Shown: piece by piece, positions 1-64,000 of the stretch
Layout of the letters: each line of letters begins with the position of its first letter
How positions within the stretch are numbered: the stretch's first letter is position 1
NCBI GenBank assembly: GCA_002269645.1
Contig: NIVC01000230.1
Span: forward strand, 372,001-436,000
Origin: Macrostomum lignano
Taxonomy: Eukaryota
Length of the DNA: 64,000 nt
Reading direction: 5' to 3'
Translations under genes and position numbers: made by a program
Notes under the pieces: generated by a model
What the model was told of the DNA's origin: nothing
What the model saw: only the letters and a program-made list of their open reading frames with translations
Databases searched by the model: none

Positions 1-894
1 GCATTGGCCATGCAGGTACAGAGGGGACTTGTGCAGGGGATTCTTGCAGTGGCGAGACTATGGGGTAGCTACATGTACTATTACATTGCTAAATACGAAG
101 AATTGTACTTTTGGCCTTCGACGCGCCAACTAGCCTCTCATAGCGCTGATGATAGACTAACTCGAACTTCAGAGACCGCATGATTCATTACCCGAGCCGC
201 TTGGCGAACCTAGAGTGCACAGAGTACATCTGGCGCCGATTCTGCACTCCTGGCAGCTTCGCTAACTGATTTGATAGATTGATCGACTGAGAACTGCCTT
301 GCCATTGGTCCACTGTGACCGGCGCCTACTAGCTTAGCTACTCATCTGAGCCATCGGCGAACAAAGAAATAAAACCGATAAAAATGACTGTTAGATTTAA
401 CAGCTTCTCCCTCAGATCACTTCACACCTCAGATTGAATTGGAGTTTAGACTACTAGCAGTATTATTGAATGATTTCTGCCTCAGTAACAGCACTACTGA
501 ACAGAATGAGCAAAAGTGTGCGCCCAATTCAGCTACTGAAACAGGGGATCCAGATAAGGGATCACCCAACCAAGCAAGTCTAGATAGCCTCTCACTCAAC
601 CAATCAGAAACTCAACAGCCGGAGACCAGGAAATCCACAGTGACCGAATCGGCTTGAAGCTTCGCAGCTGTATACTCGGGATGATGCTGTCACAGTCTTC
701 GCAGATTAGCTAGCAGGTGATGATCTTAACTTTGATGTTCGCTGCTGATGACCGCGGGGGACTCGTCCTTGGATGATGAGGGGGGAAGTCGCAATCCGGG
801 GATCAAGAAACGACGGTCGGGCTCCGGGAACCAGAAATGTCGGGAAGGTTCCTCCGCGGGACAGCCGGTTGAGGTCCGAGCGGGCCAAAAACAC

Positions 895-1035
895 CGGTTT
901 AAATAGCCGCCAACTGGACCACAGTTTGTTATAATGGAACACGTCGATTCTGATTGGCTGAGCCGTTTTGTTAAAATGAGCGCCGAATTTTCTGATTGGC
1001 TAAGCTTGTTGCTTGCTTGAGCAGAATCACGTGAC
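895..1035 (-). promoter_or_regulatory. Putative Pol II promoter pointing leftwards (E-box, two CCAAT boxes, TATA-like box)
   Basis: CACGTG at 1028-1033. Two TCTGATTGGCT copies (CCAAT on minus strand) at 953-957 and 995-999. TATTTAAA on minus strand at 898-905. No downstream coding exon was identified. Confidence 0.3.
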
Positions 1036-1631
1036 CGGGAGATCCTATCAGTTCCCACAGGGTCGTAAAAAGATGACAGGTGCGGTCATAAATGAATTTA
1101 AAAAAGCAACAAAATGATTTATGACTTTTTGCGTAGGATTGACAGAAATTAATGAAAAAATATACATTAGAAAGCTCTTATTAAATAGAAAGTGAAGATA
1201 ATAATGAGAAATCACTAATCGCTAATCCCAAGGTACTCTTAGGGGTAAAACGCATAGCTATCAAAGCTGTCACACGCTTGAGTGAACACGAACAATAGGC
1301 TCTGACCTCATAAATCTTGATGGCCTGTCAAAATGATGAGAAAAAAGCTACCGCCCGCATCCTCTCAGACCATCTGGCGCCCGCCTCAACACTGAGTGAG
1401 GCGCAGGTGGCTGTCAGACCACAGCTTCGAAAGCGATGATTTATGACCCAAAAAGCTGCGCCTATGTTATTATGACTACTAGTATGACCAAACATATCTA
1501 GTATAGATTCTATGACAATTCGCAGAAAAAGGATAAAAATGCCCATAGCCTGCTGTTAGTAGGCTAGTAAGTTTAGAGCCCATGTGCTAGCGCGGGATTT
1601 GGAAAAAAAGTGCGTCCTCATCATATACATG

Positions 1632-1812
1632 TATAACCAATTTGTGGCGCCAATAAGTATCTATATAACCAATTTGTGGCGCCAATAAAATGTCTATAAC
1701 CAATTTGCGGCGTCAATAAAATGTCTATAACCAATTTGTGGCGCCAATAAAATGTCTATAACCAATTTGTGTTGCCAATAAAGTGTCCAGAACCAATTTG
1801 TATCGCCAATAA
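1632..1812. repeat. 31-bp tandem repeat, about 6 copies
   Basis: Unit TATAACCAATTTGTGGCGCCAATAAAATGTC, starting at 1632, 1664, 1695, 1726 and 1757. Confidence 0.9.
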
Positions 1813-2087
1813 AATTATCCTCAGATTAAGACGTAATCGTGTTATTCTACTACACTGCATTAAGTCAGTAGTAAAATTGTCAATCGAAAGAAAAGAAATA
1901 ATTGAGAACCGAAAAAAGTATCTTACATATATTTTTTTGTTTCACAATTTGTTCAAGTTTACAAGTCTTTGATCGCATCAGTACTTGTCCTGTAGAGAAA
2001 CTCAAAACTTCCAACCAGAGTTGATTGCTCTGGTAAGTTCAGAATCGATTTGTTTAACAACACACAGAGATGCAACGCAGAATTCAA

Positions 2088-5000
2088 TCAGCAAAAAACC
2101 CGACACGATGGCAGATGGGCATTAAGAAACTTCCTAATCGTGGCTGTTGCAGATGGGCAGTTTGTCAGCTCCACAGCTCGCAGCTGCCGCATTCGAATCA
2201 GGTGACAAAAGCCGTCGCCGCTGATTCGACTGTTTCCTAGAAAATTTACACGAAAGGTTTAATTTGTTATAATTATAGCGAGAAAATTTAAATTGAAAAT
2301 CAATAGGTGCATTTCTTAGAAAACTCTGTTTCAATCATGAAGTTTCGGAGTATGATATATTTTTAGCAATAAAATTTGGGTATAAGTCTTACCGGCCGCG
2401 GACAAAAAACTCAATGTCCGAAGGTTGAGAATGTGCCGAATTGAGGTGTCACTAAGACTCGAGCACCAGCGTAGGCACAGACTGCGAAGTTTCGGCATTG
2501 TTGACAGGTAGCCAACGCCGATGTCCGATATGCTGCTGCACCTGCGGGTGGGGTGTACTGGTTGACCCATTGTGTGTCTCTCACATTCCCTTTACCCTCC
2601 CCCCTCTACCCTCCTCTCTCTACCCTCCTCCCTCTACCCTCCTCCCTCTACCCTCCTCTCTCTACCCTCCTCCCTCTACCCTCCTCTCTCTACCCTCCTC
2701 TCTCTACCCTCCTCCCTCTACCCTCCTCCCTCTACCCTCCTCTCTCTGCCCTCCTCCCTCTACCCTCCTCCCTCTACCCTCCTCTCTCTACCCTCCTCCC
2801 TCTACCCTCCTCCCTCTACCCTCCTCCCTCTACCCTCCTCTCTCTGCCCTCCTCCCTCTACCCTCCTCCCTCTACCCTCCTCTCTCTACCCTCCTCCCTC
2901 TACCCTCCTCTCTCTACCCTCCTTTCCTCTACACTCCTCTCTCTGCCCTCCTCCCTCTGAAACCTCACTCCTCTCCCCAGCCGCACACCTCTCTCAATGC
3001 TAAACTCAATAAAAGTGCACGCTCGAAGAGACGCGCGACAAGCATGTTCTCTTTCTAACCATCGAATTCAATGTGGTTAATAGAAACTGCTACCGCGGCT
3101 CTTAGCCTTATTGGCTAAACATTTTTGGTCTATATCGACTGCCATATGTCGTTCTTATACTATATATAGTATTATATCAAATAGCAGTAGTTCTTACTGT
3201 AAAGTTGCGTGCAATATCAGCGCTTTTTCAACAAGAAAATAAGAAGGAAGTTTGAGGAAATGTGCCTCCCCTCTATTGAAGCGATAATTCGAAACATCGG
3301 ATCAATATCCACTATAGGGAAGGGCTCAGAGAACTAAACATGGAGTTGGAAAAGGTCGAGTAGTGTGAGACACAAGTCTAGGACCGTGTACTTATATCTG
3401 CTGAGAGTTCTTAGACCGACAGCTCTGACACTATTTCCGGCCAAATAGATCCTGTCACTCTCCCATAGATCAAATCACTCTGTCACTCTTCCATAGATCA
3501 AATCACTCTGTCACTCTCCTATAGATCAAATCACTCTGTCACTCTTCCATAGATCAAATCACTCTGTCACTCTTCCATAGATCAAATCACTCTGTCACTC
3601 TTCCATAGATCAAATCACTCTGTCACTCCCCCATAAATCAAATCACTCTGTCACTCTTCCATAGATCAAATCATTCTGTCACTCTTCCATAGATCAAATC
3701 ACTCTGTCACTCCCCCATAAATCAAATCACTCTGTCACTCTTCCATAGATCAAATCACTCTGTCACTCCCCCATAAATCAAATCACTCTGTCACTCTCCC
3801 ATAAATCAAATAACTCTGTCACTCTTCCATAGATCAAATCACTCTGTCACTCTCCTATAGATCAAATAATTCTCTCACTCTCCCATAGATCAAATAATTC
3901 TCTCACTCTCCCATAGATCAAATAATTCTCTCACTCTCCCATAGATCAAATTATTCTCTCACTCTCCCATAGATCAAATTATTCTCTCACTCTCCCATAG
4001 ATCAAATAATTCTCTCACTCTCCCATAGGTCAAATAATTCTCTCACTCTCCCATAGATCAAATAATTCTCTCACTCTCCCATAGATCAAATGATTCTGTC
4101 ACTCTCCCATAGGTCAAATGATTCTCTCACTCTCCCATAGGTCAAATGATTCTGTCACCCACTCATCATGGCAGTTTGCAGATCCTGCAGTTCCACAGCT
4201 GCATTCAAGGCTTATCTGCGTCAACATCAGCCTGTCTTATCAGTATTTTTCTGGAATCCAGAACTTTAAATTTGACTTTTATTCCGAAAAAGTCTCTCTA
4301 ATATTTATATTATGGCCTTTTAAGTAGGATATCGAATCTTATTGGGTTTAAACAGCTGTATTGTACTAATGATTTCATTTTTTAAAATCCCAGCTCGGAC
4401 AGACCCGGATATTATTTAAGAACCTAAAGTGGACACTTCTAGACTTTCACAGTATTTTTTCGGACACCAAACTCTAACGCCCAATGCTAATTTCGGACAC
4501 CCTTTCGTTGAGTTCGGGCAACCTTATCCATGATATCGTATCTAGTTCCCATCTCGGCCACCCATCTCGGCCACCCTGTTCCCCATCTCGGCCACCCGGC
4601 TCCCCATCTCGGCCACCCTGTTACCAATCTCGGGCACCCTGTTCCCCATCTCGGACACCCGGCTCCCAATCTCGGCCACCCTGTTCCTCATCTCGGCCAC
4701 CCTGTTCCCAACCTCGGCCACCCAGCTGTTCCCCATCTCGGCCACTGTTACCAATCTTGGCCATCTAGCTGTTCCCCATCTCGGCCACCCTGTTCCCCAT
4801 CTCGGCCACCCTGTTACCAATCTCGGCCACCTAGCTGTTCCCCATCTCGGCCACCCTGTTCCCAATCTCGGCCACCCAGCTGTTCCCCATCTCGGCCACC
4901 CTGTTCCCCATCTCGGCCACCCTGTTCCCAATCTTGGCCACCCAGCTGTTCCCCATCTCGGCCACCCTGTTCCCCATCTCGGCCACCCTGTTCCCCATCT

Positions 5001-8000
5001 CGGCCACCCTGTTCCCCATCTCGGCCACCCTGTTCCCAATCTCGGCCACCTAGCTGTTCCCCATCTCGGCCACCCTGTTCCCAATCTCGGCCACCCAGCT
5101 GTTTCCCATCTCGGCCACCCTGTTCCCAATCTCGGCCACCCAGCTGTTCCCAATCTCGGCCACCCAGCTGTTCCCCATCTCGGCCAGCCTGTTCCTCACC
5201 TATCTAAAGTCGCTGTCACCCTGTTTCGAATCTCAGACACCCTACCAAAAGCTTGGAAACACTACTATAAACTCGGACACGCTCTTCCCAATCTCGGACA
5301 CCCTACTAAAAGCTCGGACACTCAATCTATGACCTAGACACTTTTCCCATAAGCTCTCGGACTCGGTCTCGGATATAGTTTCATATATCAGCTATTATAC
5401 GAGGGATGTTCCATAAGTACTTATACTTTTGCATGCTGCTCAGGAACTACGCAACCAATCATTGTAAGTTTTATGTCGCTGGAAAGCGGCTTTACTCATC
5501 TTTAATCTGTCGCCAAAATCATTTCGTTCTGTCAACTATGTCAAAAGTTACAACAAATAACGTAGTCAAAGGTCACCCATAGACTTACAAGAAATTTAAA
5601 GAGCAACAACTACAATGGCAAGCATGAAAACAGAGGCGCGTTGTTGATGACAGAAAGTTTGACTTCTTTGTCACTCATCCTCAGTCGGTACCGACACCTT
5701 CTCAACGTAGTTTCCACCGGAGTTGATGCACTTGGTCCACCTGTTAAACATGCTTTTGATGGCTTCTGCGTACAGCTGTCGGGGGATGACATACAGCAGA
5801 ATTCTGCGGACTTCCTCCTCGATCTGGTTCCTGGTCTCGTACACGCGTCCTTTCAGATGGCGCTTCAACTCTGGAAATAAAGCAAAGTCTGCTGGTGCCA
5901 GGTCTGGAGAGTAAGGAGGGTGAGGTAGAAGATGGAGCTTCAGCTTGCTGATTGCCTCGACTGTCTTTTGTGCTGTATGAGGCCTTGCATTGTCATGATG
6001 AAGAATGAAAGGTCTGGGATTTTCACGACGCTTGTTCTGGATGTCATGATGCAGCTTTGTTAGCGTTTCAACGTAGCGCTCAGAGTTTATTGTAGTGTTT
6101 GGCTCCAAAAACTCGACAGTTAGAGGACCATTGCAGTCGAAAAACAGAGACAGCATGATCTTCTTTCCATGTGCGTCCTTTGAGCTTTTACCGGAGGATT
6201 GGTCCTTCCTGCTTCGAACTGCTCAACCCAGTTGTAGACGGTCATCCTGCTCACCGCATTAGCTCCATGAATGTTGCATAAATCCGCATAAATCTCTGAT
6301 CGCTTTTTTCCGAGTTTCCAGAGGGTAAAAATTGCAGCGCGCTGTCCTTCCCTTGAGTTCACATCCATGGTGATGCAGCAGCAGCCAAGGTGGTGAAACT
6401 TTACAAGATTAAGATGCTGTGATCTTAAGATTAAGATGCTGTGAAAGCTTAGGCCAGTATTTTCCATAGACGAAAAGGGTGTGGCATTCGCTTATGAAGC
6501 AAAAAAGAATGCATTATGTAGAATCCGAAATAACTCTGCGTGCTGAACTTTGAAGTTTTGATTTTGAAAATTTCTTGTAAGTCTATGGGTGACCTTTGAC
6601 TACGTTTTTTGTTGTAACTTTTGACATAGTTGACAGAACGAAATGATTTTGGCGACAGATTAAAGATGAGTAAAGCCGCTTTCCAGCGACATAAAACTTA
6701 CAATGATTGGTTGCGTAGTTCCTGAGCAGCATGCAAAAGTATAAGTACTTATGGAACATCCCTCGTAGAGCACCAGAATTTTGGCCACAAACCCGGACGC
6801 TTACTCACCTGTCCAGCTGCAGCACCTCGAGCTGGCAGAGGTCGCAGGCGATGCACTCAAGAGACACATCCGTGATCCGGGCGCACCAGCTCAGGTCCAG
6901 CTCTCTCAGCTGTTTCATCCGCTCGCCAATGGCATCGATGGCATCGTCGGTGATCTTGGAGCAGCCGCTGAGTGACAGGCGCTGAAGCCAGGCCAGGTTG
7001 GCAGCTAGCAGGACAACGCCTTGGCTGGTCACCTCCCAGCAGCTGTTCAGAGCGAGGCCGCGGAGGCATTCAGCGGCGGGCTGATCGAACAGAGGCATCA
7101 GGCAGGCGTCTGTCACGTGATAGGCCTGGAAGTGCATGGGAATGGGAAGGTAGTGCTGCTTCACCATGGCAACCAGGTGCTTCGGTTGGTGATTGATTGG
7201 AGTTTAGCTGAGTGAAAGTTTAGAATCACTTATGAAACTCCTAAAGAAACTCAGCATCTCACGTACCTAAACACCCAGCGTGTTGCCTAAACACCCAGCA
7301 TGTTACCTAAACACCCAGCATGTTACCTAAACACCCAGAATGTTACCTAAACACCCAGAATGTTACCTAAACACTCAGAATGTTACCTAAACACCCAGAA
7401 TGTTGCCTAAACACTCAGCATGTTACCTAAACACCCAGAATGTTGCCTAAACACTCAGCATGTTACATAAACATCCAGAATGTTACCTAAACACCCAGAA
7501 TGTTACCTAAACACTCAGAATGTTATCTAAACACTCAGCATGTTGCCTAAACACTCAGCATGTTACCTAAACACCCAGCATGTTGCCTAAGCACCCAGCA
7601 TATTGCCTAAACACCCAGAATATTACCTAAGCACCCAGAATATTACCTAAACACCCAGAATATTATCTAAACACCCAGCATGTTACCTAAACACTCAGAA
7701 TATTACCTAAACACCCAGAATGTTACCTAAACACCCAGAATATTACCTAAACACCCAGCATGTTGCCTAAACACCCAGCATGTTGCCTAAACACCCAGAA
7801 TGTTACCTAAACACCCAAAATGTTACCTAAACACCCAGAATGTTACCTAAGCACCCAGCATGTTGCCTAAACACCCAGAATATTACCTAAACACCCAGCA
7901 TGTTGCCTAAACACCCAGAATATTACCTAAACACCCAGCATGTTACCTAAACACCCAAAATGTTACCTAAACACCCAGAATGTTACCTAAACACCCAGCA

Positions 8001-10524
8001 TGTTGCCTAAACACCCAGAATGTTACCTAAACACCCAGAATGTTACCTAAACACCCAGCATGTTACCTAAACACCCAGAAAGCTCCCCAGCAAAATTTCA
8101 CAGCCTGCCTGTCTACCTGCAGCTCAAAATTCGTCAGTCTGGGCGCGGCTTGCACCGCGGCAGCGACACTCAAGTCGGTGACAGACACGCAGTCGGTCAC
8201 GTGTAGGCTGGTCAGGCGAGCTGGCAGGCAGCTCCAGAAGCCCAGCTCAGAAATGTCATTGCAAGCGATCAGCCTGAGCGAAGCCACTCCTGGCAGCGAG
8301 CCAATTAAAGCAGCCAAGCTCTGATCCGTGATGGTCGAATTGAGCACTGTCAGTTCGACCAGACTGGCTTGAAGTCTGATGCCAAGGCGAGACAGCAGCT
8401 CGTCGAGGTGTGCATCGGCGAGGCCTTGGTATTGCGGGGATTGAGATATTAAAAATCGATAGTTGAAAAAGATATTTGCTACATTTATAAACAGTAATTG
8501 CCCTGTTGAAGACTAGAAGGGGTTGTAGCCTAGTGGTTAGAGCGTCGGACTCACGACTTGAAGGTCGGGGGTTCGATTCTTGATCCCACTGGAACAATTT
8601 GTGTCCTTGAGAAGACACTTAACTCTGCATTGCTTCAGTTCACCCAGCTGTAAAATGGGTTGCCAGCATTAGCTGGGGTAATTGAGGGTGTGTGGCGACC
8701 CCCCAAGACCTTGGACTGAACAGCCTTCAGATGCAGCCTTCAGATGCACCGCGCAATAGCTGCGGCTGAGATGTCGGTTGCACATTTAGCTCAATTATTG
8801 GTACTATTAATCGCCCCAACACTGGTCTGTCAGCATCTTCTGTCAGCAACACAACTTCTATCCCTTCTTCGGAGCGGGGCCGGTCAGCGTTGAACACGTC
8901 TGACTCGCGCGCCACACGACCTCTACCTGGCGCTCGATTCCATGAGCATTCATTTGAGGCTTGTGTGCGCGAAAATTGGGGCTTGTCGTGCAATTAACGC
9001 CCTTGGGGGCGCAGAGAATGTACATGCCTAACGATTAGAAAGTCAGGACCCCTGTACACCCTGTGTGAGCGTGTGTACGAGTGCGTGACTGCGTACAGCA
9101 TTGGTGGCTTGTTTGTGCCCAGGAGTCAGCGGAATTGGCAGAGTTGCAGTCAGCGCTAGTTGCGGGATGATGTCGGCCAAAGACATTGCACCAGGGTGCC
9201 CCTCGGTGCTGGCGCCCCTTGGAGCTTGCACCCCTTGAAGTTGGCGCCCCTTGGAGCTGGCGCCCCTTGGTGCTAGCGCCCCTTGAAGTTGGCGCCCCTT
9301 GGAGCTGGCGCCCCTTAGCACTGGCGCTCCTTGGGGTTGGCGCCCCTTGAAGTTGGCGCCCCTTGGAGTTGGCGCCCCTTGGTGCTAGCGCCCCTTGAAG
9401 TTGGCGCCCCTTGGAGCTGGCGCCCCTTAACACCTTCAAGCCCGCTGGCTGCTCTGCAGCCATCTGCCATCCACTGAATATCCGCAGCTGCAGCCGTCTG
9501 TGGCCAGCACAAGTGGCACCCTGCCACTCACTCTGAGCACTTTTTAACACGCTCAAGCTCATTAGGTTAAATCTATGGCTACTCTGCAGCTACCGGGTTT
9601 TCTAAGAGTGAGTGCTGTTGCTGCTTGTGGGCAGACGCAGATGTCTATGGCTGCTCTGCAGTCAGCGGGTTTTCCCAGAGTGAGTGCAGAGGCTTGAGGG
9701 GCAGAAGTGGTTAATTGGAGTTGGCGCCCCTTGTAGTTGGCGCCCCTTGGAGTTGGCGCCCTTTGGTGCTGGCGCCCTTTCGTGCTGGCGCCCCTTCGTG
9801 CTAGGGCATCAAGAAATCCAGGCTACGCCCCTGGCATCATTAGTCATCATTAGGAACCCTCGAACTGCACAAACTCGCCATTGAGTACAACGGAGTCGAT
9901 GCCCCTCTCCAGTGCGCTCTCCGCCAGCAGGTCCAACAATGTCCAGCAGTTCTCCAGCTGTCGGATCGAGACTACCAGGCGCGCCTGCCGCCACACGGAC
10001 TCCGCTGAGTACAGGGCGTCCCGCCAGGCCCGGCTAACTCGGCAGAAACGGCTGGCATCGTGCAGTGTCACGTGACGAGCCAGCTGACGGGTGAACCACG
10101 GCGAAACTGCAATTTCGCCAACTGTTGGCAAACGGCTGGCGGAGTTGGCGCCGGCGAGAGTCTGCCAACGCCTGCTCAAATAGTCTCTGTAGCGATGCTT
10201 TGGCTGAAAATGTTCCCTATGATTTTGTTGCTGCTGCTGCTGTTGCAGAGTCTGCAGTCTGCTCTCTCCCGGATGCAAGCGTAGCAAACGTTGCCTGATT
10301 GCAGCCACTGGGCCGGCGGAGCTTGCGGAGCTGCTGTTGTTGTTGCTGTTGCTGCTGTTGCTGCTGCTGCTAGAAGCAGCAGATTGACGGCATTGTCTTC
10401 TAGGAGAGCCGGAATGACTGCCGCTGCCGCTGCCGCCTCCAGCCGCCGACCCGCCCAGTCTGAAGCTGTTTCTCAGGCTGTTTGAAAGGTCAACGCAAGC
10501 CTTGGCCAGGGAGCCCATGTCCAT
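2088..10524 (-). CDS. FBXL16: F-box/LRR-repeat protein 16 (FBXL16) orthologue, 5 exons, about 522 aa
   Basis: Exons 10524-9879, 8424-8117, 7125-6809, 2541-2393 and 2236-2088 join with consistent phases (1569 nt). Translation follows vertebrate FBXL16 as I recall it: LQ|[83 protein letters not shown]...HLPSCRV. Intron 1 needs a GC donor. Confidence 0.93.
2592..2950. repeat. Pyrimidine-rich 14-16-bp minisatellite (FBXL16 intron 3)
   Basis: Tandem CCCTCCTCCCTCTA / CCCTCCTCTCTCTA units. Source of the PPPSTLL-type ORFs. Confidence 0.9.
3445..4160. repeat. 28-bp minisatellite, about 25 copies (FBXL16 intron 3)
   Basis: Unit ATAGATCAAATCACTCTGTCACTCTTCC, drifting to ATAGATCAAATAATTCTCTCACTCTCCC in the right half. 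Confidence 0.92.
4545..5190. repeat. 21-25-bp minisatellite (FBXL16 intron 3)
   Basis: Unit CTGTTCCCCATCTCGGCCACC, with or without CAG/TAG, and degenerate CTCGGACAC flanks. Confidence 0.9.
5400..6765 (-). mobile_element. Mariner (DD34D) DNA transposon, internally deleted, 198-bp TIRs, TA target-site duplication
   Basis: TA at 5398-5399 and 6766-6767. TIRs 5400-5597 and 6568-6765 have one mismatch. Transposase remnant 6368-5671: N-terminal HTH ([14 protein letters not shown]...[11 protein letters not shown]) and C-terminal [21 protein letters not shown] with 34 residues between the Asps. The region holding the first catalytic Asp is absent, and there is a frameshift near 6175. Confidence 0.95.
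7260..8080. repeat. 20-bp minisatellite, about 41 copies (FBXL16 intron 2)
   Basis: Unit TGTTACCTAAACACCCAGAA/GCA. Confidence 0.93.
8519..8746 (+). mobile_element. tRNA-derived SINE with a MIR/CORE-like central domain (FBXL16 intron 1)
   Basis: A box TAGCCTAGTGG and B box GGTTCGATTC. These are followed by GTGTCCTTGAGAAGACACTTAACTCTGCATTGCTTCAGTTCACCCAGCTGTAAAATGGG, which resembles the MIR core. Tail is a 13-nt tandem duplication (CAGCCTTCAGATG)x2. Confidence 0.75.
9205..9800. repeat. 15-16-bp GGCGCCCC minisatellite in two blocks (9205-9430, 9715-9800; FBXL16 intron 1)
   Basis: Unit (G/C)TGGCGCCCCTTG(G/A)A. Confidence 0.85.
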
Positions 10525-11387
10525 GCTTGGGACTTTATTTATTTATATCTCTCGCTGTCTGCTTCCAGCGCTTGCTGCTTCGATCGCAAAAGAAGCCGCC
10601 TGAAACCAACAGATTTATAGGCGCGGAGAAGCTTGCTGATTGGCCGGTAGAAAAAGGAGGCTCAGAGTCTCCCGTGCCGTGCATCTGCATCTGCTTCAGT
10701 GCAGCAAGTCAAAGGATAACTATAACAGTGCTCAAACTCAAAGCGAAAGCAGTTCGATATAGTCGGTGCTAATTCCACAGCAATGGGAAGAAGTTCCCAT
10801 TTTGAGGAGATGCTCAGACACGCGGAATTTTCTCTTCAACCACCTCCTGGGGAATTACAGAGAGCTTTGCAGTGGCTTCAGAGTTGACCGACTCGCATGT
10901 GCACCTGCCCATCTCTTCTCAGCTTGAGCACTTTGAGCTCACGAGCGCGCAAAAGATTTATGAGGCACGGCTGCGACTTCGAGGTGCAGCAGCAGCAGCA
11001 GCAGATGTTCGGTCCGATTTTCAAGATAAGCCGCTTTTACCCGCTTTGCTCAGCTCCTCACGGCTTGCCCAGAAACTGCAGCTGCGGGCTAAAAAGGATA
11101 CAACTCTGACGTACTGGTAATTATGAGATGACGCTCAGGGCAGGAGAGCGGACAAAGGAGAAGAAAGATCGACTTAAGGAAGGATTAAAGAAACTTAAGA
11201 AAAACTACAGACTGAAAACAGACTGTACAGCCACATTGCGGATGATTTGCGACACCCGAGAGCTAAATAACTATCTGTAAATTTACGGTTTACTTTTGTG
11301 GGAATTAAGTATACTATCGATACATATCGGCGCAGGTAAATTCGTGATTTTTTTGTGGAAGGGGTGTCTCATCTTCAGTAAGAATAA

Positions 11388-12108
11388 TAGAATGAGGGCG
11401 CCTCATCTTTTGTTTAGAATGAGGGCGCCTCATCTTTTGTTTAGAATGAGGGCGCCTCATCTATTGTTTAGAATGAGGGCGCCTCATCTATTGTTTAGAC
11501 TGAGGGCGCCTCATCTATTGTTTAGAATGAGGGTGCCTCATCTTTTGTTTAGAATGAGGGCGCCTCATCTATTGTTTAGAATGAGGGCGCCTCATCTATT
11601 GTTTGGAATGAGGGCGCCTCATCTTTTGTTTAGAATGAGGGCGCCTCATCTATTGTTTAGAATGAGGGCGCCTCATCGATTGTTTAGAATGAGGGCGCCT
11701 CATCTATTGTTTAGAATGAGGGCGCCTCATCTATTGTTTAGAATGAGGGCGCCTCATCTATTGTTTAGAATGAGGGCGCCTCATCTATTGTTTAGAATGA
11801 GGGCGCCTCATCTATTGTTTAGAATGAGGGCGCCTCATCTATTGTTTAGAATGAGGGCTCCTCATCTTTTGTTTGGAATGAGGGCGCCTCATCTATTGTT
11901 TAGAATGAGGGCGCCTCATCTATTGTTTAGAATGAGGGCGCCTCATCTATTGTTTAGAATGAGGGCGCCTCATCTATTGTTTAGAATGAGGGCGCCTCAT
12001 CTTTTGTTTAGAATGAGGGCGCCTCATATATTGTTTAGAATGAGAGCGCCTCATCTATTGTTTAGAATGAGGGCGCCTCATCTATTGTTTAGAATGAGGG
12101 CGCCTCAT
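11388..12108. repeat. 27-bp minisatellite with a palindromic core, about 27 copies
   Basis: Unit TTTAGAATGAGGGCGCCTCATCTATTG. Gives the RMRAPHLLF ORF. Confidence 0.95.
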
Positions 12109-12479
12109 TTTATGATGGAGATCGGCGTACAAACTTTCTACCAGTTGTTCGAAAAAACAGTTATAGAAGGACGTGCTTAACTCTTTGATGAGTAGCGAAT
12201 ATAACTAACATTGGCAAAAGCCCTTTGATGGGGCTTCTGCAGGATTTAGCCTGTGAGCGAAGCATGTCATCGCTAACTGTATCTGAATTGGGTAAAGGGT
12301 TAATCAATAAGTTTATCCCGGAGGCTCTGTAATACCCAGTGTGTCAATCTATATTTAGTGTCCATCAGTTTGTTACAGTCGTCACTTTGCCTCTAGAGCT
12401 TGCTACACTGGGCACTGTGTAATTAGTGGGGGATGAGAGACATTTCAGGGCGGCAGACAATGAAGCACCTGAAGCGGAG

Positions 12480-13137
12480 TGGCCTGAAGTGGATTCTGAA
12501 GGACCTGAGGGGGAGTGATCTGAGGCGGATTCTGAAGGGCCTGAAGGGGAGTGACCTGAGGCGGGTTTTGAAGGACCTGAACGGGAGTGACCTGAGGCGG
12601 GTTTTGAAGGACCTGAACGGGAGTGATCTGAGGCGGATTCTGAAGGGCCTGAAGGGGAGTGACCTGAGGCGGATTCTGAAGGGCCTGAAGGGGAGTGACC
12701 TGAGGCGGATTCTGAAGGGCCTGAAAGGGAGTGACCTGAGGCGGATTCTGAAGGACCTGAAGGGAGTGATCTGAGGCGGATTCTGAAGGGCCTGAAGGGA
12801 AGTGATCTGAGGCGGATTCTGAAGGACCTGAAGGGGAGTGATCTGAGGCGGATTCTGAAGGGCCTGAAAGGAAGTGATCTGAGGCGGATTCTGAAGGACC
12901 TGAAGGGGAGTGACCTGAGGCGGATTCTGAAGGGCCTGAAAGGAAGTGACCTGAGGCGGATTCTGAAGGGCCTGAAGGGGAGTGACCTGAGGCGGATTCT
13001 GAAGGGCCTGAAATGAAGTGACCTGAGGCGGATTCTGAAGGGCCTGAAAGGGAGTGACCTGAGGCGGATACTGCAGAACCTGAAGGGGAGCAATCTGAGG
13101 CGGATTCTGAAAGACCTGAAGGGGAGTGACCTGAGGT
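12480..13137. repeat. 36-bp minisatellite, about 18 copies
   Basis: Unit CTGAGGCGGATTCTGAAGGGCCTGAAGGGGAGTGAC. Confidence 0.92.
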
Positions 13138-13919
13138 ATAGCAGCAAGAAGCCTCAGGAAGACTCAAGAAACGCAAGTACTCATAATGCATGGCAAAACT
13201 CACTAAGAGAAATTACCCACTTCGAAAACATGTCAGCCAATGATTTGTTGAGCTCAAACAACCGCTGAAGATGAAGCTGCGCTAATCTGTTAGGCTCAAG
13301 TTTGAGCTCCGATAAGAACAGTTCTCGAGAAAAGAGCCTCTCGATTCTGCAGGCCCAGTGATGGCGAATTCCCAGCTGGAGTGGGCGTTAAGAGTAGAGA
13401 TTTTCGACAAGCAATCTAACTGAATGTCCATCAAATGAGTTTATTATGAGTTGAGCTTGAGAGAATGCTTTTTTGATATTGCCAGATTTCAACTTTTTTA
13501 AGATGTAAAGTTTCGGCTCGTAATTTACTTTCACTGAGTTTGATTCGGTGATAGTCGCAGGTTAGGAATTGATTTTATTATGATTGCAGCAGGTTCTCAT
13601 GTTAGCATGAATTCCTACTCCTAGTAGCAACGAAAGAATAGTGAAATTTCATAAATAAATAGATAAAAAATTGAATAAATTTTAACAAGCTAGAACATCG
13701 GTTATGCAAACTAGCTGTTACAATGGCATTGAAATATGCTTTTTTAATTAAAGAGGTTACGTCAAAGTTATAATATAATTAACAAGTGCTACTTTTTAGC
13801 TAGTTATAGTAGATGTTCTAGGTAATATGGATGCTCATTAGATGTACTAGATATTTAATAGATGCTCTAGATGATTTAGATATTTACTAGATGCTCTAGA
13901 TGTTTACTAGACGTTCTAG

Positions 13920-16370
13920 ATGTTCACCTAGATGATCTAACTGTTCACTAGATGTTCCCCTAGATGATCTAACTGTTCACTAGATGTTCCCCTAGATGAT
14001 CTAACTGTTCACTAGATGTTCCCCTAGATGATCTAACTGTTCACTAGATTTCCCCTAGATGATCTAACTGTTCACTAGATTTCCCCTAGATGATCTAACT
14101 GTTCACTAGATGTTCCCCTAGATGATCTAACTGTTCACTAGATTTCCCCTAGATGATCTAACTGTTCACTAGATGTTCCCCTAGATGATCTAACTGTTCA
14201 CTAGATATTCCCCTAGATGATCTAACTGTTCACTAGATTTCCCCTAGATGATCTAACTGTTCACTAGATATTCCCCTAGATGATCTAACTGTTCACTAGA
14301 TATTCCCCTAGATGATCTAACTGTTCACTAGATATTCCCCTAGATGATCTAACTGTTCACTAGATTTCCCCTAGATGATCTAACTGTTCACTAGATTTCC
14401 CCTAGATGATCTAACTGCTCACTAGATTTCCCCTAGATGATCTAACTGTTCACTAGATATTCCCCTAGATGATCTAACTGTTCACTAGATATTCCCCTAG
14501 ATGATCTAACTGTTCACTAGATTTCCCCTAGATGATCTAACTGTTCACTAGATATTCCCCTAGATGATCTAACTGTTCACTAGATATTCCCCTAGATGAT
14601 CTAACTGTTCACTAGATATTCCCCTAGATGATCTAACTGTTCACTAGATATTCCCCTAGATGATCTAACTGTTCACTAGATATTCCCCTAGATGATCTAA
14701 CTGTTCACTAGATTTCCCCTAGATGCTCTAACTGTTCACTAGATTTCCCCTAGATGATCTAACTGTTCACTAGATTTCCCCTAGATGATCTAACTGTTCA
14801 CTAGATTTCCCCTAGATGCTCTAACTGTTCACTAGATTTCCCCTAGATGCTCTAACCGTTCACTAGATATTCCCCTAGATGATCAAACTGTTCACTAGGT
14901 GTTCCCCTAGATGATCAAACTGTTCACTAGGTGTTCCCCTAGATGATCAAACTGTTCACTAGGTGTCCCCCTAGATGATCAAACTGTTCACTAGATGTTC
15001 CCCTAGATGATCAAACTGTTCACTAGATTTCCCCTAGATGATCAAACTGTTCACTAGATGTTCCCCTAGATGATCAAACTGTTCACTAGATGTTCCCCTA
15101 GATGATCAAACTGTTCACTAGATGTTCCCCTAGATGATCTAACTGTTCACTAGATATTCCCCTAGATGATCTAACTGTTCACTAGATATTCCCCTAGATG
15201 ATCAAACTGTTCACTAGATGTTCCCCTAGATGATCAAACTGTTCACTAGATTTCCCCTAGATGATCAAACTGTTCACTAGATGTTCCCCTAGATGATCAA
15301 ACTGTTCACTAGATGTTCCCCTAGATGATCAAACTGTTCACTAGGTGTCCCCCTAGATGATCAAACTGTTCACTAGGTGTCCCCCTAGATGATCAAACTG
15401 TTCACTAGATGTTCCCCTAGATGATCAAACTGTTCACTAGGTGTCCCCCTAGATGATCAAACTGTTCACTAGGTGTCCCCCTAGATGATCAAACTGTTCA
15501 CTAGGTGTCCCCCTAGATGATCAAACTGTTCACTAGATGTTCCCCTAGATGATCAAACTGTTCACTAGGTGTCCCCCTAGATGATCAAACTGTTCACTAG
15601 GTGTCCCCCTAGATGATCAAACTGTTCACTAGATGTTCCCCTAGATGATCAAACTGTTCACTAGGTGTCCCCCTAGATGATCAAACTGTTCACTAGATGT
15701 TCCCCTAGATGATCAAACTGTTCACTAGGTGTCCCCCTAGATGATCAAACTGTTCACTAGATGTTCCCCTAGATGATCAAACTGTTCACTAGATGTTCCC
15801 CTAGATGATCAAACTGTTCACTAGATGTTCCCCTAGATGATCAAACTGTTCACTAGATGTTCCCCTAGATGATCAAACTGTTCACTAGATGTTCCCCTAG
15901 ATGGTCTAACTGTTCACTAGGTGTTCCCCTAGATGATCAAACTGTTCACTAGATGTTCCCCTAGATGATCAAACTGTTCACTAGATGTTCCCCTAGATGA
16001 TCAAACTGTTCACTAGATGTTCCCCTAGATGGTCTAACTGTTCACTAGATGTTCCCCTAGATGATCTAACTGTTCACTAGATGTTCCCCTAGATGATCAA
16101 ACTGTTCACTAGATGTTCCCCTAGATGATCAAACTGTTCACTAGATGTTCCCCTAGATGGTCTAACTGTTCACTAGGTGTTCCCCTAGATGATCAAACTG
16201 TTCACTAGATGTTCCCCTAGATGATCAAACTGTTCACTAGATGTTCCCCTAGATGATCAAACTGTTCACTAGATGTTCCCCTAGATGGTCTAACTGTTCA
16301 CTAGATGTTCCCCTAGATGATCAAACTGTTCACTAGATGTTCCCCTAGATGCTCTAACTGTTCACTAGAT
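13920..16370. repeat. 32-bp satellite, about 76 copies, with degenerate CTAGATG flanks
   Basis: Unit CACTAGATGTTCCCCTAGATGATC(T/A)AACTGTT. Confidence 0.95.
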
Positions 16371-16675
16371 GTTCTAGATGGTATAGATATTCATTAGCTG
16401 TTTCAGACGTTCAGTAGGTGATCTAGATGTGTTAATAGATGTTCCAGATGGCTGCTAGATGCTCTATAGACGCTGGCAAGAAAATTCTAAATTAGCCATT
16501 GAGCTTATAAAATATCCATTACGACAATCCCTATACTTCAAACAGGGGACTATATTTCTAAATAACTCGGAACTACACAACTCAACTTGCCATAGTTGCT
16601 TTCTACTCCTCAAGCAAAAGAACAAAACAAAGGAGAAAACAATTGTGACTGGTTGAATCCAGCTTCAGCTTGAAC

Positions 16676-17143
16676 TCAGTTGAACAGCAGGCGCCCGGAC
16701 ACCAGCAGGGCAGTCAGGAGCGCTGTCAGCATTGAAGCTTCAACCGACCGACTGGCTGCATTGCAAAAGTCTTTGCTGCACCGGCAGTAGGTCGCGCGGA
16801 CGCCCTTCGAGCCGACCCGATCGTAGCAGGAGTCCTCGGCGCTGTCGCCCTCCTCAACACTGGCCTTGCCGCCACAGTGCCGCACCACCACGTTGGTGTC
16901 GCCGACCTCCTGTCGCTGAGTCCAGCACACCTGAGCGTCTGGCACCGGAGGCCGCCTATTCTTGCCGAGCTGACGGCCGACAGCGCAGTCGGCCTTCAAA
17001 TCGTCTGGCGGATTTTGCAGACAGTCAGGCTCGGTCAGGCTGTCGCAAATGTAGCAGCTCAGGCCCGATGCCGGGGTCAGGAGGCTGGCGACGGCGACCA
17101 GGGAGCAGACGGTGAACAACAGGGAGTTCGGCTGGAGCAGCAT
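16676..17143 (-). CDS. Quiver/Sleepless-like Ly6/uPAR (three-finger) protein, probably GPI-anchored, 155 aa, single coding exon
   Basis: N-terminal signal peptide, then LSCYIC. Ten cysteines ending in YCRCSKDFCN. Hydrophobic C-terminal tail. A CCCGCAG acceptor lies 12 nt upstream of the ATG. Confidence 0.85.
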   Translation of the reverse strand: MLLQPNSLLFTVCSLVAVASLLTPASGLSCYICDSLTEPDCLQNPPDDLKADCAVGRQLGKNRRPPVPDAQVCWTQRQEVGDTNVVVRHCGGKASVEEGDSAEDSCYDRVGSKGVRATYCRCSKDFCNAASRSVEASMLTALLTALLVSGRLLFN

Positions 17144-17188
17144 GGCTAGCGGAGTCTGCGGGTGCGATGGAGTTCAGGCTCAAATTTG

Positions 17189-17535
17189 AGCACCAGGGGC
17201 TTTAGCACCAGGGGCTTTAGCACCAGGGGCTTTAGCACCAGGGGCTTTAGCACAAGGGTCTTTAGCACCAGGGGCTTTAGCACCAGGGGCTTTAGCACCA
17301 GGGGCTTTAGCACTAGGGGCTTTAGCACCAGGGGCTTTAGCACCAGGGGCTTTAGCACCAGGGGCTTTAGCACCAGGGGCTTTAGCACCAGGGGCTTTAG
17401 CACCAGGGGCTTTAGCACCAGGGTTTAGCACCAGGGGCTTTAGCACCAGGGGCTTTAGCACCAGGGGCTTTAACACCAGGGGCTTTAGCACCAGGGGCTT
17501 TAGCACCAGGGGGCGCCAGCACCAGGGGCACCAGC
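17189..17535. repeat. 15-bp minisatellite, about 22 copies, just upstream of the Ly6 acceptor
   Basis: Unit GCACCAGGGGCTTTA. Confidence 0.93.
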
Positions 17536-17994
17536 ACCTTGATATCTTCGAGATTCAGTTGATAGATGGAATCTATTCAATACTACGAGCTATATTCATT
17601 AGATGTTCTATATATTGTAAATAGCCAGTGAATTCCATGTAGCAGCACTGCCTACTGATTCATTCTAGTTGAGATGTTTACGTTGTAAGCATGTACATGT
17701 AAATTGATTTATTCAACTCACCAAAACTGTATGCAAAAAGTAGATTTAGCTATTGAATTTTAAAAATACAGAAGAAGCACCTTCAGGCAGAGGTCTTTAC
17801 ACAAGAGGAATTATTTCTCAGCGGCAGAAATACCGGCTTTTATCTGTAACTGTTTCTCTAGGGCCCGCGTTCTCAGGTGGGTCTGTCGTGAGAGCCAGAG
17901 ACTTCTAAACGGAGAGAGCATCTGGACTGCTGGTCTTCTTTATCTGCAGTAAATTTAAAAACTATACCACATTCGGAAACGATTTTAGTGCCTC

Positions 17995-18525
17995 TATAGC
18001 GCCCCAGAATAGAGTTTAGCGCCAATTAAGCGTCACAGCCTAGAGTTTAGCGCCAACTAAGCGCCATAGACTAGAGTTTAGCGTCAATTAGGCGCCACAT
18101 AGCCTAGAGTTTAGCGTCAATTAGGCGCCACATACTAGAGTTTAGCGCCAATTAAGTGCCATAGACTAGAGTAGAGTTTAGCGCCAATTAGGCGCCATAG
18201 ACTAGAGTTTAGCGCCAATTAGGCGCAATAGACTAGAGTTTAGCGCCAATTAAGTGCCATAGACTAGAGTTTAGCGTCAATTAGGCGCCATAGACTAGAG
18301 TTTAGCGCCAATAAGGTGCCATAGACTAGAGTTTAGCGCCAATTAGGCGCCATAGACTAGAGTTTAGCGCCAATTAAGCGCCCCAGACTAGAGTTTAGCG
18401 CCAATCAAGCGCCATAGACTAGAGTTAAGCGCCAATTAAGCGCCCCAGACTAGAGTTAAGCGCCAATTAAGCGCCCCAGACTAGAGTTAAGCGCCAATTA
18501 AGCGCCATAGACTAGAATTTAGCGC
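17995..18525. repeat. About 31-bp minisatellite
   Basis: Unit AGACTAGAGTTTAGCGCCAATTAGGCGCCAT, containing a GCGCC-N5-GGCGC stem. Confidence 0.9.
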
Positions 18526-19842
18526 CGATTTCTAATCCAGATCTCTATCTTAAGATCGTCCATGAAACGGGCACCCCTTCACCTCCAACCCCTAACACGG
18601 CGCCCCCAATCGTACATTACTCCTTGCAATTGCAGTCAAACTAAAAGACAGGCTTTCTTATCTTATCTAAAACACGAGCGAATCCCGAAGATTGCAACGT
18701 ATTGGCCGCATTGCAGAGACTGCACTGGGTTTATTGCTATATACATGTATAGGCTTGATAGAATTTGAACTGCTTACATTGAAACATTGCTCACACTGAC
18801 CTCTTTGGCATGCTTAAAAATGGCCAGTCAGGAACAAGCCATTTTATTGTTTTAATTTTCTCTTTCTAATTGAACGATTTTTTTCTTATTTATGCGAAAA
18901 CAGTACAGTTGTTTTCAGATCTACGAGATCGATGTAAATTGATAGACCAAGTCAGAAGCAACCAATCAATCATCTAAACAATTAATCAAAACAATTAAAA
19001 CAAGCAATCAATTTAACAAACACACAATCAATTAAGTAATCAAGAATTCTTACACTCAACCAGTCAATGCCACAAATAAGCATTAAATTGACCAGTAAAA
19101 ATCGGTTTATTTTTGACAGATTCATTGACAGATTTATTTTTGATCAATCCATTCTAGACTTTAGCCAGGTGCAGCCGCGCCAGTCAATCAATATATTTAG
19201 TGTGCAGATTTAGGATTTGATCATGATTAGCACAATTAAAAGTACATACTCCAGCTACTCTACTCAGAAAATGGCAATGTAAAAACTGGTAAAAGTCAGG
19301 TACATATAGGCATACAAAAGGGTTGCTGTGTACACAAACTCAGTGTGAGCTTTTCAGACTAAATATAGATGGCTTACATAAATAGCATTGCTTGTTGGTG
19401 CAGTGAAATTCTATTAAGAATAAAGGAGAGAGGGAGAGAAATCAAATACCATTGAGAAATATAAAGCGTTAGTGAATTTTATATGTAACAGTTACGCATA
19501 CTACTACTTTACAACAAAGTGAGTAGTATTATAGAAGAAAATTTTAAATTTAAAGCACAATTTACTTTAAGAAAGTCTTTAAAACTCCTTTCAAAGTCGA
19601 AGTAAAGTTCAGAAAAACCTACAGATGTACCTTGTTCTTTGCTTGACAAAAAACAAACCCAAAATCGTGCAAACAGGTAAAAAATTGTCGGACTAAATTA
19701 CCTACTAGAAAATGCGATAAATGCCGGATATCATAAGGATTAGCTATAGATGACAAACAACAGCTGTTTAATTCTTTAGCGTAACAGGAAAGCCAAAATG
19801 TGAGTTCCAATTCAAGCGAGTGCAGTTATGCCGATATGGTTA

Positions 19843-20219
<377 letters not shown>

Positions 20220-20774
20220 TATTTTTATTAGCCACAAACACCCAATTGCGAAAACAGAATGAAATTATACAAAAAGGACACCATGAACTAGCAAAACTAA
20301 ACAGAGTTCTGTAAACAAACAATTGATAAGATACAAACTGCACCATAGAAGCAAAGGAATGTAGCGAAAAATGTATTGAAAAAATCTTTATTCAAAATGT
20401 CAGCTCCAGGCTTTTAACAATTTGCTATATAAAGTTCGTACAGTACTAAAAATAAACTAGCAAAGTTAGGAGATCAAAGGCCATCAGCGGTGCAGTTGGT
20501 GCACTTCGTGCGAAGCAGATATGTACAAAAAGGGAAGGAAAAAAATCAGTACGCTGATTTTCACTGGCCCGTCGCTATGACAGCAAAAAGGAATGTTTCA
20601 GAATTTTAAACAGAAAACATGTATAAACTAATTTCACAGCCGTAAACTTCTTTGCTTTGAAAGCTTTGCTGAAATGTCTAAAGAAGTTATTTAAACAGTT
20701 GTATAATAATATTATATTAAGTATAGTATACAAGGCTAAAATTAAGTCTGTAAAAGGTCTTGAACAATCAGGGA

Positions 20775-22737
20775 CAATTCTCAATGGGAGATTCTCAATG
20801 GGGAGATTCTCAATGGGAGATTCTCAATGGGGAGATTCTCAATGGGGAGATTCTCAATGGGAGATTCTCAATGGGAGATTCTCAATGGGGAGATTCTCAA
20901 TGGGAGATTCTCAATGGGGAGATTCTCAATGGGAGATTCTCAATGGGGAGATTCTCAATGGGAGATTCTCAATGGGGAGATTCTCAATGGGAGATTCTCA
21001 ATGGGGAGATTCTCAATGGGAGATTCTCAATGGGGAGATTCTCAATGGGGAGATTCTCAATGGGAGATTCTCAATGGGAGATTCTCAATGGGGAGATTTT
21101 CAATGGGAGATTCTCAATGGGGAGATTCTCAATGGGAGATTCTCAATGGGAGATTCTCAATGGGGAGATTCTCAATGGGAGATTCTCAATGGGGAGATTC
21201 TCAATGGGAGATTCTCAATGGGGAGATTCTCAATGGGAGATTCTCAATGGGGAGATTCTCAATGGGAGATTCTCAATGGGAGATTCTCAATGGGAGATTC
21301 TCAATGGGAGATTCTCAATGGGAGATTCTCAATGGGAGATTCTCAATGAGAGATTTGAAGGGAGATTCTCAATGGGAGATTCTCATTGAGAGATTTGAAG
21401 GGAGATTCTCAATGGGAGATTCTCAATGAGAGATTTGAAGGGAGATTCTCAATGAGAGATTTGAAGGGAGATTCTCAATGAGAGATTTGAAGGGAGATTC
21501 TCAATGAGAGATTTGAAGGGAGATTCTCAATGAGAGATTTGAAGGGAGATTCTCAATGAGAGATTTGAAGGGAGATTCTCAATGAGAGATTTGAAGGGAG
21601 ATTCTCAATGAGAGATTTGAAGGGAGATTCTCAATGAGAGATTTGAAGGGAGATTCTCAATGAGAGATTTGAAGGGAGATTCTCAATGAGAGATTTGAAG
21701 GGAGATTCTCAATGAGAGATTTGAAGGGAGATTCTCAATGAGAGATTTGAAGGGAGATTCTCAATGAGAGATTTGAAGGGAGATTCTCAATGAGAGATTT
21801 GAAGGGAGATTCTCAATGAGAGATTTGAAGGGAGATTCTCAATGAGAGATTTGAAGGGAGATTCTCAATGAGAGATTTGAAGGGAGATTCTCAATGAGAG
21901 ATTTGAAGGGAGATTCTCAATGAGAGATTTGAAGGGAGATTCTCAATGAGAGATTTGAAGGGAGATTCTCAATGAGAGATTTGAAGGGAGATTCTCAGTG
22001 AGAGATTTGAAGGGAGATTCTCAATGGGGAGATTCTCAATGGGAGATTTCATGGGAGATTCTCAATGAGAGATTTGAAGGGAGATTCTCAATGAGAGATT
22101 TGAAGGGAGATTCTCAATGAGAGATTTGAAGGGAGATTCTCAATGAGAGATTTGAAGGGAGATTCTCAATGAGAGATTTGAAGGGAGATTCTCAATGAGA
22201 GATTTGAAGGGAGATTCTCAATGAGAGATTTGAAGGGAGATTCTCAATGAGAGATTTGAAGGGAGATTCTCAATGAGAGATTTGAAGGGAGATTCTCAAT
22301 GAGAGATTTGAAGGGAGATTCTCAATGAGAGATTTGAAGGGAGATTCTCAATGAGAGATTTGAAGGGAGATTCTCAATGAGAGATTTGAAGGGAGATTCT
22401 CAGTGAGAGATTTGAAGGGAGATTCTCAATGGGGAGATTCTCAATGGGAGATTTCATGGGAGATTCTCAATGAGAGATTTGAAGGGAGATTCTCAATGAG
22501 AGATTTGAAGGGAGATTCTCAATGAGAGATTTGAAGGGAGATTCTCAATGAGAGATTTGAAGGGAGATTCTCAATGAGAGATTTGAAGGGAGATTCTCAA
22601 TGAGAGATTTGAAGGGAGATTCTCAATGAGAGATTTGAAGGGAGATTCTCAATGAGAGATTTGAAGGGAGATTCTCAATGAGAGATTTGAAGGGAGATTC
22701 TCAATGAGAGATTTGAAGGGAGATTCTCAATGAGAGA
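20775..22737. repeat. Compound satellite: 14/15-bp unit changing to a 26-bp unit at about 21345
   Basis: G(G)GAGATTCTCAAT units, then GAGAGATTTGAAGGGAGATTCTCAAT units. Confidence 0.95.
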
Positions 22738-22815
22738 TATCTTAAACTGCAATAGCAATACTATAAAAATTTCTACCACGTAGAAGAAAAGCAAAAAGCT
22801 CCTGCCAAATGGAAA

Positions 22816-25800
22816 TCAAAGATCGTGAAATATTTGCATAGCCATAATCTCTCCAGTGCTCATAGTTTGAGTAGCCACCGACGCGGTGCTGGCGGAGACC
22901 AGACTGGCGCACTGGGAGCACAGCTCCGACGCCGTCTCGGAAGCTGCGTCCGGCTGTTTGACTTCAGGCTGATAGGCAGACGGCTGACCCCCGATCAGTT
23001 TCAAATTGGCGACATTGTCGGCCAGGTTGTCTTCGAGATCGAAGTCGGCGCCGAACTCGCCGATCTCGGCCGGGTCGGAGGAACCGCCGCTGCTCACCGA
23101 CCAGCCGTCGCGCTGGTTGTCGATGTCAGACAGGAATTTCACGTCGTCGGCCAGATCGAGGAGGGTGGCGGCGGAGGATCTCGGCTGTTGGGACGGCGGG
23201 ACAGCGGAGGAGGCTGGGCGCTCCATCAGAGCTTGGTCAGACTCGCGCCACACCTGGGTGGCCCGCCATTTTGCACGGCTGTCCTTGGTGGCCAAGATGG
23301 CGTTGAAGTAGACGGTGTCGTTCACCTGGGAGGTAGGTGGGTTGGGGACTGAGCATGACTGCTGTGTGAGGCTGGACTGTTCGATGGCTGTCAGCCCGAG
23401 GATCTGGGAGGCCGGCACAGCAACTGAGGATCTGGGAGGCTGGCCCAGCAACTGAGGATCTGAGAGGCTGGCCCAGCAACTGGGGATCTGGGAGGCTGGC
23501 CCAGCAACTGGGGATCTGAGAGGCTGGCCCAGCAACTGGGGATCTGGGAGGCTGGCCCAGCAACTGAGGATCTGGGAGGCTGGCCCAGCAACTGAGGATC
23601 TGGGAGGCTGGCCCAGCAACTGAGGATCTGGGAGACTGGCCCAGCAACTGACACTCTGAGAGGCTGGCCCAGCAACTGGGGATCTGGGAGGCTGGCCCAG
23701 CAACTGGGGATCTGAGAGGCTGGCCCAGCAACTGAGGTTCTGGGAGACTGGCCCAGCAACTGAGGATCTGAGAGGCTGGCCCAGCAACTGAGGATCTGGG
23801 AGACTGGCCCAGCAACTGAGGATCTGAGAGGCTGGCCCAGCAACTGACACTCTGAGAGGCTGGCCCAGCAACTGAGGATCTGAGAGGCTGGCCCAGCAAC
23901 TGAGGATCTGGGAGACTGGCCCAGCAACTGGGGATCTGGGAGGCTGGCCCAGCAACTGAGGATCTGGGAGGCTGGCCCAGCAACTGAGAATCTGGGAGGC
24001 TGGCCCAGCAACTGGGGATCTGGGAGGCTGGCCCAGCAACTGAGGATCTGGGAGGCTGGCCCAGCAACTGAGAATCTGGGAGGCTGGCCCAGCAACTGGG
24101 GATCTGGGAGGCTGGCCCAGCAACTGGGGATCTGGGAGGCTGGCCCAGCAACTGAGGATCTGGGAGACTGGCCCAGCAACTGAGGATCTGGGAGGCTGGC
24201 CTAAGCAACTGGGGATCTGGGAGGCTGGCCTAAGCAACTGAGGATCTGGGAGACTGGCCCAGCAACTGAGGATCTGGGAGGCTGGCCCAGCAACTGAGGA
24301 TCTGGGAGACTGGCCCAGAGGATTCGAGCGCCAGCCCTTACCTTAAAATACTTCTGCAGGTCGTCCACGTGTTTAAAAATAGACCGATCAAAGAAAACGT
24401 GTTCGTGCCGACCCAGGTCGATGATGCCCCACAGCTTGGCGCAGTGGAACACGCGGCCTCGGCGGTTGGACAGCGAGCGAGGCGGCGGCGGATCGGCAGT
24501 TGTCGACGACGAGGACTGGCTGCTGAGCCGCAGACTGCGTCGCTGAAATTCGTTGCGCCCGAAAGCCGAACCATTCGAAACCATGGCGTCCGGCCCGGTC
24601 GAGTTTAGGTTGAACAGGCGGGGCCGCTTTCTAAGAAATTCCTCCAATTCGAGCTGCGTCCAGCCGATGAAGTTGCGGGCGGCCTCGGCGGAGTCGCCCG
24701 ACCTGCGGCGATTTTTCATATGGGCGATTTTCTATTTATATAGGCGATTTTCTATTTATATAGGCGATTTTCAATTTATATAGGCGATATTCTATTTATA
24801 TAGGCGATTTTCTACATATATTGGCTATTTTCTACATATTGGCTATTTTCTACATATATAGGCGATTTTCTATTTATATAGGCGATTTTCTACATATATA
24901 GGCGATTTTATATTTATATAGGCGATTTTCTATTTATATAGGCGATTTTCTATTTATATAGGCGATTTTCTATTTATATAGGCGATTTTCTATTTATATA
25001 GGCGATTTTCTATTTATATAGGCGATTTTCTACATATATAGGCGATTTTCTATTTATATAGGCGATTTTCTATTTATATAGGCGATTTTCTATTTATATA
25101 GGCGATTTTATATTTATATAGGCGATTTTCTACATATATAGGCGATTTTCTATTTATATAGGCGATTTTCTATTTATATAGGCGATTTTCTATTTATATA
25201 GGCGATTTTATATTTATATAGGCGATTTTCTATTTTTTATATTTATACGTGGATTTCCGGAAGGCTTTTGACTCGGTGGCCAGGCTAGCGATTGCATGGC
25301 TGCTGTCCTACTACGGCGTCCCCCCTGCACTGGTGGCTGCGGTGATGGATCTGTACAGCGATTCCAGGGCATTTGTTCAGTCGAGCGACGGCCCCACTGA
25401 TGAGTTCAGCACAAGCTCTGGCGTCCTTCAGGGCGACACGCTGGCTCCTCTGCTTTTCATCATGGTCGTGGACTACGTGCTGCGCCGGTCTCTCCATGAT
25501 GACGACGGCTATGTGCTAGTCCCACGTCGAAGCTCCCGACACCCTGCAGTCCCGCTGCCGGCTCTTGCGTATGCAGACGACATCGCACTCCTCTGTCGCG
25601 ATCCAGCTGCTGCCCAACGCGCTCTCTTAAGACTCTGCGAGGAGGGCGCTCGGGTTGGACTGATGATCAACGCACTGAAGACAGAAGTGCTGCACGTGGG
25701 CACTGATACCGCCCCGGCACTAGATCTGCCCAACGGAGACGCCATCGCGGTGTGCGAGGACTTTCGGTACCTCGGCTCCCTGGTGATGAGTCCCGACTCC

Positions 25801-28800
25801 ATCGTCTCCGACAGAAGGAATCAGGCCTGGCGTGCGGCGCACCTTCTCAGGAACGTCTTCAACTCTGCTGCAAGAGACAGCCTGAAGGTGCGCCTCTTCC
25901 GCGCTGCCGTTGAGCCTATCCTTCTGTACGGCATGGAAGCAGTGCCGATGACCGCCACGCGAGAGAAAGCCCTGGACGCGCTGTACAGGTCCCTGCTGCG
26001 CCACGCCCTGGGCGTGCACTACCCGGAGAGGCTGCCGTCCAGAGACCTGATGGTTCGCGCCGGCGTCCCAGCCCTGAGCGTCACCCTGCGCCGGCGCCGC
26101 CAGATGCTGCTGGGCCACTGTCTGAGGAGCCACGGTCGCGGCGAGCGAAACCCGCTTGCGCTGGTCCTCCTGCACCAACCGACCGAGCGGCTGCGCCGCG
26201 GCCAAGGAAGAACTGTGACGCTAATTACCACTCTGTTGGCTGACTTGCAGGCTATCGGACTTGATCCCCAGTCCGCCATGGCCTGCCCCTCCCGACTGTT
26301 CTGCGAGCGCGTGCGCGCAAAAGCTATCTAACTTTTTGCGTCTATATATATATATATAGGCGATTTTCTACATATATAGGCGATTTTCTATTTATATAGG
26401 CGATTTTATATTTATATAGGCGATTTTCTATTTATATAGGCGATTTTCTATTTATATAGGCGATTTTATATTTATATAGGCGATTTTCTACATATATAGG
26501 CGATTTTCTATTTATATAGGCGATTTTCTATTTATATAGGCGATTTTCTATTTATATAGGCGATTTTCTATTTATATAGGCGATTTTATATTTATATAGG
26601 CGATTTTCTATTTATATAGGCGATTTTCTACATTTATAGGCGATTTTATATTTATATAGGCGATTTTCTATTTATATAGGCGATTTTATATTTATATAGG
26701 CGATTTTATATTTATATAGGCGATTTTCTACATATATAGGCGATTTTCTATTTATATAGGCGATTTTCTATTTATATAGGCGATTTTATATTTATATAGG
26801 CGATTTTATATTCATATAGGCGATTTTCTATTTATATAGGCGATTTTCTACATATATAGGCGATTTTCTATTTATATAGGCGATTTTCTATTCATATAGA
26901 CGATTTTATATTTATATAGCGTTCAAATTTGTACACACACAGACAGAGTTTTGATTTTTATAGGTAGAGAGAGGCGATTTTCGTTTTATATAGGCGATTT
27001 TCTATTTATTTAGGCGATTTTCTATTTATATAGGCGATGTTCGTTTTATATAGGCGATTTTATATTTATATAGGCGATTTTATATTTATATAGGCGGTTT
27101 TATATTTATATAGGCGGTTTTATATTTATATAGGCGGTTTTATATTTATATAGGCGGTTTTATATTTATATAGGCGGTTTTATATTTATATAGGCGATTT
27201 TTTATATTTATATAGGCGGTTTTATATTTATATAGGCGGTTTTATATTATTATAGGCGATTTTTATATTTATATGGGCGAAATTCTATTTATATAGGCGA
27301 TATTGTACATATATAGGCGATTTTCTTTTTATATAGGCGATTTTTATATTTATATAGGCGATTTTCTACATATACAGGCGATTTTCTTTTTATATAGGCG
27401 ATTTTCTATTCATAGAGGCGATTTTCTACATATACGCGATTTCTACATATATGGCGATTTTCCACACGCAATCCTCTAGGGCTGCACAGACGACACTCTA
27501 CAGTCTCCAGTTCCCCAACCAACCTGGATATCACAGCGAACAGCTGCGCCAGTGGCAGCCCGCCGCCAGTCCTAGTTGCCGCTCTGTCCAGAACTCGCCT
27601 AACAAATTCCACGGCCTTGAACTCGGCTGCTGGCATTGACGCTGAGCAGGCTGTCGAGCTCACGCTACCAGTATCATCGAACGCTTCGTCGTTATAATTC
27701 GATTCGGCAGGCGTCCCCGGCAGCGAGTTGGCGAATGTGTCGTCCATGCTGCCGCCAAGAAAACCGCCGCCGCCGCCGCCTTGCGCCCGACCGGATTTCG
27801 ACAGCATACTGCGGGGTCGGCTGGTGCGAGCGGAGTGCGTGTGACGCAATCTGGAACCGGATGAAGAAGACAATGACTGCTGCTGCTGCTGGGACTGCTT
27901 CTCCTGCTGCCTGGTTGTCACGGCAGCGAACGTGTCCCGCAGGCCAACCAGTTCGCCTTGGATTTCAAACACGTGCCGATGCTTGGCTAGAAATTTAGCG
28001 AAATCTGACTGCGGCCCCACTACTGAACGAACTTCGGCCGGGGCCTGGCTGAGGTGGCCGGCCAGACTCTTTATTGGCACCCAGCGGTCCTCGCGGCGGC
28101 GGCCGAGGCGGCTCTGCGAAGTTGAAAGAGAGAAGAAATGATAAAAAATTGCCTTGCATAAAACGTCATAAAACGAGATATCACGGCACAAGTTCGTCGC
28201 CTAAAAATTCGTCAAAGAGTCGCTCTAGGGGAAATTTGAAGCGTTTTATTGTTTGAGCTATAGCCATGGGCCCTCTGAGGTAATGGCTATTGTTCGCTAG
28301 GCATATCTAACTTTAAGGTAAAAAAAAGTCAGTGAGAAATGCCCATTTTGCCTCTCCGGTGCTGAGAATGCACAGAACTTCACCTGCAATTGCTTTGCTT
28401 TTACTCGGGAGAGGCTGGCCTACACTTCAGCCAAGTCTCCGGATCTTTCCGACGTTTTCAGGCTTGAGAATCTCGGCTAGCTCGTCCGCTACCTAAGGGC
28501 TACCGGGTGAGAGACGCCAGGGATCAGCGGACTGGGCGACGACGCCCCCCCCCCCTGCATCCGGATGCGTGGAGCCCCCCTGCAGCTGAGTTACGCAGGG
28601 AGAATTGAATGCTGATGAGGAATGGCAGATGCTGAGTTGCCAGGAATACTCAGAAGCACTCTGTTCTCCCTCATCCCTAATCTAACCTCACGCACTCTGC
28701 TCTCCCACATCCCTAATCTAACCTCACGCACTCTGCTCTCCTTCATCCCTAATCTAATCTCAATCACTCTGCTCTCCCACATCCCTAATCTAACCTCACG

Positions 28801-29795
28801 CACTCTGCTCTCCCTCATCCCTAATCTAACCTCACGCAGTCTGCTCTCCCACATCCCTAATCTAACCTCACGCACTCTGTTCTCCCTCATCCCTAATCTA
28901 ACCTCACGCAGTCTGCTCTCCCACATCCCTAATCTAACCTCACGCACTCTGCTCTCCCTCATCCCTAATCTAACCTCACGCAGTCTGCTCTCCCACATCC
29001 CTAATCTAACCTCACGCACTCTGTTCTCCCTCATCCCTAATCTAACCTCATGTACTCTGCTCTCCCACATCCCTAATCTAACCTCACGCACTCTGTTCTC
29101 CCTCATCCCTAATCTAACCTCATGCACTCTGCTCTCCCTCATCCCTAATCTAATCTCATGCACCCTGCTCTCCCCTATCCAGTATAATCTCAGACACTCT
29201 TGCGTGATGTACGAGATTCATTAAGGCAAATCTCTATCGATCATTCATTCACACACTTTTTGGTTTCACAAATGAGTGCAACAATTACTAAAATACAATT
29301 AAGTGCTAGGCACACCTGAAAGAATCTGACAGCTTCGCTCTCCCTAGCAACCTCCATCATAACGCTGGCGGACAGAGTTGATGACGAGCAGGAGGACATT
29401 GATAGCCTATCGAAACCATTGGTCAACTCGCCGCTGTCAGCAGATCCAGCACCTGGCGGTGAATTGGACTGCGGTGGCACTGAAGAGGGCACCTCGGGAT
29501 TGCTCTGATTGAGTCGATGATCAGTGTCAAGTCCAGCTGGCCCAACGCTGCCTACTGCAGATGCCATATCGTCATGGAGCCGGAATAGGGCTGGGTGCCG
29601 CTGTAGAAAAGCTCGCATGCCGCCAGCCTGGTCAATTGCTGTTGCGGCTTCTGCACCACCGCCTGGTCTGTGTAAAAGTTTCTGAGTTAGAACAGGCAAT
29701 GGCAGTCCGCGTGGGGGCGCATTCATCAGCAGCTCTAGAAGGTGTAACATGGCCCGATGCTGCGGTGACCCATTTGTGTCAAATGAACTCAGCAT
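22816..29795 (-). CDS. Egalitarian-like RNA-binding protein (three Egl-type winged-helix repeats, cold-shock/OB-like domain, C-terminal TQT motif), 4 exons, about 646 aa
   Basis: Exons 29795-29316, 28113-27524, 24702-24342 and 23325-22816 have GT-AG sites and consistent phases (1941 nt). VPIKSLAGHLSQAPAEVRSVVG...FAKFLAKHRHVF resembles my recollection of Drosophila Egl repeat 2. GGMRAFLQRHPALF resembles repeat 1. GRVFHCAKLWGIIDLGRHEHVFFDRSIF...VYFNA...KWRATQVW is CSD-like. The start codon is uncertain. Confidence 0.8.
23395..24318. repeat. 28-bp minisatellite, about 33 copies (Egl-like intron 3)
   Basis: Unit GCTGGCCCAGCAACTGAGGATCTGGGAG. Confidence 0.95.
24712..27460. repeat. 20-bp AT-rich minisatellite (Egl-like intron 2), split by a LINE insertion
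   Basis: Unit GGCGATTTTCTATTTATATA on both sides of 25248-26358. Confidence 0.93.
25248..26358 (+). mobile_element. 5'-truncated non-LTR retrotransposon (RTE-group-like RT) with a (TA)n tail
   Basis: Open frame 25249-26331 carries VDFRKAFDSV, GVLQGDTLAP, LAYADDIAL, FRYLGS and LLYGMEA. The stop is followed by an 11-nt 3' UTR and (TA)8. The clade assignment is tentative. Confidence 0.88.
28660..29170. repeat. 36-bp minisatellite with alternating variants (Egl-like intron 1)
   Basis: Unit CCCTAATCTAACCTCACGCACTCTGCTCTCCC(A/T)CAT. Confidence 0.93.
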
Positions 29796-32084
29796 AGTAG
29801 TGAGGAGTTTAGGCTGACCCAATAAGCAGCATGCAATAAAAGTGTTTTTTTAGTATTGACATTTGTAATATTAGTCAAAATAATTCAAATAACTACAATG
29901 AATTATAAATAAGCAAAAATTACTCAATCTAGTTTGTCATTTTAATCCATCAACCTATTAATTTAACAATTATAAACTAAATTTATTAAATTAGCTTATT
30001 TTCTTAATAAATCTAAATCTTTGAGCATTTAAAGTTGAAAGAATATTTTATATAGAGTCTTGATAAGGAATATTTTCCCTAAATTTTGACACTTATATGT
30101 TAAATCATACTTACTAGGTTTTTTATGCCAAATGGTTGCTATGGCATCTTAAAATTTTATTTGGCACCCTGAATTTGGACCCATAGTGCCAAAATGGCAC
30201 CACAAATTTTTAAGCCTAGTGCCAAAAAAATTAATGTATTTTTATGATACAGATGAAATCATTGAAGTGAAGTATATGTAGCTATGTAGGTATTGTCTTA
30301 TCTCAACTCTTGTATATGAAAAAATGAGGAAAGGATGAAGGTTGCTCAATAACTTTTTTTGGTATTGACAATAAGCAGGTCTTATATAGCTAAATGAGTA
30401 AGCAATATAAAAAACTAAGTTTTTATTATGGTCCCATTTATGAATATGGACTGAATGGACATTTCTGCGAAGTGCGAATTAAGACAAATCCGCCAAATTT
30501 ATATCGATTTAATAATTACAATTATCAGCAAATTCTATTCCATACCATCTCTAGGCAATCGCAAAATATTGTTTTGCTTGCTAGGCTATTATTTATTATT
30601 TTGTCCCTAACTATTCCAGAGGTTGGAATTGTCTAGAAATGCAAATGAAATATATTATTATTATTATTGTATCGAACTACGACTGTAACGTACTAAACAC
30701 TGATGAAATGTTAGTGTCTAATAAAATTTTCGACGCTTTGTGCTAAAACAGTAAAATAATATACTTTAGCCATCAAAGTGTTAAAAGAAAATTTAACGTT
30801 GAAATATGATGAAAATATTCTATTAAACGTAATGAGTCACGTCGAGACAAGGAGCTAATCTGGACTGAATCAGTTGATCAACAACCCAAGAAAATCGATA
30901 TTTCCCTTCTATTTTGAATTGAATAACTATTCATTCGCACATTTACTTTTTATGGTACCAGTTGTGATGTAGGAACACTTTTAGAACTTTAATTTTAAGA
31001 AAAGAAAATAAGAACCAATTGACCGAATTTAGGCATGACAATAGACTAGTTAACTAGTATTCAATGGCCTGTTGAGTGAGTATAAAAAACAGTACACAGT
31101 AAATAGGATAGTCTATCCTGCATGGTACCATTTCTATGTGCTTATGGTTCAGCAACTTGGCTATATTTCTTGTTCTTACCATTGCCTTGTGACTGCAATC
31201 AACTGGCAGCAGTATAGACTATAATTGGCTACCTAAAATACAGATAATGCCTATTAGATCGGCTAGTTTCTGCTTGATAACTCAGTTTGTCCTTCATAAA
31301 GCTAGTGGCCTAGGCTGCATTAGTTGACTAGCTAGTGGCCTGGATTCCATTCCATTTATGTCTTCCAAAATTGTCTGAACCAGTCATTGATTCAGTTAGA
31401 GCAAATAGTAAAAAAGGAAAAGCATTTAAATAGCATTTAATAGCATGTGCAAATTTAAATGTCAAGTTCTTTGCATAAAGTTAAATGCTTTTTACCTGCA
31501 AAAGGCCCTGGATATAAAGGTTCTTTTTTCAAGCACACTGGAAAGCCTTATATTTTTGTTCTTATGCAGTGTCCCAATAATGTTTGAGTATTGATTTGGT
31601 TGCCACAAACCATGGCATATGATAGTTGTGCATAAGCTGCCTTGCTTTTAGATAGTTAAGGCAATAATGTGGATCTGATGGCTATGGCTCCCTGATAGAT
31701 TAGCCATCTTAGTATTGATTATTGCCTTTCCTCTTAGATGTATCCTTGACCTTGGCTAGCCTGCATAGGCTGATTGGTCCTAGCCATCAAGACTAAAAAT
31801 GCTATGAATGGAAGAGTTGTTAGCATTAAAAGAGATATTAGACAAGGAATTAATTATTTTATGAATATCTGATTTCAGTATGAAGTAAAATTCAATGAAT
31901 GGGTTTCATTAAGTGGCTTTGTGATAATGGCTATAATGTCTACCATTTCAAATCTGCACTTGTCTATAATTCTATATTTGTGTTTCATTTAAAAAGCAAT
32001 GGGTTTATGGTCACTAGTCTCTTACTATTTGACTGGCCAGGCTGAGGTGTTGACTTTGTTATTGTCTACTTTTTGTTGTTGCTG

Positions 32085-33660
32085 TGTGTATGTGTATGTG
32101 TGTGTGTGTGTGTATGTGTATTGTGTATATGCCACCGGTGCAGTCTAATATTCTGCGAATCTGGTAAGGAACCAATTCCAGTAAGCAAGCGCGCTTGGCT
32201 CCTTGGCCCACAAGTCGGTGGCGTTGCCAATACCGAGCTGCTGCCTGCACGTCCAGGTGGCTGGGCAGTCACAGAGGTGGTCGACCATTTCCGGCTCCAG
32301 TTTGCAGGCCCGACACAGCCTATCGTCGGCGCGTCTGATGTGCAGGTTGTAAGCTTGAAGTTGGATTGAGTGGCTGGAGCGGAAGTGGCGCAGGCTCAGC
32401 GCTTTGGTACGATTTCCGAAGCTCGCTCGCTGCACCTTGGCTTCCCTGCCGTAGGTCTTGTGGCTCTGGTCGTGCGTGAACCTTCTCGGTAGTTGCCTCT
32501 GGAGGACTCTACTCATGATGCTGGCGCCAACCGGCATGTTGTCCTGTGGCATGGCTGCGGCTTCACCAGCTGCCTTAGCTGCTTCATTTCCGGGGAGGCC
32601 GCAGTGAGCTGGTATCCAGATCATAGCCACCTTGCGGCTGCACTCCCCGAGGTGTGCCAGCAGGTGCCGGATTTTAATGGCGGCCGGCATCCGGGATTCG
32701 CCTGTGATGGCTTGCAGCGCGCTGCGGCTGTCAGTGGCTATATGGGCATGGTGCCATGGTTTGTCCAGTTTGCACAGCCAGTCAATAGCCGCCAGCAGGG
32801 CGACTAGCTCGGCAGCGGTTGAGGAGCAGGGCTGCCCCGCTGGAATGGGCAGTGTGGTGATATTGTCAGAGAGTGCAACAGTGAGTGGCGGCGTGACCTT
32901 GTCAATGAGGATGCCAGCCCCTCCGCTGCCATCTTTGAGAACTGCTCCGTCGGTGTAAATGATGAAATCCGGTTGTGAGATAACATCAAGCAGGCGGGAC
33001 CTCGCGAGCGCGCAATTGGCCTCAGTGGTCTCTGCCCTTTCTGCTTCGGCTTGGATAGAGGCATACATGCGCAACTGCTGGCCGACCTGGCCGATCTGGC
33101 CACCGTAAATTGTGGTGGACCAGGGGTAAGTCGCAAAAATTCCCAGCCTGAAGAATACAGACATAGTACTAATTAGATGACGAGGCATTTATACCTTATA
33201 AGACAGTCATAGTTACTCCTGCCGTTTACCCAAAATTGCGTTAGGGTTTATTTTACAGGTAAGTCACATTTTTGGTCAAAAAGTAAGTCGCATGGCCAGT
33301 GTAAATCAGGGGGGTTGCGCATGTATGGATAGGGGCGAACTGCCACTTGCGCCAAGGCGGGATGGGTGGGGCGTTGGGCAGCCAGTTTTTGTGCAGCAGC
33401 CCTTCCTCCTCCAACAGTTTCCGCGCCTGGATCCTCTAGCCAGTTCTACGGAGCCATTGACAGAGCGTCTGCCTGGCAATGTAACCACGGTGCGACTGTT
33501 CCGGCTTGCGGAGCCAGCGATCTAGCTTTGCTGCCCATGTGAGACGGCACAGGATCTCAAGCTCAGGGAGCTCCGCTTCGCACATGAGGGCATTGACCAG
33601 CGTAGTGGCTAGGAGACCTGTGATAATGCGGCAGGTGTGGCGCTGCAGTGTGTTGTTGCT
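32085..33660 (-). mobile_element. Degenerate 5'-truncated I-group LINE (connection domain, RNase H, Cys/His knuckle) with a (CA)n tail
   Basis: LQRHTCRIITGLLATTLVNALMCEAELP, then IYTDGAV, STAAELVAL, TDSRSAL, WIPAHCGLPGNE and CRACKLEPEMVDHLCDCP. In-frame TAG near 33437 and a 147-bp insertion. The last RNase H Asp is missing. Confidence 0.85.
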
Positions 33661-34665
33661 GCTGTCTTCCTCAGGCTTTGAATTAGACTCAATCAGAATC
33701 TAATGATATGTTCTGACATAACAATGAAATTGTATTTCTTTGACTCTTAACTCTGGTTCAAATGAAAATGAAATCAATCATCTTAGCAATGTAAATTAAT
33801 CAATATAAATCAAATTTATTATGTCAGCATGCTGAATATGTAAGAGTATCTAATGCCCTAATGGAATTATCAATCATATCTAATTGTTCTGATATATAGC
33901 AGTTAAACAAAAACTGTGTACTTCTTTCAAGATTATCATATTTAAAGAAGTACTTATTTAATAAGAGTTAAATCTTTTCATTTTATTTATTTTAAGAAAA
34001 TATATCATGTGCATTTTAATGTCATTATGAAATATTCCAAAAATAAAAGAAATGCCATGTCACATTTAATGCAACTGAATTTACTTATTTAGTCATTGAC
34101 AACCACATATACATATATAGTATCAATATTGTAAGTGTCTTATGTATTTTAGTGATTGGTACATGTTTATTATTATCATTGAAAGTTATTGGACTAGAAA
34201 ATTATATTGTATGGCATTGGCTTAATGGGAATGACAATTGTGTACTATTGTGCACACAGTATTAGACTGTTTATGGACCTTGTTGCATGCAACAATTTTT
34301 CTCAAAAAAATATCTCCAGGAGCATGGGCAGCTATGAGATACTACATAGAAAAAAACTTAGGTTTATGTTAAAATTTATTCCAAATTCCAATTTAAAATA
34401 TTACTTCAGCCTGACAACCAATAGATAAAAATAAGTAATACTTTTTCTAAAATGTAGTTTACTCAAATAGCTGTAACTGTAGCATAAGTCTATTTTTATT
34501 GGTCAAAATGGACAAAACAATAACTTAGAAATAATTCTACATTGGCAAACAATGTTTAGGTCTTGGCCAATGGGTTGTGTTATTTAAACTTGAAATAGTA
34601 TTTAAATTATAAACTGAATTGTTTTTTATTGCATGTTTGATTAGTGCTTTTTTAAAAGACATAAA

Positions 34666-37600
34666 ATGTCTGGAAATGACCAGCCAAGCGACCAAGATAT
34701 GGACGAAGTTGTTTCTAATTCGGCTGCATTAGACAATAGCTCTGATTCTTCATCATCTGAAGTGTCAAATGATGACACAGGCCTAAGCAATGCGACTTGC
34801 GTTCAAGATCTGTTCGAACACTATCTACTTAAGCAAGAATCGTTTGGATCTCAATCAGTTCTCTATTGCATCCCGTGTTTTGAAGGTAGCAGAGCTGCTC
34901 GATCATTTTCCAAGCTCTCCGTGCTGGATGTGCAGCGCTTGCTGTAAGTCAGAGATGCTAGATTTTAACTGTTGATATTAAGAGAGAGATGACAAAGTGA
35001 GCCAAGATGCGGGAAAATAGGCCTGTCAAGCAACATGTAGATAGGCAGGTACAAACACAGGCAGAGAACAGATCCAAACAGGAATTAGATACAAATTAAC
35101 AAAGACGTACAGGTGCAGACAGGTATAATACAGGTACAAAAACGGACAGATGGACAGGTACAAAGACAGGCAGATGGACAGGTATAGAGACGGATAAATG
35201 GACAGGTATAGAGACGGGTAGATGGACAGGTACAAAGACAGGCAGATGGACAGGTACAAAAACGGACAGATGGACAGGTACAAAGACAGGCAGATGGATA
35301 GGTACAAAGGCAGATGGACAGGTACAAAGACAGGCAGATAGACAGGTACAACGACAGGCAGATAGACAGGTACAAAGACAGGCAGATGGACAGGTACAAA
35401 GACATGCAGATGGACAGGTACAAAAACGGGCAGATGGACAGGTACAAAGACGGGCAGATGGACAGGTACAGAGATGGGCAGATGGACAGGTACGTACAGA
35501 CAGGCAGATGGACAGGTATAAAGACAGGTAGATGGACAGGTACGAAGATGGGCAGATGGACAGGTACAAAGACGGGCAGATGGACAGGTACAAAGACAGG
35601 CAGATAGGCAGGTACAAAGACAGGCAGATAGGCAGGTACAAAGACAGGCAGATGGACAGGTACAAAGACAGGCAGATGGACAGGTACAAAGACAGGCAGA
35701 TGGATAGGTACAAAGACAGGCAGATAGGCAGGTACAAAGACAGGCAGATGGACAGGTACAAAGACAGGCAGATGGACAGGTACAAAGACAGGCAGATGGA
35801 CAGGTACAAAGACAGGCAGATGGACAGGTACAAAGACAGGCAGATGGACAGGTACAAAGACAGGCAGATGGACAGGTACAAAGACAGGCAGATGGACAGG
35901 TACAAAGACAGGCAGATGGATAGGTACAAAGACAGGCAGATAGGCAGGTACAAAGACAGGCAGATGGACAGGTACAAAGACAGGCAGATGGACAGGTACA
36001 AAGACAAGCAGATGGACAGGTACAAAGACAAGCAGATGGACAGGTACAAAGACAGGCAGATGGACAGGTACAACAACAGAGCGATGGGCTGACCCAACAC
36101 GTTAACAGACAGGTAGAAAAAAATCGCCAGACAGAAAGACAAATTAATCGAACACAAACCCCCAAAATTTTAGCAACCCATCGTCCAAGGGCAATCTATC
36201 AACTGGCCTGCTGATGACAAAAGACGATGAAAGTGCCCTGAACAATGATGACGCTGCCTTGAGTCAGTTTCGTCAATATGTAGTTTCCCATCTGTCTGGC
36301 AGCAATGGTGATGATCACGCCAAGGCATTGGAGAATTACACAGCCAAACAGCTGCTCAAGCGGCGCAACACCGGATTCGTTCAGGGCCTGTTTCGAGCAG
36401 CTCTTCTAGAAATTGAGAGTCCACGCTCCATGTCCACGTTTAAAAGCATAGTTAAGCTTATCTTCACTACAATGCAGAGTCGCATTGTCGGTATTGAGTA
36501 AGTGTGCTGATTACATATCTATGTACCTGTGTGTTTACATCTATCTGCCTGTGTATTTGCATATCTATCTACCTGTGTATGTACATCTTTATCTACCTGT
36601 GTATGTACATATCTATCTACCTGTGTATGTACATCTTTATCTACCTGTGTATGTACATCTCTATCTACCTGTGTATGTAAATCTCTATCTACCTGTGTAT
36701 GTACATCTCTATCTACCTGTGTATGTACATCTCTATCTACCTGTGTATGTACATCTTTATCTACCTGTGTATGTTCACCTCTATCTACCTGTGTATGTAA
36801 ATCTCTGTCTACCTGTGTATGTACATCTCTATATACCTGTGTATGTACATCTCTATCTACCTGTGTATGTACATCTCTATCTACCTGTGTATGTAAATCT
36901 CTATCTACCTGTGTATGTACATCTCTATCTACCTGTGTATGTACATCTCTATCTACCTGTGTATGTACATCTATCTACCTGTGTATGTACATCTTTATCT
37001 ACCTGTGTATGTACATCTCTATCTACCTGTGTATGTAAATCTCTATCTACCTGTGTATGTACATCTCTATCTACCTGTGTATGTACATCTCTATCTACCT
37101 GTGTATGTACATCTATCTACCTGTGTATGTACATCTTTATCTACCTGTGTATGTTCACCTCTATATACCTGTGTATGTAAATCTCTATCTACCTGTGTAT
37201 GCACATCTCTGTCTACCTGTGTATGTACATCTCTACCTGTGTATGCACATCTCTGTCTACCTGTGTATTTGCATCTCTATCTATCTGTTTATTTACATCT
37301 CTATCTACCTGTGTATGTACATTTCTACATACATAGCTACATCTTTACATAGCTTCATGATATCTACCTGTTTATCTGTCTGTAATCCTCCCCCATTGCT
37401 TATATTTTGCAGCACAAACTTCATCGAGCTGTGCAATATCCTCAGCGCCTGTCTGGCCTCACACAGCCGCGACAACATTCGCCGAGTGCTGCCGTCAACA
37501 GGCGAATCGGCTCTGTTCACGGTGCTGTGCGATGTCCAACTGATAAGAAGCATGGGCTGCGTGCTGCTAGTAGCCAGAGACAAGAATGGCCAGCCAATCG

Positions 37601-40476
37601 CTGTGCCAGTTGAATCAAGCGTTAGTTATTCCGATATTAAATTTAAAAAGGCCGACAGCGATGAGCTGGCCAAGCAGTTCATTGAAGATCTGCGTCAAGC
37701 CAGCGTCCCGCTGAATAGTCTTGTCGGCGTCGTCACCGAAGGCTATTATAGCGCCGATGCGTTTGCTAATAGCGTGAGAAAACTGCTCAAGCTATCCCCT
37801 AGCGACAGTGATCAACTATTGCCATTCAGTTCTGACGCGGCAGCCGCCTTAAACGATACGGTTGAGAATAATCGTTGCGGCCTGGCTTATCGCTGTGAAG
37901 ATCGAGCTCACAAGTTCGAATGCTTGCACTGGCATGTTGACCTGCCGGACACCGCTTCGCCTGACTGCAATCGGCATTACGCTTTGAACATCTATTACGA
38001 ATTCGAGGCCTTGGCAACGCACTATGACAAGTTCTATGAGGTGTATCACTGGCGCAGCCAGAAGTACGAAGGCGAATTCAATAACAGAGATAAGCGGGAC
38101 ATGTTTGGCAGCGATTTTGTTGCCGACCTGTTGTGCCTGATTGATTTGCTGGGCCCAATCAAATCTCTGATTGAGATTGCTCAGAATGACCAACTGCCTC
38201 ACTGGAAGTTCCGTCTGCTGTCTGGCTCAGTTGCCAGCTACTTGGCTAAGCGGGCTGCGGAATTCCGCATTGAACTGTACCCGAGTCTGCTCAAAGCTGG
38301 CGGCTTCGACTCCATCCGGCCCGGTGGCAGCTACCTGGGGGTGCCGCTGGTGCAGGGCTGGAATGTTGGCGAGACTCCGTTTACGTTCGATTCCGAAGGG
38401 CCTGTCGATCAGAAGCTGCTCCGTAGTCAAGCGGACATTGAGAGAGACGTGACCGAATTCGCTGCCGCACTTCATCGCAGCTTTGTCCAACAGGTTGAGT
38501 CCTACTCAGCCTCCGCTCCATCAATTGTGAATGATGCGGCAGTGATGGATGCTGGACAGATTTTGTGCCTGTTGGCCAGCAGCGATGCGTCAGCAGAGGT
38601 TGAGGCATTGGCCAGGTCAGCAGCCGCAGAGAGGCTGGTCTTAGCAGCTGCTCAGCACAGACAGATGTCGCTGGTTTCCACAGCGAGCGTCGCTTCGTAC
38701 GCAACGGCAATTCAACGCGCATTCATCAGCGGCGATGGCCGGGAGGGCTGGACGACTCCTTGCATAACTGGTCGCATTGTGAAGGTAGAGCTGGAGCCGG
38801 CGGAGCGTGAGGGCGAATTCGCTACTTGCCTTCGAGTGACAACAGAGTCTAGCGATGAGGCTGTGAGCGTTAGGCTGAATGAAGACTTCATCTACAAGTC
38901 TTTGTACTTTGACCCGAGAGTGTTCGGCTTGGCAGGACGGGACGGCTGTCTGCTGTTGGACTTTGCGCTGCACGTTGGAGGCACTCGTAAGACCTGTTCA
39001 TAAACTTTTTGTAGGCAGCTTTAAGGATCGAAGTATTCGTTGAAGCTTTAAAGCCAGAATTAATAGCTTCAGGATTGCCATTCGAAAATATATGTGATCA
39101 GTATGGCAATTTTTAAGCCTCTGTATCCGATCTAATAGCTTCAGGACTGAACTGGTAGCTTCAGGACTGAGTTGATAGCTTCAGGACTGAGTTGATAGCT
39201 TCAGGACTGAATCGATAGCTTCAGGACTGAGTTGATAGCTTCAGGACTGAATCGATAGCTTCAGGACTGAATTGATAGCTTCAGGACTGAATTATTGGCT
39301 TCAGGACTGAATTATTGGCTTCAGGACTGAATTATTGGCTTCAGGACTGAATTATTGGCTTCAGGACTGAATTGATAGCTTCAGGACTGAACTGGTAGCT
39401 TCAGGACTGAGTTGATAGCTTCAGGACTGAGTTGATAGCTTCAGGACTGAATCGATAGCTTCAGGACTGAATTGATAGCTTCAGGACTGAATTATTGGCT
39501 TCAGGACTGAATTATTGGCTTCAGGACTGAATTATCGGCTTCAGGACTGAATTGATAGCTTCAGGACTGAATTGATAGCTTCAGAACTAAGTTGATAGCT
39601 TCAGAACTGATTTATTAGCTTCAGGACTGAATTGATAGCTTCAGGACTGAGTTGATAGCTTCAGGACTGATTTATTAGCTTCAGGACTGAATTGATAGCT
39701 TCAGGACTGAGTTGATAGCTTCAGGACTGATTTATTAGCTTCAGGACTGAATTATTGGCTTCAGGACTGAATTATCGGCTTCAGGACTGAATTGATAGCT
39801 TCAGGACTCAATTAGTACCTTCATGACTCAATTGATAGCTTGAGGAGTCAATTGATAGTTTCAGGACTAAATTATGAGATTCAGAATCTGAACTATGATA
39901 TTCAGGATCTGAATTATTAGATTCAGGGCCTGAATTATGATATTTAGAACTGAGTTAATTAGATTCAGGGTCTGAATTATGAGATTCAGGATCTCAATTA
40001 TTAGATTCAGGATCTGAAATTATAAGATTCAGAAACGGAACTAATGGCTTCAGGTCAGGACCTTCAGGATTAATAGCTTAATAAAAGAAGTGGCAGACTC
40101 ATTCACCAAGCAGGTAAAAAACTCAACATCTGGATACGCGTCTTCTTTTCTCCCGCTGTCAGACGGCTTTGCCTTCAAGATCAGCTCGATGCGGCGTTCG
40201 CAAGAGAAGCGGGAGCCAGATTATCGCCATTGCTTCTACGCCCCTGAGCAAGAAAAAAAAGAAGACGAAGCCGCCCTGAAGCTGCGCACAAAACTCGGTT
40301 TCATGTTGCTATCCAATGCCGACAACGGTCACGCTCGGCTGCTTGACGAGGTTACTGATCTGTTCTTCGACGAAGAGCGCCGTGAGGAGGTTAAGAAAGG
40401 TAGTAAAGTTGACGAGACAGAGAATATTTCCAAGATTCAAGAGAAGGTCAGGCGCCGGCTGAATTTGGTGTCCTAA
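34666..40476 (+). CDS. hAT-transposase-derived (putatively domesticated) protein, 4 exons, about 829 aa
   Basis: Exons 34666-34943, 36174-36497, 37413-38986 and 40163-40476 have GT-AG sites and consistent phases (2490 nt, no internal stops). Motifs LPSTG...TVLCD, GVVTEGYY, DFVADLLCLIDLL...PHWK, VQGW and LKLRTKL resemble invertebrate hAT-like transposases as I recall them. The exon-4 acceptor was chosen on its polypyrimidine tract and phase. Confidence 0.7.
35030..36075. repeat. 24-bp minisatellite (intron 1 of the hAT-derived gene)
   Basis: Unit GACAGGTACAAAGACAGGCAGATG. Confidence 0.95.
36510..37330. repeat. 24-bp minisatellite (intron 2 of the hAT-derived gene)
   Basis: Unit GTATGTACATCTCTATCTACCTGT. 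Confidence 0.95.
39135..40060. repeat. 20-bp minisatellite with a degenerate right flank (intron 3 of the hAT-derived gene)
   Basis: Unit TAGCTTCAGGACTGAATTGA. Confidence 0.9.
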
Positions 40477-40849
40477 CAGTTTACAAATAATATGTTGCTG
40501 ACAAACGACAGAACGTTTCATTAAGCCTTTAAAACATTTTATCCAATCCAACCCACAATAGTTTGCATTTTTGTCGTAAAAATAGGCATTTTTTATTAAC
40601 TCTTCCTTTTTTACGAGTACTAGGTTTGTTTCCAGAAATTCATTCTCCGTTGTATTGTTGTCAACTATTTTCTTAACTTTGTGGCAAATTATGCTGTGCT
40701 TTTATTGTTACAAATAAAATAACATCTTTTTGCATTTATAATATGATAGCTTCAGTTGAAGCAAAAAATGCACAACATTGTGCTATTCTTGTTATACTTT
40801 GTAATTAGTGATTGTTTGGATTAGCATGGAAGTGTCTACGATGTCTTAA

Positions 40850-41275
40850 TCTTCAGGTGTTAGGCTACCATCCCCTTCAATAATCCTCAGGTGTTAGGCT
40901 ACCATCCCCTTCAATAATCCTCAGGTGTTTGGCTACCATCCCCTTCAATAATCCTCAGGTGTTAGGCTACCATCCCCTTCAATAATCCTCAGGTGTTAGG
41001 CTACCATCCCCTTCAATAATCCTCAGGTGTTAGGCTACCATCCCCTTCAATAATCCTCAGGTGTTAGGCTACCATCCCCTTCAATAATCCTCAGGTGTTA
41101 GGCTACCATCCCCTTCAATAATCCTCAGGTGTTTGGCTACCATCCCCTTCAATAATCCTCAGGTGTTAGGCTACCATCCCCTTCAATAATCCTCAGGTGT
41201 TTGGCTTCCATCCCCTTCAATAATCCTCAGGTGTTAGGCTACCATCCCCTTCAATAATCCTCAGGTGTTAGGCTT
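40850..41275. repeat. 34-bp minisatellite, about 12 copies (intergenic)
   Basis: Unit CCTCAGGTGTTAGGCTACCATCCCCTTCAATAAT. Confidence 0.95.
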
Positions 41276-41527
41276 TACTCCCCCTTGATTAGCTAATTCC
41301 CCATTCAGCTTCTGAATTTCCCATCCCCATTTATTAGCATAATCTCTTTCCATACTAGTCAGTTTTTAGGTTCCACCTCCATACTAGTCAGTTTTGTTGC
41401 ACACAAAGATTTTGTCGAATTTCAGGCCTCTATTGACGTCTGCCTTGCCGCACCTGCCGAGGTCGCTTCTGGTCCCGAATTGCTGATCCCGACACTTCAA
41501 CTCGTGCATCATCATCAGCAGGCAACA

Positions 41528-42515
41528 ATGACTGACAGCCATGCTCAAGACGATTCGGACGATATCGCAGAGAGCGCCGTTGTTCGCCTTCGCGGGGTCC
41601 CCTATAAGGCAACAGTGGCCGATATTGAAGAGTTTTTCTCGTCAAGATTGCGCGGCTGTCAGCCCGCCAGTGTTCACATTGTTTATAATGTCAGGGGATT
41701 GTCCGCTGGACAGGCGAGTGCTGCCGTTGTTAGCGTCTGGTTGCTATGGTTTCAATTTCAGTGCAAAATGTCCTAACCTATATAGCAACTGTTTAGTGCT
41801 GTGCAAGCGTAAAATGAGCGTCATTTCAAACATAAAAGATTCATTGGGGAATTGCTGAGATGTCAAGGCTTACTGGGGAATTGCTGGGATATCAAGGCTT
41901 ACAGCTGGCGGAACTGCCGAGATGTTAAGGCTTACAGCTGGGGAATTGCTGGGATGTCAAGGCATACGGGGGAATTGCTGAGATGTCAAGGCATACGGGG
42001 GAATTGCTGAGATGTCAAGGCATACGGGGCAATTGCTGAGATGTCAAGGCATACGGGGGAATTGCTGAGATGTCAAGGCATACGGGGGAATTGCTGAGAT
42101 GTCAAGGCATACGGGGGAATTGTTGAGATGTCAAGGCATACGGGGGAATTGCTGAGATGTCAAGAATTTCAATTGCTCGCATTGTTGTCTTTCATTTTGT
42201 GTATTTTGACATAATAATTCAATGTTACTTGTTTTAAAATCAAGATACTTACAGCAGTAGTACAAGTAGTACAAATATATACGAAAAATAAATATGAATT
42301 ATTATTCTCGCGCAGGCATTCGTTGAATTCGTTGATCCTGGCGAGGCTGAAGCGGCACTGTCGCTCAACAAGCAGTACATTGGCCACCGCTATGTGGAGA
42401 TTTTCCCTTCCAATCTGGCCGAGATGAAGCGTACACTGCATCAGCAGGTGAGGCTGCAAGGTGTAGCTTGTCTGTCCGTCTGTTGTCTGTCTGTCTGTAT
42501 GTCTTAGTGTCTGTG

Positions 42516-42546
<31 letters not shown>

Positions 42547-42559
42547 GTGTCTGCCTTCC

Positions 42560-42594
<35 letters not shown>

Positions 42595-42745
42595 ATGTCT
42601 TAGTGTTAGTGTCTGTCTTAGTGTCTGTCTGTCTGTCTGTCTGTATGTCTGTATGTCTTAGTGTCTGTGTGTCTGCCTTCCTGTCTGTCTGTCTGTCTGT
42701 GTGTCTGTCTGTCTGTCTGTCTGTCTGTATGTCTTAGTGTCTGTG

Positions 42746-42780
<35 letters not shown>

Positions 42781-42793
42781 GTGTCTGCCTTCC

Positions 42794-42824
<31 letters not shown>

Positions 42825-42943
42825 ATGTCTTAGTGTTAGTGTCTGTCTTAGTGTCTGTCTGTCTGTATGTCTGTATGTCTGTATGTCTTAGTGTCTGTAT
42901 GTCTTAGTGTCTGTCTTAGTGTCTGTCTGTCTGTCTGTCTGTC

Positions 42944-42998
<55 letters not shown>

Positions 42999-45900
42999 GT
43001 CTGTTCGGTACTCATCTAATATCCAAACGCACTGGGTCGGCAGTCCCCGCAGCCAGCCGCAAAGCGCAGCTCCCGCAAAGCTACTCCTGTGGTGAAGCTG
43101 ACCGGCCTGCCCGAGTCGGCTGCTGCTCACGCAGCGGTGCTGCAGACTCTGCTTTCGTGCTGCCCCGGCGTTCGAATTGCTCCAGACGGCCTGCTGTTGG
43201 TTTTCGACAGGTTTCAACAATTTACCGGCTGCGCCTTCGTGCAGCTGCTTGGCGCGGAGGATGCCCGGCTGGTGCTGGACACGCTGGCCGCCGGGGGCGA
43301 CTCTGTCCGAGAGCTGACCGCCTCGCTCTCCAGTTCGCGAGAGGCCTATCGTGAGGCTAACAGGCAGCACCTGCTTGCCGGCCATGGTGAGAATTCGCTT
43401 GAATCTGCCTCTCCGCTCTCCCTCAGTATCCTTGAATCTGCCCCTCCGCTCCCCCCCTCAGGATCCTTGAATCTGCCTCTCCGCTCCCCCCCTCAGGATC
43501 CTTGAATCTGCCTCTCCGCTCCCCCCTCAGGATCCTTGAATCTGCCTCTCCGCTCCCCCCTCAGGATCCTTGAATCTGCCTCTCCGCTCCCCCCTCAGGA
43601 TCCTTGAATCTGCCTCTCCGCTCCCCCCCCCTCAGGATCCTTGAATCTGCCTCTCCGCTCCCCCCTCAGGATCCTTGAATCTGCCTCTCCGCTCCCCCCC
43701 TCAGGATCCTTGAATCTGCCTCTCCACTCCCCCCTCAGGATCCTTGAATCTGCCTCTCCGCTCCCCCCTCAGGATCCTTGAATCTGCCTCTCCGCTCCCC
43801 CCTCAGGATCCTTGAATCTGCCTCTCCGCTCCCCCCCCCTCAGGATCCTTGAATCTGCCTCTCCGCTCCCCCCCCCCTCAGGATCCTTGAATCTGCCCCT
43901 CCGCTGTCCCCTCAGAATCCTTGAATCTGCCTCTCCGCTCCCCCCCCTCAGGATCCTTGAATCTGCCTCTCCGCTCCCCCCCCCCTCAGGATCCTTGAAT
44001 CTGCCCCTCCGCTCTCCCTCAGAGACCTTGAATCTGCCTCTCCCTCTCTCAGATTCCTTGAACCAAGCTTGTAAAAGTACACTCTATTTCGTTAGTAAAT
44101 TTTTGCTATTCAATTTTTCACCCAAATTTCATCTTTGACTTATCTCTGAATTTTATTACAAAATGTCTGACTGCCTACTTGTAATTATATTTTAGTAGTC
44201 TAATGAGCATCATACGCTTTAAATTCAGACTATTCGACTGGCCCGTTTGGTGAAGGCGGACTCGATCCTAACGACTTGTCTGACTGTTGCGATATCGAGG
44301 ATAGCGATCCGATAGAGGAATCGGAACCGACCTCGTTCGGTTCTATTAGGCAAAGAGACGCCTCACCGTCGCTGCTGCACGGGGTTCGAGTCCGCGGACT
44401 GCCCTGGTCAGCCAACGACACAGATCTGGCGGAATTCTTTGCTCCATTGAAGCCTTGCCTAGCAACCGTTGCTCGGTCGGCGGATGGTCGCAGCTTGGGC
44501 ACCGGCACGGCCTCCTTTTACACGGCCGAGGATGCTCAGGCTGCTGTGCTCAATTGCCACAAGAAGCTTATGGGTGAGCTCAGCTCTGTTGATTCTACTT
44601 GCGCTATCGAATGTTCACGGTGTTAGATAAAACAGGCATGAAATGGGGAAAGATATGAATATGGGAAAGGGGAGAAATGGAAGGAGAGAGGTGGACGGGG
44701 TAGAGGGGGAAGCTGGAGGAGGGGAGAGGGGGAGCTGGAGGAGGGGAGAGGGGGAGCTGGAGGAGGGGAGAGGGGGAGCTGGAGGAGGGGAGAGGGGGAG
44801 CTGGAGGAGGGGAGAGGGAGCTGGAGGAGGGGAGAGGGGGAGCTGGAGGAGGGGAGACGGGGAGCTGGAAGAGGGGAGAGGGGGAGCTGGAGGAGGGAGA
44901 CGGGGAGCTGGAGGAGGGGGAGAGGGAGCTGGAGGAGGGGAGAGGGGGAGCTGGAGGAGGGGGAGAGGGAGCTGGAGGAGGGGGAGAGGGAGCTGGAGGA
45001 GGGGGAGAGGGAGCTGGAGGAGGGGAGAGGGGGAGCTGGAGGAGGGGGAGAGGGAGCTGGAGGAGGGGAGAGGGAGCTGGAGGAGGGGAGAGGGGAGCTG
45101 GAGGAGGGGGAGAGGGAGCTGGAGGAGGGGGAGAGGGAGCTGGAGGAGGGGAGAGGGGGAGCTGGAGGAGGGGAGAGGGAGCTGGAGGAGGGGGAGAGGG
45201 AGCTGGAGGAGGGGGAGAGGGAGCTGGAGGAGGGGAGAGGGGGAGCTGGAGGAGGGGAGACGGGGAGCTGGAGGAGGGGAGACGGGAGCTGGAGGAGGGG
45301 AGACGGGGAGCTGGAGGAGGGAGACGGGGAGCTGGAGGAGGGGAGACGGGGAGCTGGAGGAGGGGAGACGGGGAGCTGGAGGAGGGGAGACGGGGAGCTG
45401 GAGGAGGGGAGACGGGGAGCTGGAGGAGGGGAGACGGGGAGCTGGAGGAGGGGAGAGGGAGAGCTGGAGGAGGGGAGACGGGGAGATGGAGGAGGGGAGA
45501 CGGGGAGCTGGAGGAGGGGAGACGGGGAGCTGGAGGAGGGGAGACGGGGAGCTGGAGGAGGGGAGAGGGAGAGCTGGAGGAGGGGAGAGGGAGAGCTGGA
45601 GGAGGGGAGACGGGGAGCTGGAGGAGGGGAGAGGGAGAGCTGGAGGAGGGGAGACGGGGAGATGGAGGAGCGGAGACGGGGAGCTGGAGGAGGGGAGAGG
45701 GAGAGCTGGAGGAGGGGAGACGGGGAGCTGGAGGAGGGGAGACGGGGAGCTGGAGGAGGGGAGAGGGAGAGCTGGAGGAGGGGAGACGGGGAGCTGGAGG
45801 AGGGGAGAGGGAGAGCTGGAGGAGGGGAGACGGGGAGATGGAGGAGGGGAGAGGGAGAGCTGGAGGAGGGGAGACGGGGAGATGGAGGAGGGGAGAGGGG

Positions 45901-46038
45901 GAGCTGGAGGAGGGGAGAGGGAGAGGTTGATGGCGATAGAAAAAAAAGCGGTAGATGCTTTCAGCTTTCAAAGCAACAGAATCCTGCTTGCATTTCACAC
46001 CCGCAGGTGAGCGATATATCGAGGTTTACAAACAGTAG
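41528..46038 (+). CDS. hnRNP F/H-GRSF1-Glorund family protein with three quasi-RRMs, 5 exons, about 342 aa
   Basis: Exons 41528-41713, 42316-42447, 43053-43386, 44229-44573 and 46007-46038 (1029 nt). Motifs: VVRLRGVPY...GQ|AFVEF...IGHRYVEIF; VVKLTGLP...TGCAFVQ; VRVRGLPW...KLMG|ERYIEVY. Intron 1 has a GC donor. Confidence 0.9.
41845..42165. repeat. 29-bp minisatellite (hnRNP intron 1)
   Basis: Unit GGGGAATTGCTGAGATGTCAAGGCATACG. Confidence 0.9.
42470..42995. repeat. (GTCT)n-rich microsatellite (hnRNP intron 2)
   Basis: Direct reading of the sequence. Confidence 0.95.
43390..44065. repeat. 34-37-bp C-rich minisatellite (hnRNP intron 3)
   Basis: Unit CTTGAATCTGCCTCTCCGCTCCCCCCTCAGGATC, beginning within about 10 nt of the donor. 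Confidence 0.92.
44690..45925. repeat. 19-22-bp G/A-rich minisatellite (hnRNP intron 4)
   Basis: Unit GGAGGAGGGGAGA(G/C)GGGGAGCT, about 55-60 copies. Confidence 0.95.
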
Positions 46039-46939
46039 TTAATAAGGAAACTTTTGATTACTATTTATAGTTTCTCCAACGTAACACCTCAAAACTTACA
46101 TGGATACGATGTAAGCGTTTTTTTACCATGTTGTTGGTTTGTATATCACTTTGTGTCATTACTTTATTACTTTATGTATTTCATTGCGCAATGGTTTTGA
46201 TTCAAAACTATTTCAATAGAAAGTTTACGAGCGGTTTGCCAATTGAATGTTTTTGTTTTATGTTGTTTAAATGTGGAAATAACACATGTTTACATTTTTA
46301 AAATCTACTTATTCACTTTTTATCTATCCGTTTCATTATAATATTAATCAATGAGAACTGTTGTTGTGTAAATTTATTTGATAAAGATTTTATTGCTTTA
46401 TGATCATCATCACTATTTCAAAATTTTCCATGTGTAACACTTTGAAGCTTGCGCAGATATTGACCATTTTTGTGTTGTTGCTGTTTTACTTTGTGTCATT
46501 ATTTCATACATTTTACTGCAAAAATTTTAAAGAGACCATTTTTACATTAACCATCCGTTTCATTATAATGGTAATGAATCAAAATTGTTGTGTTTATTTA
46601 TTCACTTTTAATTATTGCTAATAAAACCGTCAATCAATTTGACGCCCTCGTCTTTCAACAGCTGTTTTTATTTAACTTATTTATTTAATTAAATTGCTCT
46701 ATTGTTTTTCTTTTATTCATTGGTAAAATTCGAATGGCATACTTTTATTTAATTGTGTATAAATATACTGTACGTCCATTGTTTTTGTGTTGGTAAATAT
46801 GGCAGCAGGATCTTAATGTTGCCTTCATTCAGTTTTTTTCACATATTAAAGTCGCAAGAAATGTTCAAAGCGATATTTAAATTACCATTTAAATTATAAT
46901 TTAAATTAACAGCTAAACAGAATTTCATAACTTAATTAG

Positions 46940-46972
46940 TTCATTTGTTTGTTTGTTTGTTTGTTTGTTTCT

Positions 46973-47021
<49 letters not shown>

Positions 47022-47232
47022 CAGTCAGTCAGTCAGTCAGTCAGTCAGTCAGTCAGTCAGTCAGTCAGTCAGCCAGTCAGTCAGCCAGTCAGTCAGTCAG
47101 TCAGTCAGCCAGTCAGTCAGTCAGTCAGCCAGCCAGCCAGCCAGTCAGTCAGTCAGTCAGTCAGTCAGCCAGTCAGTCAGTCAGTCAGTCAGCCAGTCAG
47201 TCAGTCAGTCAGCCAGTCAGTCAGTCAGTCAG
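46940..47232. repeat. Compound tetranucleotide microsatellite (TTTG)n(TTAG)n(TCAG)n/(CCAG)n
   Basis: Direct reading of the sequence. Confidence 0.95.
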
Positions 47233-47295
47233 CTACTCGACGTCCCTTGAAATGTTTATTCGACGATTAGCAAATTTATATGGACAACCTTATAG

Positions 47296-48911
47296 ATGAG
47301 TGAGGAACATTTGAAGGTCAAAGCCAACTATATATATATTAAACCTGCAGATTTAAGCTTCATAATCCTAATACTCTAATGTATTGAAAAAATTAAAGGC
47401 TTCCGCAAAAGAAGCAGAAAAACTCGTTGATGCAGCGGAGCCGCCAGTTCCGCAGCGGCAGCCGTGCAGCCAATGCGGTCGCCATGGCGACTGGCAACGC
47501 TGCGCCCGGTGCCGCAACAAGCGGTACTGCAGCCGGGCCTGCCAGCAGCAGCACTGGCCTCGGCACAAGCAGCTGTGCGGTGAGCTGGCTGCTCAACTGA
47601 GCTGGGCTGACTTCATGCAGCGGCTGGGTCAGAGGCTGCAGATTAGCCGACTGATGGACCTGCCCGACTCGCCCATGCGCCAGCTGATGCCCGACCACGT
47701 GCTGGCGCCTTTCCAGTATCCCTGCTGGCCATGGCTGCTGTTTGGCAGCTTCCAGTTGGTGCCGTCTGGAATGCCCAATGGGGGGAGAAGTGAGTGCGCT
47801 GTGAGATCGTGATTGGCTAGATTAGCAAATCATTCTAACCCTGATTGGCTAGATCAGCAATCCATTCTAAGCCTGATTGGCTAGATTAGCAATCCATTCT
47901 AAGCCTGATTGGCTAGATTAGCAATCCATTCTAAGCCTGATTGGCTAGATTAGCAATCCATTCTAACCCTGATAGGCTAGATTAGCAATCCATTCTAAGC
48001 CTGATTGGCTAGATTAGCAATCCATTCTAACCCTGATTGGCTAGATTAGCAATCCACCATAATCCTGATTGGCTAGATTAGCAATCCATTCTAACCCTGA
48101 TTGGCTAGATCAGCAATCCATTCTAAGCCTGATTGGCTAGATTAGCAATCCATTCTAACCCTGATTGGCTAGATTAGCAATCCATTCTAAGCCTGATTGG
48201 CTAGATTAGCAATCCATTCTAACCCTGATTGGCTAGATCAGCAATCCATTCTAACCCTGATTGGCTAGATTAGCAATCCACCATAATCCTGATAGGCTAG
48301 ATTAGCAATCCATTCTAAGCCTGATTGGCTAGATTAGCAATCCATTCTAACCCTGATTGGCTAGATTAGCAATCCATTTAATCCTGATAGGCTAGATTAG
48401 CAATCCATTCTAACCCTGATTGGCTAGATTAGCAATCCATTCTAAGCCTGATTGGCTAGATTAGCAATCCATTCTAACCCTGATTGGCTAGATCAGCAAT
48501 CCATTCTAACCCTGATTGGCTAGATTAGCAATCCACCATAATCCTGATTGGCTAGATTAGCAATCCATCATAATCCTGATTGGCTAGATTAGCAATCCAC
48601 CATAATCCTGATAGGCTAGATTAGCAATCCATTCCATTGCAGCCCTCATATTCACACCCGCCCTGTCGCTGGCACCCGTGCCCGGAATTCCCGTGTTCAT
48701 GTACTCCTCGCTGGACGAGCCCCCAGAGCTGCTCTCCACCAACCGGCCGGGAATGTCCGAGTCTCTGCTAGCCCTCGGCCGGCCTGTCCCGGCCAGCCTG
48801 TCCGAGCTGGTGGAACGGCCGGCGGCTGTGCTGCGAGATTCGGCCAGTCTATTGGGCCTGATCTTTCCCAAGGAGAGCCCGTTGCTTGGTTTGGCTTATT
48901 TCTACGTGTGA
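47296..48911 (+). CDS. Small MYND-type zinc-finger protein, about 226 aa (first exon tentative)
   Basis: CSQC...CARC...CSRAC...HWPRHKQLC is a canonical MYND pattern. Exons are 47296-47316 (tentative, MSEEHLK), 47399-47789 and 48643-48911, with consistent phases. Confidence 0.75.
47810..48632. repeat. 32-bp minisatellite, about 25 copies (MYND gene intron)
   Basis: Unit CTGATTGGCTAGATTAGCAATCCATTCTAACC, running up to the acceptor. Confidence 0.95.
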
Positions 48912-49714
48912 ATAGCGCAGCTGCAAAGTCTACTTTCGATACATATCGGATACGTATTTTTTAACTAAGTGGATCTCTATGTGTGATATTCCTCTTTACT
49001 TCCTCTAAACTTTAAAACTTTAAACTTTCATACTCGCTACTAACGATAGTAGCTAAGTAGGAATTTTTCAGAATTTCAACTTTTCGCTAAACTACTTTTA
49101 AAAGTAGTGAAAATTTTAGTCGCAAACTTTTTAATCCAGAAAATGTTTTATAATTTGATTCTCTTATGAAGATGATATCTTGCCTATGCTATCGCATATA
49201 AAATACATTTGCTTCTGAACGTTCGGAACTAATAGTTTGAATTTATCAAGCGTCATTGTGCCGTAGCTTCCATCCCGCGATTCTACAGCTTTAAGTAGTC
49301 TTGAAAGCGCGTTTCCAATGTACTCTATGTTGAACTTTTTTGTATTAATCCTATGAAAAAATACTGTGCCGTTACTGTGAAACGAAAAAACGCCAAAACT
49401 ATTTTTATATGAAGTTATTATTCTGCGTCAGCTATTTTTGTAATAAATTGATTTGTCCATATGCATGTAGATAATCCGCATCATTTTGCCTACTTTCGGC
49501 TGGTATTCCTCATTTGAGTCGATATCATTTTAGTGAAATTTCTAAGATTGTATTATAACTATCTCAGTTTTAATTTTCTTTTCTATTAAAAAAGTTATGG
49601 ATATAAAATTATGTAGAAAAATATAGAGTTGCGGGTAGATGTACGGCTCGTACATGCAAATGAAGAGATTCCGTATACCACAATAAAGAGCTTATTAAAG
49701 GTTATGAAGATATG

Positions 49715-50025
49715 ATGAGAAGAGTGATAAGAGAGTAGCTGAGTAATAAGAGAGTGGCTGAGTGATAAAAAAACAGATAGAGTGAAAAGAGAGAGTGTGG
49801 CTGAGTGATAAGAGAGGGCAGAGTGATAAGAGAGGCAGAATGATAAGAGAGGGCGAGTGATAAGAGAGTGGCTGAGTGATAAGAAAGCGAGACAGAGTGA
49901 TAAGAAAGCGAGACAGAGTGATAAGAGAGGCAGAGTGATAAGAGAGAGACTGGCTGAGTGATAAGAAAGACAGGCAGAGTGACAAGAGAGTGGCTCAGTG
50001 ATAAGAAAGACAGACAGAGTGATAA
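49715..50025. repeat. Degenerate GAGTGATAAGAGAG minisatellite
   Basis: Direct reading of the sequence. Confidence 0.85.
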
Positions 50026-50389
50026 GAGCCGGTAGGAATGCGATAGGGAGATACCTGTGCAGATCCAGAGGCAGAGGCAATGACCTCTCAGTGCCAAGCT
50101 TAACAATAGCATGGTTGTACTGTGTCCCAGTTTTCCCTTCGGTTCTTATTGGTCCTAACCTGACTCCTCTCTTGCTAATGCTTTGCCTTGTCTCACCGGC
50201 CGGGGCGCAAAGCTATTTAGTGCAGAGTTAAGCTGGAGCTACGAGCTATGTTAAGTCTGACTCTCAGCTTCTATACTCTGGCTTAGTTATACAGTAGCAT
50301 TCAACTCGGTTCTGTGAGGACATGGAGCTACATTAGCCATGCCAGATACCTGCACTAAGTAAGTCTTCAGCATCCTTAACCTCCTTTTT

Positions 50390-58980
<8,591 letters not shown>

Positions 58981-59451
58981 ATTCGCTTCTCATTATTAAC
59001 TTTAATCTCCCCCGTATTCTCAGATCCCCCATCATTTTTGCTTCAGTCTCATCAATGCCAGAAATCTGTCAATCAAACGCTATTGACGCTTCCGGCTTGT
59101 AGCATAACGTATAAAAATCCCATCTGACCATTGCGGAAGAGCCAATGCCAACAATTTGAGCCGTCTGCGTGTGCACAGTTCCCGCCAGCTGCTGGGATCA
59201 TTTGGGCTGCAATGCGGAAAAGAATCAGCACCATATTTGCGTACATAATTGGGCTGTTTAGCATGCAGCAATTGATAAATATGCTAACATAGTGGCTAAT
59301 AATAATACAATCTATTGTCAATCTTCATTGTCATGTGGTCGGCTCTGATGTAGTAGTTCTCCTAAGTCCTCCTCACTCAATCTGCGTTGCTTTCCCCCTA
59401 CATGTAATTCTCTGATCTTACGCTGATTTTACGCCATTTCCCAGAGTTCTT

Positions 59452-62400
59452 CTCCCTTCTCCCCTGTCACCAATTCTCCCGTGTCACCAATTCTCCTCTG
59501 TCATCAATTCTCCCCTGTCACCAATTCTCCCCTGTCACCAATTCTCCCCTGTCACCAATTCTCCCGTGTCACCAATTCTCCTCTGTCACCAATTCTCCCC
59601 TGTCACCAATTCTCCCCTGTCACCAATTCTCCTCTGTCACCAATTCTCCTCTGTTACCAATTCTCCCCTGTCACCAATTCTCCCCTGTCACCAATTCTCC
59701 TCTGTTACCAATTCTCCCCTGTCACCAATTCTCCCCTGTCACCAATTTTCCCCTGTCACCAATTCTCCCCTGTCACCAATTCTCCCCTGTCACCAATTCT
59801 CCCCTGTCACCAATTCTCCCCTGTCACCAATTTTCCCCTGTCACCAATTCTCCTCTGTCACCAATTCTCCCCTGTCACCAATTCTCCCCTGTCACCAATT
59901 CTCCTCTTTCAACAATTCTCCTCTGTCACCAATTCTCCCCTGTCACCAATTCTCCTCTGTCACCAATTCTCCTCTGTCACCAATTCTCCCCTGTCACCAA
60001 TTCTCCTCTGTCACCAATTCTCCCCTGTCACCAATTCTCCCCTGTCACCAATTCTCCTCTTTCAACAATTCTCCTCTGTCACCAATTCTCCCCTGTCACC
60101 AATTCTCCTCTTTCACCAATTCTCCCCTGTCACCAATTCTCCTCTGTTACCAATTCTCCCCTGTCACCAATTCTCCCCTGTCACCAATTCTCCTCTTTCA
60201 CCAATTCTCCTCTGTCACCAATTCTCCCCTGTCACCAATTCCCCCTGTCAGCAATTCCCCCTGTCACCAATTCTCCCCTGTCACCAATTCTCCTCTGTTA
60301 CCAATTCTCCCCTGTCACCAATTCTCCCCTGTCACCAATTCTCCCCTGTCACCAATTCTCCTCTTTCACCAATTCTCCTCTGTCACCAATTCTCCCCTGT
60401 CACCAATTCTCCCCTGTCACCAATTCTCCTCTTTCAAAAATTCTCCTCTGTTACCAATTCTCCCCTGTCACCAATTCTCCCCTGTCACCAATTCTCCTCT
60501 GTTACCAATTCTCCCCTGTCACCAATTCTCCCCTGTCACCAATTCTCCTCTGTTACCAATTCTCCCCTGTCACCAATTCTCCCCTGTCACCAATTTTCCC
60601 CTGTCACCAATTCTCCCCTGTCACCAATTCTCCCCTGTCACCAATTCTCCCCTGTCACCAATTCTCCCCTGTCACCAATTTTCCCCTGTCACCAATTCTC
60701 CTCTGTCACCAATTCTCCCCTGTCACCAATTCTCCCCTGTCACCAATTCTCCTCTTTCACAATTCTCCTCTGTCACCAATTCTCCCCTGTCACCAATTCT
60801 CCCCTGTCACCAATTCTCCTCTTTCACCAATTCTCCCCTGTCACCAATTCTCCTCTGTTACCAATTCTCCCCTGTCACCAATTCTCCCCTGTCACCAATT
60901 CTCCTCTTTCACCAATTCTCCTCTGTCACCAATTCTCCCCTGTCACCAATTCCCCCTGTCACCAATTCTCCTCTTTCACCAATTCTCCCCTGTCACCAAT
61001 TCTCCTCTGTTACCAATTCTCCCTGTCACCAATTCTCCCCTGTCACCAATTCTCCCCTGTCACCAATTCTCCTCTTTCACTAATTCTCCTCTGTCACCAA
61101 TTCTCCCCTGTCACCAATTCTCCCCTGTCACCAATTCTCCTCTTTCAACAATTCTCCTCTGTCACCAATTCTCCCCTGTCACCAATTCTCCCCTGTCACC
61201 AATTCTCCTCTTTCACCAATTCTCCCCTGTCACCAATTCTCCTCTGTTACCAATTCTCCCCTGTCACCAATTCTCCCCTGTCACCAATTCTCCTCTTTCA
61301 CCAATTCTCCTCTGTCACCAATTCTCCCCTGTCACCAATTCCCCCTGTCAGCAATTCCCCCTGTCACCAATTCTCCCCTGTCACCAATTCTCCTCTGTTA
61401 CCAATTCTCCCCTGTCACCAATTCTCCTCTGTCACCAATTCTCCTCTTTCACCAATTCTCCTGTGTCACCAATTCTCCCCTGTCACCAATTCTCCTCTGT
61501 CACCAATTCTCCCCTGTCACCAATTCTCCTGTCACCAATTCTCCTCTTCACCAATTCTCCCCTGTCACCAATTCTCCCCTGTCACCAATTCTCCCCTGTC
61601 ACAATTCTCCCCTGTCACCAATTCTCCCCTGTCACCAATTCTCCTCTGTTACCAATTCTCCCCTGTCACCAATTCCCCCTGTCACCAATTCTCCCCTGTC
61701 ACCAATTCTCCTCTGTCACCAATTCTCCCCTGTCACCAATTCTCCCCTGTCACCAATTCTCCTCTGTCACCAATTCTCCCTGTTACCAATTCTCCCCTGT
61801 CACCAATTCTCCCTGTCACCAATTCTCCTCTGTTACCAATTCTCCCTGTCACCAATTCTCCCCTGTCACCAATTCCCCTGTCACCAATTCTCCCCTGTCA
61901 CCAATTCTCCCCTGTCACCAATTCTCCCTGTCACCAATTCTCCCTGTCACCAATTTTCCCCTGTCACCAATTCTCCTCTGTCACCAATTCTCCCCTGTCA
62001 CCAATTCTCCCCTGTCACCAATTCTCCTCTTCACAATTCTCCTCTGTCACCAATTCTCCCCTGTCACCAATTCTCCTCTGTCACCAATTCTCCTCTGTCA
62101 CCAATTCTCCCTGTCACCAATTCTCCTCTGTCACCAATTCTCCTGTCACCAATTCTCCCCTGTCACCAATTCTCCTCTTCAACAATTCTCCTCTGTCACC
62201 AATTCTCCCCTGTCACCAATTCTCCTCTTTCACCAATTCTCCCCTGTCACCAATTCTCCTCTGTTACCAATTCTCCCCTGTCACCAATTCTCCCCTGTCA
62301 CCAATTCTCCTCTTTCACCAATTCTCCTCTGTCACCAATTCTCCCCTGTCACCAATTCCCCCTGTCAGCAATTCCCCCTGTCACCAATTCTCCCCTGTCA

Positions 62401-63735
62401 CCAATTCTCCTCTGTTACCAATTCTCCCCTGTCACCAATTCTCCCTGTCACCAATTCTCCCCTGTCACCAATTCTCCTCTTTCACCAATTCTCCTCTGTC
62501 ACCAATTCTCCCTGTCACCAATTCTCCCTGTCACCAATTCTCCTCTTTCAAAAATTCTCCTCTGTACCAATTCTCCCCTGTCACCAATTCTCCCCTGTCA
62601 CCAATTCTCCTCTGTTACCAATTCTCCCCTGTCACCAATTCTCCCCTGTCACCAATTCTCTCTGTTACCAATTCTCCCCTGTCACCAATTCTCCCTGTCA
62701 CAACTAATTCTCCTCTGTCACCAATTCTCCCCTGTCACCAATTCTCCCCTGTCACCAATTCTCCTCTTTCAACAATTCTCCTCTGTCACCAATTCTCCCC
62801 TGTCACCAATTCTCCCCTGTCACCAATTCTCCTCTTTCACCAATTCTCCCCTGTCACCAATTCTCCTCTGTTACCAATTCTCCCCTGTCACCAATTCTCC
62901 CCTGTCACCAATTCTCCTCTTTCACCAATTCTCCTCTGTCACCAATTCTCCCCTGTCACCAATTCCCCCTGTCAGCAATTCCCCCTGTCACCAATTCTCC
63001 CCTGTCACCAATTCTCCTCTGTTACCAATTCTCCCCTGTCACCAATTCTCCTCTGTCACCAATTCTCCTCTTTCACCAATTCTCCTGTGTCACCAATTCC
63101 CCTGTCACCAATTCTCCTCTGTCACCAATTCTCCCCTGTCACCAATTCTCCTCTGTCACCAATTCTCCTCTTTCACCAATTCTCCCCTGTCACCAATTCT
63201 CCCCTGTCACCAATTCTCCCCTGTCATCAATTCTCCCTGTCACCAATTCTCCCCTGTCACCAATTCTCCTCTGTTACCAATTCTCCCCTGTCACCAATTC
63301 CCCCTGTCACCAATTCTCCCCTGTCACCAATTCTCCTCTGTCACCAATTCTCCTCTGTCACCAATTCTCCTCTGTTACCAATTCTCCCCTGTCACCAATT
63401 CCCCCTGTCACCAATTCTCCCCTGTCACCAATTCTCCCCTGTCACCAATTCTCCTCTTTCACCAATTCTCCTCTGTTACCAATTCTCCCCTGTCACCAAT
63501 TCTCCTCTGTCACCAATTCTCCCCTGTCACCAATTCTCCTCTTTCACCAATTCTCCTCTGTCACCAATTCTCCCCTGTCACCAATTCTCCTCTGTCACCA
63601 ATTCTCCCCTGTCACCAATTCTCCTCTGTCACCAATTCTCCCCTGTCACCAATTCTCCCCTGTCACCAATTCTCCTCTTTCACCAATTCTCCTCTGTCAC
63701 AATCCTCCCGTGTCACCAAATCCCCCTGTCACCAA
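59452..63735. repeat. 17-bp satellite, about 250 copies
   Basis: Unit TGTCACCAATTCTCC(C/T)C. The 1443-aa ORF is a product of this periodicity. Confidence 0.97.
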
Positions 63736-63774
63736 ATATCGCGCCTGGATATTTGACATGCTGGAATTCATTAG

Positions 63775-64000
63775 CATCTATACCCTCGCCAACAAAGCCA
63801 TGCGGTTGCTAGGACCTCAGAGGACGAGCCGAGCCGCTCGATTCCCGAGCTGGAGCAGCCTGTCGCAGTCAGTCCGCTGACTCGCCTGACTCAAGGCTGC
63901 CACCCCAGGCGGCTGAAATTCCCAGCGGCGAACAGCTGCTCCAGGCAGTTGCTGCTGGTGCTGGTTCTGTTCCTCTACCTCGGCTTCGGGGCCGCCGTTT
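63775..64000 (+). CDS. Partial exon of a probable two-pore-domain (K2P/KCNK-like) potassium channel, running off the window
   Basis: TTAG acceptor at 63774 opens a frame ending ...QLLLVLVLFLYLGFGAAVF, typical of K2P TM1. The start codon is not resolved. Confidence 0.55.

What the first reader, a model, noticed from the sequence alone, without database searches (positions are those of the whole stretch)
22816..29795. Egalitarian-like protein lacking the exonuclease domain but carrying a cold-shock-like domain and a dynein light chain TQT motif
Seen: three repeats of the form EAV.FF...LP+..L....S......G....+..FL.+HP.+F, an OB/CSD-like segment (GRVFH..KLWGIIDLGRHEHVFFDRS...VYFNA...WRATQVW), and C-terminal SVATQTMSTG (TQT at 22864-22872). 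Known: Drosophila Egl links mRNA to BicD/dynein, has a 3'-5' exonuclease-like domain, and binds LC8 through an SQT-type motif. Inference: a different architecture of dynein mRNA adaptor in which a CSD-like fold replaces the exonuclease-like domain.
Basis: partly seen in the sequence, partly recalled or inferred. Interest (0 to 1): 0.7.

Follow-up and report, generated by a model that had tools for sequence, protein, structure and literature searches.

The report
Flatworm Egalitarian-like gene with cold-shock domain
This is an intact four-exon Macrostomum lignano gene of the recently described Egalitarian-like family: its ends match the fly mRNA-transport adaptor Egalitarian, but a cold-shock-type fold sits where the exonuclease-like module would be.

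Summary
On the minus strand, four GT-AG exons (29795-29316, 28113-27524, 24702-24342, 23325-22816) encode a 646-aa protein. It has three Egalitarian winged-helix domains (Pfam WH_Egal, E=4e-42). A 70-aa central domain is predicted with high confidence (pLDDT 93) as a five-stranded barrel; its closest solved folds are the DBC1 S1-like domain and the Unr, YB-1 and Lin28 cold-shock domains. The C-terminal motif is VATQTMSTGEIMAMQIF, and a family profile of it finds only one PDB sequence: the LC8 site of Drosophila Egl (ESQTLSTGDVVITKIF, holding S965 and S969). No exonuclease domain is present. The introns hold only satellites and a reverse-transcriptase fragment, and homologues lack the domain too.

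The organism is Macrostomum lignano. The architecture is not new. Planarian Egalitarian-like-1/2/3 was described in 2025 (PMC12579938), and that paper's sequence table includes a M. lignano paralogue of this gene.

What I add:
- The "central region" is a divergent cold-shock/S1-type OB fold.
- Relatives with three to six such stretches exist in chelicerates, a centipede and a priapulid.
- The RNA-reading residues of Egl domain 2 are invariant, while those of domain 1 are not.

A role as an LC8-dimerised, possibly BicD/dynein-linked, RNA adaptor is inferred, not shown.

The parts
29316..29795 (-). Exon 1 (aa 1-160): start codon, ED1, linker and first 8 residues of ED2; donor GT at 29315-29314
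   Evidence: N-terminus aligns with homologues' start (MxxDPxHKAMLYFLE)
27524..28113 (-). Exon 2 (aa 161-357, last codon split): rest of ED2, low-complexity linker, first half of ED3
   Evidence: the junction EAVRFFQ|SRLGRRREDRW matches paralogue P0002 without a gap
24342..24702 (-). Exon 3 (aa 357-477): second half of ED3, linker, first three strands of the cold-shock-like domain
   Evidence: junction confirmed by annotated protein P0001
22816..23325 (-). Exon 4 (aa 478-646 plus stop at 22816-22818): last two strands of the cold-shock-like domain, disordered acidic tail, C-terminal LC8-type motif
29568..29759 (-). ED1, first Egalitarian winged-helix domain (aa 13-76). It is the most divergent of the three: it lacks the F(T/S)xEMR motif and has Pro/Gln where Egl has His31/Cys35.
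   Evidence: Pfam WH_Egal, 3 stretches; alignment with Egl and EGAL-1
27934..29339 (-). ED2, second Egalitarian winged-helix domain (aa 153-220; coding parts 29316-29339 and 27934-28113, intron 1 between them). It keeps Egl Gly124, His125, Ser127, Gln128, Ala129 and Arg134.
   Evidence: best Pfam stretch 154-220; phmmer hit to Egl 99-163 in PDB 9rvy; invariant columns
24600..27627 (-). ED3, third Egalitarian winged-helix domain (aa 323-391; coding parts 27524-27627 and 24600-24702, intron 2 between them)
   Evidence: AlphaFold2 pLDDT about 90 with four helices and a two-strand wing; Foldseek hits to Egl chains 9rw3/9rw7/9rwb
23239..24464 (-). Cold-shock/S1-like OB-fold domain (aa 437-506; coding parts 24342-24464 and 23239-23325, intron 3 between them). 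It equals the 'central region' of planarian Egal proteins.
   Evidence: pLDDT 92.8, five strands; Foldseek to DBC1 S1-like, Unr, YBX1/2 and Lin28 CSDs, TM 0.6-0.75; family HMM hits Smed Egal-1 at 1e-24; 13 of 56 distant relatives match Pfam CSD, best 3e-10
22819..22890 (-). C-terminal motif STASVATQTMSTGEIMAMQIFHDL (aa 623-646), with TQT at 22864-22872. [quoted passage not shown]
   Evidence: conserved at the C-terminus of 59/60 members; the only PDB match of its profile is Egl 956-979, E=0.14; S965K+S969R abolish LC8 binding in Egl

Best explanation
The locus is an intact paralogue of the Egalitarian-like (Egal) gene family of Macrostomum lignano.

Shown:
- A 646-aa protein with three N-terminal Egl domains (LOTUS-like winged helices).
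- One central cold-shock/S1-type OB fold where Egl carries its exonuclease-homology plus XAD module.
- A long disordered tail.
- A terminal (T/C/S)QTxSTG motif homologous to the LC8 site of Egl.

Inferred mechanism, by analogy with Egl:
- LC8 binds the terminal TQT strand and dimerises the protein.
- ED2, whose minor-groove residues are invariant, docks on double-stranded RNA.
- The cold-shock-like barrel supplies a second contact, probably to single-stranded RNA, in place of ExoHD-XAD.
- ED1 may recruit BicD and so dynein, giving microtubule-based RNA localisation.

My confidence in family membership and architecture is about 0.95. My confidence that it is an LC8-dimerised RNA-binding protein is about 0.6. 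My confidence that it couples RNA to BicD/dynein is about 0.4.
For: - Gene model with canonical splice sites and no frame breaks.
- WH_Egal x3, E=4e-42. Egl is the only PDB sequence hit.
- About 190 homologues of 550-650 aa in flatworms, nemerteans, annelids, molluscs and a brachiopod share the same order of parts.
- The OB fold is predicted at pLDDT 93 and matches S1-like and cold-shock domains. Relatives of the same domain reach Pfam CSD at 3e-10 and carry YGFI/VYF motifs.
- The C-terminal profile hits only Egl 956-979, which holds the residues mutated in egl-dlc2pt.
- In Egl, Dlc binding drives dimerisation and RNA binding.
- ED2 residues Gly124/Ser127/Gln128, which contact the RNA minor groove in the Egl-BicD-RNA structures, are invariant here.
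- Planarian Egal-1 has the same architecture, and its RNAi gives the same phenotype (ectopic notum at posterior-facing wounds) as microtubule destabilisation.
Against: - Nothing here tests binding to LC8, BicD or RNA.
- ED1 is the BicD-binding and RNA-reading domain of Egl. It is the least conserved domain in this paralogue, with Egl His31->Pro and Cys35->Gln.
- Position +2 after the TQT anchor is Met, not the favoured Pro/Asp/Glu. Many TQT peptides do not bind LC8.
- Most family members have CQT rather than TQT.
- The protein itself does not reach Pfam CSD or S1-like at E<=1, and only part of the classical RNP1/RNP2 aromatic set is kept (KLWGII, HVFFD).
- LC8 is a general dimerisation hub, so an LC8 site does not imply dynein transport.
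Confidence: 0.6

Rival explanations
1. It is an LC8-dimerised RNA-binding regulator that is not a motor adaptor. LOTUS-like domains plus a cold-shock domain could act in RNP granules, translation control or RNA stability, possibly by binding a DEAD-box helicase as LOTUS domains of Oskar/TDRD do. There would be no BicD/dynein coupling.
For: - The Egl domains closely resemble LOTUS domains.
- Cold-shock domains of Unr, YB-1 and Lin28 are the closest folds, and those proteins are translational or stability regulators (my knowledge).
- ED1, the BicD-binding domain in Egl, is poorly conserved in this paralogue.
- LC8 binds many partners independently of dynein.
Against: - In non-flatworm members, ED1 is strikingly close to Egl and EGAL-1 ED1 (FTxEMRxxAGGxxxGLKKFLxxYPxxF).
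- Egal-1 knock-down in planarians gives the same ectopic-notum phenotype as microtubule poisons.
Confidence: 0.3
2. It is a decaying or non-functional duplicate: one of several M. lignano copies, sitting among satellites and retroelement debris, whose open frame survives only by chance.
For: - M. lignano has at least three further paralogues (P0002, P0013, P0003).
- ED1 is unusually divergent.
- The introns are filled with satellites and a reverse-transcriptase fragment.
- The N-terminus is unsettled, with a possible extra 5' exon out of frame with the nearest ATG.
Against: - 1941 nt are open across four exons with canonical splice sites.
- All 21 invariant positions of the cold-shock-like core, the invariant ED2 residues and the terminal motif are intact.
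- A near-identical copy is annotated in the public assembly.
Confidence: 0.05
3. An exonuclease-homology exon was missed, and the gene is really a canonical Egl orthologue.
For: Some sources name homologues 'exonuclease 3'-5' domain-containing protein 1'.
Against: - Three-frame translation of all introns and both flanks shows only satellites, a reverse-transcriptase fragment and AT-rich sequence full of stops.
- Neighbouring ORFs are RNase H, RVT and a Ly6/QVR gene.
- The exon junctions are gap-free against homologues.
- None of the 120 listed homologues carries PF01612; they include a transcriptome ORF and NCBI models.
- None of the 56 distant relatives of the central domain carries it either.
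Confidence: 0.02

Closest known systems
Schmidtea mediterranea Egalitarian-like-1/2/3 (Egal-1, dd_8302; Development 2025, PMC12579938)
   Same: - Same order of parts: three N-terminal Egl modules, a conserved central region of about 70 aa, and the C-terminal dynein-light-chain motif, with no exonuclease site.
- About 40% identity over 364 aa to Egal-1.
- The family HMM of the central domain hits Egal-1 at 1e-24 and Egal-3 at 4e-21.
- The M. lignano paralogue P0002 (Mlig021118.g1) is in that paper's Table S3.
   Different: - This is a different M. lignano paralogue (43-48% identical to P0002, by BLASTP and by alignment) with a more divergent ED1.
- The text I searched in that paper does not name the fold of the central region. 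No match for 'OB-fold' or 'barrel', and 'cold' occurs only in unrelated contexts.
[quoted passage not shown]
Drosophila Egalitarian (Egl) and C. elegans EGAL-1
   Same: - Three Egl domains at the N-terminus, with ED2 RNA-contact residues invariant.
- C-terminal xQTxSTG(D/E) LC8 site at the same relative position.
- Folded modules joined by long disordered linkers.
   Different: - The ExoHD and XAD modules, which complete the RNA pocket in Egl, are absent. One OB fold stands in their place.
- ED1 His31/Cys35 are not conserved.
- The protein is 646 aa, against 1004 aa for Egl.
Cold-shock and S1-like OB folds (Unr/CSDE1, YB-1/YBX2, Lin28, bacterial Csp; DBC1/CCAR2 S1-like domain)
   Same: - Five-stranded barrel with a short helix between strands 3 and 4.
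- TM-scores of 0.6-0.75 and rmsd of 2.6-3.4 A to these domains.
- KLWGII and HVFFD sit where RNP1 (KGFGFI) and RNP2 (VFVHF) lie (my alignment from memory of the Csp consensus; a lead only).
   Different: - No Pfam CSD or S1-like hit for this protein at E<=1.
- Sequence identity to the structural matches is 15-23%.
- Several aromatic and His RNA-stacking positions are replaced, while an invariant H-E-H triplet specific to this family is present.
Proteins with one to four WH_Egal stretches plus several cold-shock-like stretches, from chelicerates, a centipede and a priapulid (uncharacterised; e.g. Parasteatoda XP_015919574, Strigamia T1J227, Priapulus XP_014669431)
   Same: - N-terminal WH_Egal domains, the same OB-domain family (profile E down to 1e-27), and in the Priapulus, Strigamia and Parasteatoda proteins the same C-terminal (S/T)QTx(S/F)TG motif.
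   Different: - Three to six matched stretches of the OB profile instead of one, and lengths of about 850-1400 aa.
- Some copies are close enough to score on Pfam CSD.
LOTUS/OST-HTH domain proteins (Oskar, TDRD5/7, MARF1)
   Same: Winged helix-turn-helix modules of similar shape, used in RNP biology.
   Different: No significant sequence match. The Pfam hit is to WH_Egal, not to a LOTUS family, and no Tudor or NYN partners are present.

Membership tests
Egalitarian-like (Egal) family of Spiralia (PMC12579938) | N-terminal region of three Egl-type winged-helix modules | tested here: met
   Pfam WH_Egal E=4.2e-42, 3 stretches; 40% identity to Smed Egal-1 over 364 aa
Egalitarian-like (Egal) family of Spiralia (PMC12579938) | Conserved central region of about 70 aa shared by spiralian members | tested here: met
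   21 invariant positions in 26 members; the same HMM hits Smed Egal-1 (1e-24), Egal-3 (4e-21) and the Helobdella protein (2.5e-34)
Egalitarian-like (Egal) family of Spiralia (PMC12579938) | C-terminal dynein-light-chain-type motif | tested here: met
   VATQTMSTGEIMAMQIFHDL at the C-terminus; the motif is present in 59/60 members
Egalitarian-like (Egal) family of Spiralia (PMC12579938) | No recognisable 3'-5' exonuclease domain | tested here: met
   No PF01612 hit at E<=1; introns and flanks hold no candidate exon
Canonical Egalitarian (Drosophila Egl / C. elegans EGAL-1) | Three Egl domains, with the ED2 minor-groove residues Gly124, Ser127 and Gln128 | tested here: met
   Invariant columns in alignment A6; phmmer hit to Egl 99-163
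Canonical Egalitarian (Drosophila Egl / C. elegans EGAL-1) | ED1 base-reading residues His31 and Cys35 | tested here: not met
   Pro and Gln in this protein; Ser and Gly in the Lingula and Crassostrea sequences aligned
Canonical Egalitarian (Drosophila Egl / C. elegans EGAL-1) | Exonuclease-homology domain plus exonuclease-adjacent (XAD) helical domain | tested here: not met
   Absent from the protein, the locus and its homologues; the AlphaFold2 model shows only an OB barrel between ED3 and the tail
Canonical Egalitarian (Drosophila Egl / C. elegans EGAL-1) | C-terminal LC8-binding site (ESQTLSTG, S965/S969) | tested here: met
   At sequence level only: the profile of the family C-terminus finds Egl 956-979 as the sole PDB hit, E=0.14; the mutations are described. 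Binding itself was not testable.
Canonical Egalitarian (Drosophila Egl / C. elegans EGAL-1) | Binding of ED1 to the BicD C-terminal coiled coil, and RNA-dependent dynein activation | not testable with these tools
   No complex prediction or assay was available
Cold-shock domain / S1-like OB fold | Five-stranded antiparallel beta-barrel of about 70 residues | tested here: met
   AlphaFold2 pLDDT 92.8, strands 3-14, 18-24, 27-32, 51-58 and 67-74; Foldseek top hits are DBC1 S1-like, Unr, YBX and Lin28 CSDs, probability 1.0, TM 0.6-0.75. This is a prediction, not a solved structure.
Cold-shock domain / S1-like OB fold | Match to the Pfam CSD (PF00313) or S1-like (PF14444) profile | tested here: inconclusive
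   No hit for this protein at E<=1. Among 56 distant relatives found with the same domain profile, 13 match CSD (best 3.2e-10) and one matches S1-like at 2.9e-5.
Cold-shock domain / S1-like OB fold | RNP1/RNP2 aromatic nucleic-acid-binding motifs | tested here: inconclusive
   KLWGII and HVFFD keep one aromatic residue in each motif. Multi-domain relatives show YGFI and VYF. The comparison with the Csp consensus is from memory.
LC8 (dynein light chain) TQT-anchored linear motif | TQT anchor with at least five residues N-terminal to it, in a region that is not confidently folded | tested here: met
   TQT at aa 629-631; the preceding tail has pLDDT about 45-55; the criteria are
LC8 (dynein light chain) TQT-anchored linear motif | Favourable flanks (H-bonding residue at -4, strand breaker P/D/E at +2) | tested here: not met
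   Position -4 is Ser, which is acceptable. Position +2 is Met, and AlphaFold2 places a helix at P0001 residues 372-382, four residues after the anchor. Drosophila Egl, a proven binder, likewise has Leu at +2.

The most novel reading that the evidence does not exclude
The 'central region' of Egalitarian-like proteins is a true, highly derived cold-shock domain. 'Egl domains + cold-shock domain(s) + LC8 site' would then be an ancient protostome-wide architecture: one copy in Spiralia and three to six matched stretches in chelicerates, myriapods and priapulids. It would exist alongside, or be ancestral to, the exonuclease-bearing Egl of insects and nematodes. On this reading the Egl scaffold (dimerising LC8 tail plus dsRNA-reading EDs) is a platform onto which different third RNA-binding modules were grafted, and the spiralian version recognises localisation signals with a single-stranded element.
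Probability: 0.45. Interest if true: 0.5.

Novelty: new member of a known kind. Interest (0 to 1): 0.3.

Why it matters
Egl is the best-understood adaptor linking specific mRNAs to dynein, and no clear counterpart is known outside insects and nematodes. A family that keeps Egl's RNA-reading ED2 and its LC8 tail but swaps the exonuclease-like module for a cold-shock fold offers a natural experiment. It shows which parts of the machine are essential and how cargo specificity can be rewired. The one studied member, planarian Egal-1, controls head-versus-tail regeneration polarity. For this locus the practical gains are modest:
- a complete 646-aa model where the public annotation gives a truncated 384-aa protein;
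- a named fold for the central domain;
- the observation that related multi-cold-shock versions occur in Ecdysozoa.

Tried and rejected
- **Missed exonuclease exon.** Rejected after three-frame translation of the introns and flanks and Pfam scans of neighbouring ORFs.
- **Sequence search of the central domain against PDB.** Nothing significant: best E=0.23 to an unrelated hypothetical protein. Only fold comparison was informative.
- **Canonical Egl (EDs plus exonuclease) in Lophotrochozoa.** I searched with the scallop 'egalitarian protein homolog'. It returned five bivalve proteins of about 260 aa carrying the exonuclease domain only. The question of replacement versus paralogy stays open. 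I ran no further search on fly or worm Egl, because insect or nematode hits would have filled the list.
- **Deuterostome links.** The family HMM does not hit the sea-urchin or acorn-worm proteins listed in the planarian paper.
- **Egl sequence from the supplements of the structure paper.** Figures only, no text.
- **Pfam PF26288.** It is precomputed for some members but is not in the local Pfam copy, so I could not learn its name. It may be a model of this central domain.
- **An upstream exon.** The best candidate is at 31634-31663, but its frame and start codon could not be resolved.
Full report
**What is in the sequence.** The finding's span lies on the minus strand. ORF listing and direct reading of the DNA show four coding blocks. 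They join through canonical GT...AG introns into a 1941-nt reading frame: exons 29795-29316, 28113-27524, 24702-24342 and 23325-22816. The product has 646 residues. Its start (MLSSFDTNGSPQHRAMLHLLELLMN) aligns with the start of homologues, and the stop is at 22816-22818.

The three introns hold nothing protein-like on the gene's strand:
- Intron 1 carries a 36-bp satellite.
- Intron 2 carries two blocks of a 20-bp satellite around a reverse-transcriptase fragment on the opposite strand.
- Intron 3 carries a 28-bp satellite that is open in all frames. That satellite created the misleading 473-aa ORF in the mechanical list.

Each of ED2, ED3 and the central domain is split by one intron. The junctions are gap-free against relatives. 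Two of them are confirmed by the public protein P0001.

**Identity of the parts.** Pfam gives Egalitarian winged-helix domain (WH_Egal, PF23713) at E=4.2e-42 in three stretches, and nothing else above threshold. In the PDB the only sequence match is Drosophila Egalitarian in the 2026 Egl-BicD-RNA cryo-EM entries.

An AlphaFold2 model of the C-terminal 384 residues, built on 60 homologues, shows three things:
- a winged helix for ED3 (pLDDT about 90);
- a five-stranded barrel (pLDDT about 95);
- a disordered tail ending in a short helix.

The barrel modelled alone reaches pLDDT 92.8. Foldseek places it next to the S1-like domain of DBC1 and the cold-shock domains of Unr, YBX1/2 and Lin28B. It also matches bacterial Csp and S1 domains. 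TM-scores are 0.6-0.75 and rmsd is 2.6-3.4 A. Sequence alone does not reach these families for this protein. A profile of the domain was therefore run against 1.84 billion representative proteins, and it found more distant relatives. Among 56 of them, 46 also have WH_Egal, 13 match Pfam CSD (best E=3e-10) and none has an exonuclease domain. Their consensus shows YGFI and VYF, which are cold-shock hallmarks. I therefore read the central domain as a divergent cold-shock/S1-type OB fold.

**The C-terminal motif.** The last 20 residues are among the most conserved parts of the family. The motif (C/T)QTxSTG(D/E)(I/V)xATQ(L)(Y/F) closes 59 of 60 aligned members, by my reading of the listing (the script's stricter pattern matched 46). 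Most taxa have CQT, while the M. lignano copies with the motif, some other flatworms and a few further members have TQT.

A profile of this motif finds exactly one sequence in the PDB: Drosophila Egl 956-979, RVVKLVDAESQTLSTGDVVITKIF (E=0.14). That stretch contains Ser965 and Ser969, the two residues whose mutation (egl-dlc2pt) abolishes LC8 binding. In flies, Dlc binding serves mainly to dimerise Egl, and dimerisation in turn permits RNA and BicD binding.

The E-value is weak for a 31-column profile. Even so, the uniqueness of the hit, its position at the C-terminus and its coincidence with the mapped site make homology the sensible reading. A published analysis reached the same conclusion for the planarian proteins. 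Whether the motif binds LC8 here is not shown. A TQT anchor is predictive but not sufficient, and position +2 is Met rather than Pro/Asp/Glu. Egl itself, however, has Leu there.

**Organism and family.** The best database match is a hypothetical protein of Macrostomum lignano: P0001, 384 aa, effectively identical to residues 263-646. It is encoded 3.5 kb from the end of contig NIVC01001362.1, which explains its truncation. A Ly6/QVR gene lies downstream both there and in the window.

About 190 homologues were found, and the 120 listed all carry WH_Egal and none carries PF01612. The named ones come from flatworms, nemerteans, annelids, molluscs and a brachiopod. Most are 550-650 aa with the same order of parts. 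They include a transcriptome-derived complete ORF and NCBI models.

[quoted passage not shown] That paper defines Smed Egalitarian-like-1, -2 and -3 by four features:
- a three-module N-terminal domain shared with Egl;
- a conserved 67-71-aa central region found in spiralians;
- no clear exonuclease active site;
- a C-terminal motif 75% identical to the Egl dynein-light-chain site.

Its sequence table lists M. lignano Mlig021118.g1, which is my P0002, a paralogue of the present gene. My profile of the central domain hits Smed Egal-1 at 1e-24 and Egal-3 at 4e-21, and the present protein is about 40% identical to Egal-1. The locus is thus a further member of a known family. In the text I searched, the paper does not name the fold of the central region and limits it to Spiralia.

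**What goes beyond the paper.**
- The fold assignment given above.
- The same domain family occurs in three to six matched stretches, together with WH_Egal domains. Several of these proteins also end in the (S/T)QTx(S/F)TG motif. Named examples come from spiders, a tick, a horseshoe crab, a centipede and a priapulid. The cold-shock type is therefore not confined to Spiralia, and it exists in the same superphylum as exonuclease-type Egl. This favours old paralogy or repeated module exchange over a single spiralian swap. I could not settle it: a search seeded with a scallop 'egalitarian protein homolog' found only exonuclease-only proteins of about 260 aa.
- In an alignment with fly Egl and worm EGAL-1, the ED2 residues Gly124, Ser127 and Gln128 are invariant, as are His125, Ala129 and Arg134. 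The first three contact the RNA minor groove in the cryo-EM structures. In contrast, ED1 His31 and Cys35 are replaced. In this particular paralogue ED1 is the most divergent domain.

**How it most likely works.** What is shown is the architecture and the conservation pattern. The following steps are inferred:
- The terminal TQT strand binds an LC8 dimer and pairs two chains.
- ED2, and perhaps ED1, sits in the minor groove of structured RNA.
- The cold-shock-like barrel adds a contact that ExoHD-XAD provides in Egl, plausibly to single-stranded RNA.
- ED1 may engage BicD and thereby dynein.

The planarian phenotype (ectopic notum at posterior-facing wounds after egal-1 RNAi, and likewise after microtubule poisons) fits a microtubule-linked role but does not prove transport. 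The main rival is an LC8-dimerised RNA regulator with no motor link. A decaying duplicate and a missed exonuclease exon are unlikely for the reasons given in their entries.

**Verdict.** The function remains inferred, and novelty is low because the family and its architecture were published in 2025. The residual interest lies in three points: the cold-shock assignment, the ecdysozoan multi-domain relatives, and the split between conserved ED2 and divergent ED1.

Noticed in passing
window 31590-31710 (minus strand): A possible extra 5' exon. The minus-strand translation reads ...PSDPHYCLNYLKARQLMHNYHM..., resembling the SCLxYLKxRExFLYKMM stretch that precedes ED1 in P0002 and planarian Egal-1/2 (tblastn E=0.39; second-best hit in the window, collinear with the gene). 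An in-frame stop lies 6 codons upstream, and the nearest ATG (about 31705) is in another frame. The true N-terminus is therefore unsettled.
   Followed up: partly
window 23398-24318, 24718-25235, 26349-27462, 28656-29174, 20777-22738: The gene is embedded in satellites. A 28-bp array fills intron 3, a 20-bp array in two blocks fills intron 2, and a 36-bp array fills intron 1. A 26/118-bp array starts about 80 bp after the stop codon. Exon boundaries lie within a few dozen bases of the arrays.
   Followed up: partly
window 22816-24237 (minus strand): The 28-bp satellite of intron 3 has no stop codon in any of the three minus-strand frames. A mechanical ORF of 473 aa therefore runs from the satellite into exon 4. 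This ORF is an artefact, not a longer protein.
   Followed up: yes
window 25249-26331 (+), 32145-33188 (-), 52831-55032 (-): Retroelement remains. There is a reverse-transcriptase fragment inside intron 2 on the opposite strand (RVT_1, 1e-13), an RNase H ORF upstream of the gene (2e-10), and a 733-aa RVT_1 plus RNase H ORF further along.
   Followed up: partly
window 16676-17143 (-); L001 13482-13949: A Ly6/uPAR 'Quiver' family gene (QVR, 1.5e-10) lies 5.7 kb downstream of the Egal-like gene. The same neighbour follows the gene on public contig NIVC01001362.1 at 4.6 kb, so the two loci are syntenic copies with different repeat lengths.
   Followed up: partly
L001 3480-8876 (GCA_002269645.1, NIVC01001362.1): The public protein model of this gene (BOX15_Mlig014738g1, 384 aa) starts at Met263 of my model and lacks ED1 and ED2. 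The contig ends 3.5 kb upstream of the annotated gene.
   Followed up: partly
proteins P0151, P0165, P0170, P0172, P0177, P0198, P0216, P0219, P0247: Uncharacterised proteins of about 900-1400 aa from a priapulid, a centipede, spiders, a tick and a horseshoe crab combine WH_Egal domains with two to six matched stretches of the cold-shock-like profile. Several also end in the Egl-type QTxSTG motif. This architecture is not mentioned in the papers I read.
   Followed up: partly
proteins P0257-P0261: Bivalve proteins named 'egalitarian protein homolog' by NCBI are stand-alone 3'-5' exonuclease proteins of about 260 aa with no Egl domains. The name is misleading.
   Followed up: no
window 50000-52500 and 58000-64000: These stretches have very strong negative GC and AT skew, and they contain long ORFs with no Pfam match, including a 1443-aa ORF at 59481-63812. 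Repeated SQSPLLYSP-like peptides at 50961-52450 and 58267-58908 point to tandem repeats rather than genes there; nothing was checked beyond 58908.
   Followed up: no
proteins P0015, P0023, P0028, P0081 and others: Some family members carry a precomputed Pfam hit PF26288.1. That model is absent from the Pfam copy available here, so its name and position are unknown. It may be a model of the central domain.
   Followed up: no

What the first reader, a model, noticed from the sequence alone, without database searches (positions are those of the whole stretch)
34666..40476. Intron-containing gene apparently domesticated from a hAT-like transposase, with catalytic motifs eroded
Seen: an uninterrupted 829-codon frame over four exons with canonical splice sites, no obvious TIRs or TSD, and embedded among host genes. 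Recalled from family knowledge: the motif order matches invertebrate hAT-like transposases (degenerate N-terminal CxxC finger LYCIPC; LPSTG..D; DG motif; DF..DLL..LD; GW; LRTK). The first Asp may be kept (codon 37531). The DG motif reads TEG (37738), the D/CxxH motif reads SDAAA (37834), and the Glu-bearing GGS-E motif is replaced. Inference: a catalytically dead, host-co-opted DNA-binding or chromatin protein, possibly a new domesticated family.
Basis: partly seen in the sequence, partly recalled or inferred. Interest (0 to 1): 0.8.

Follow-up and report, generated by a model that had tools for sequence, protein, structure and literature searches.

The report
Dead hAT-like transposase gene in flatworm
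This Macrostomum lignano gene is an immobile, catalytically dead copy of a transposase from a divergent hAT-like DNA transposon that still sits intact elsewhere in the same genome; it has probably been kept as a protein-coding gene, but a host function is not shown.

Summary
Four GT-AG exons (34666-34943, 36174-36497, 37413-38986, 40163-40476) give 829 codons. This is GenBank gene BOX15_Mlig015288g4 of Macrostomum lignano, whose model derives from RNA-seq.

The protein has no Pfam or PDB sequence match. It belongs to a family of about 100 protein clusters from marine invertebrates. A confident AlphaFold model of an intact member (pLDDT 89) matches only the Hermes hAT transposase. Three full elements have 18-21 bp terminal inverted repeats (TIRs) and perfect 8-bp target site duplications (TSDs).

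In the target, D1 is kept, D2 is Glu, DxxH reads DAAA, and both Glu of the GGxEAxxES motif are lost. The N-terminal BED-like finger is absent, and there are no TIRs or TSD.

All three introns are shared in position and phase with an intact transposon of the same clade in M. lignano. The introns were therefore inherited from the transposon and do not indicate domestication.

The target's branch is four times longer than its sister's, yet the frame stays open. This argues for lasting coding constraint.

No orthologue was found. One public allele carries a transposon insertion in exon 3. Domestication is plausible but unproven. It is a new member of a known kind, of moderate interest.

The parts
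34666..34943 (+). Exon 1 (codons 1-92 plus 2 nt). It encodes an acidic, Ser-rich N-terminus, then the CxxC pair (C68 at 34867-34869, C71 at 34876-34878) of a conserved CCHH module.
   Evidence: The C columns are conserved 44/45 and 45/45 in the family.
34944..36173 (+). Intron 1 (phase 2, GT..AG). It holds a 24-bp tandem array at 35130-36073. The intron position and phase are shared with the M. lignano transposon paralogue.
36174..36497 (+). Exon 2 (324 nt, codons 93-201). It carries H132 (36289-36291) and H141 (36316-36318) of the CCHH module.
36498..37412 (+). Intron 2 (phase 2, GT..AG). It holds a 24-bp tandem array at 36512-37327 that is about 72% reverse-complementary to the intron 1 array. 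Its position matches the paralogue's to within one alignment column, in the same phase.
37413..38986 (+). Exon 3 (codons 201-726). It encodes the eroded RNase H-like core and a well-kept insertion-domain block. Core residues: LPSTG, then D241 at 37531-37533; E310 at 37738-37740 in place of D2; S341-D342-A-A-A345 at 37831-37845 in place of WDxAH. Kept block: DFVADLL..LD..P at 38113-38160, PHWK with W465 at 38203-38205, GW at 38356-38361, LNEDFIYKSLY, LLLDFALHVGGT.
38987..40162 (+). Intron 3 (phase 1, GT..AG). It holds a 20-bp tandem array at 39135-40018. It splits the codon after GGT, exactly where relatives L003, L004 and L005 have a phase-1 intron in the Glu codon of GG(T/S)-E.
40163..40476 (+). 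Exon 4 (codons 726-829 plus TAA at 40474-40476). H726 (38986 + 40163-40164) and F730 (40174-40176) replace the two Glu of the family motif GGxEAxxES. The rest remains recognisably homologous to the transposase C-terminus, but the GGQ, W.LP and SKVVDR..RCPF motifs are lost.

Best explanation
The locus is an immobilised, catalytically dead derivative of an intron-bearing, hAT-like DNA transposon.

Shown:
- The gene is a four-exon, 829-codon unit of Macrostomum lignano (BOX15_Mlig015288g4).
- Its protein is homologous over its whole length to a transposase family whose fold matches Hermes and whose elements make 8-bp target duplications.
- Its closest relative is the transposase of a complete element in the same genome. 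All three introns are shared with that element.
- It has lost the second Asp (now Glu), the His of DxxH, both Glu of the C-terminal motif, the BED-like finger and the element ends.
- It keeps the CCHH module and the DFVxDLL..P.WK..GW block.

Inferred:
- After a copy lost its ends it was retained as an expressed protein-coding gene under a non-catalytic constraint.
- The most likely mode of action uses the retained protein scaffold rather than DNA cleavage. hAT transposases act as multimers (established knowledge of Hermes). The target may therefore multimerise with itself or with the intact paralogous transposase, acting as a non-catalytic subunit or a dominant-negative regulator.
- That last step is speculation.
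For: Gene model and identity:
- Gene model.
- Identity with the M. lignano protein.
- The GenBank models are RNA-seq-derived 'coregenes' from which transcripts overlapping repeats were removed (PMC5730564). P0001 and P0002 use the same three junctions.

Family and its hAT character:
- Exhaustive HMMER search: 41 clusters, E = 1e-67 to the M. lignano paralogue and 2e-31 to P0006. A further 105 proteins were found, many multicopy.
- hhalign of the target against the family: probability 100%, 761 columns.
- Fold: AlphaFold2 model of intact P0088, pLDDT 89.4, pTM 0.85. The top six PDB matches are all Hermes: E 5.5e-6 to 4e-4, probability 1.0, TM 0.51-0.64 normalised to Hermes. The next match has E 0.05.
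- Mobility of the family, shown in three elements:
  - L002: TIR CCAGGGTGCATTCCATGT, TSD CATGTTTG.
  - L006: the same TIR type, TSD TGGAAATA, intact 1086-aa ORF.
  - L003 in M. lignano: 21-bp perfect TIRs, TSD GACATCAA, 6018 bp.
- Znf_SCAND3 (BED-like) finger in family members.

The target itself:
- Motif erosion.
- Shared introns.
- Long branch: 1.03 against 0.26 for its sister.
- Neutral simulation: P(no stop) = 0.016 at 5% nucleotide divergence and 0/2000 at 10%.
- No ends.
Against: - No orthologue in any other species was found, so dN/dS and synteny could not be tested.
- The GenBank contig's allele carries a 296-bp MITE with an 8-bp TSD inside exon 3, plus a 1-nt deletion in a CCC run. 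At least one copy is therefore disrupted, or that copy is partly an assembly error.
- The target's own model is poor (pLDDT 61) and finds no structural match. Its fold is inferred from homology.
- No Pfam hAT dimerisation domain or DUF4371 is detected in any member.
- Nothing tested here bears on multimerisation or on any phenotype.
Confidence: 0.6

Rival explanations
1. A transcribed transposon fossil with no host function. An old copy lost its ends and is decaying, and the open frame and splice sites have simply not been hit yet.
For: - No orthologue was found.
- One public allele is disrupted by a MITE in exon 3 and has a frameshift.
- The motifs conserved across the family are heavily eroded: 51 of 111 aligned columns kept.
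- LINE fragments and tandem arrays surround the locus.
Against: - The target's branch is about 1 substitution per amino-acid site, four times its sister's.
- Under neutral substitution alone, an 829-codon frame survives 5% nucleotide divergence with P = 0.016, and never survived 10% in 2000 trials.
- Three GT-AG introns are intact.
- Erosion is patterned, not uniform. My hand tally of the conserved columns listed gives 15 of 18 kept in the DFVxDLL..PxWK..GW block, while the catalytic motifs are lost.
Confidence: 0.22
2. Still part of a mobile unit. It would be a non-autonomous element encoding a transposase-derived inhibitor (as the KP repressor of the P element), with ends lying outside the region examined or too diverged to see.
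For: - An intact autonomous relative exists in the same genome.
- 8-bp-TSD MITEs have moved recently at this very locus.
Against: - No inverted repeats link the 2.2-kb flanks.
- No match to the relative's TIR or subterminal repeats occurs anywhere in the window.
- The only database entries are near-identical M. lignano copies at a colinear locus.
Confidence: 0.08
3. The family is not hAT but belongs to another DDE superfamily with a D(2)H motif and an 8-bp TSD, such as P. The 'hAT-like' label would then be wrong.
For: - The motif is DxxH rather than the CxxH usual in hAT (the usual form is from my own knowledge of the families).
- No Pfam hAT domain is detected.
- The TIRs start CCA.., not the usual hAT YARNG.
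Against: - All six significant PDB matches are Hermes. No P-element transposase, RAG1 or Transib entry appears among the 50 listed matches.
- A BED-type finger (Znf_SCAND3) is present.
- The elements have an 8-bp TSD and short TIRs.
Confidence: 0.07
4. A still-active transposase with a non-canonical active site (D-E-x).
For: - D241 is kept.
- D2 is replaced conservatively by Glu.
Against: - Both Glu of the third motif and the His of DxxH are gone.
- The DKxTPxRxTNQA strand is rewritten with a 2-residue deletion.
- The BED-like finger is absent.
- There are no element ends to act on.
Confidence: 0.03

Closest known systems
Hermes and the hAT superfamily of DNA transposases (PDB 4D1Q, 6DWW, 8EDG)
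   Same: - The source family shares the overall fold over 620-710 aligned columns.
- The secondary-structure order of the P0088 model fits a DDE RNase H core split by a large helical insertion (my reading).
- It has a (C/D)xxH motif after the second Asp, an N-terminal BED-type finger, short TIRs and 8-bp TSDs.
   Different: - Sequence identity to Hermes is about 10%.
- No Pfam hAT dimerisation or DUF4371 match is found.
- The motif is DxxH, not CxxH.
- The proteins are about twice as long (1050-1160 aa) and carry an extra conserved CCHH module.
- The TIRs begin CCA.
- The target itself lacks catalysis, the finger and the ends.
Domesticated hAT genes (ZBED family, DAYSLEEPER, GTF2IRD2, Kat1)
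   Same: An immobile, transposase-derived coding gene without TIRs. As in most of these, the catalytic residues are lost (my own knowledge; Kat1 in PMC4763223 is the active exception).
   Different: - Those genes typically keep the BED finger and work through DNA binding. Here the BED-like finger is what was lost, and the core and insertion domain are kept.
- Those genes have orthologues across species and known phenotypes. Here none is known.
PiggyMac-like (PgmL) catalytically dead paralogues in Paramecium (PMC6143343)
   Same: Catalytically inactive transposase paralogues coexist with a catalytically intact relative. This is a possible model for a non-catalytic partner role.
   Different: - The superfamily differs (piggyBac).
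- There the active partner is itself domesticated and the interaction is demonstrated.
- Here the intact relative is a mobile element and no interaction has been tested.
Intact M. lignano element at NIVC01001309.1 (gene BOX15_Mlig015360g1; locus L003:7421-13438)
   Same: - It is the sister lineage, 36% amino-acid identical.
- All three of the target's introns are shared in position and phase.
- It comes from the same genome.
   Different: - It has perfect 21-bp TIRs and an 8-bp TSD.
- It has nine exons.
- Its BED-like finger, D, D, DxxH and GGTEAIVET motifs are all intact.

Membership tests
hAT superfamily (source family) | RNase H-like DDE core interrupted by an all-helical insertion domain, with a fold like Hermes | tested here: met
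   The P0088 model has pLDDT 89.4. All six significant PDB matches are Hermes, with probability 1.0 and TM 0.51-0.64.
hAT superfamily (source family) | 8-bp target site duplication and short terminal inverted repeats | tested here: met
   Three independent elements: L002 (CATGTTTG), L006 (TGGAAATA) and L003 (GACATCAA), with 18-21 bp TIRs.
hAT superfamily (source family) | N-terminal BED-type zinc finger | tested here: met
   Pfam Znf_SCAND3 (PF23663) scores above its cut-off in P0087, P0102 and P0154. A similar CxxC..HxxxxH finger is visible in P0006, P0007 and P0042.
hAT superfamily (source family) | Sequence match to the hAT C-terminal dimerisation domain (PF05699) or DUF4371 | tested here: not met
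   No such hit at E <= 0.1-1 in 30 or more members scanned. UniProt labels P0004 'DUF4371 domain-containing', but this could not be reproduced.
hAT superfamily (source family) | TIR 5' consensus YARNG and a CxxH motif | tested here: not met
   The TIRs begin CCAGGG or CCATAG. The motif is DxxH in 58/60 and 58/59 sequences. The consensus forms are from my own knowledge.
Active hAT-like transposase (the target itself) | Complete D-D-E triad and (C/D)xxH | tested here: not met
   D241 is kept, D2 is E310, DxxH reads D342-A-A-A345, and the two Glu are H726 and F730.
Active hAT-like transposase (the target itself) | Element ends (TIRs, TSD, subterminal repeats) | tested here: not met
Active hAT-like transposase (the target itself) | Hermes-like fold of the target protein itself | tested here: inconclusive
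   The model of P0001 has pLDDT 60.9, and no PDB match has E < 1. Homology to the family is certain.
Domesticated transposase gene | Immobile, with a single locus per genome | tested here: met
   One copy in the window. The only close database entries are M. lignano models of a colinear locus. The whole genome was not searched.
Domesticated transposase gene | Open frame kept over a divergence that would destroy a neutral sequence | tested here: met
   Branch 1.03 against 0.26. Neutral simulation. One stop in frame against 25-65 in the other frames.
Domesticated transposase gene | Spliced transcript | tested here: inconclusive
   The GenBank and UniProt models use the same three junctions. The GenBank set was built from RNA-seq (PMC5730564). 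No reads were examined here.
Domesticated transposase gene | Syntenic orthologues under purifying selection | tested here: inconclusive
   None was found in 1.84 billion representative proteins or in two metagenome scans. Genomes of other Macrostomum species could not be searched.
Domesticated transposase gene | Demonstrated host function | not testable with these tools
   This needs RNAi or knock-out experiments in M. lignano.

The most novel reading that the evidence does not exclude
The dead paralogue is retained because it acts on its own living relative. It would be a transposase-derived, non-catalytic subunit that co-assembles with the intact hAT-like transposase encoded elsewhere in the M. 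lignano genome and restrains or redirects its activity. That would be a regulator born from the element's own lineage.
Probability: 0.15. Interest if true: 0.6.

Novelty: new member of a known kind. Interest (0 to 1): 0.4.

Why it matters
Catalytically dead, immobilised hAT derivatives are a well-known route to new genes, so the kind is not new. Three things here are useful.

- The source is a widespread transposon clade of marine invertebrates that Pfam domain models do not recognise, yet it is hAT-like by fold and by target duplication.
- M. lignano, a regeneration model in which transgene integration is so far random (PMC5730564), carries an apparently intact, transcribed member with perfect ends. 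This is a candidate endogenous active transposon.
- The dead paralogue and the live element coexist in one genome. This gives a testable pair for asking how transposase relics become regulators.

The case also shows that introns shared with a mobile relative cannot be read as evidence of domestication.

Tried and rejected
- Pfam scan of the spliced protein at E <= 10: no hit.
- PDB sequence search with the protein and with a family profile: nothing.
- The spliced protein could not be submitted to the exhaustive search or to structure prediction. GenBank protein P0001 was used instead.
- The word-indexed search with the first family alignment was swamped by low-complexity words and returned only the target's own copies. 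A trimmed core alignment then worked.
- AlphaFold2 of the target with a 20-sequence alignment gave pLDDT 61 and no meaningful PDB match. The fold question was settled on an intact homologue instead.
- Comparison of the window with the GenBank contig for dN/dS failed. From 34666 onward the unique sequence is identical apart from one substitution, one indel and the MITE, so no divergence is available.
- Two metagenome scans for orthologues gave nothing. One alignment was too diverse to scan with.
- A search for a missing upstream exon encoding the BED-like finger found none on the + strand.
- Literature searches for the gene identifier and for hAT elements in Macrostomum found nothing relevant.
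- P-element, Kolobok or Transib affinity was considered because of the DxxH motif. It was rejected because none of their solved structures appears among the matches while Hermes takes the top six places.


Full report
**The observation**

Joining 34666-34943, 36174-36497, 37413-38986 and 40163-40476 gives 2490 nt, which is 829 codons and a TAA. All three introns are GT..AG. An in-frame TAG lies 24 nt upstream of the ATG (read). The other five frames of the spliced sequence hold 25-65 stops. Each intron is filled with a tandem array of 24, 24 or 20 bp.

The sequence GGT|HGFAFK straddles intron 3.

**Organism and gene**

The protein is 100% identical over its first ~700 residues to GenBank 'hypothetical protein BOX15_Mlig015288g4' of the flatworm Macrostomum lignano (P0001). 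It matches a UniProt model (P0002) at the C-terminus. The GenBank contig NIVC01003249.1 (L001) is colinear with the window.

The GenBank gene set was built from a genome-guided RNA-seq assembly. Transcripts overlapping repeat annotation were removed from it (PMC5730564). P0001 and P0002 use the same three junctions. A spliced transcript is therefore supported indirectly.

**Protein family**

Pfam and PDB sequence searches find nothing. An exhaustive HMMER search of 1.84 billion representative proteins finds 41 clusters. A trimmed profile finds 105 more proteins, many with 10-47 near-identical members. They come from eukaryotic contigs in public assemblies, including the octocoral Paramuricea clavata.

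The family has a fixed order of motifs:
- a CxxC...H...H module;
- GNIGHSR;
- PLPSTG..PH...T-D-K(A/S)TP.R.TNQA;
- G..A-D-G.YQ;
- W-D-x-A-H-LNL;
- RF.SS.Y;
- G.DFV.DLL..LD..P...LM..Q.L..P.WK;
- FKGV.L..GW;
- LNE..Y.S.Y;
- D..L.KGG(P/S/T)-E-A..-E-S.YS.MR.QQ..GGQ.N.TL..R.K..W.LP;
- SKVVDR...RCPF.

Several full-length members also carry an N-terminal Znf_SCAND3 (BED-like) finger above the Pfam cut-off. No member matches the Pfam hAT dimerisation domain or DUF4371.

**Is the family hAT-like?**

AlphaFold2 on an intact 804-aa member (P0088), with a 68-sequence alignment, gave a confident model with pLDDT 89.4 and pTM 0.85. Foldseek against the PDB returned six matches with E <= 0.001. All six are the Hermes hAT transposase: E from 5.5e-6 to 4e-4, probability 1.0, 620-710 aligned columns, and TM 0.51-0.64 normalised to Hermes. 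The next match, a bacterial IS transposase, has E 0.05. No P-element, RAG1 or Transib structure appears in the 50 listed matches.

Three independent full elements have hAT hallmarks:
- L002: 18-bp perfect TIRs CCAGGGTGCATTCCATGT and TSD CATGTTTG. Its ORF is intronless with one in-frame stop.
- L006: the same TIR type, TSD TGGAAATA, and an intact 1086-codon ORF.
- L003, in M. lignano itself: 21-bp perfect TIRs CCATAGTCAGGAAGGTGGCAG, TSD GACATCAA, 6018 bp, and CGGCGCAC subterminal repeats.

The family is therefore a real DNA transposon family of hAT type. It is divergent from described hAT transposases: DxxH instead of CxxH, TIRs starting CCA, roughly double the length, and no Pfam hAT domain.

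**What happened to the target**

Aligned to the family and to its M. lignano sister, the target shows these changes:
- D1 is kept (D241), but the strand after it is rewritten, with a two-residue deletion.
- D2 is Glu (E310).
- WDxAH reads SDAAA.
- GNIGHSR is deleted at the exon 2/3 junction.
- RF.SS.Y reads RHYALNIY.
- GGxEAxxES reads GGTHGFAFK, so both Glu are lost (H726 and F730).
- The GGQ, W.LP and SKVVDR..RCPF motifs are gone.

The BED-like finger is absent, and no exon for it lies upstream. Of 111 aligned columns that are at least 90% conserved in the family, the target keeps 51. The two M. lignano paralogues keep about 80%.

The erosion is patterned. By my hand tally of the columns listed, the four CCHH ligands are kept, and so are 15 of 18 conserved columns in the DFVADLL..LD..P..Q..PHWK..GW block. 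No TIRs, TSD or subterminal repeats are present.

**The introns**

The gene on the L003 transposon has nine exons. It keeps D, D, DxxH and GGTEAIVET. All three introns of the target coincide with introns of that gene:
- phase 2 at RLL|NP against RFL|NP;
- phase 2 at the VG.. junction, one alignment column apart;
- phase 1 in the codon after GGT.

Two metagenome contigs (L004, L005) from unidentified organisms, whose proteins group with the M. lignano paralogues, have the same phase-1 intron inside an intact Glu codon. The non-flatworm elements are intronless at these sites.

The introns were therefore present in the transposon lineage before the target split off. They say nothing about domestication.

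**Evidence for retention as a gene**

In a neighbour-joining tree on 617 columns, the target is sister to the L003 transposase. Its terminal branch is 1.03, against 0.26 for the sister. Random substitution of the CDS leaves the 829-codon frame open with P = 0.016 at 5% nucleotide divergence, and in 0 of 2000 trials at 10%.

Taken together, the open frame, the three functional splice sites and the patterned conservation argue for a sustained coding constraint after catalysis was lost.

**Evidence against, and gaps**

- No orthologue was found in any database or scan. The fragments nearest to the target are closer to the L003 transposase than to the target.
- The GenBank allele carries a 296-bp MITE (TIR CATACATGCGCAAC, TSD TCCCCTAG) inserted in exon 3 at window 37796-37803. 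It also has a 1-nt deletion in a CCC run at 38913, which may be a long-read error.
- The rest of the unique sequence is identical between the two assemblies, so no dN/dS can be computed.

**Mechanism**

Shown: the protein cannot be a canonical DDE transposase, and it has no ends to act on.

Inferred: any activity must use what is conserved, namely the CCHH module and the helical block of the insertion domain. hAT transposases work as multimers (established knowledge of Hermes). An intact, transcribed relative is present in the same genome. The most economical hypothesis is therefore a non-catalytic subunit or dominant-negative regulator of that transposase, by analogy with the dead PgmL partners of PiggyMac (PMC6143343). 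A host function unrelated to transposition is equally open.

**Verdict**

The hAT-like origin and the catalytic death are supported. 'Domesticated' is plausible but not proven, and the intron argument is invalid. This is a new, lineage-restricted member of a known kind. Its interest is moderate, and lies mostly in the pairing of a dead paralogue with an apparently live element in a model flatworm, and in a hAT-like clade that domain databases miss.

Noticed in passing
L003:7421-13438 (M. lignano NIVC01001309.1): An apparently complete, transcribed hAT-like transposon lies between a SYF1-like gene and RPS19. It has 21-bp perfect TIRs, the 8-bp TSD GACATCAA and subterminal CGGCGCAC repeats. It carries a nine-exon transposase gene (BOX15_Mlig015360g1) with all catalytic motifs intact. 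It is a candidate active endogenous element of a model flatworm.
   Followed up: partly
L001:13206-13501, corresponding to window 37796-37803: The GenBank allele of the target has a 296-bp MITE (TIR CATACATGCGCAAC, TSD TCCCCTAG) inside exon 3; the window lacks it. L001 also has a 1-nt deletion in a CCC run at window 38913, which explains the frameshifted C-terminus of the GenBank protein.
   Followed up: yes
window 35130-36073 and 36512-37327: The 24-bp tandem arrays of introns 1 and 2 are about 72% reverse-complementary over more than 400 nt. Exon 2 (324 nt, so skipping it preserves the frame) is thus bracketed by a long imperfect inverted repeat. This could favour exon skipping or back-splicing.
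   Followed up: no
window 32088-33650: A 1.56-kb segment here is absent from the GenBank contig. It contains an RNase H ORF (32145-33188, minus strand; Pfam RNase_H E = 2e-10), probably a LINE fragment. It also holds a 76%-identical copy of the exon 3 MITE at 33062-33293.
   Followed up: partly
window 31096-31218 and 31646-31675, minus strand: Weak, colinear similarity to the N-terminal part of the M. lignano paralogues (E = 0.001 within a 2.4-kb search), including a DPHYC..L motif like their BED-like finger. This may be a decayed relic of another family member in the AT-rich stretch upstream, or it may be chance.
   Followed up: partly
L002:5656-11815 and L006:2976-8674: Two elements of the same family from unidentified animals in ENA assemblies. 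They share the TIR CCAGGGTGCATT(C/T)CATGT and a subterminal GTCCGGCGT motif, and each has a perfect 8-bp TSD. The L006 copy has an intact 1086-codon ORF.
   Followed up: yes
window 52831-55032 (minus strand) and 25249-26331 (plus strand): Retroelement ORFs. The first has RVT_1 plus RNase_H in a 733-aa ORF. The second has an RVT_1 fragment.
   Followed up: no
window 58000-64000 and 44600-46010: A 1443-aa ORF (59481-63812, plus strand) has no Pfam match and lies in a stretch with very strong negative GC skew (-0.67 to -0.78). Long repetitive ORFs on both strands at 44604-46010 lie in a 62% GC block. They are probably tandem-repeat artefacts.
   Followed up: no
window 40847-41274 and 41846-42164: Further tandem arrays lie just downstream of the gene: a 34-bp unit with 12.6 copies at 97% identity, and a 29-bp unit with 10.8 copies.
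   Followed up: no
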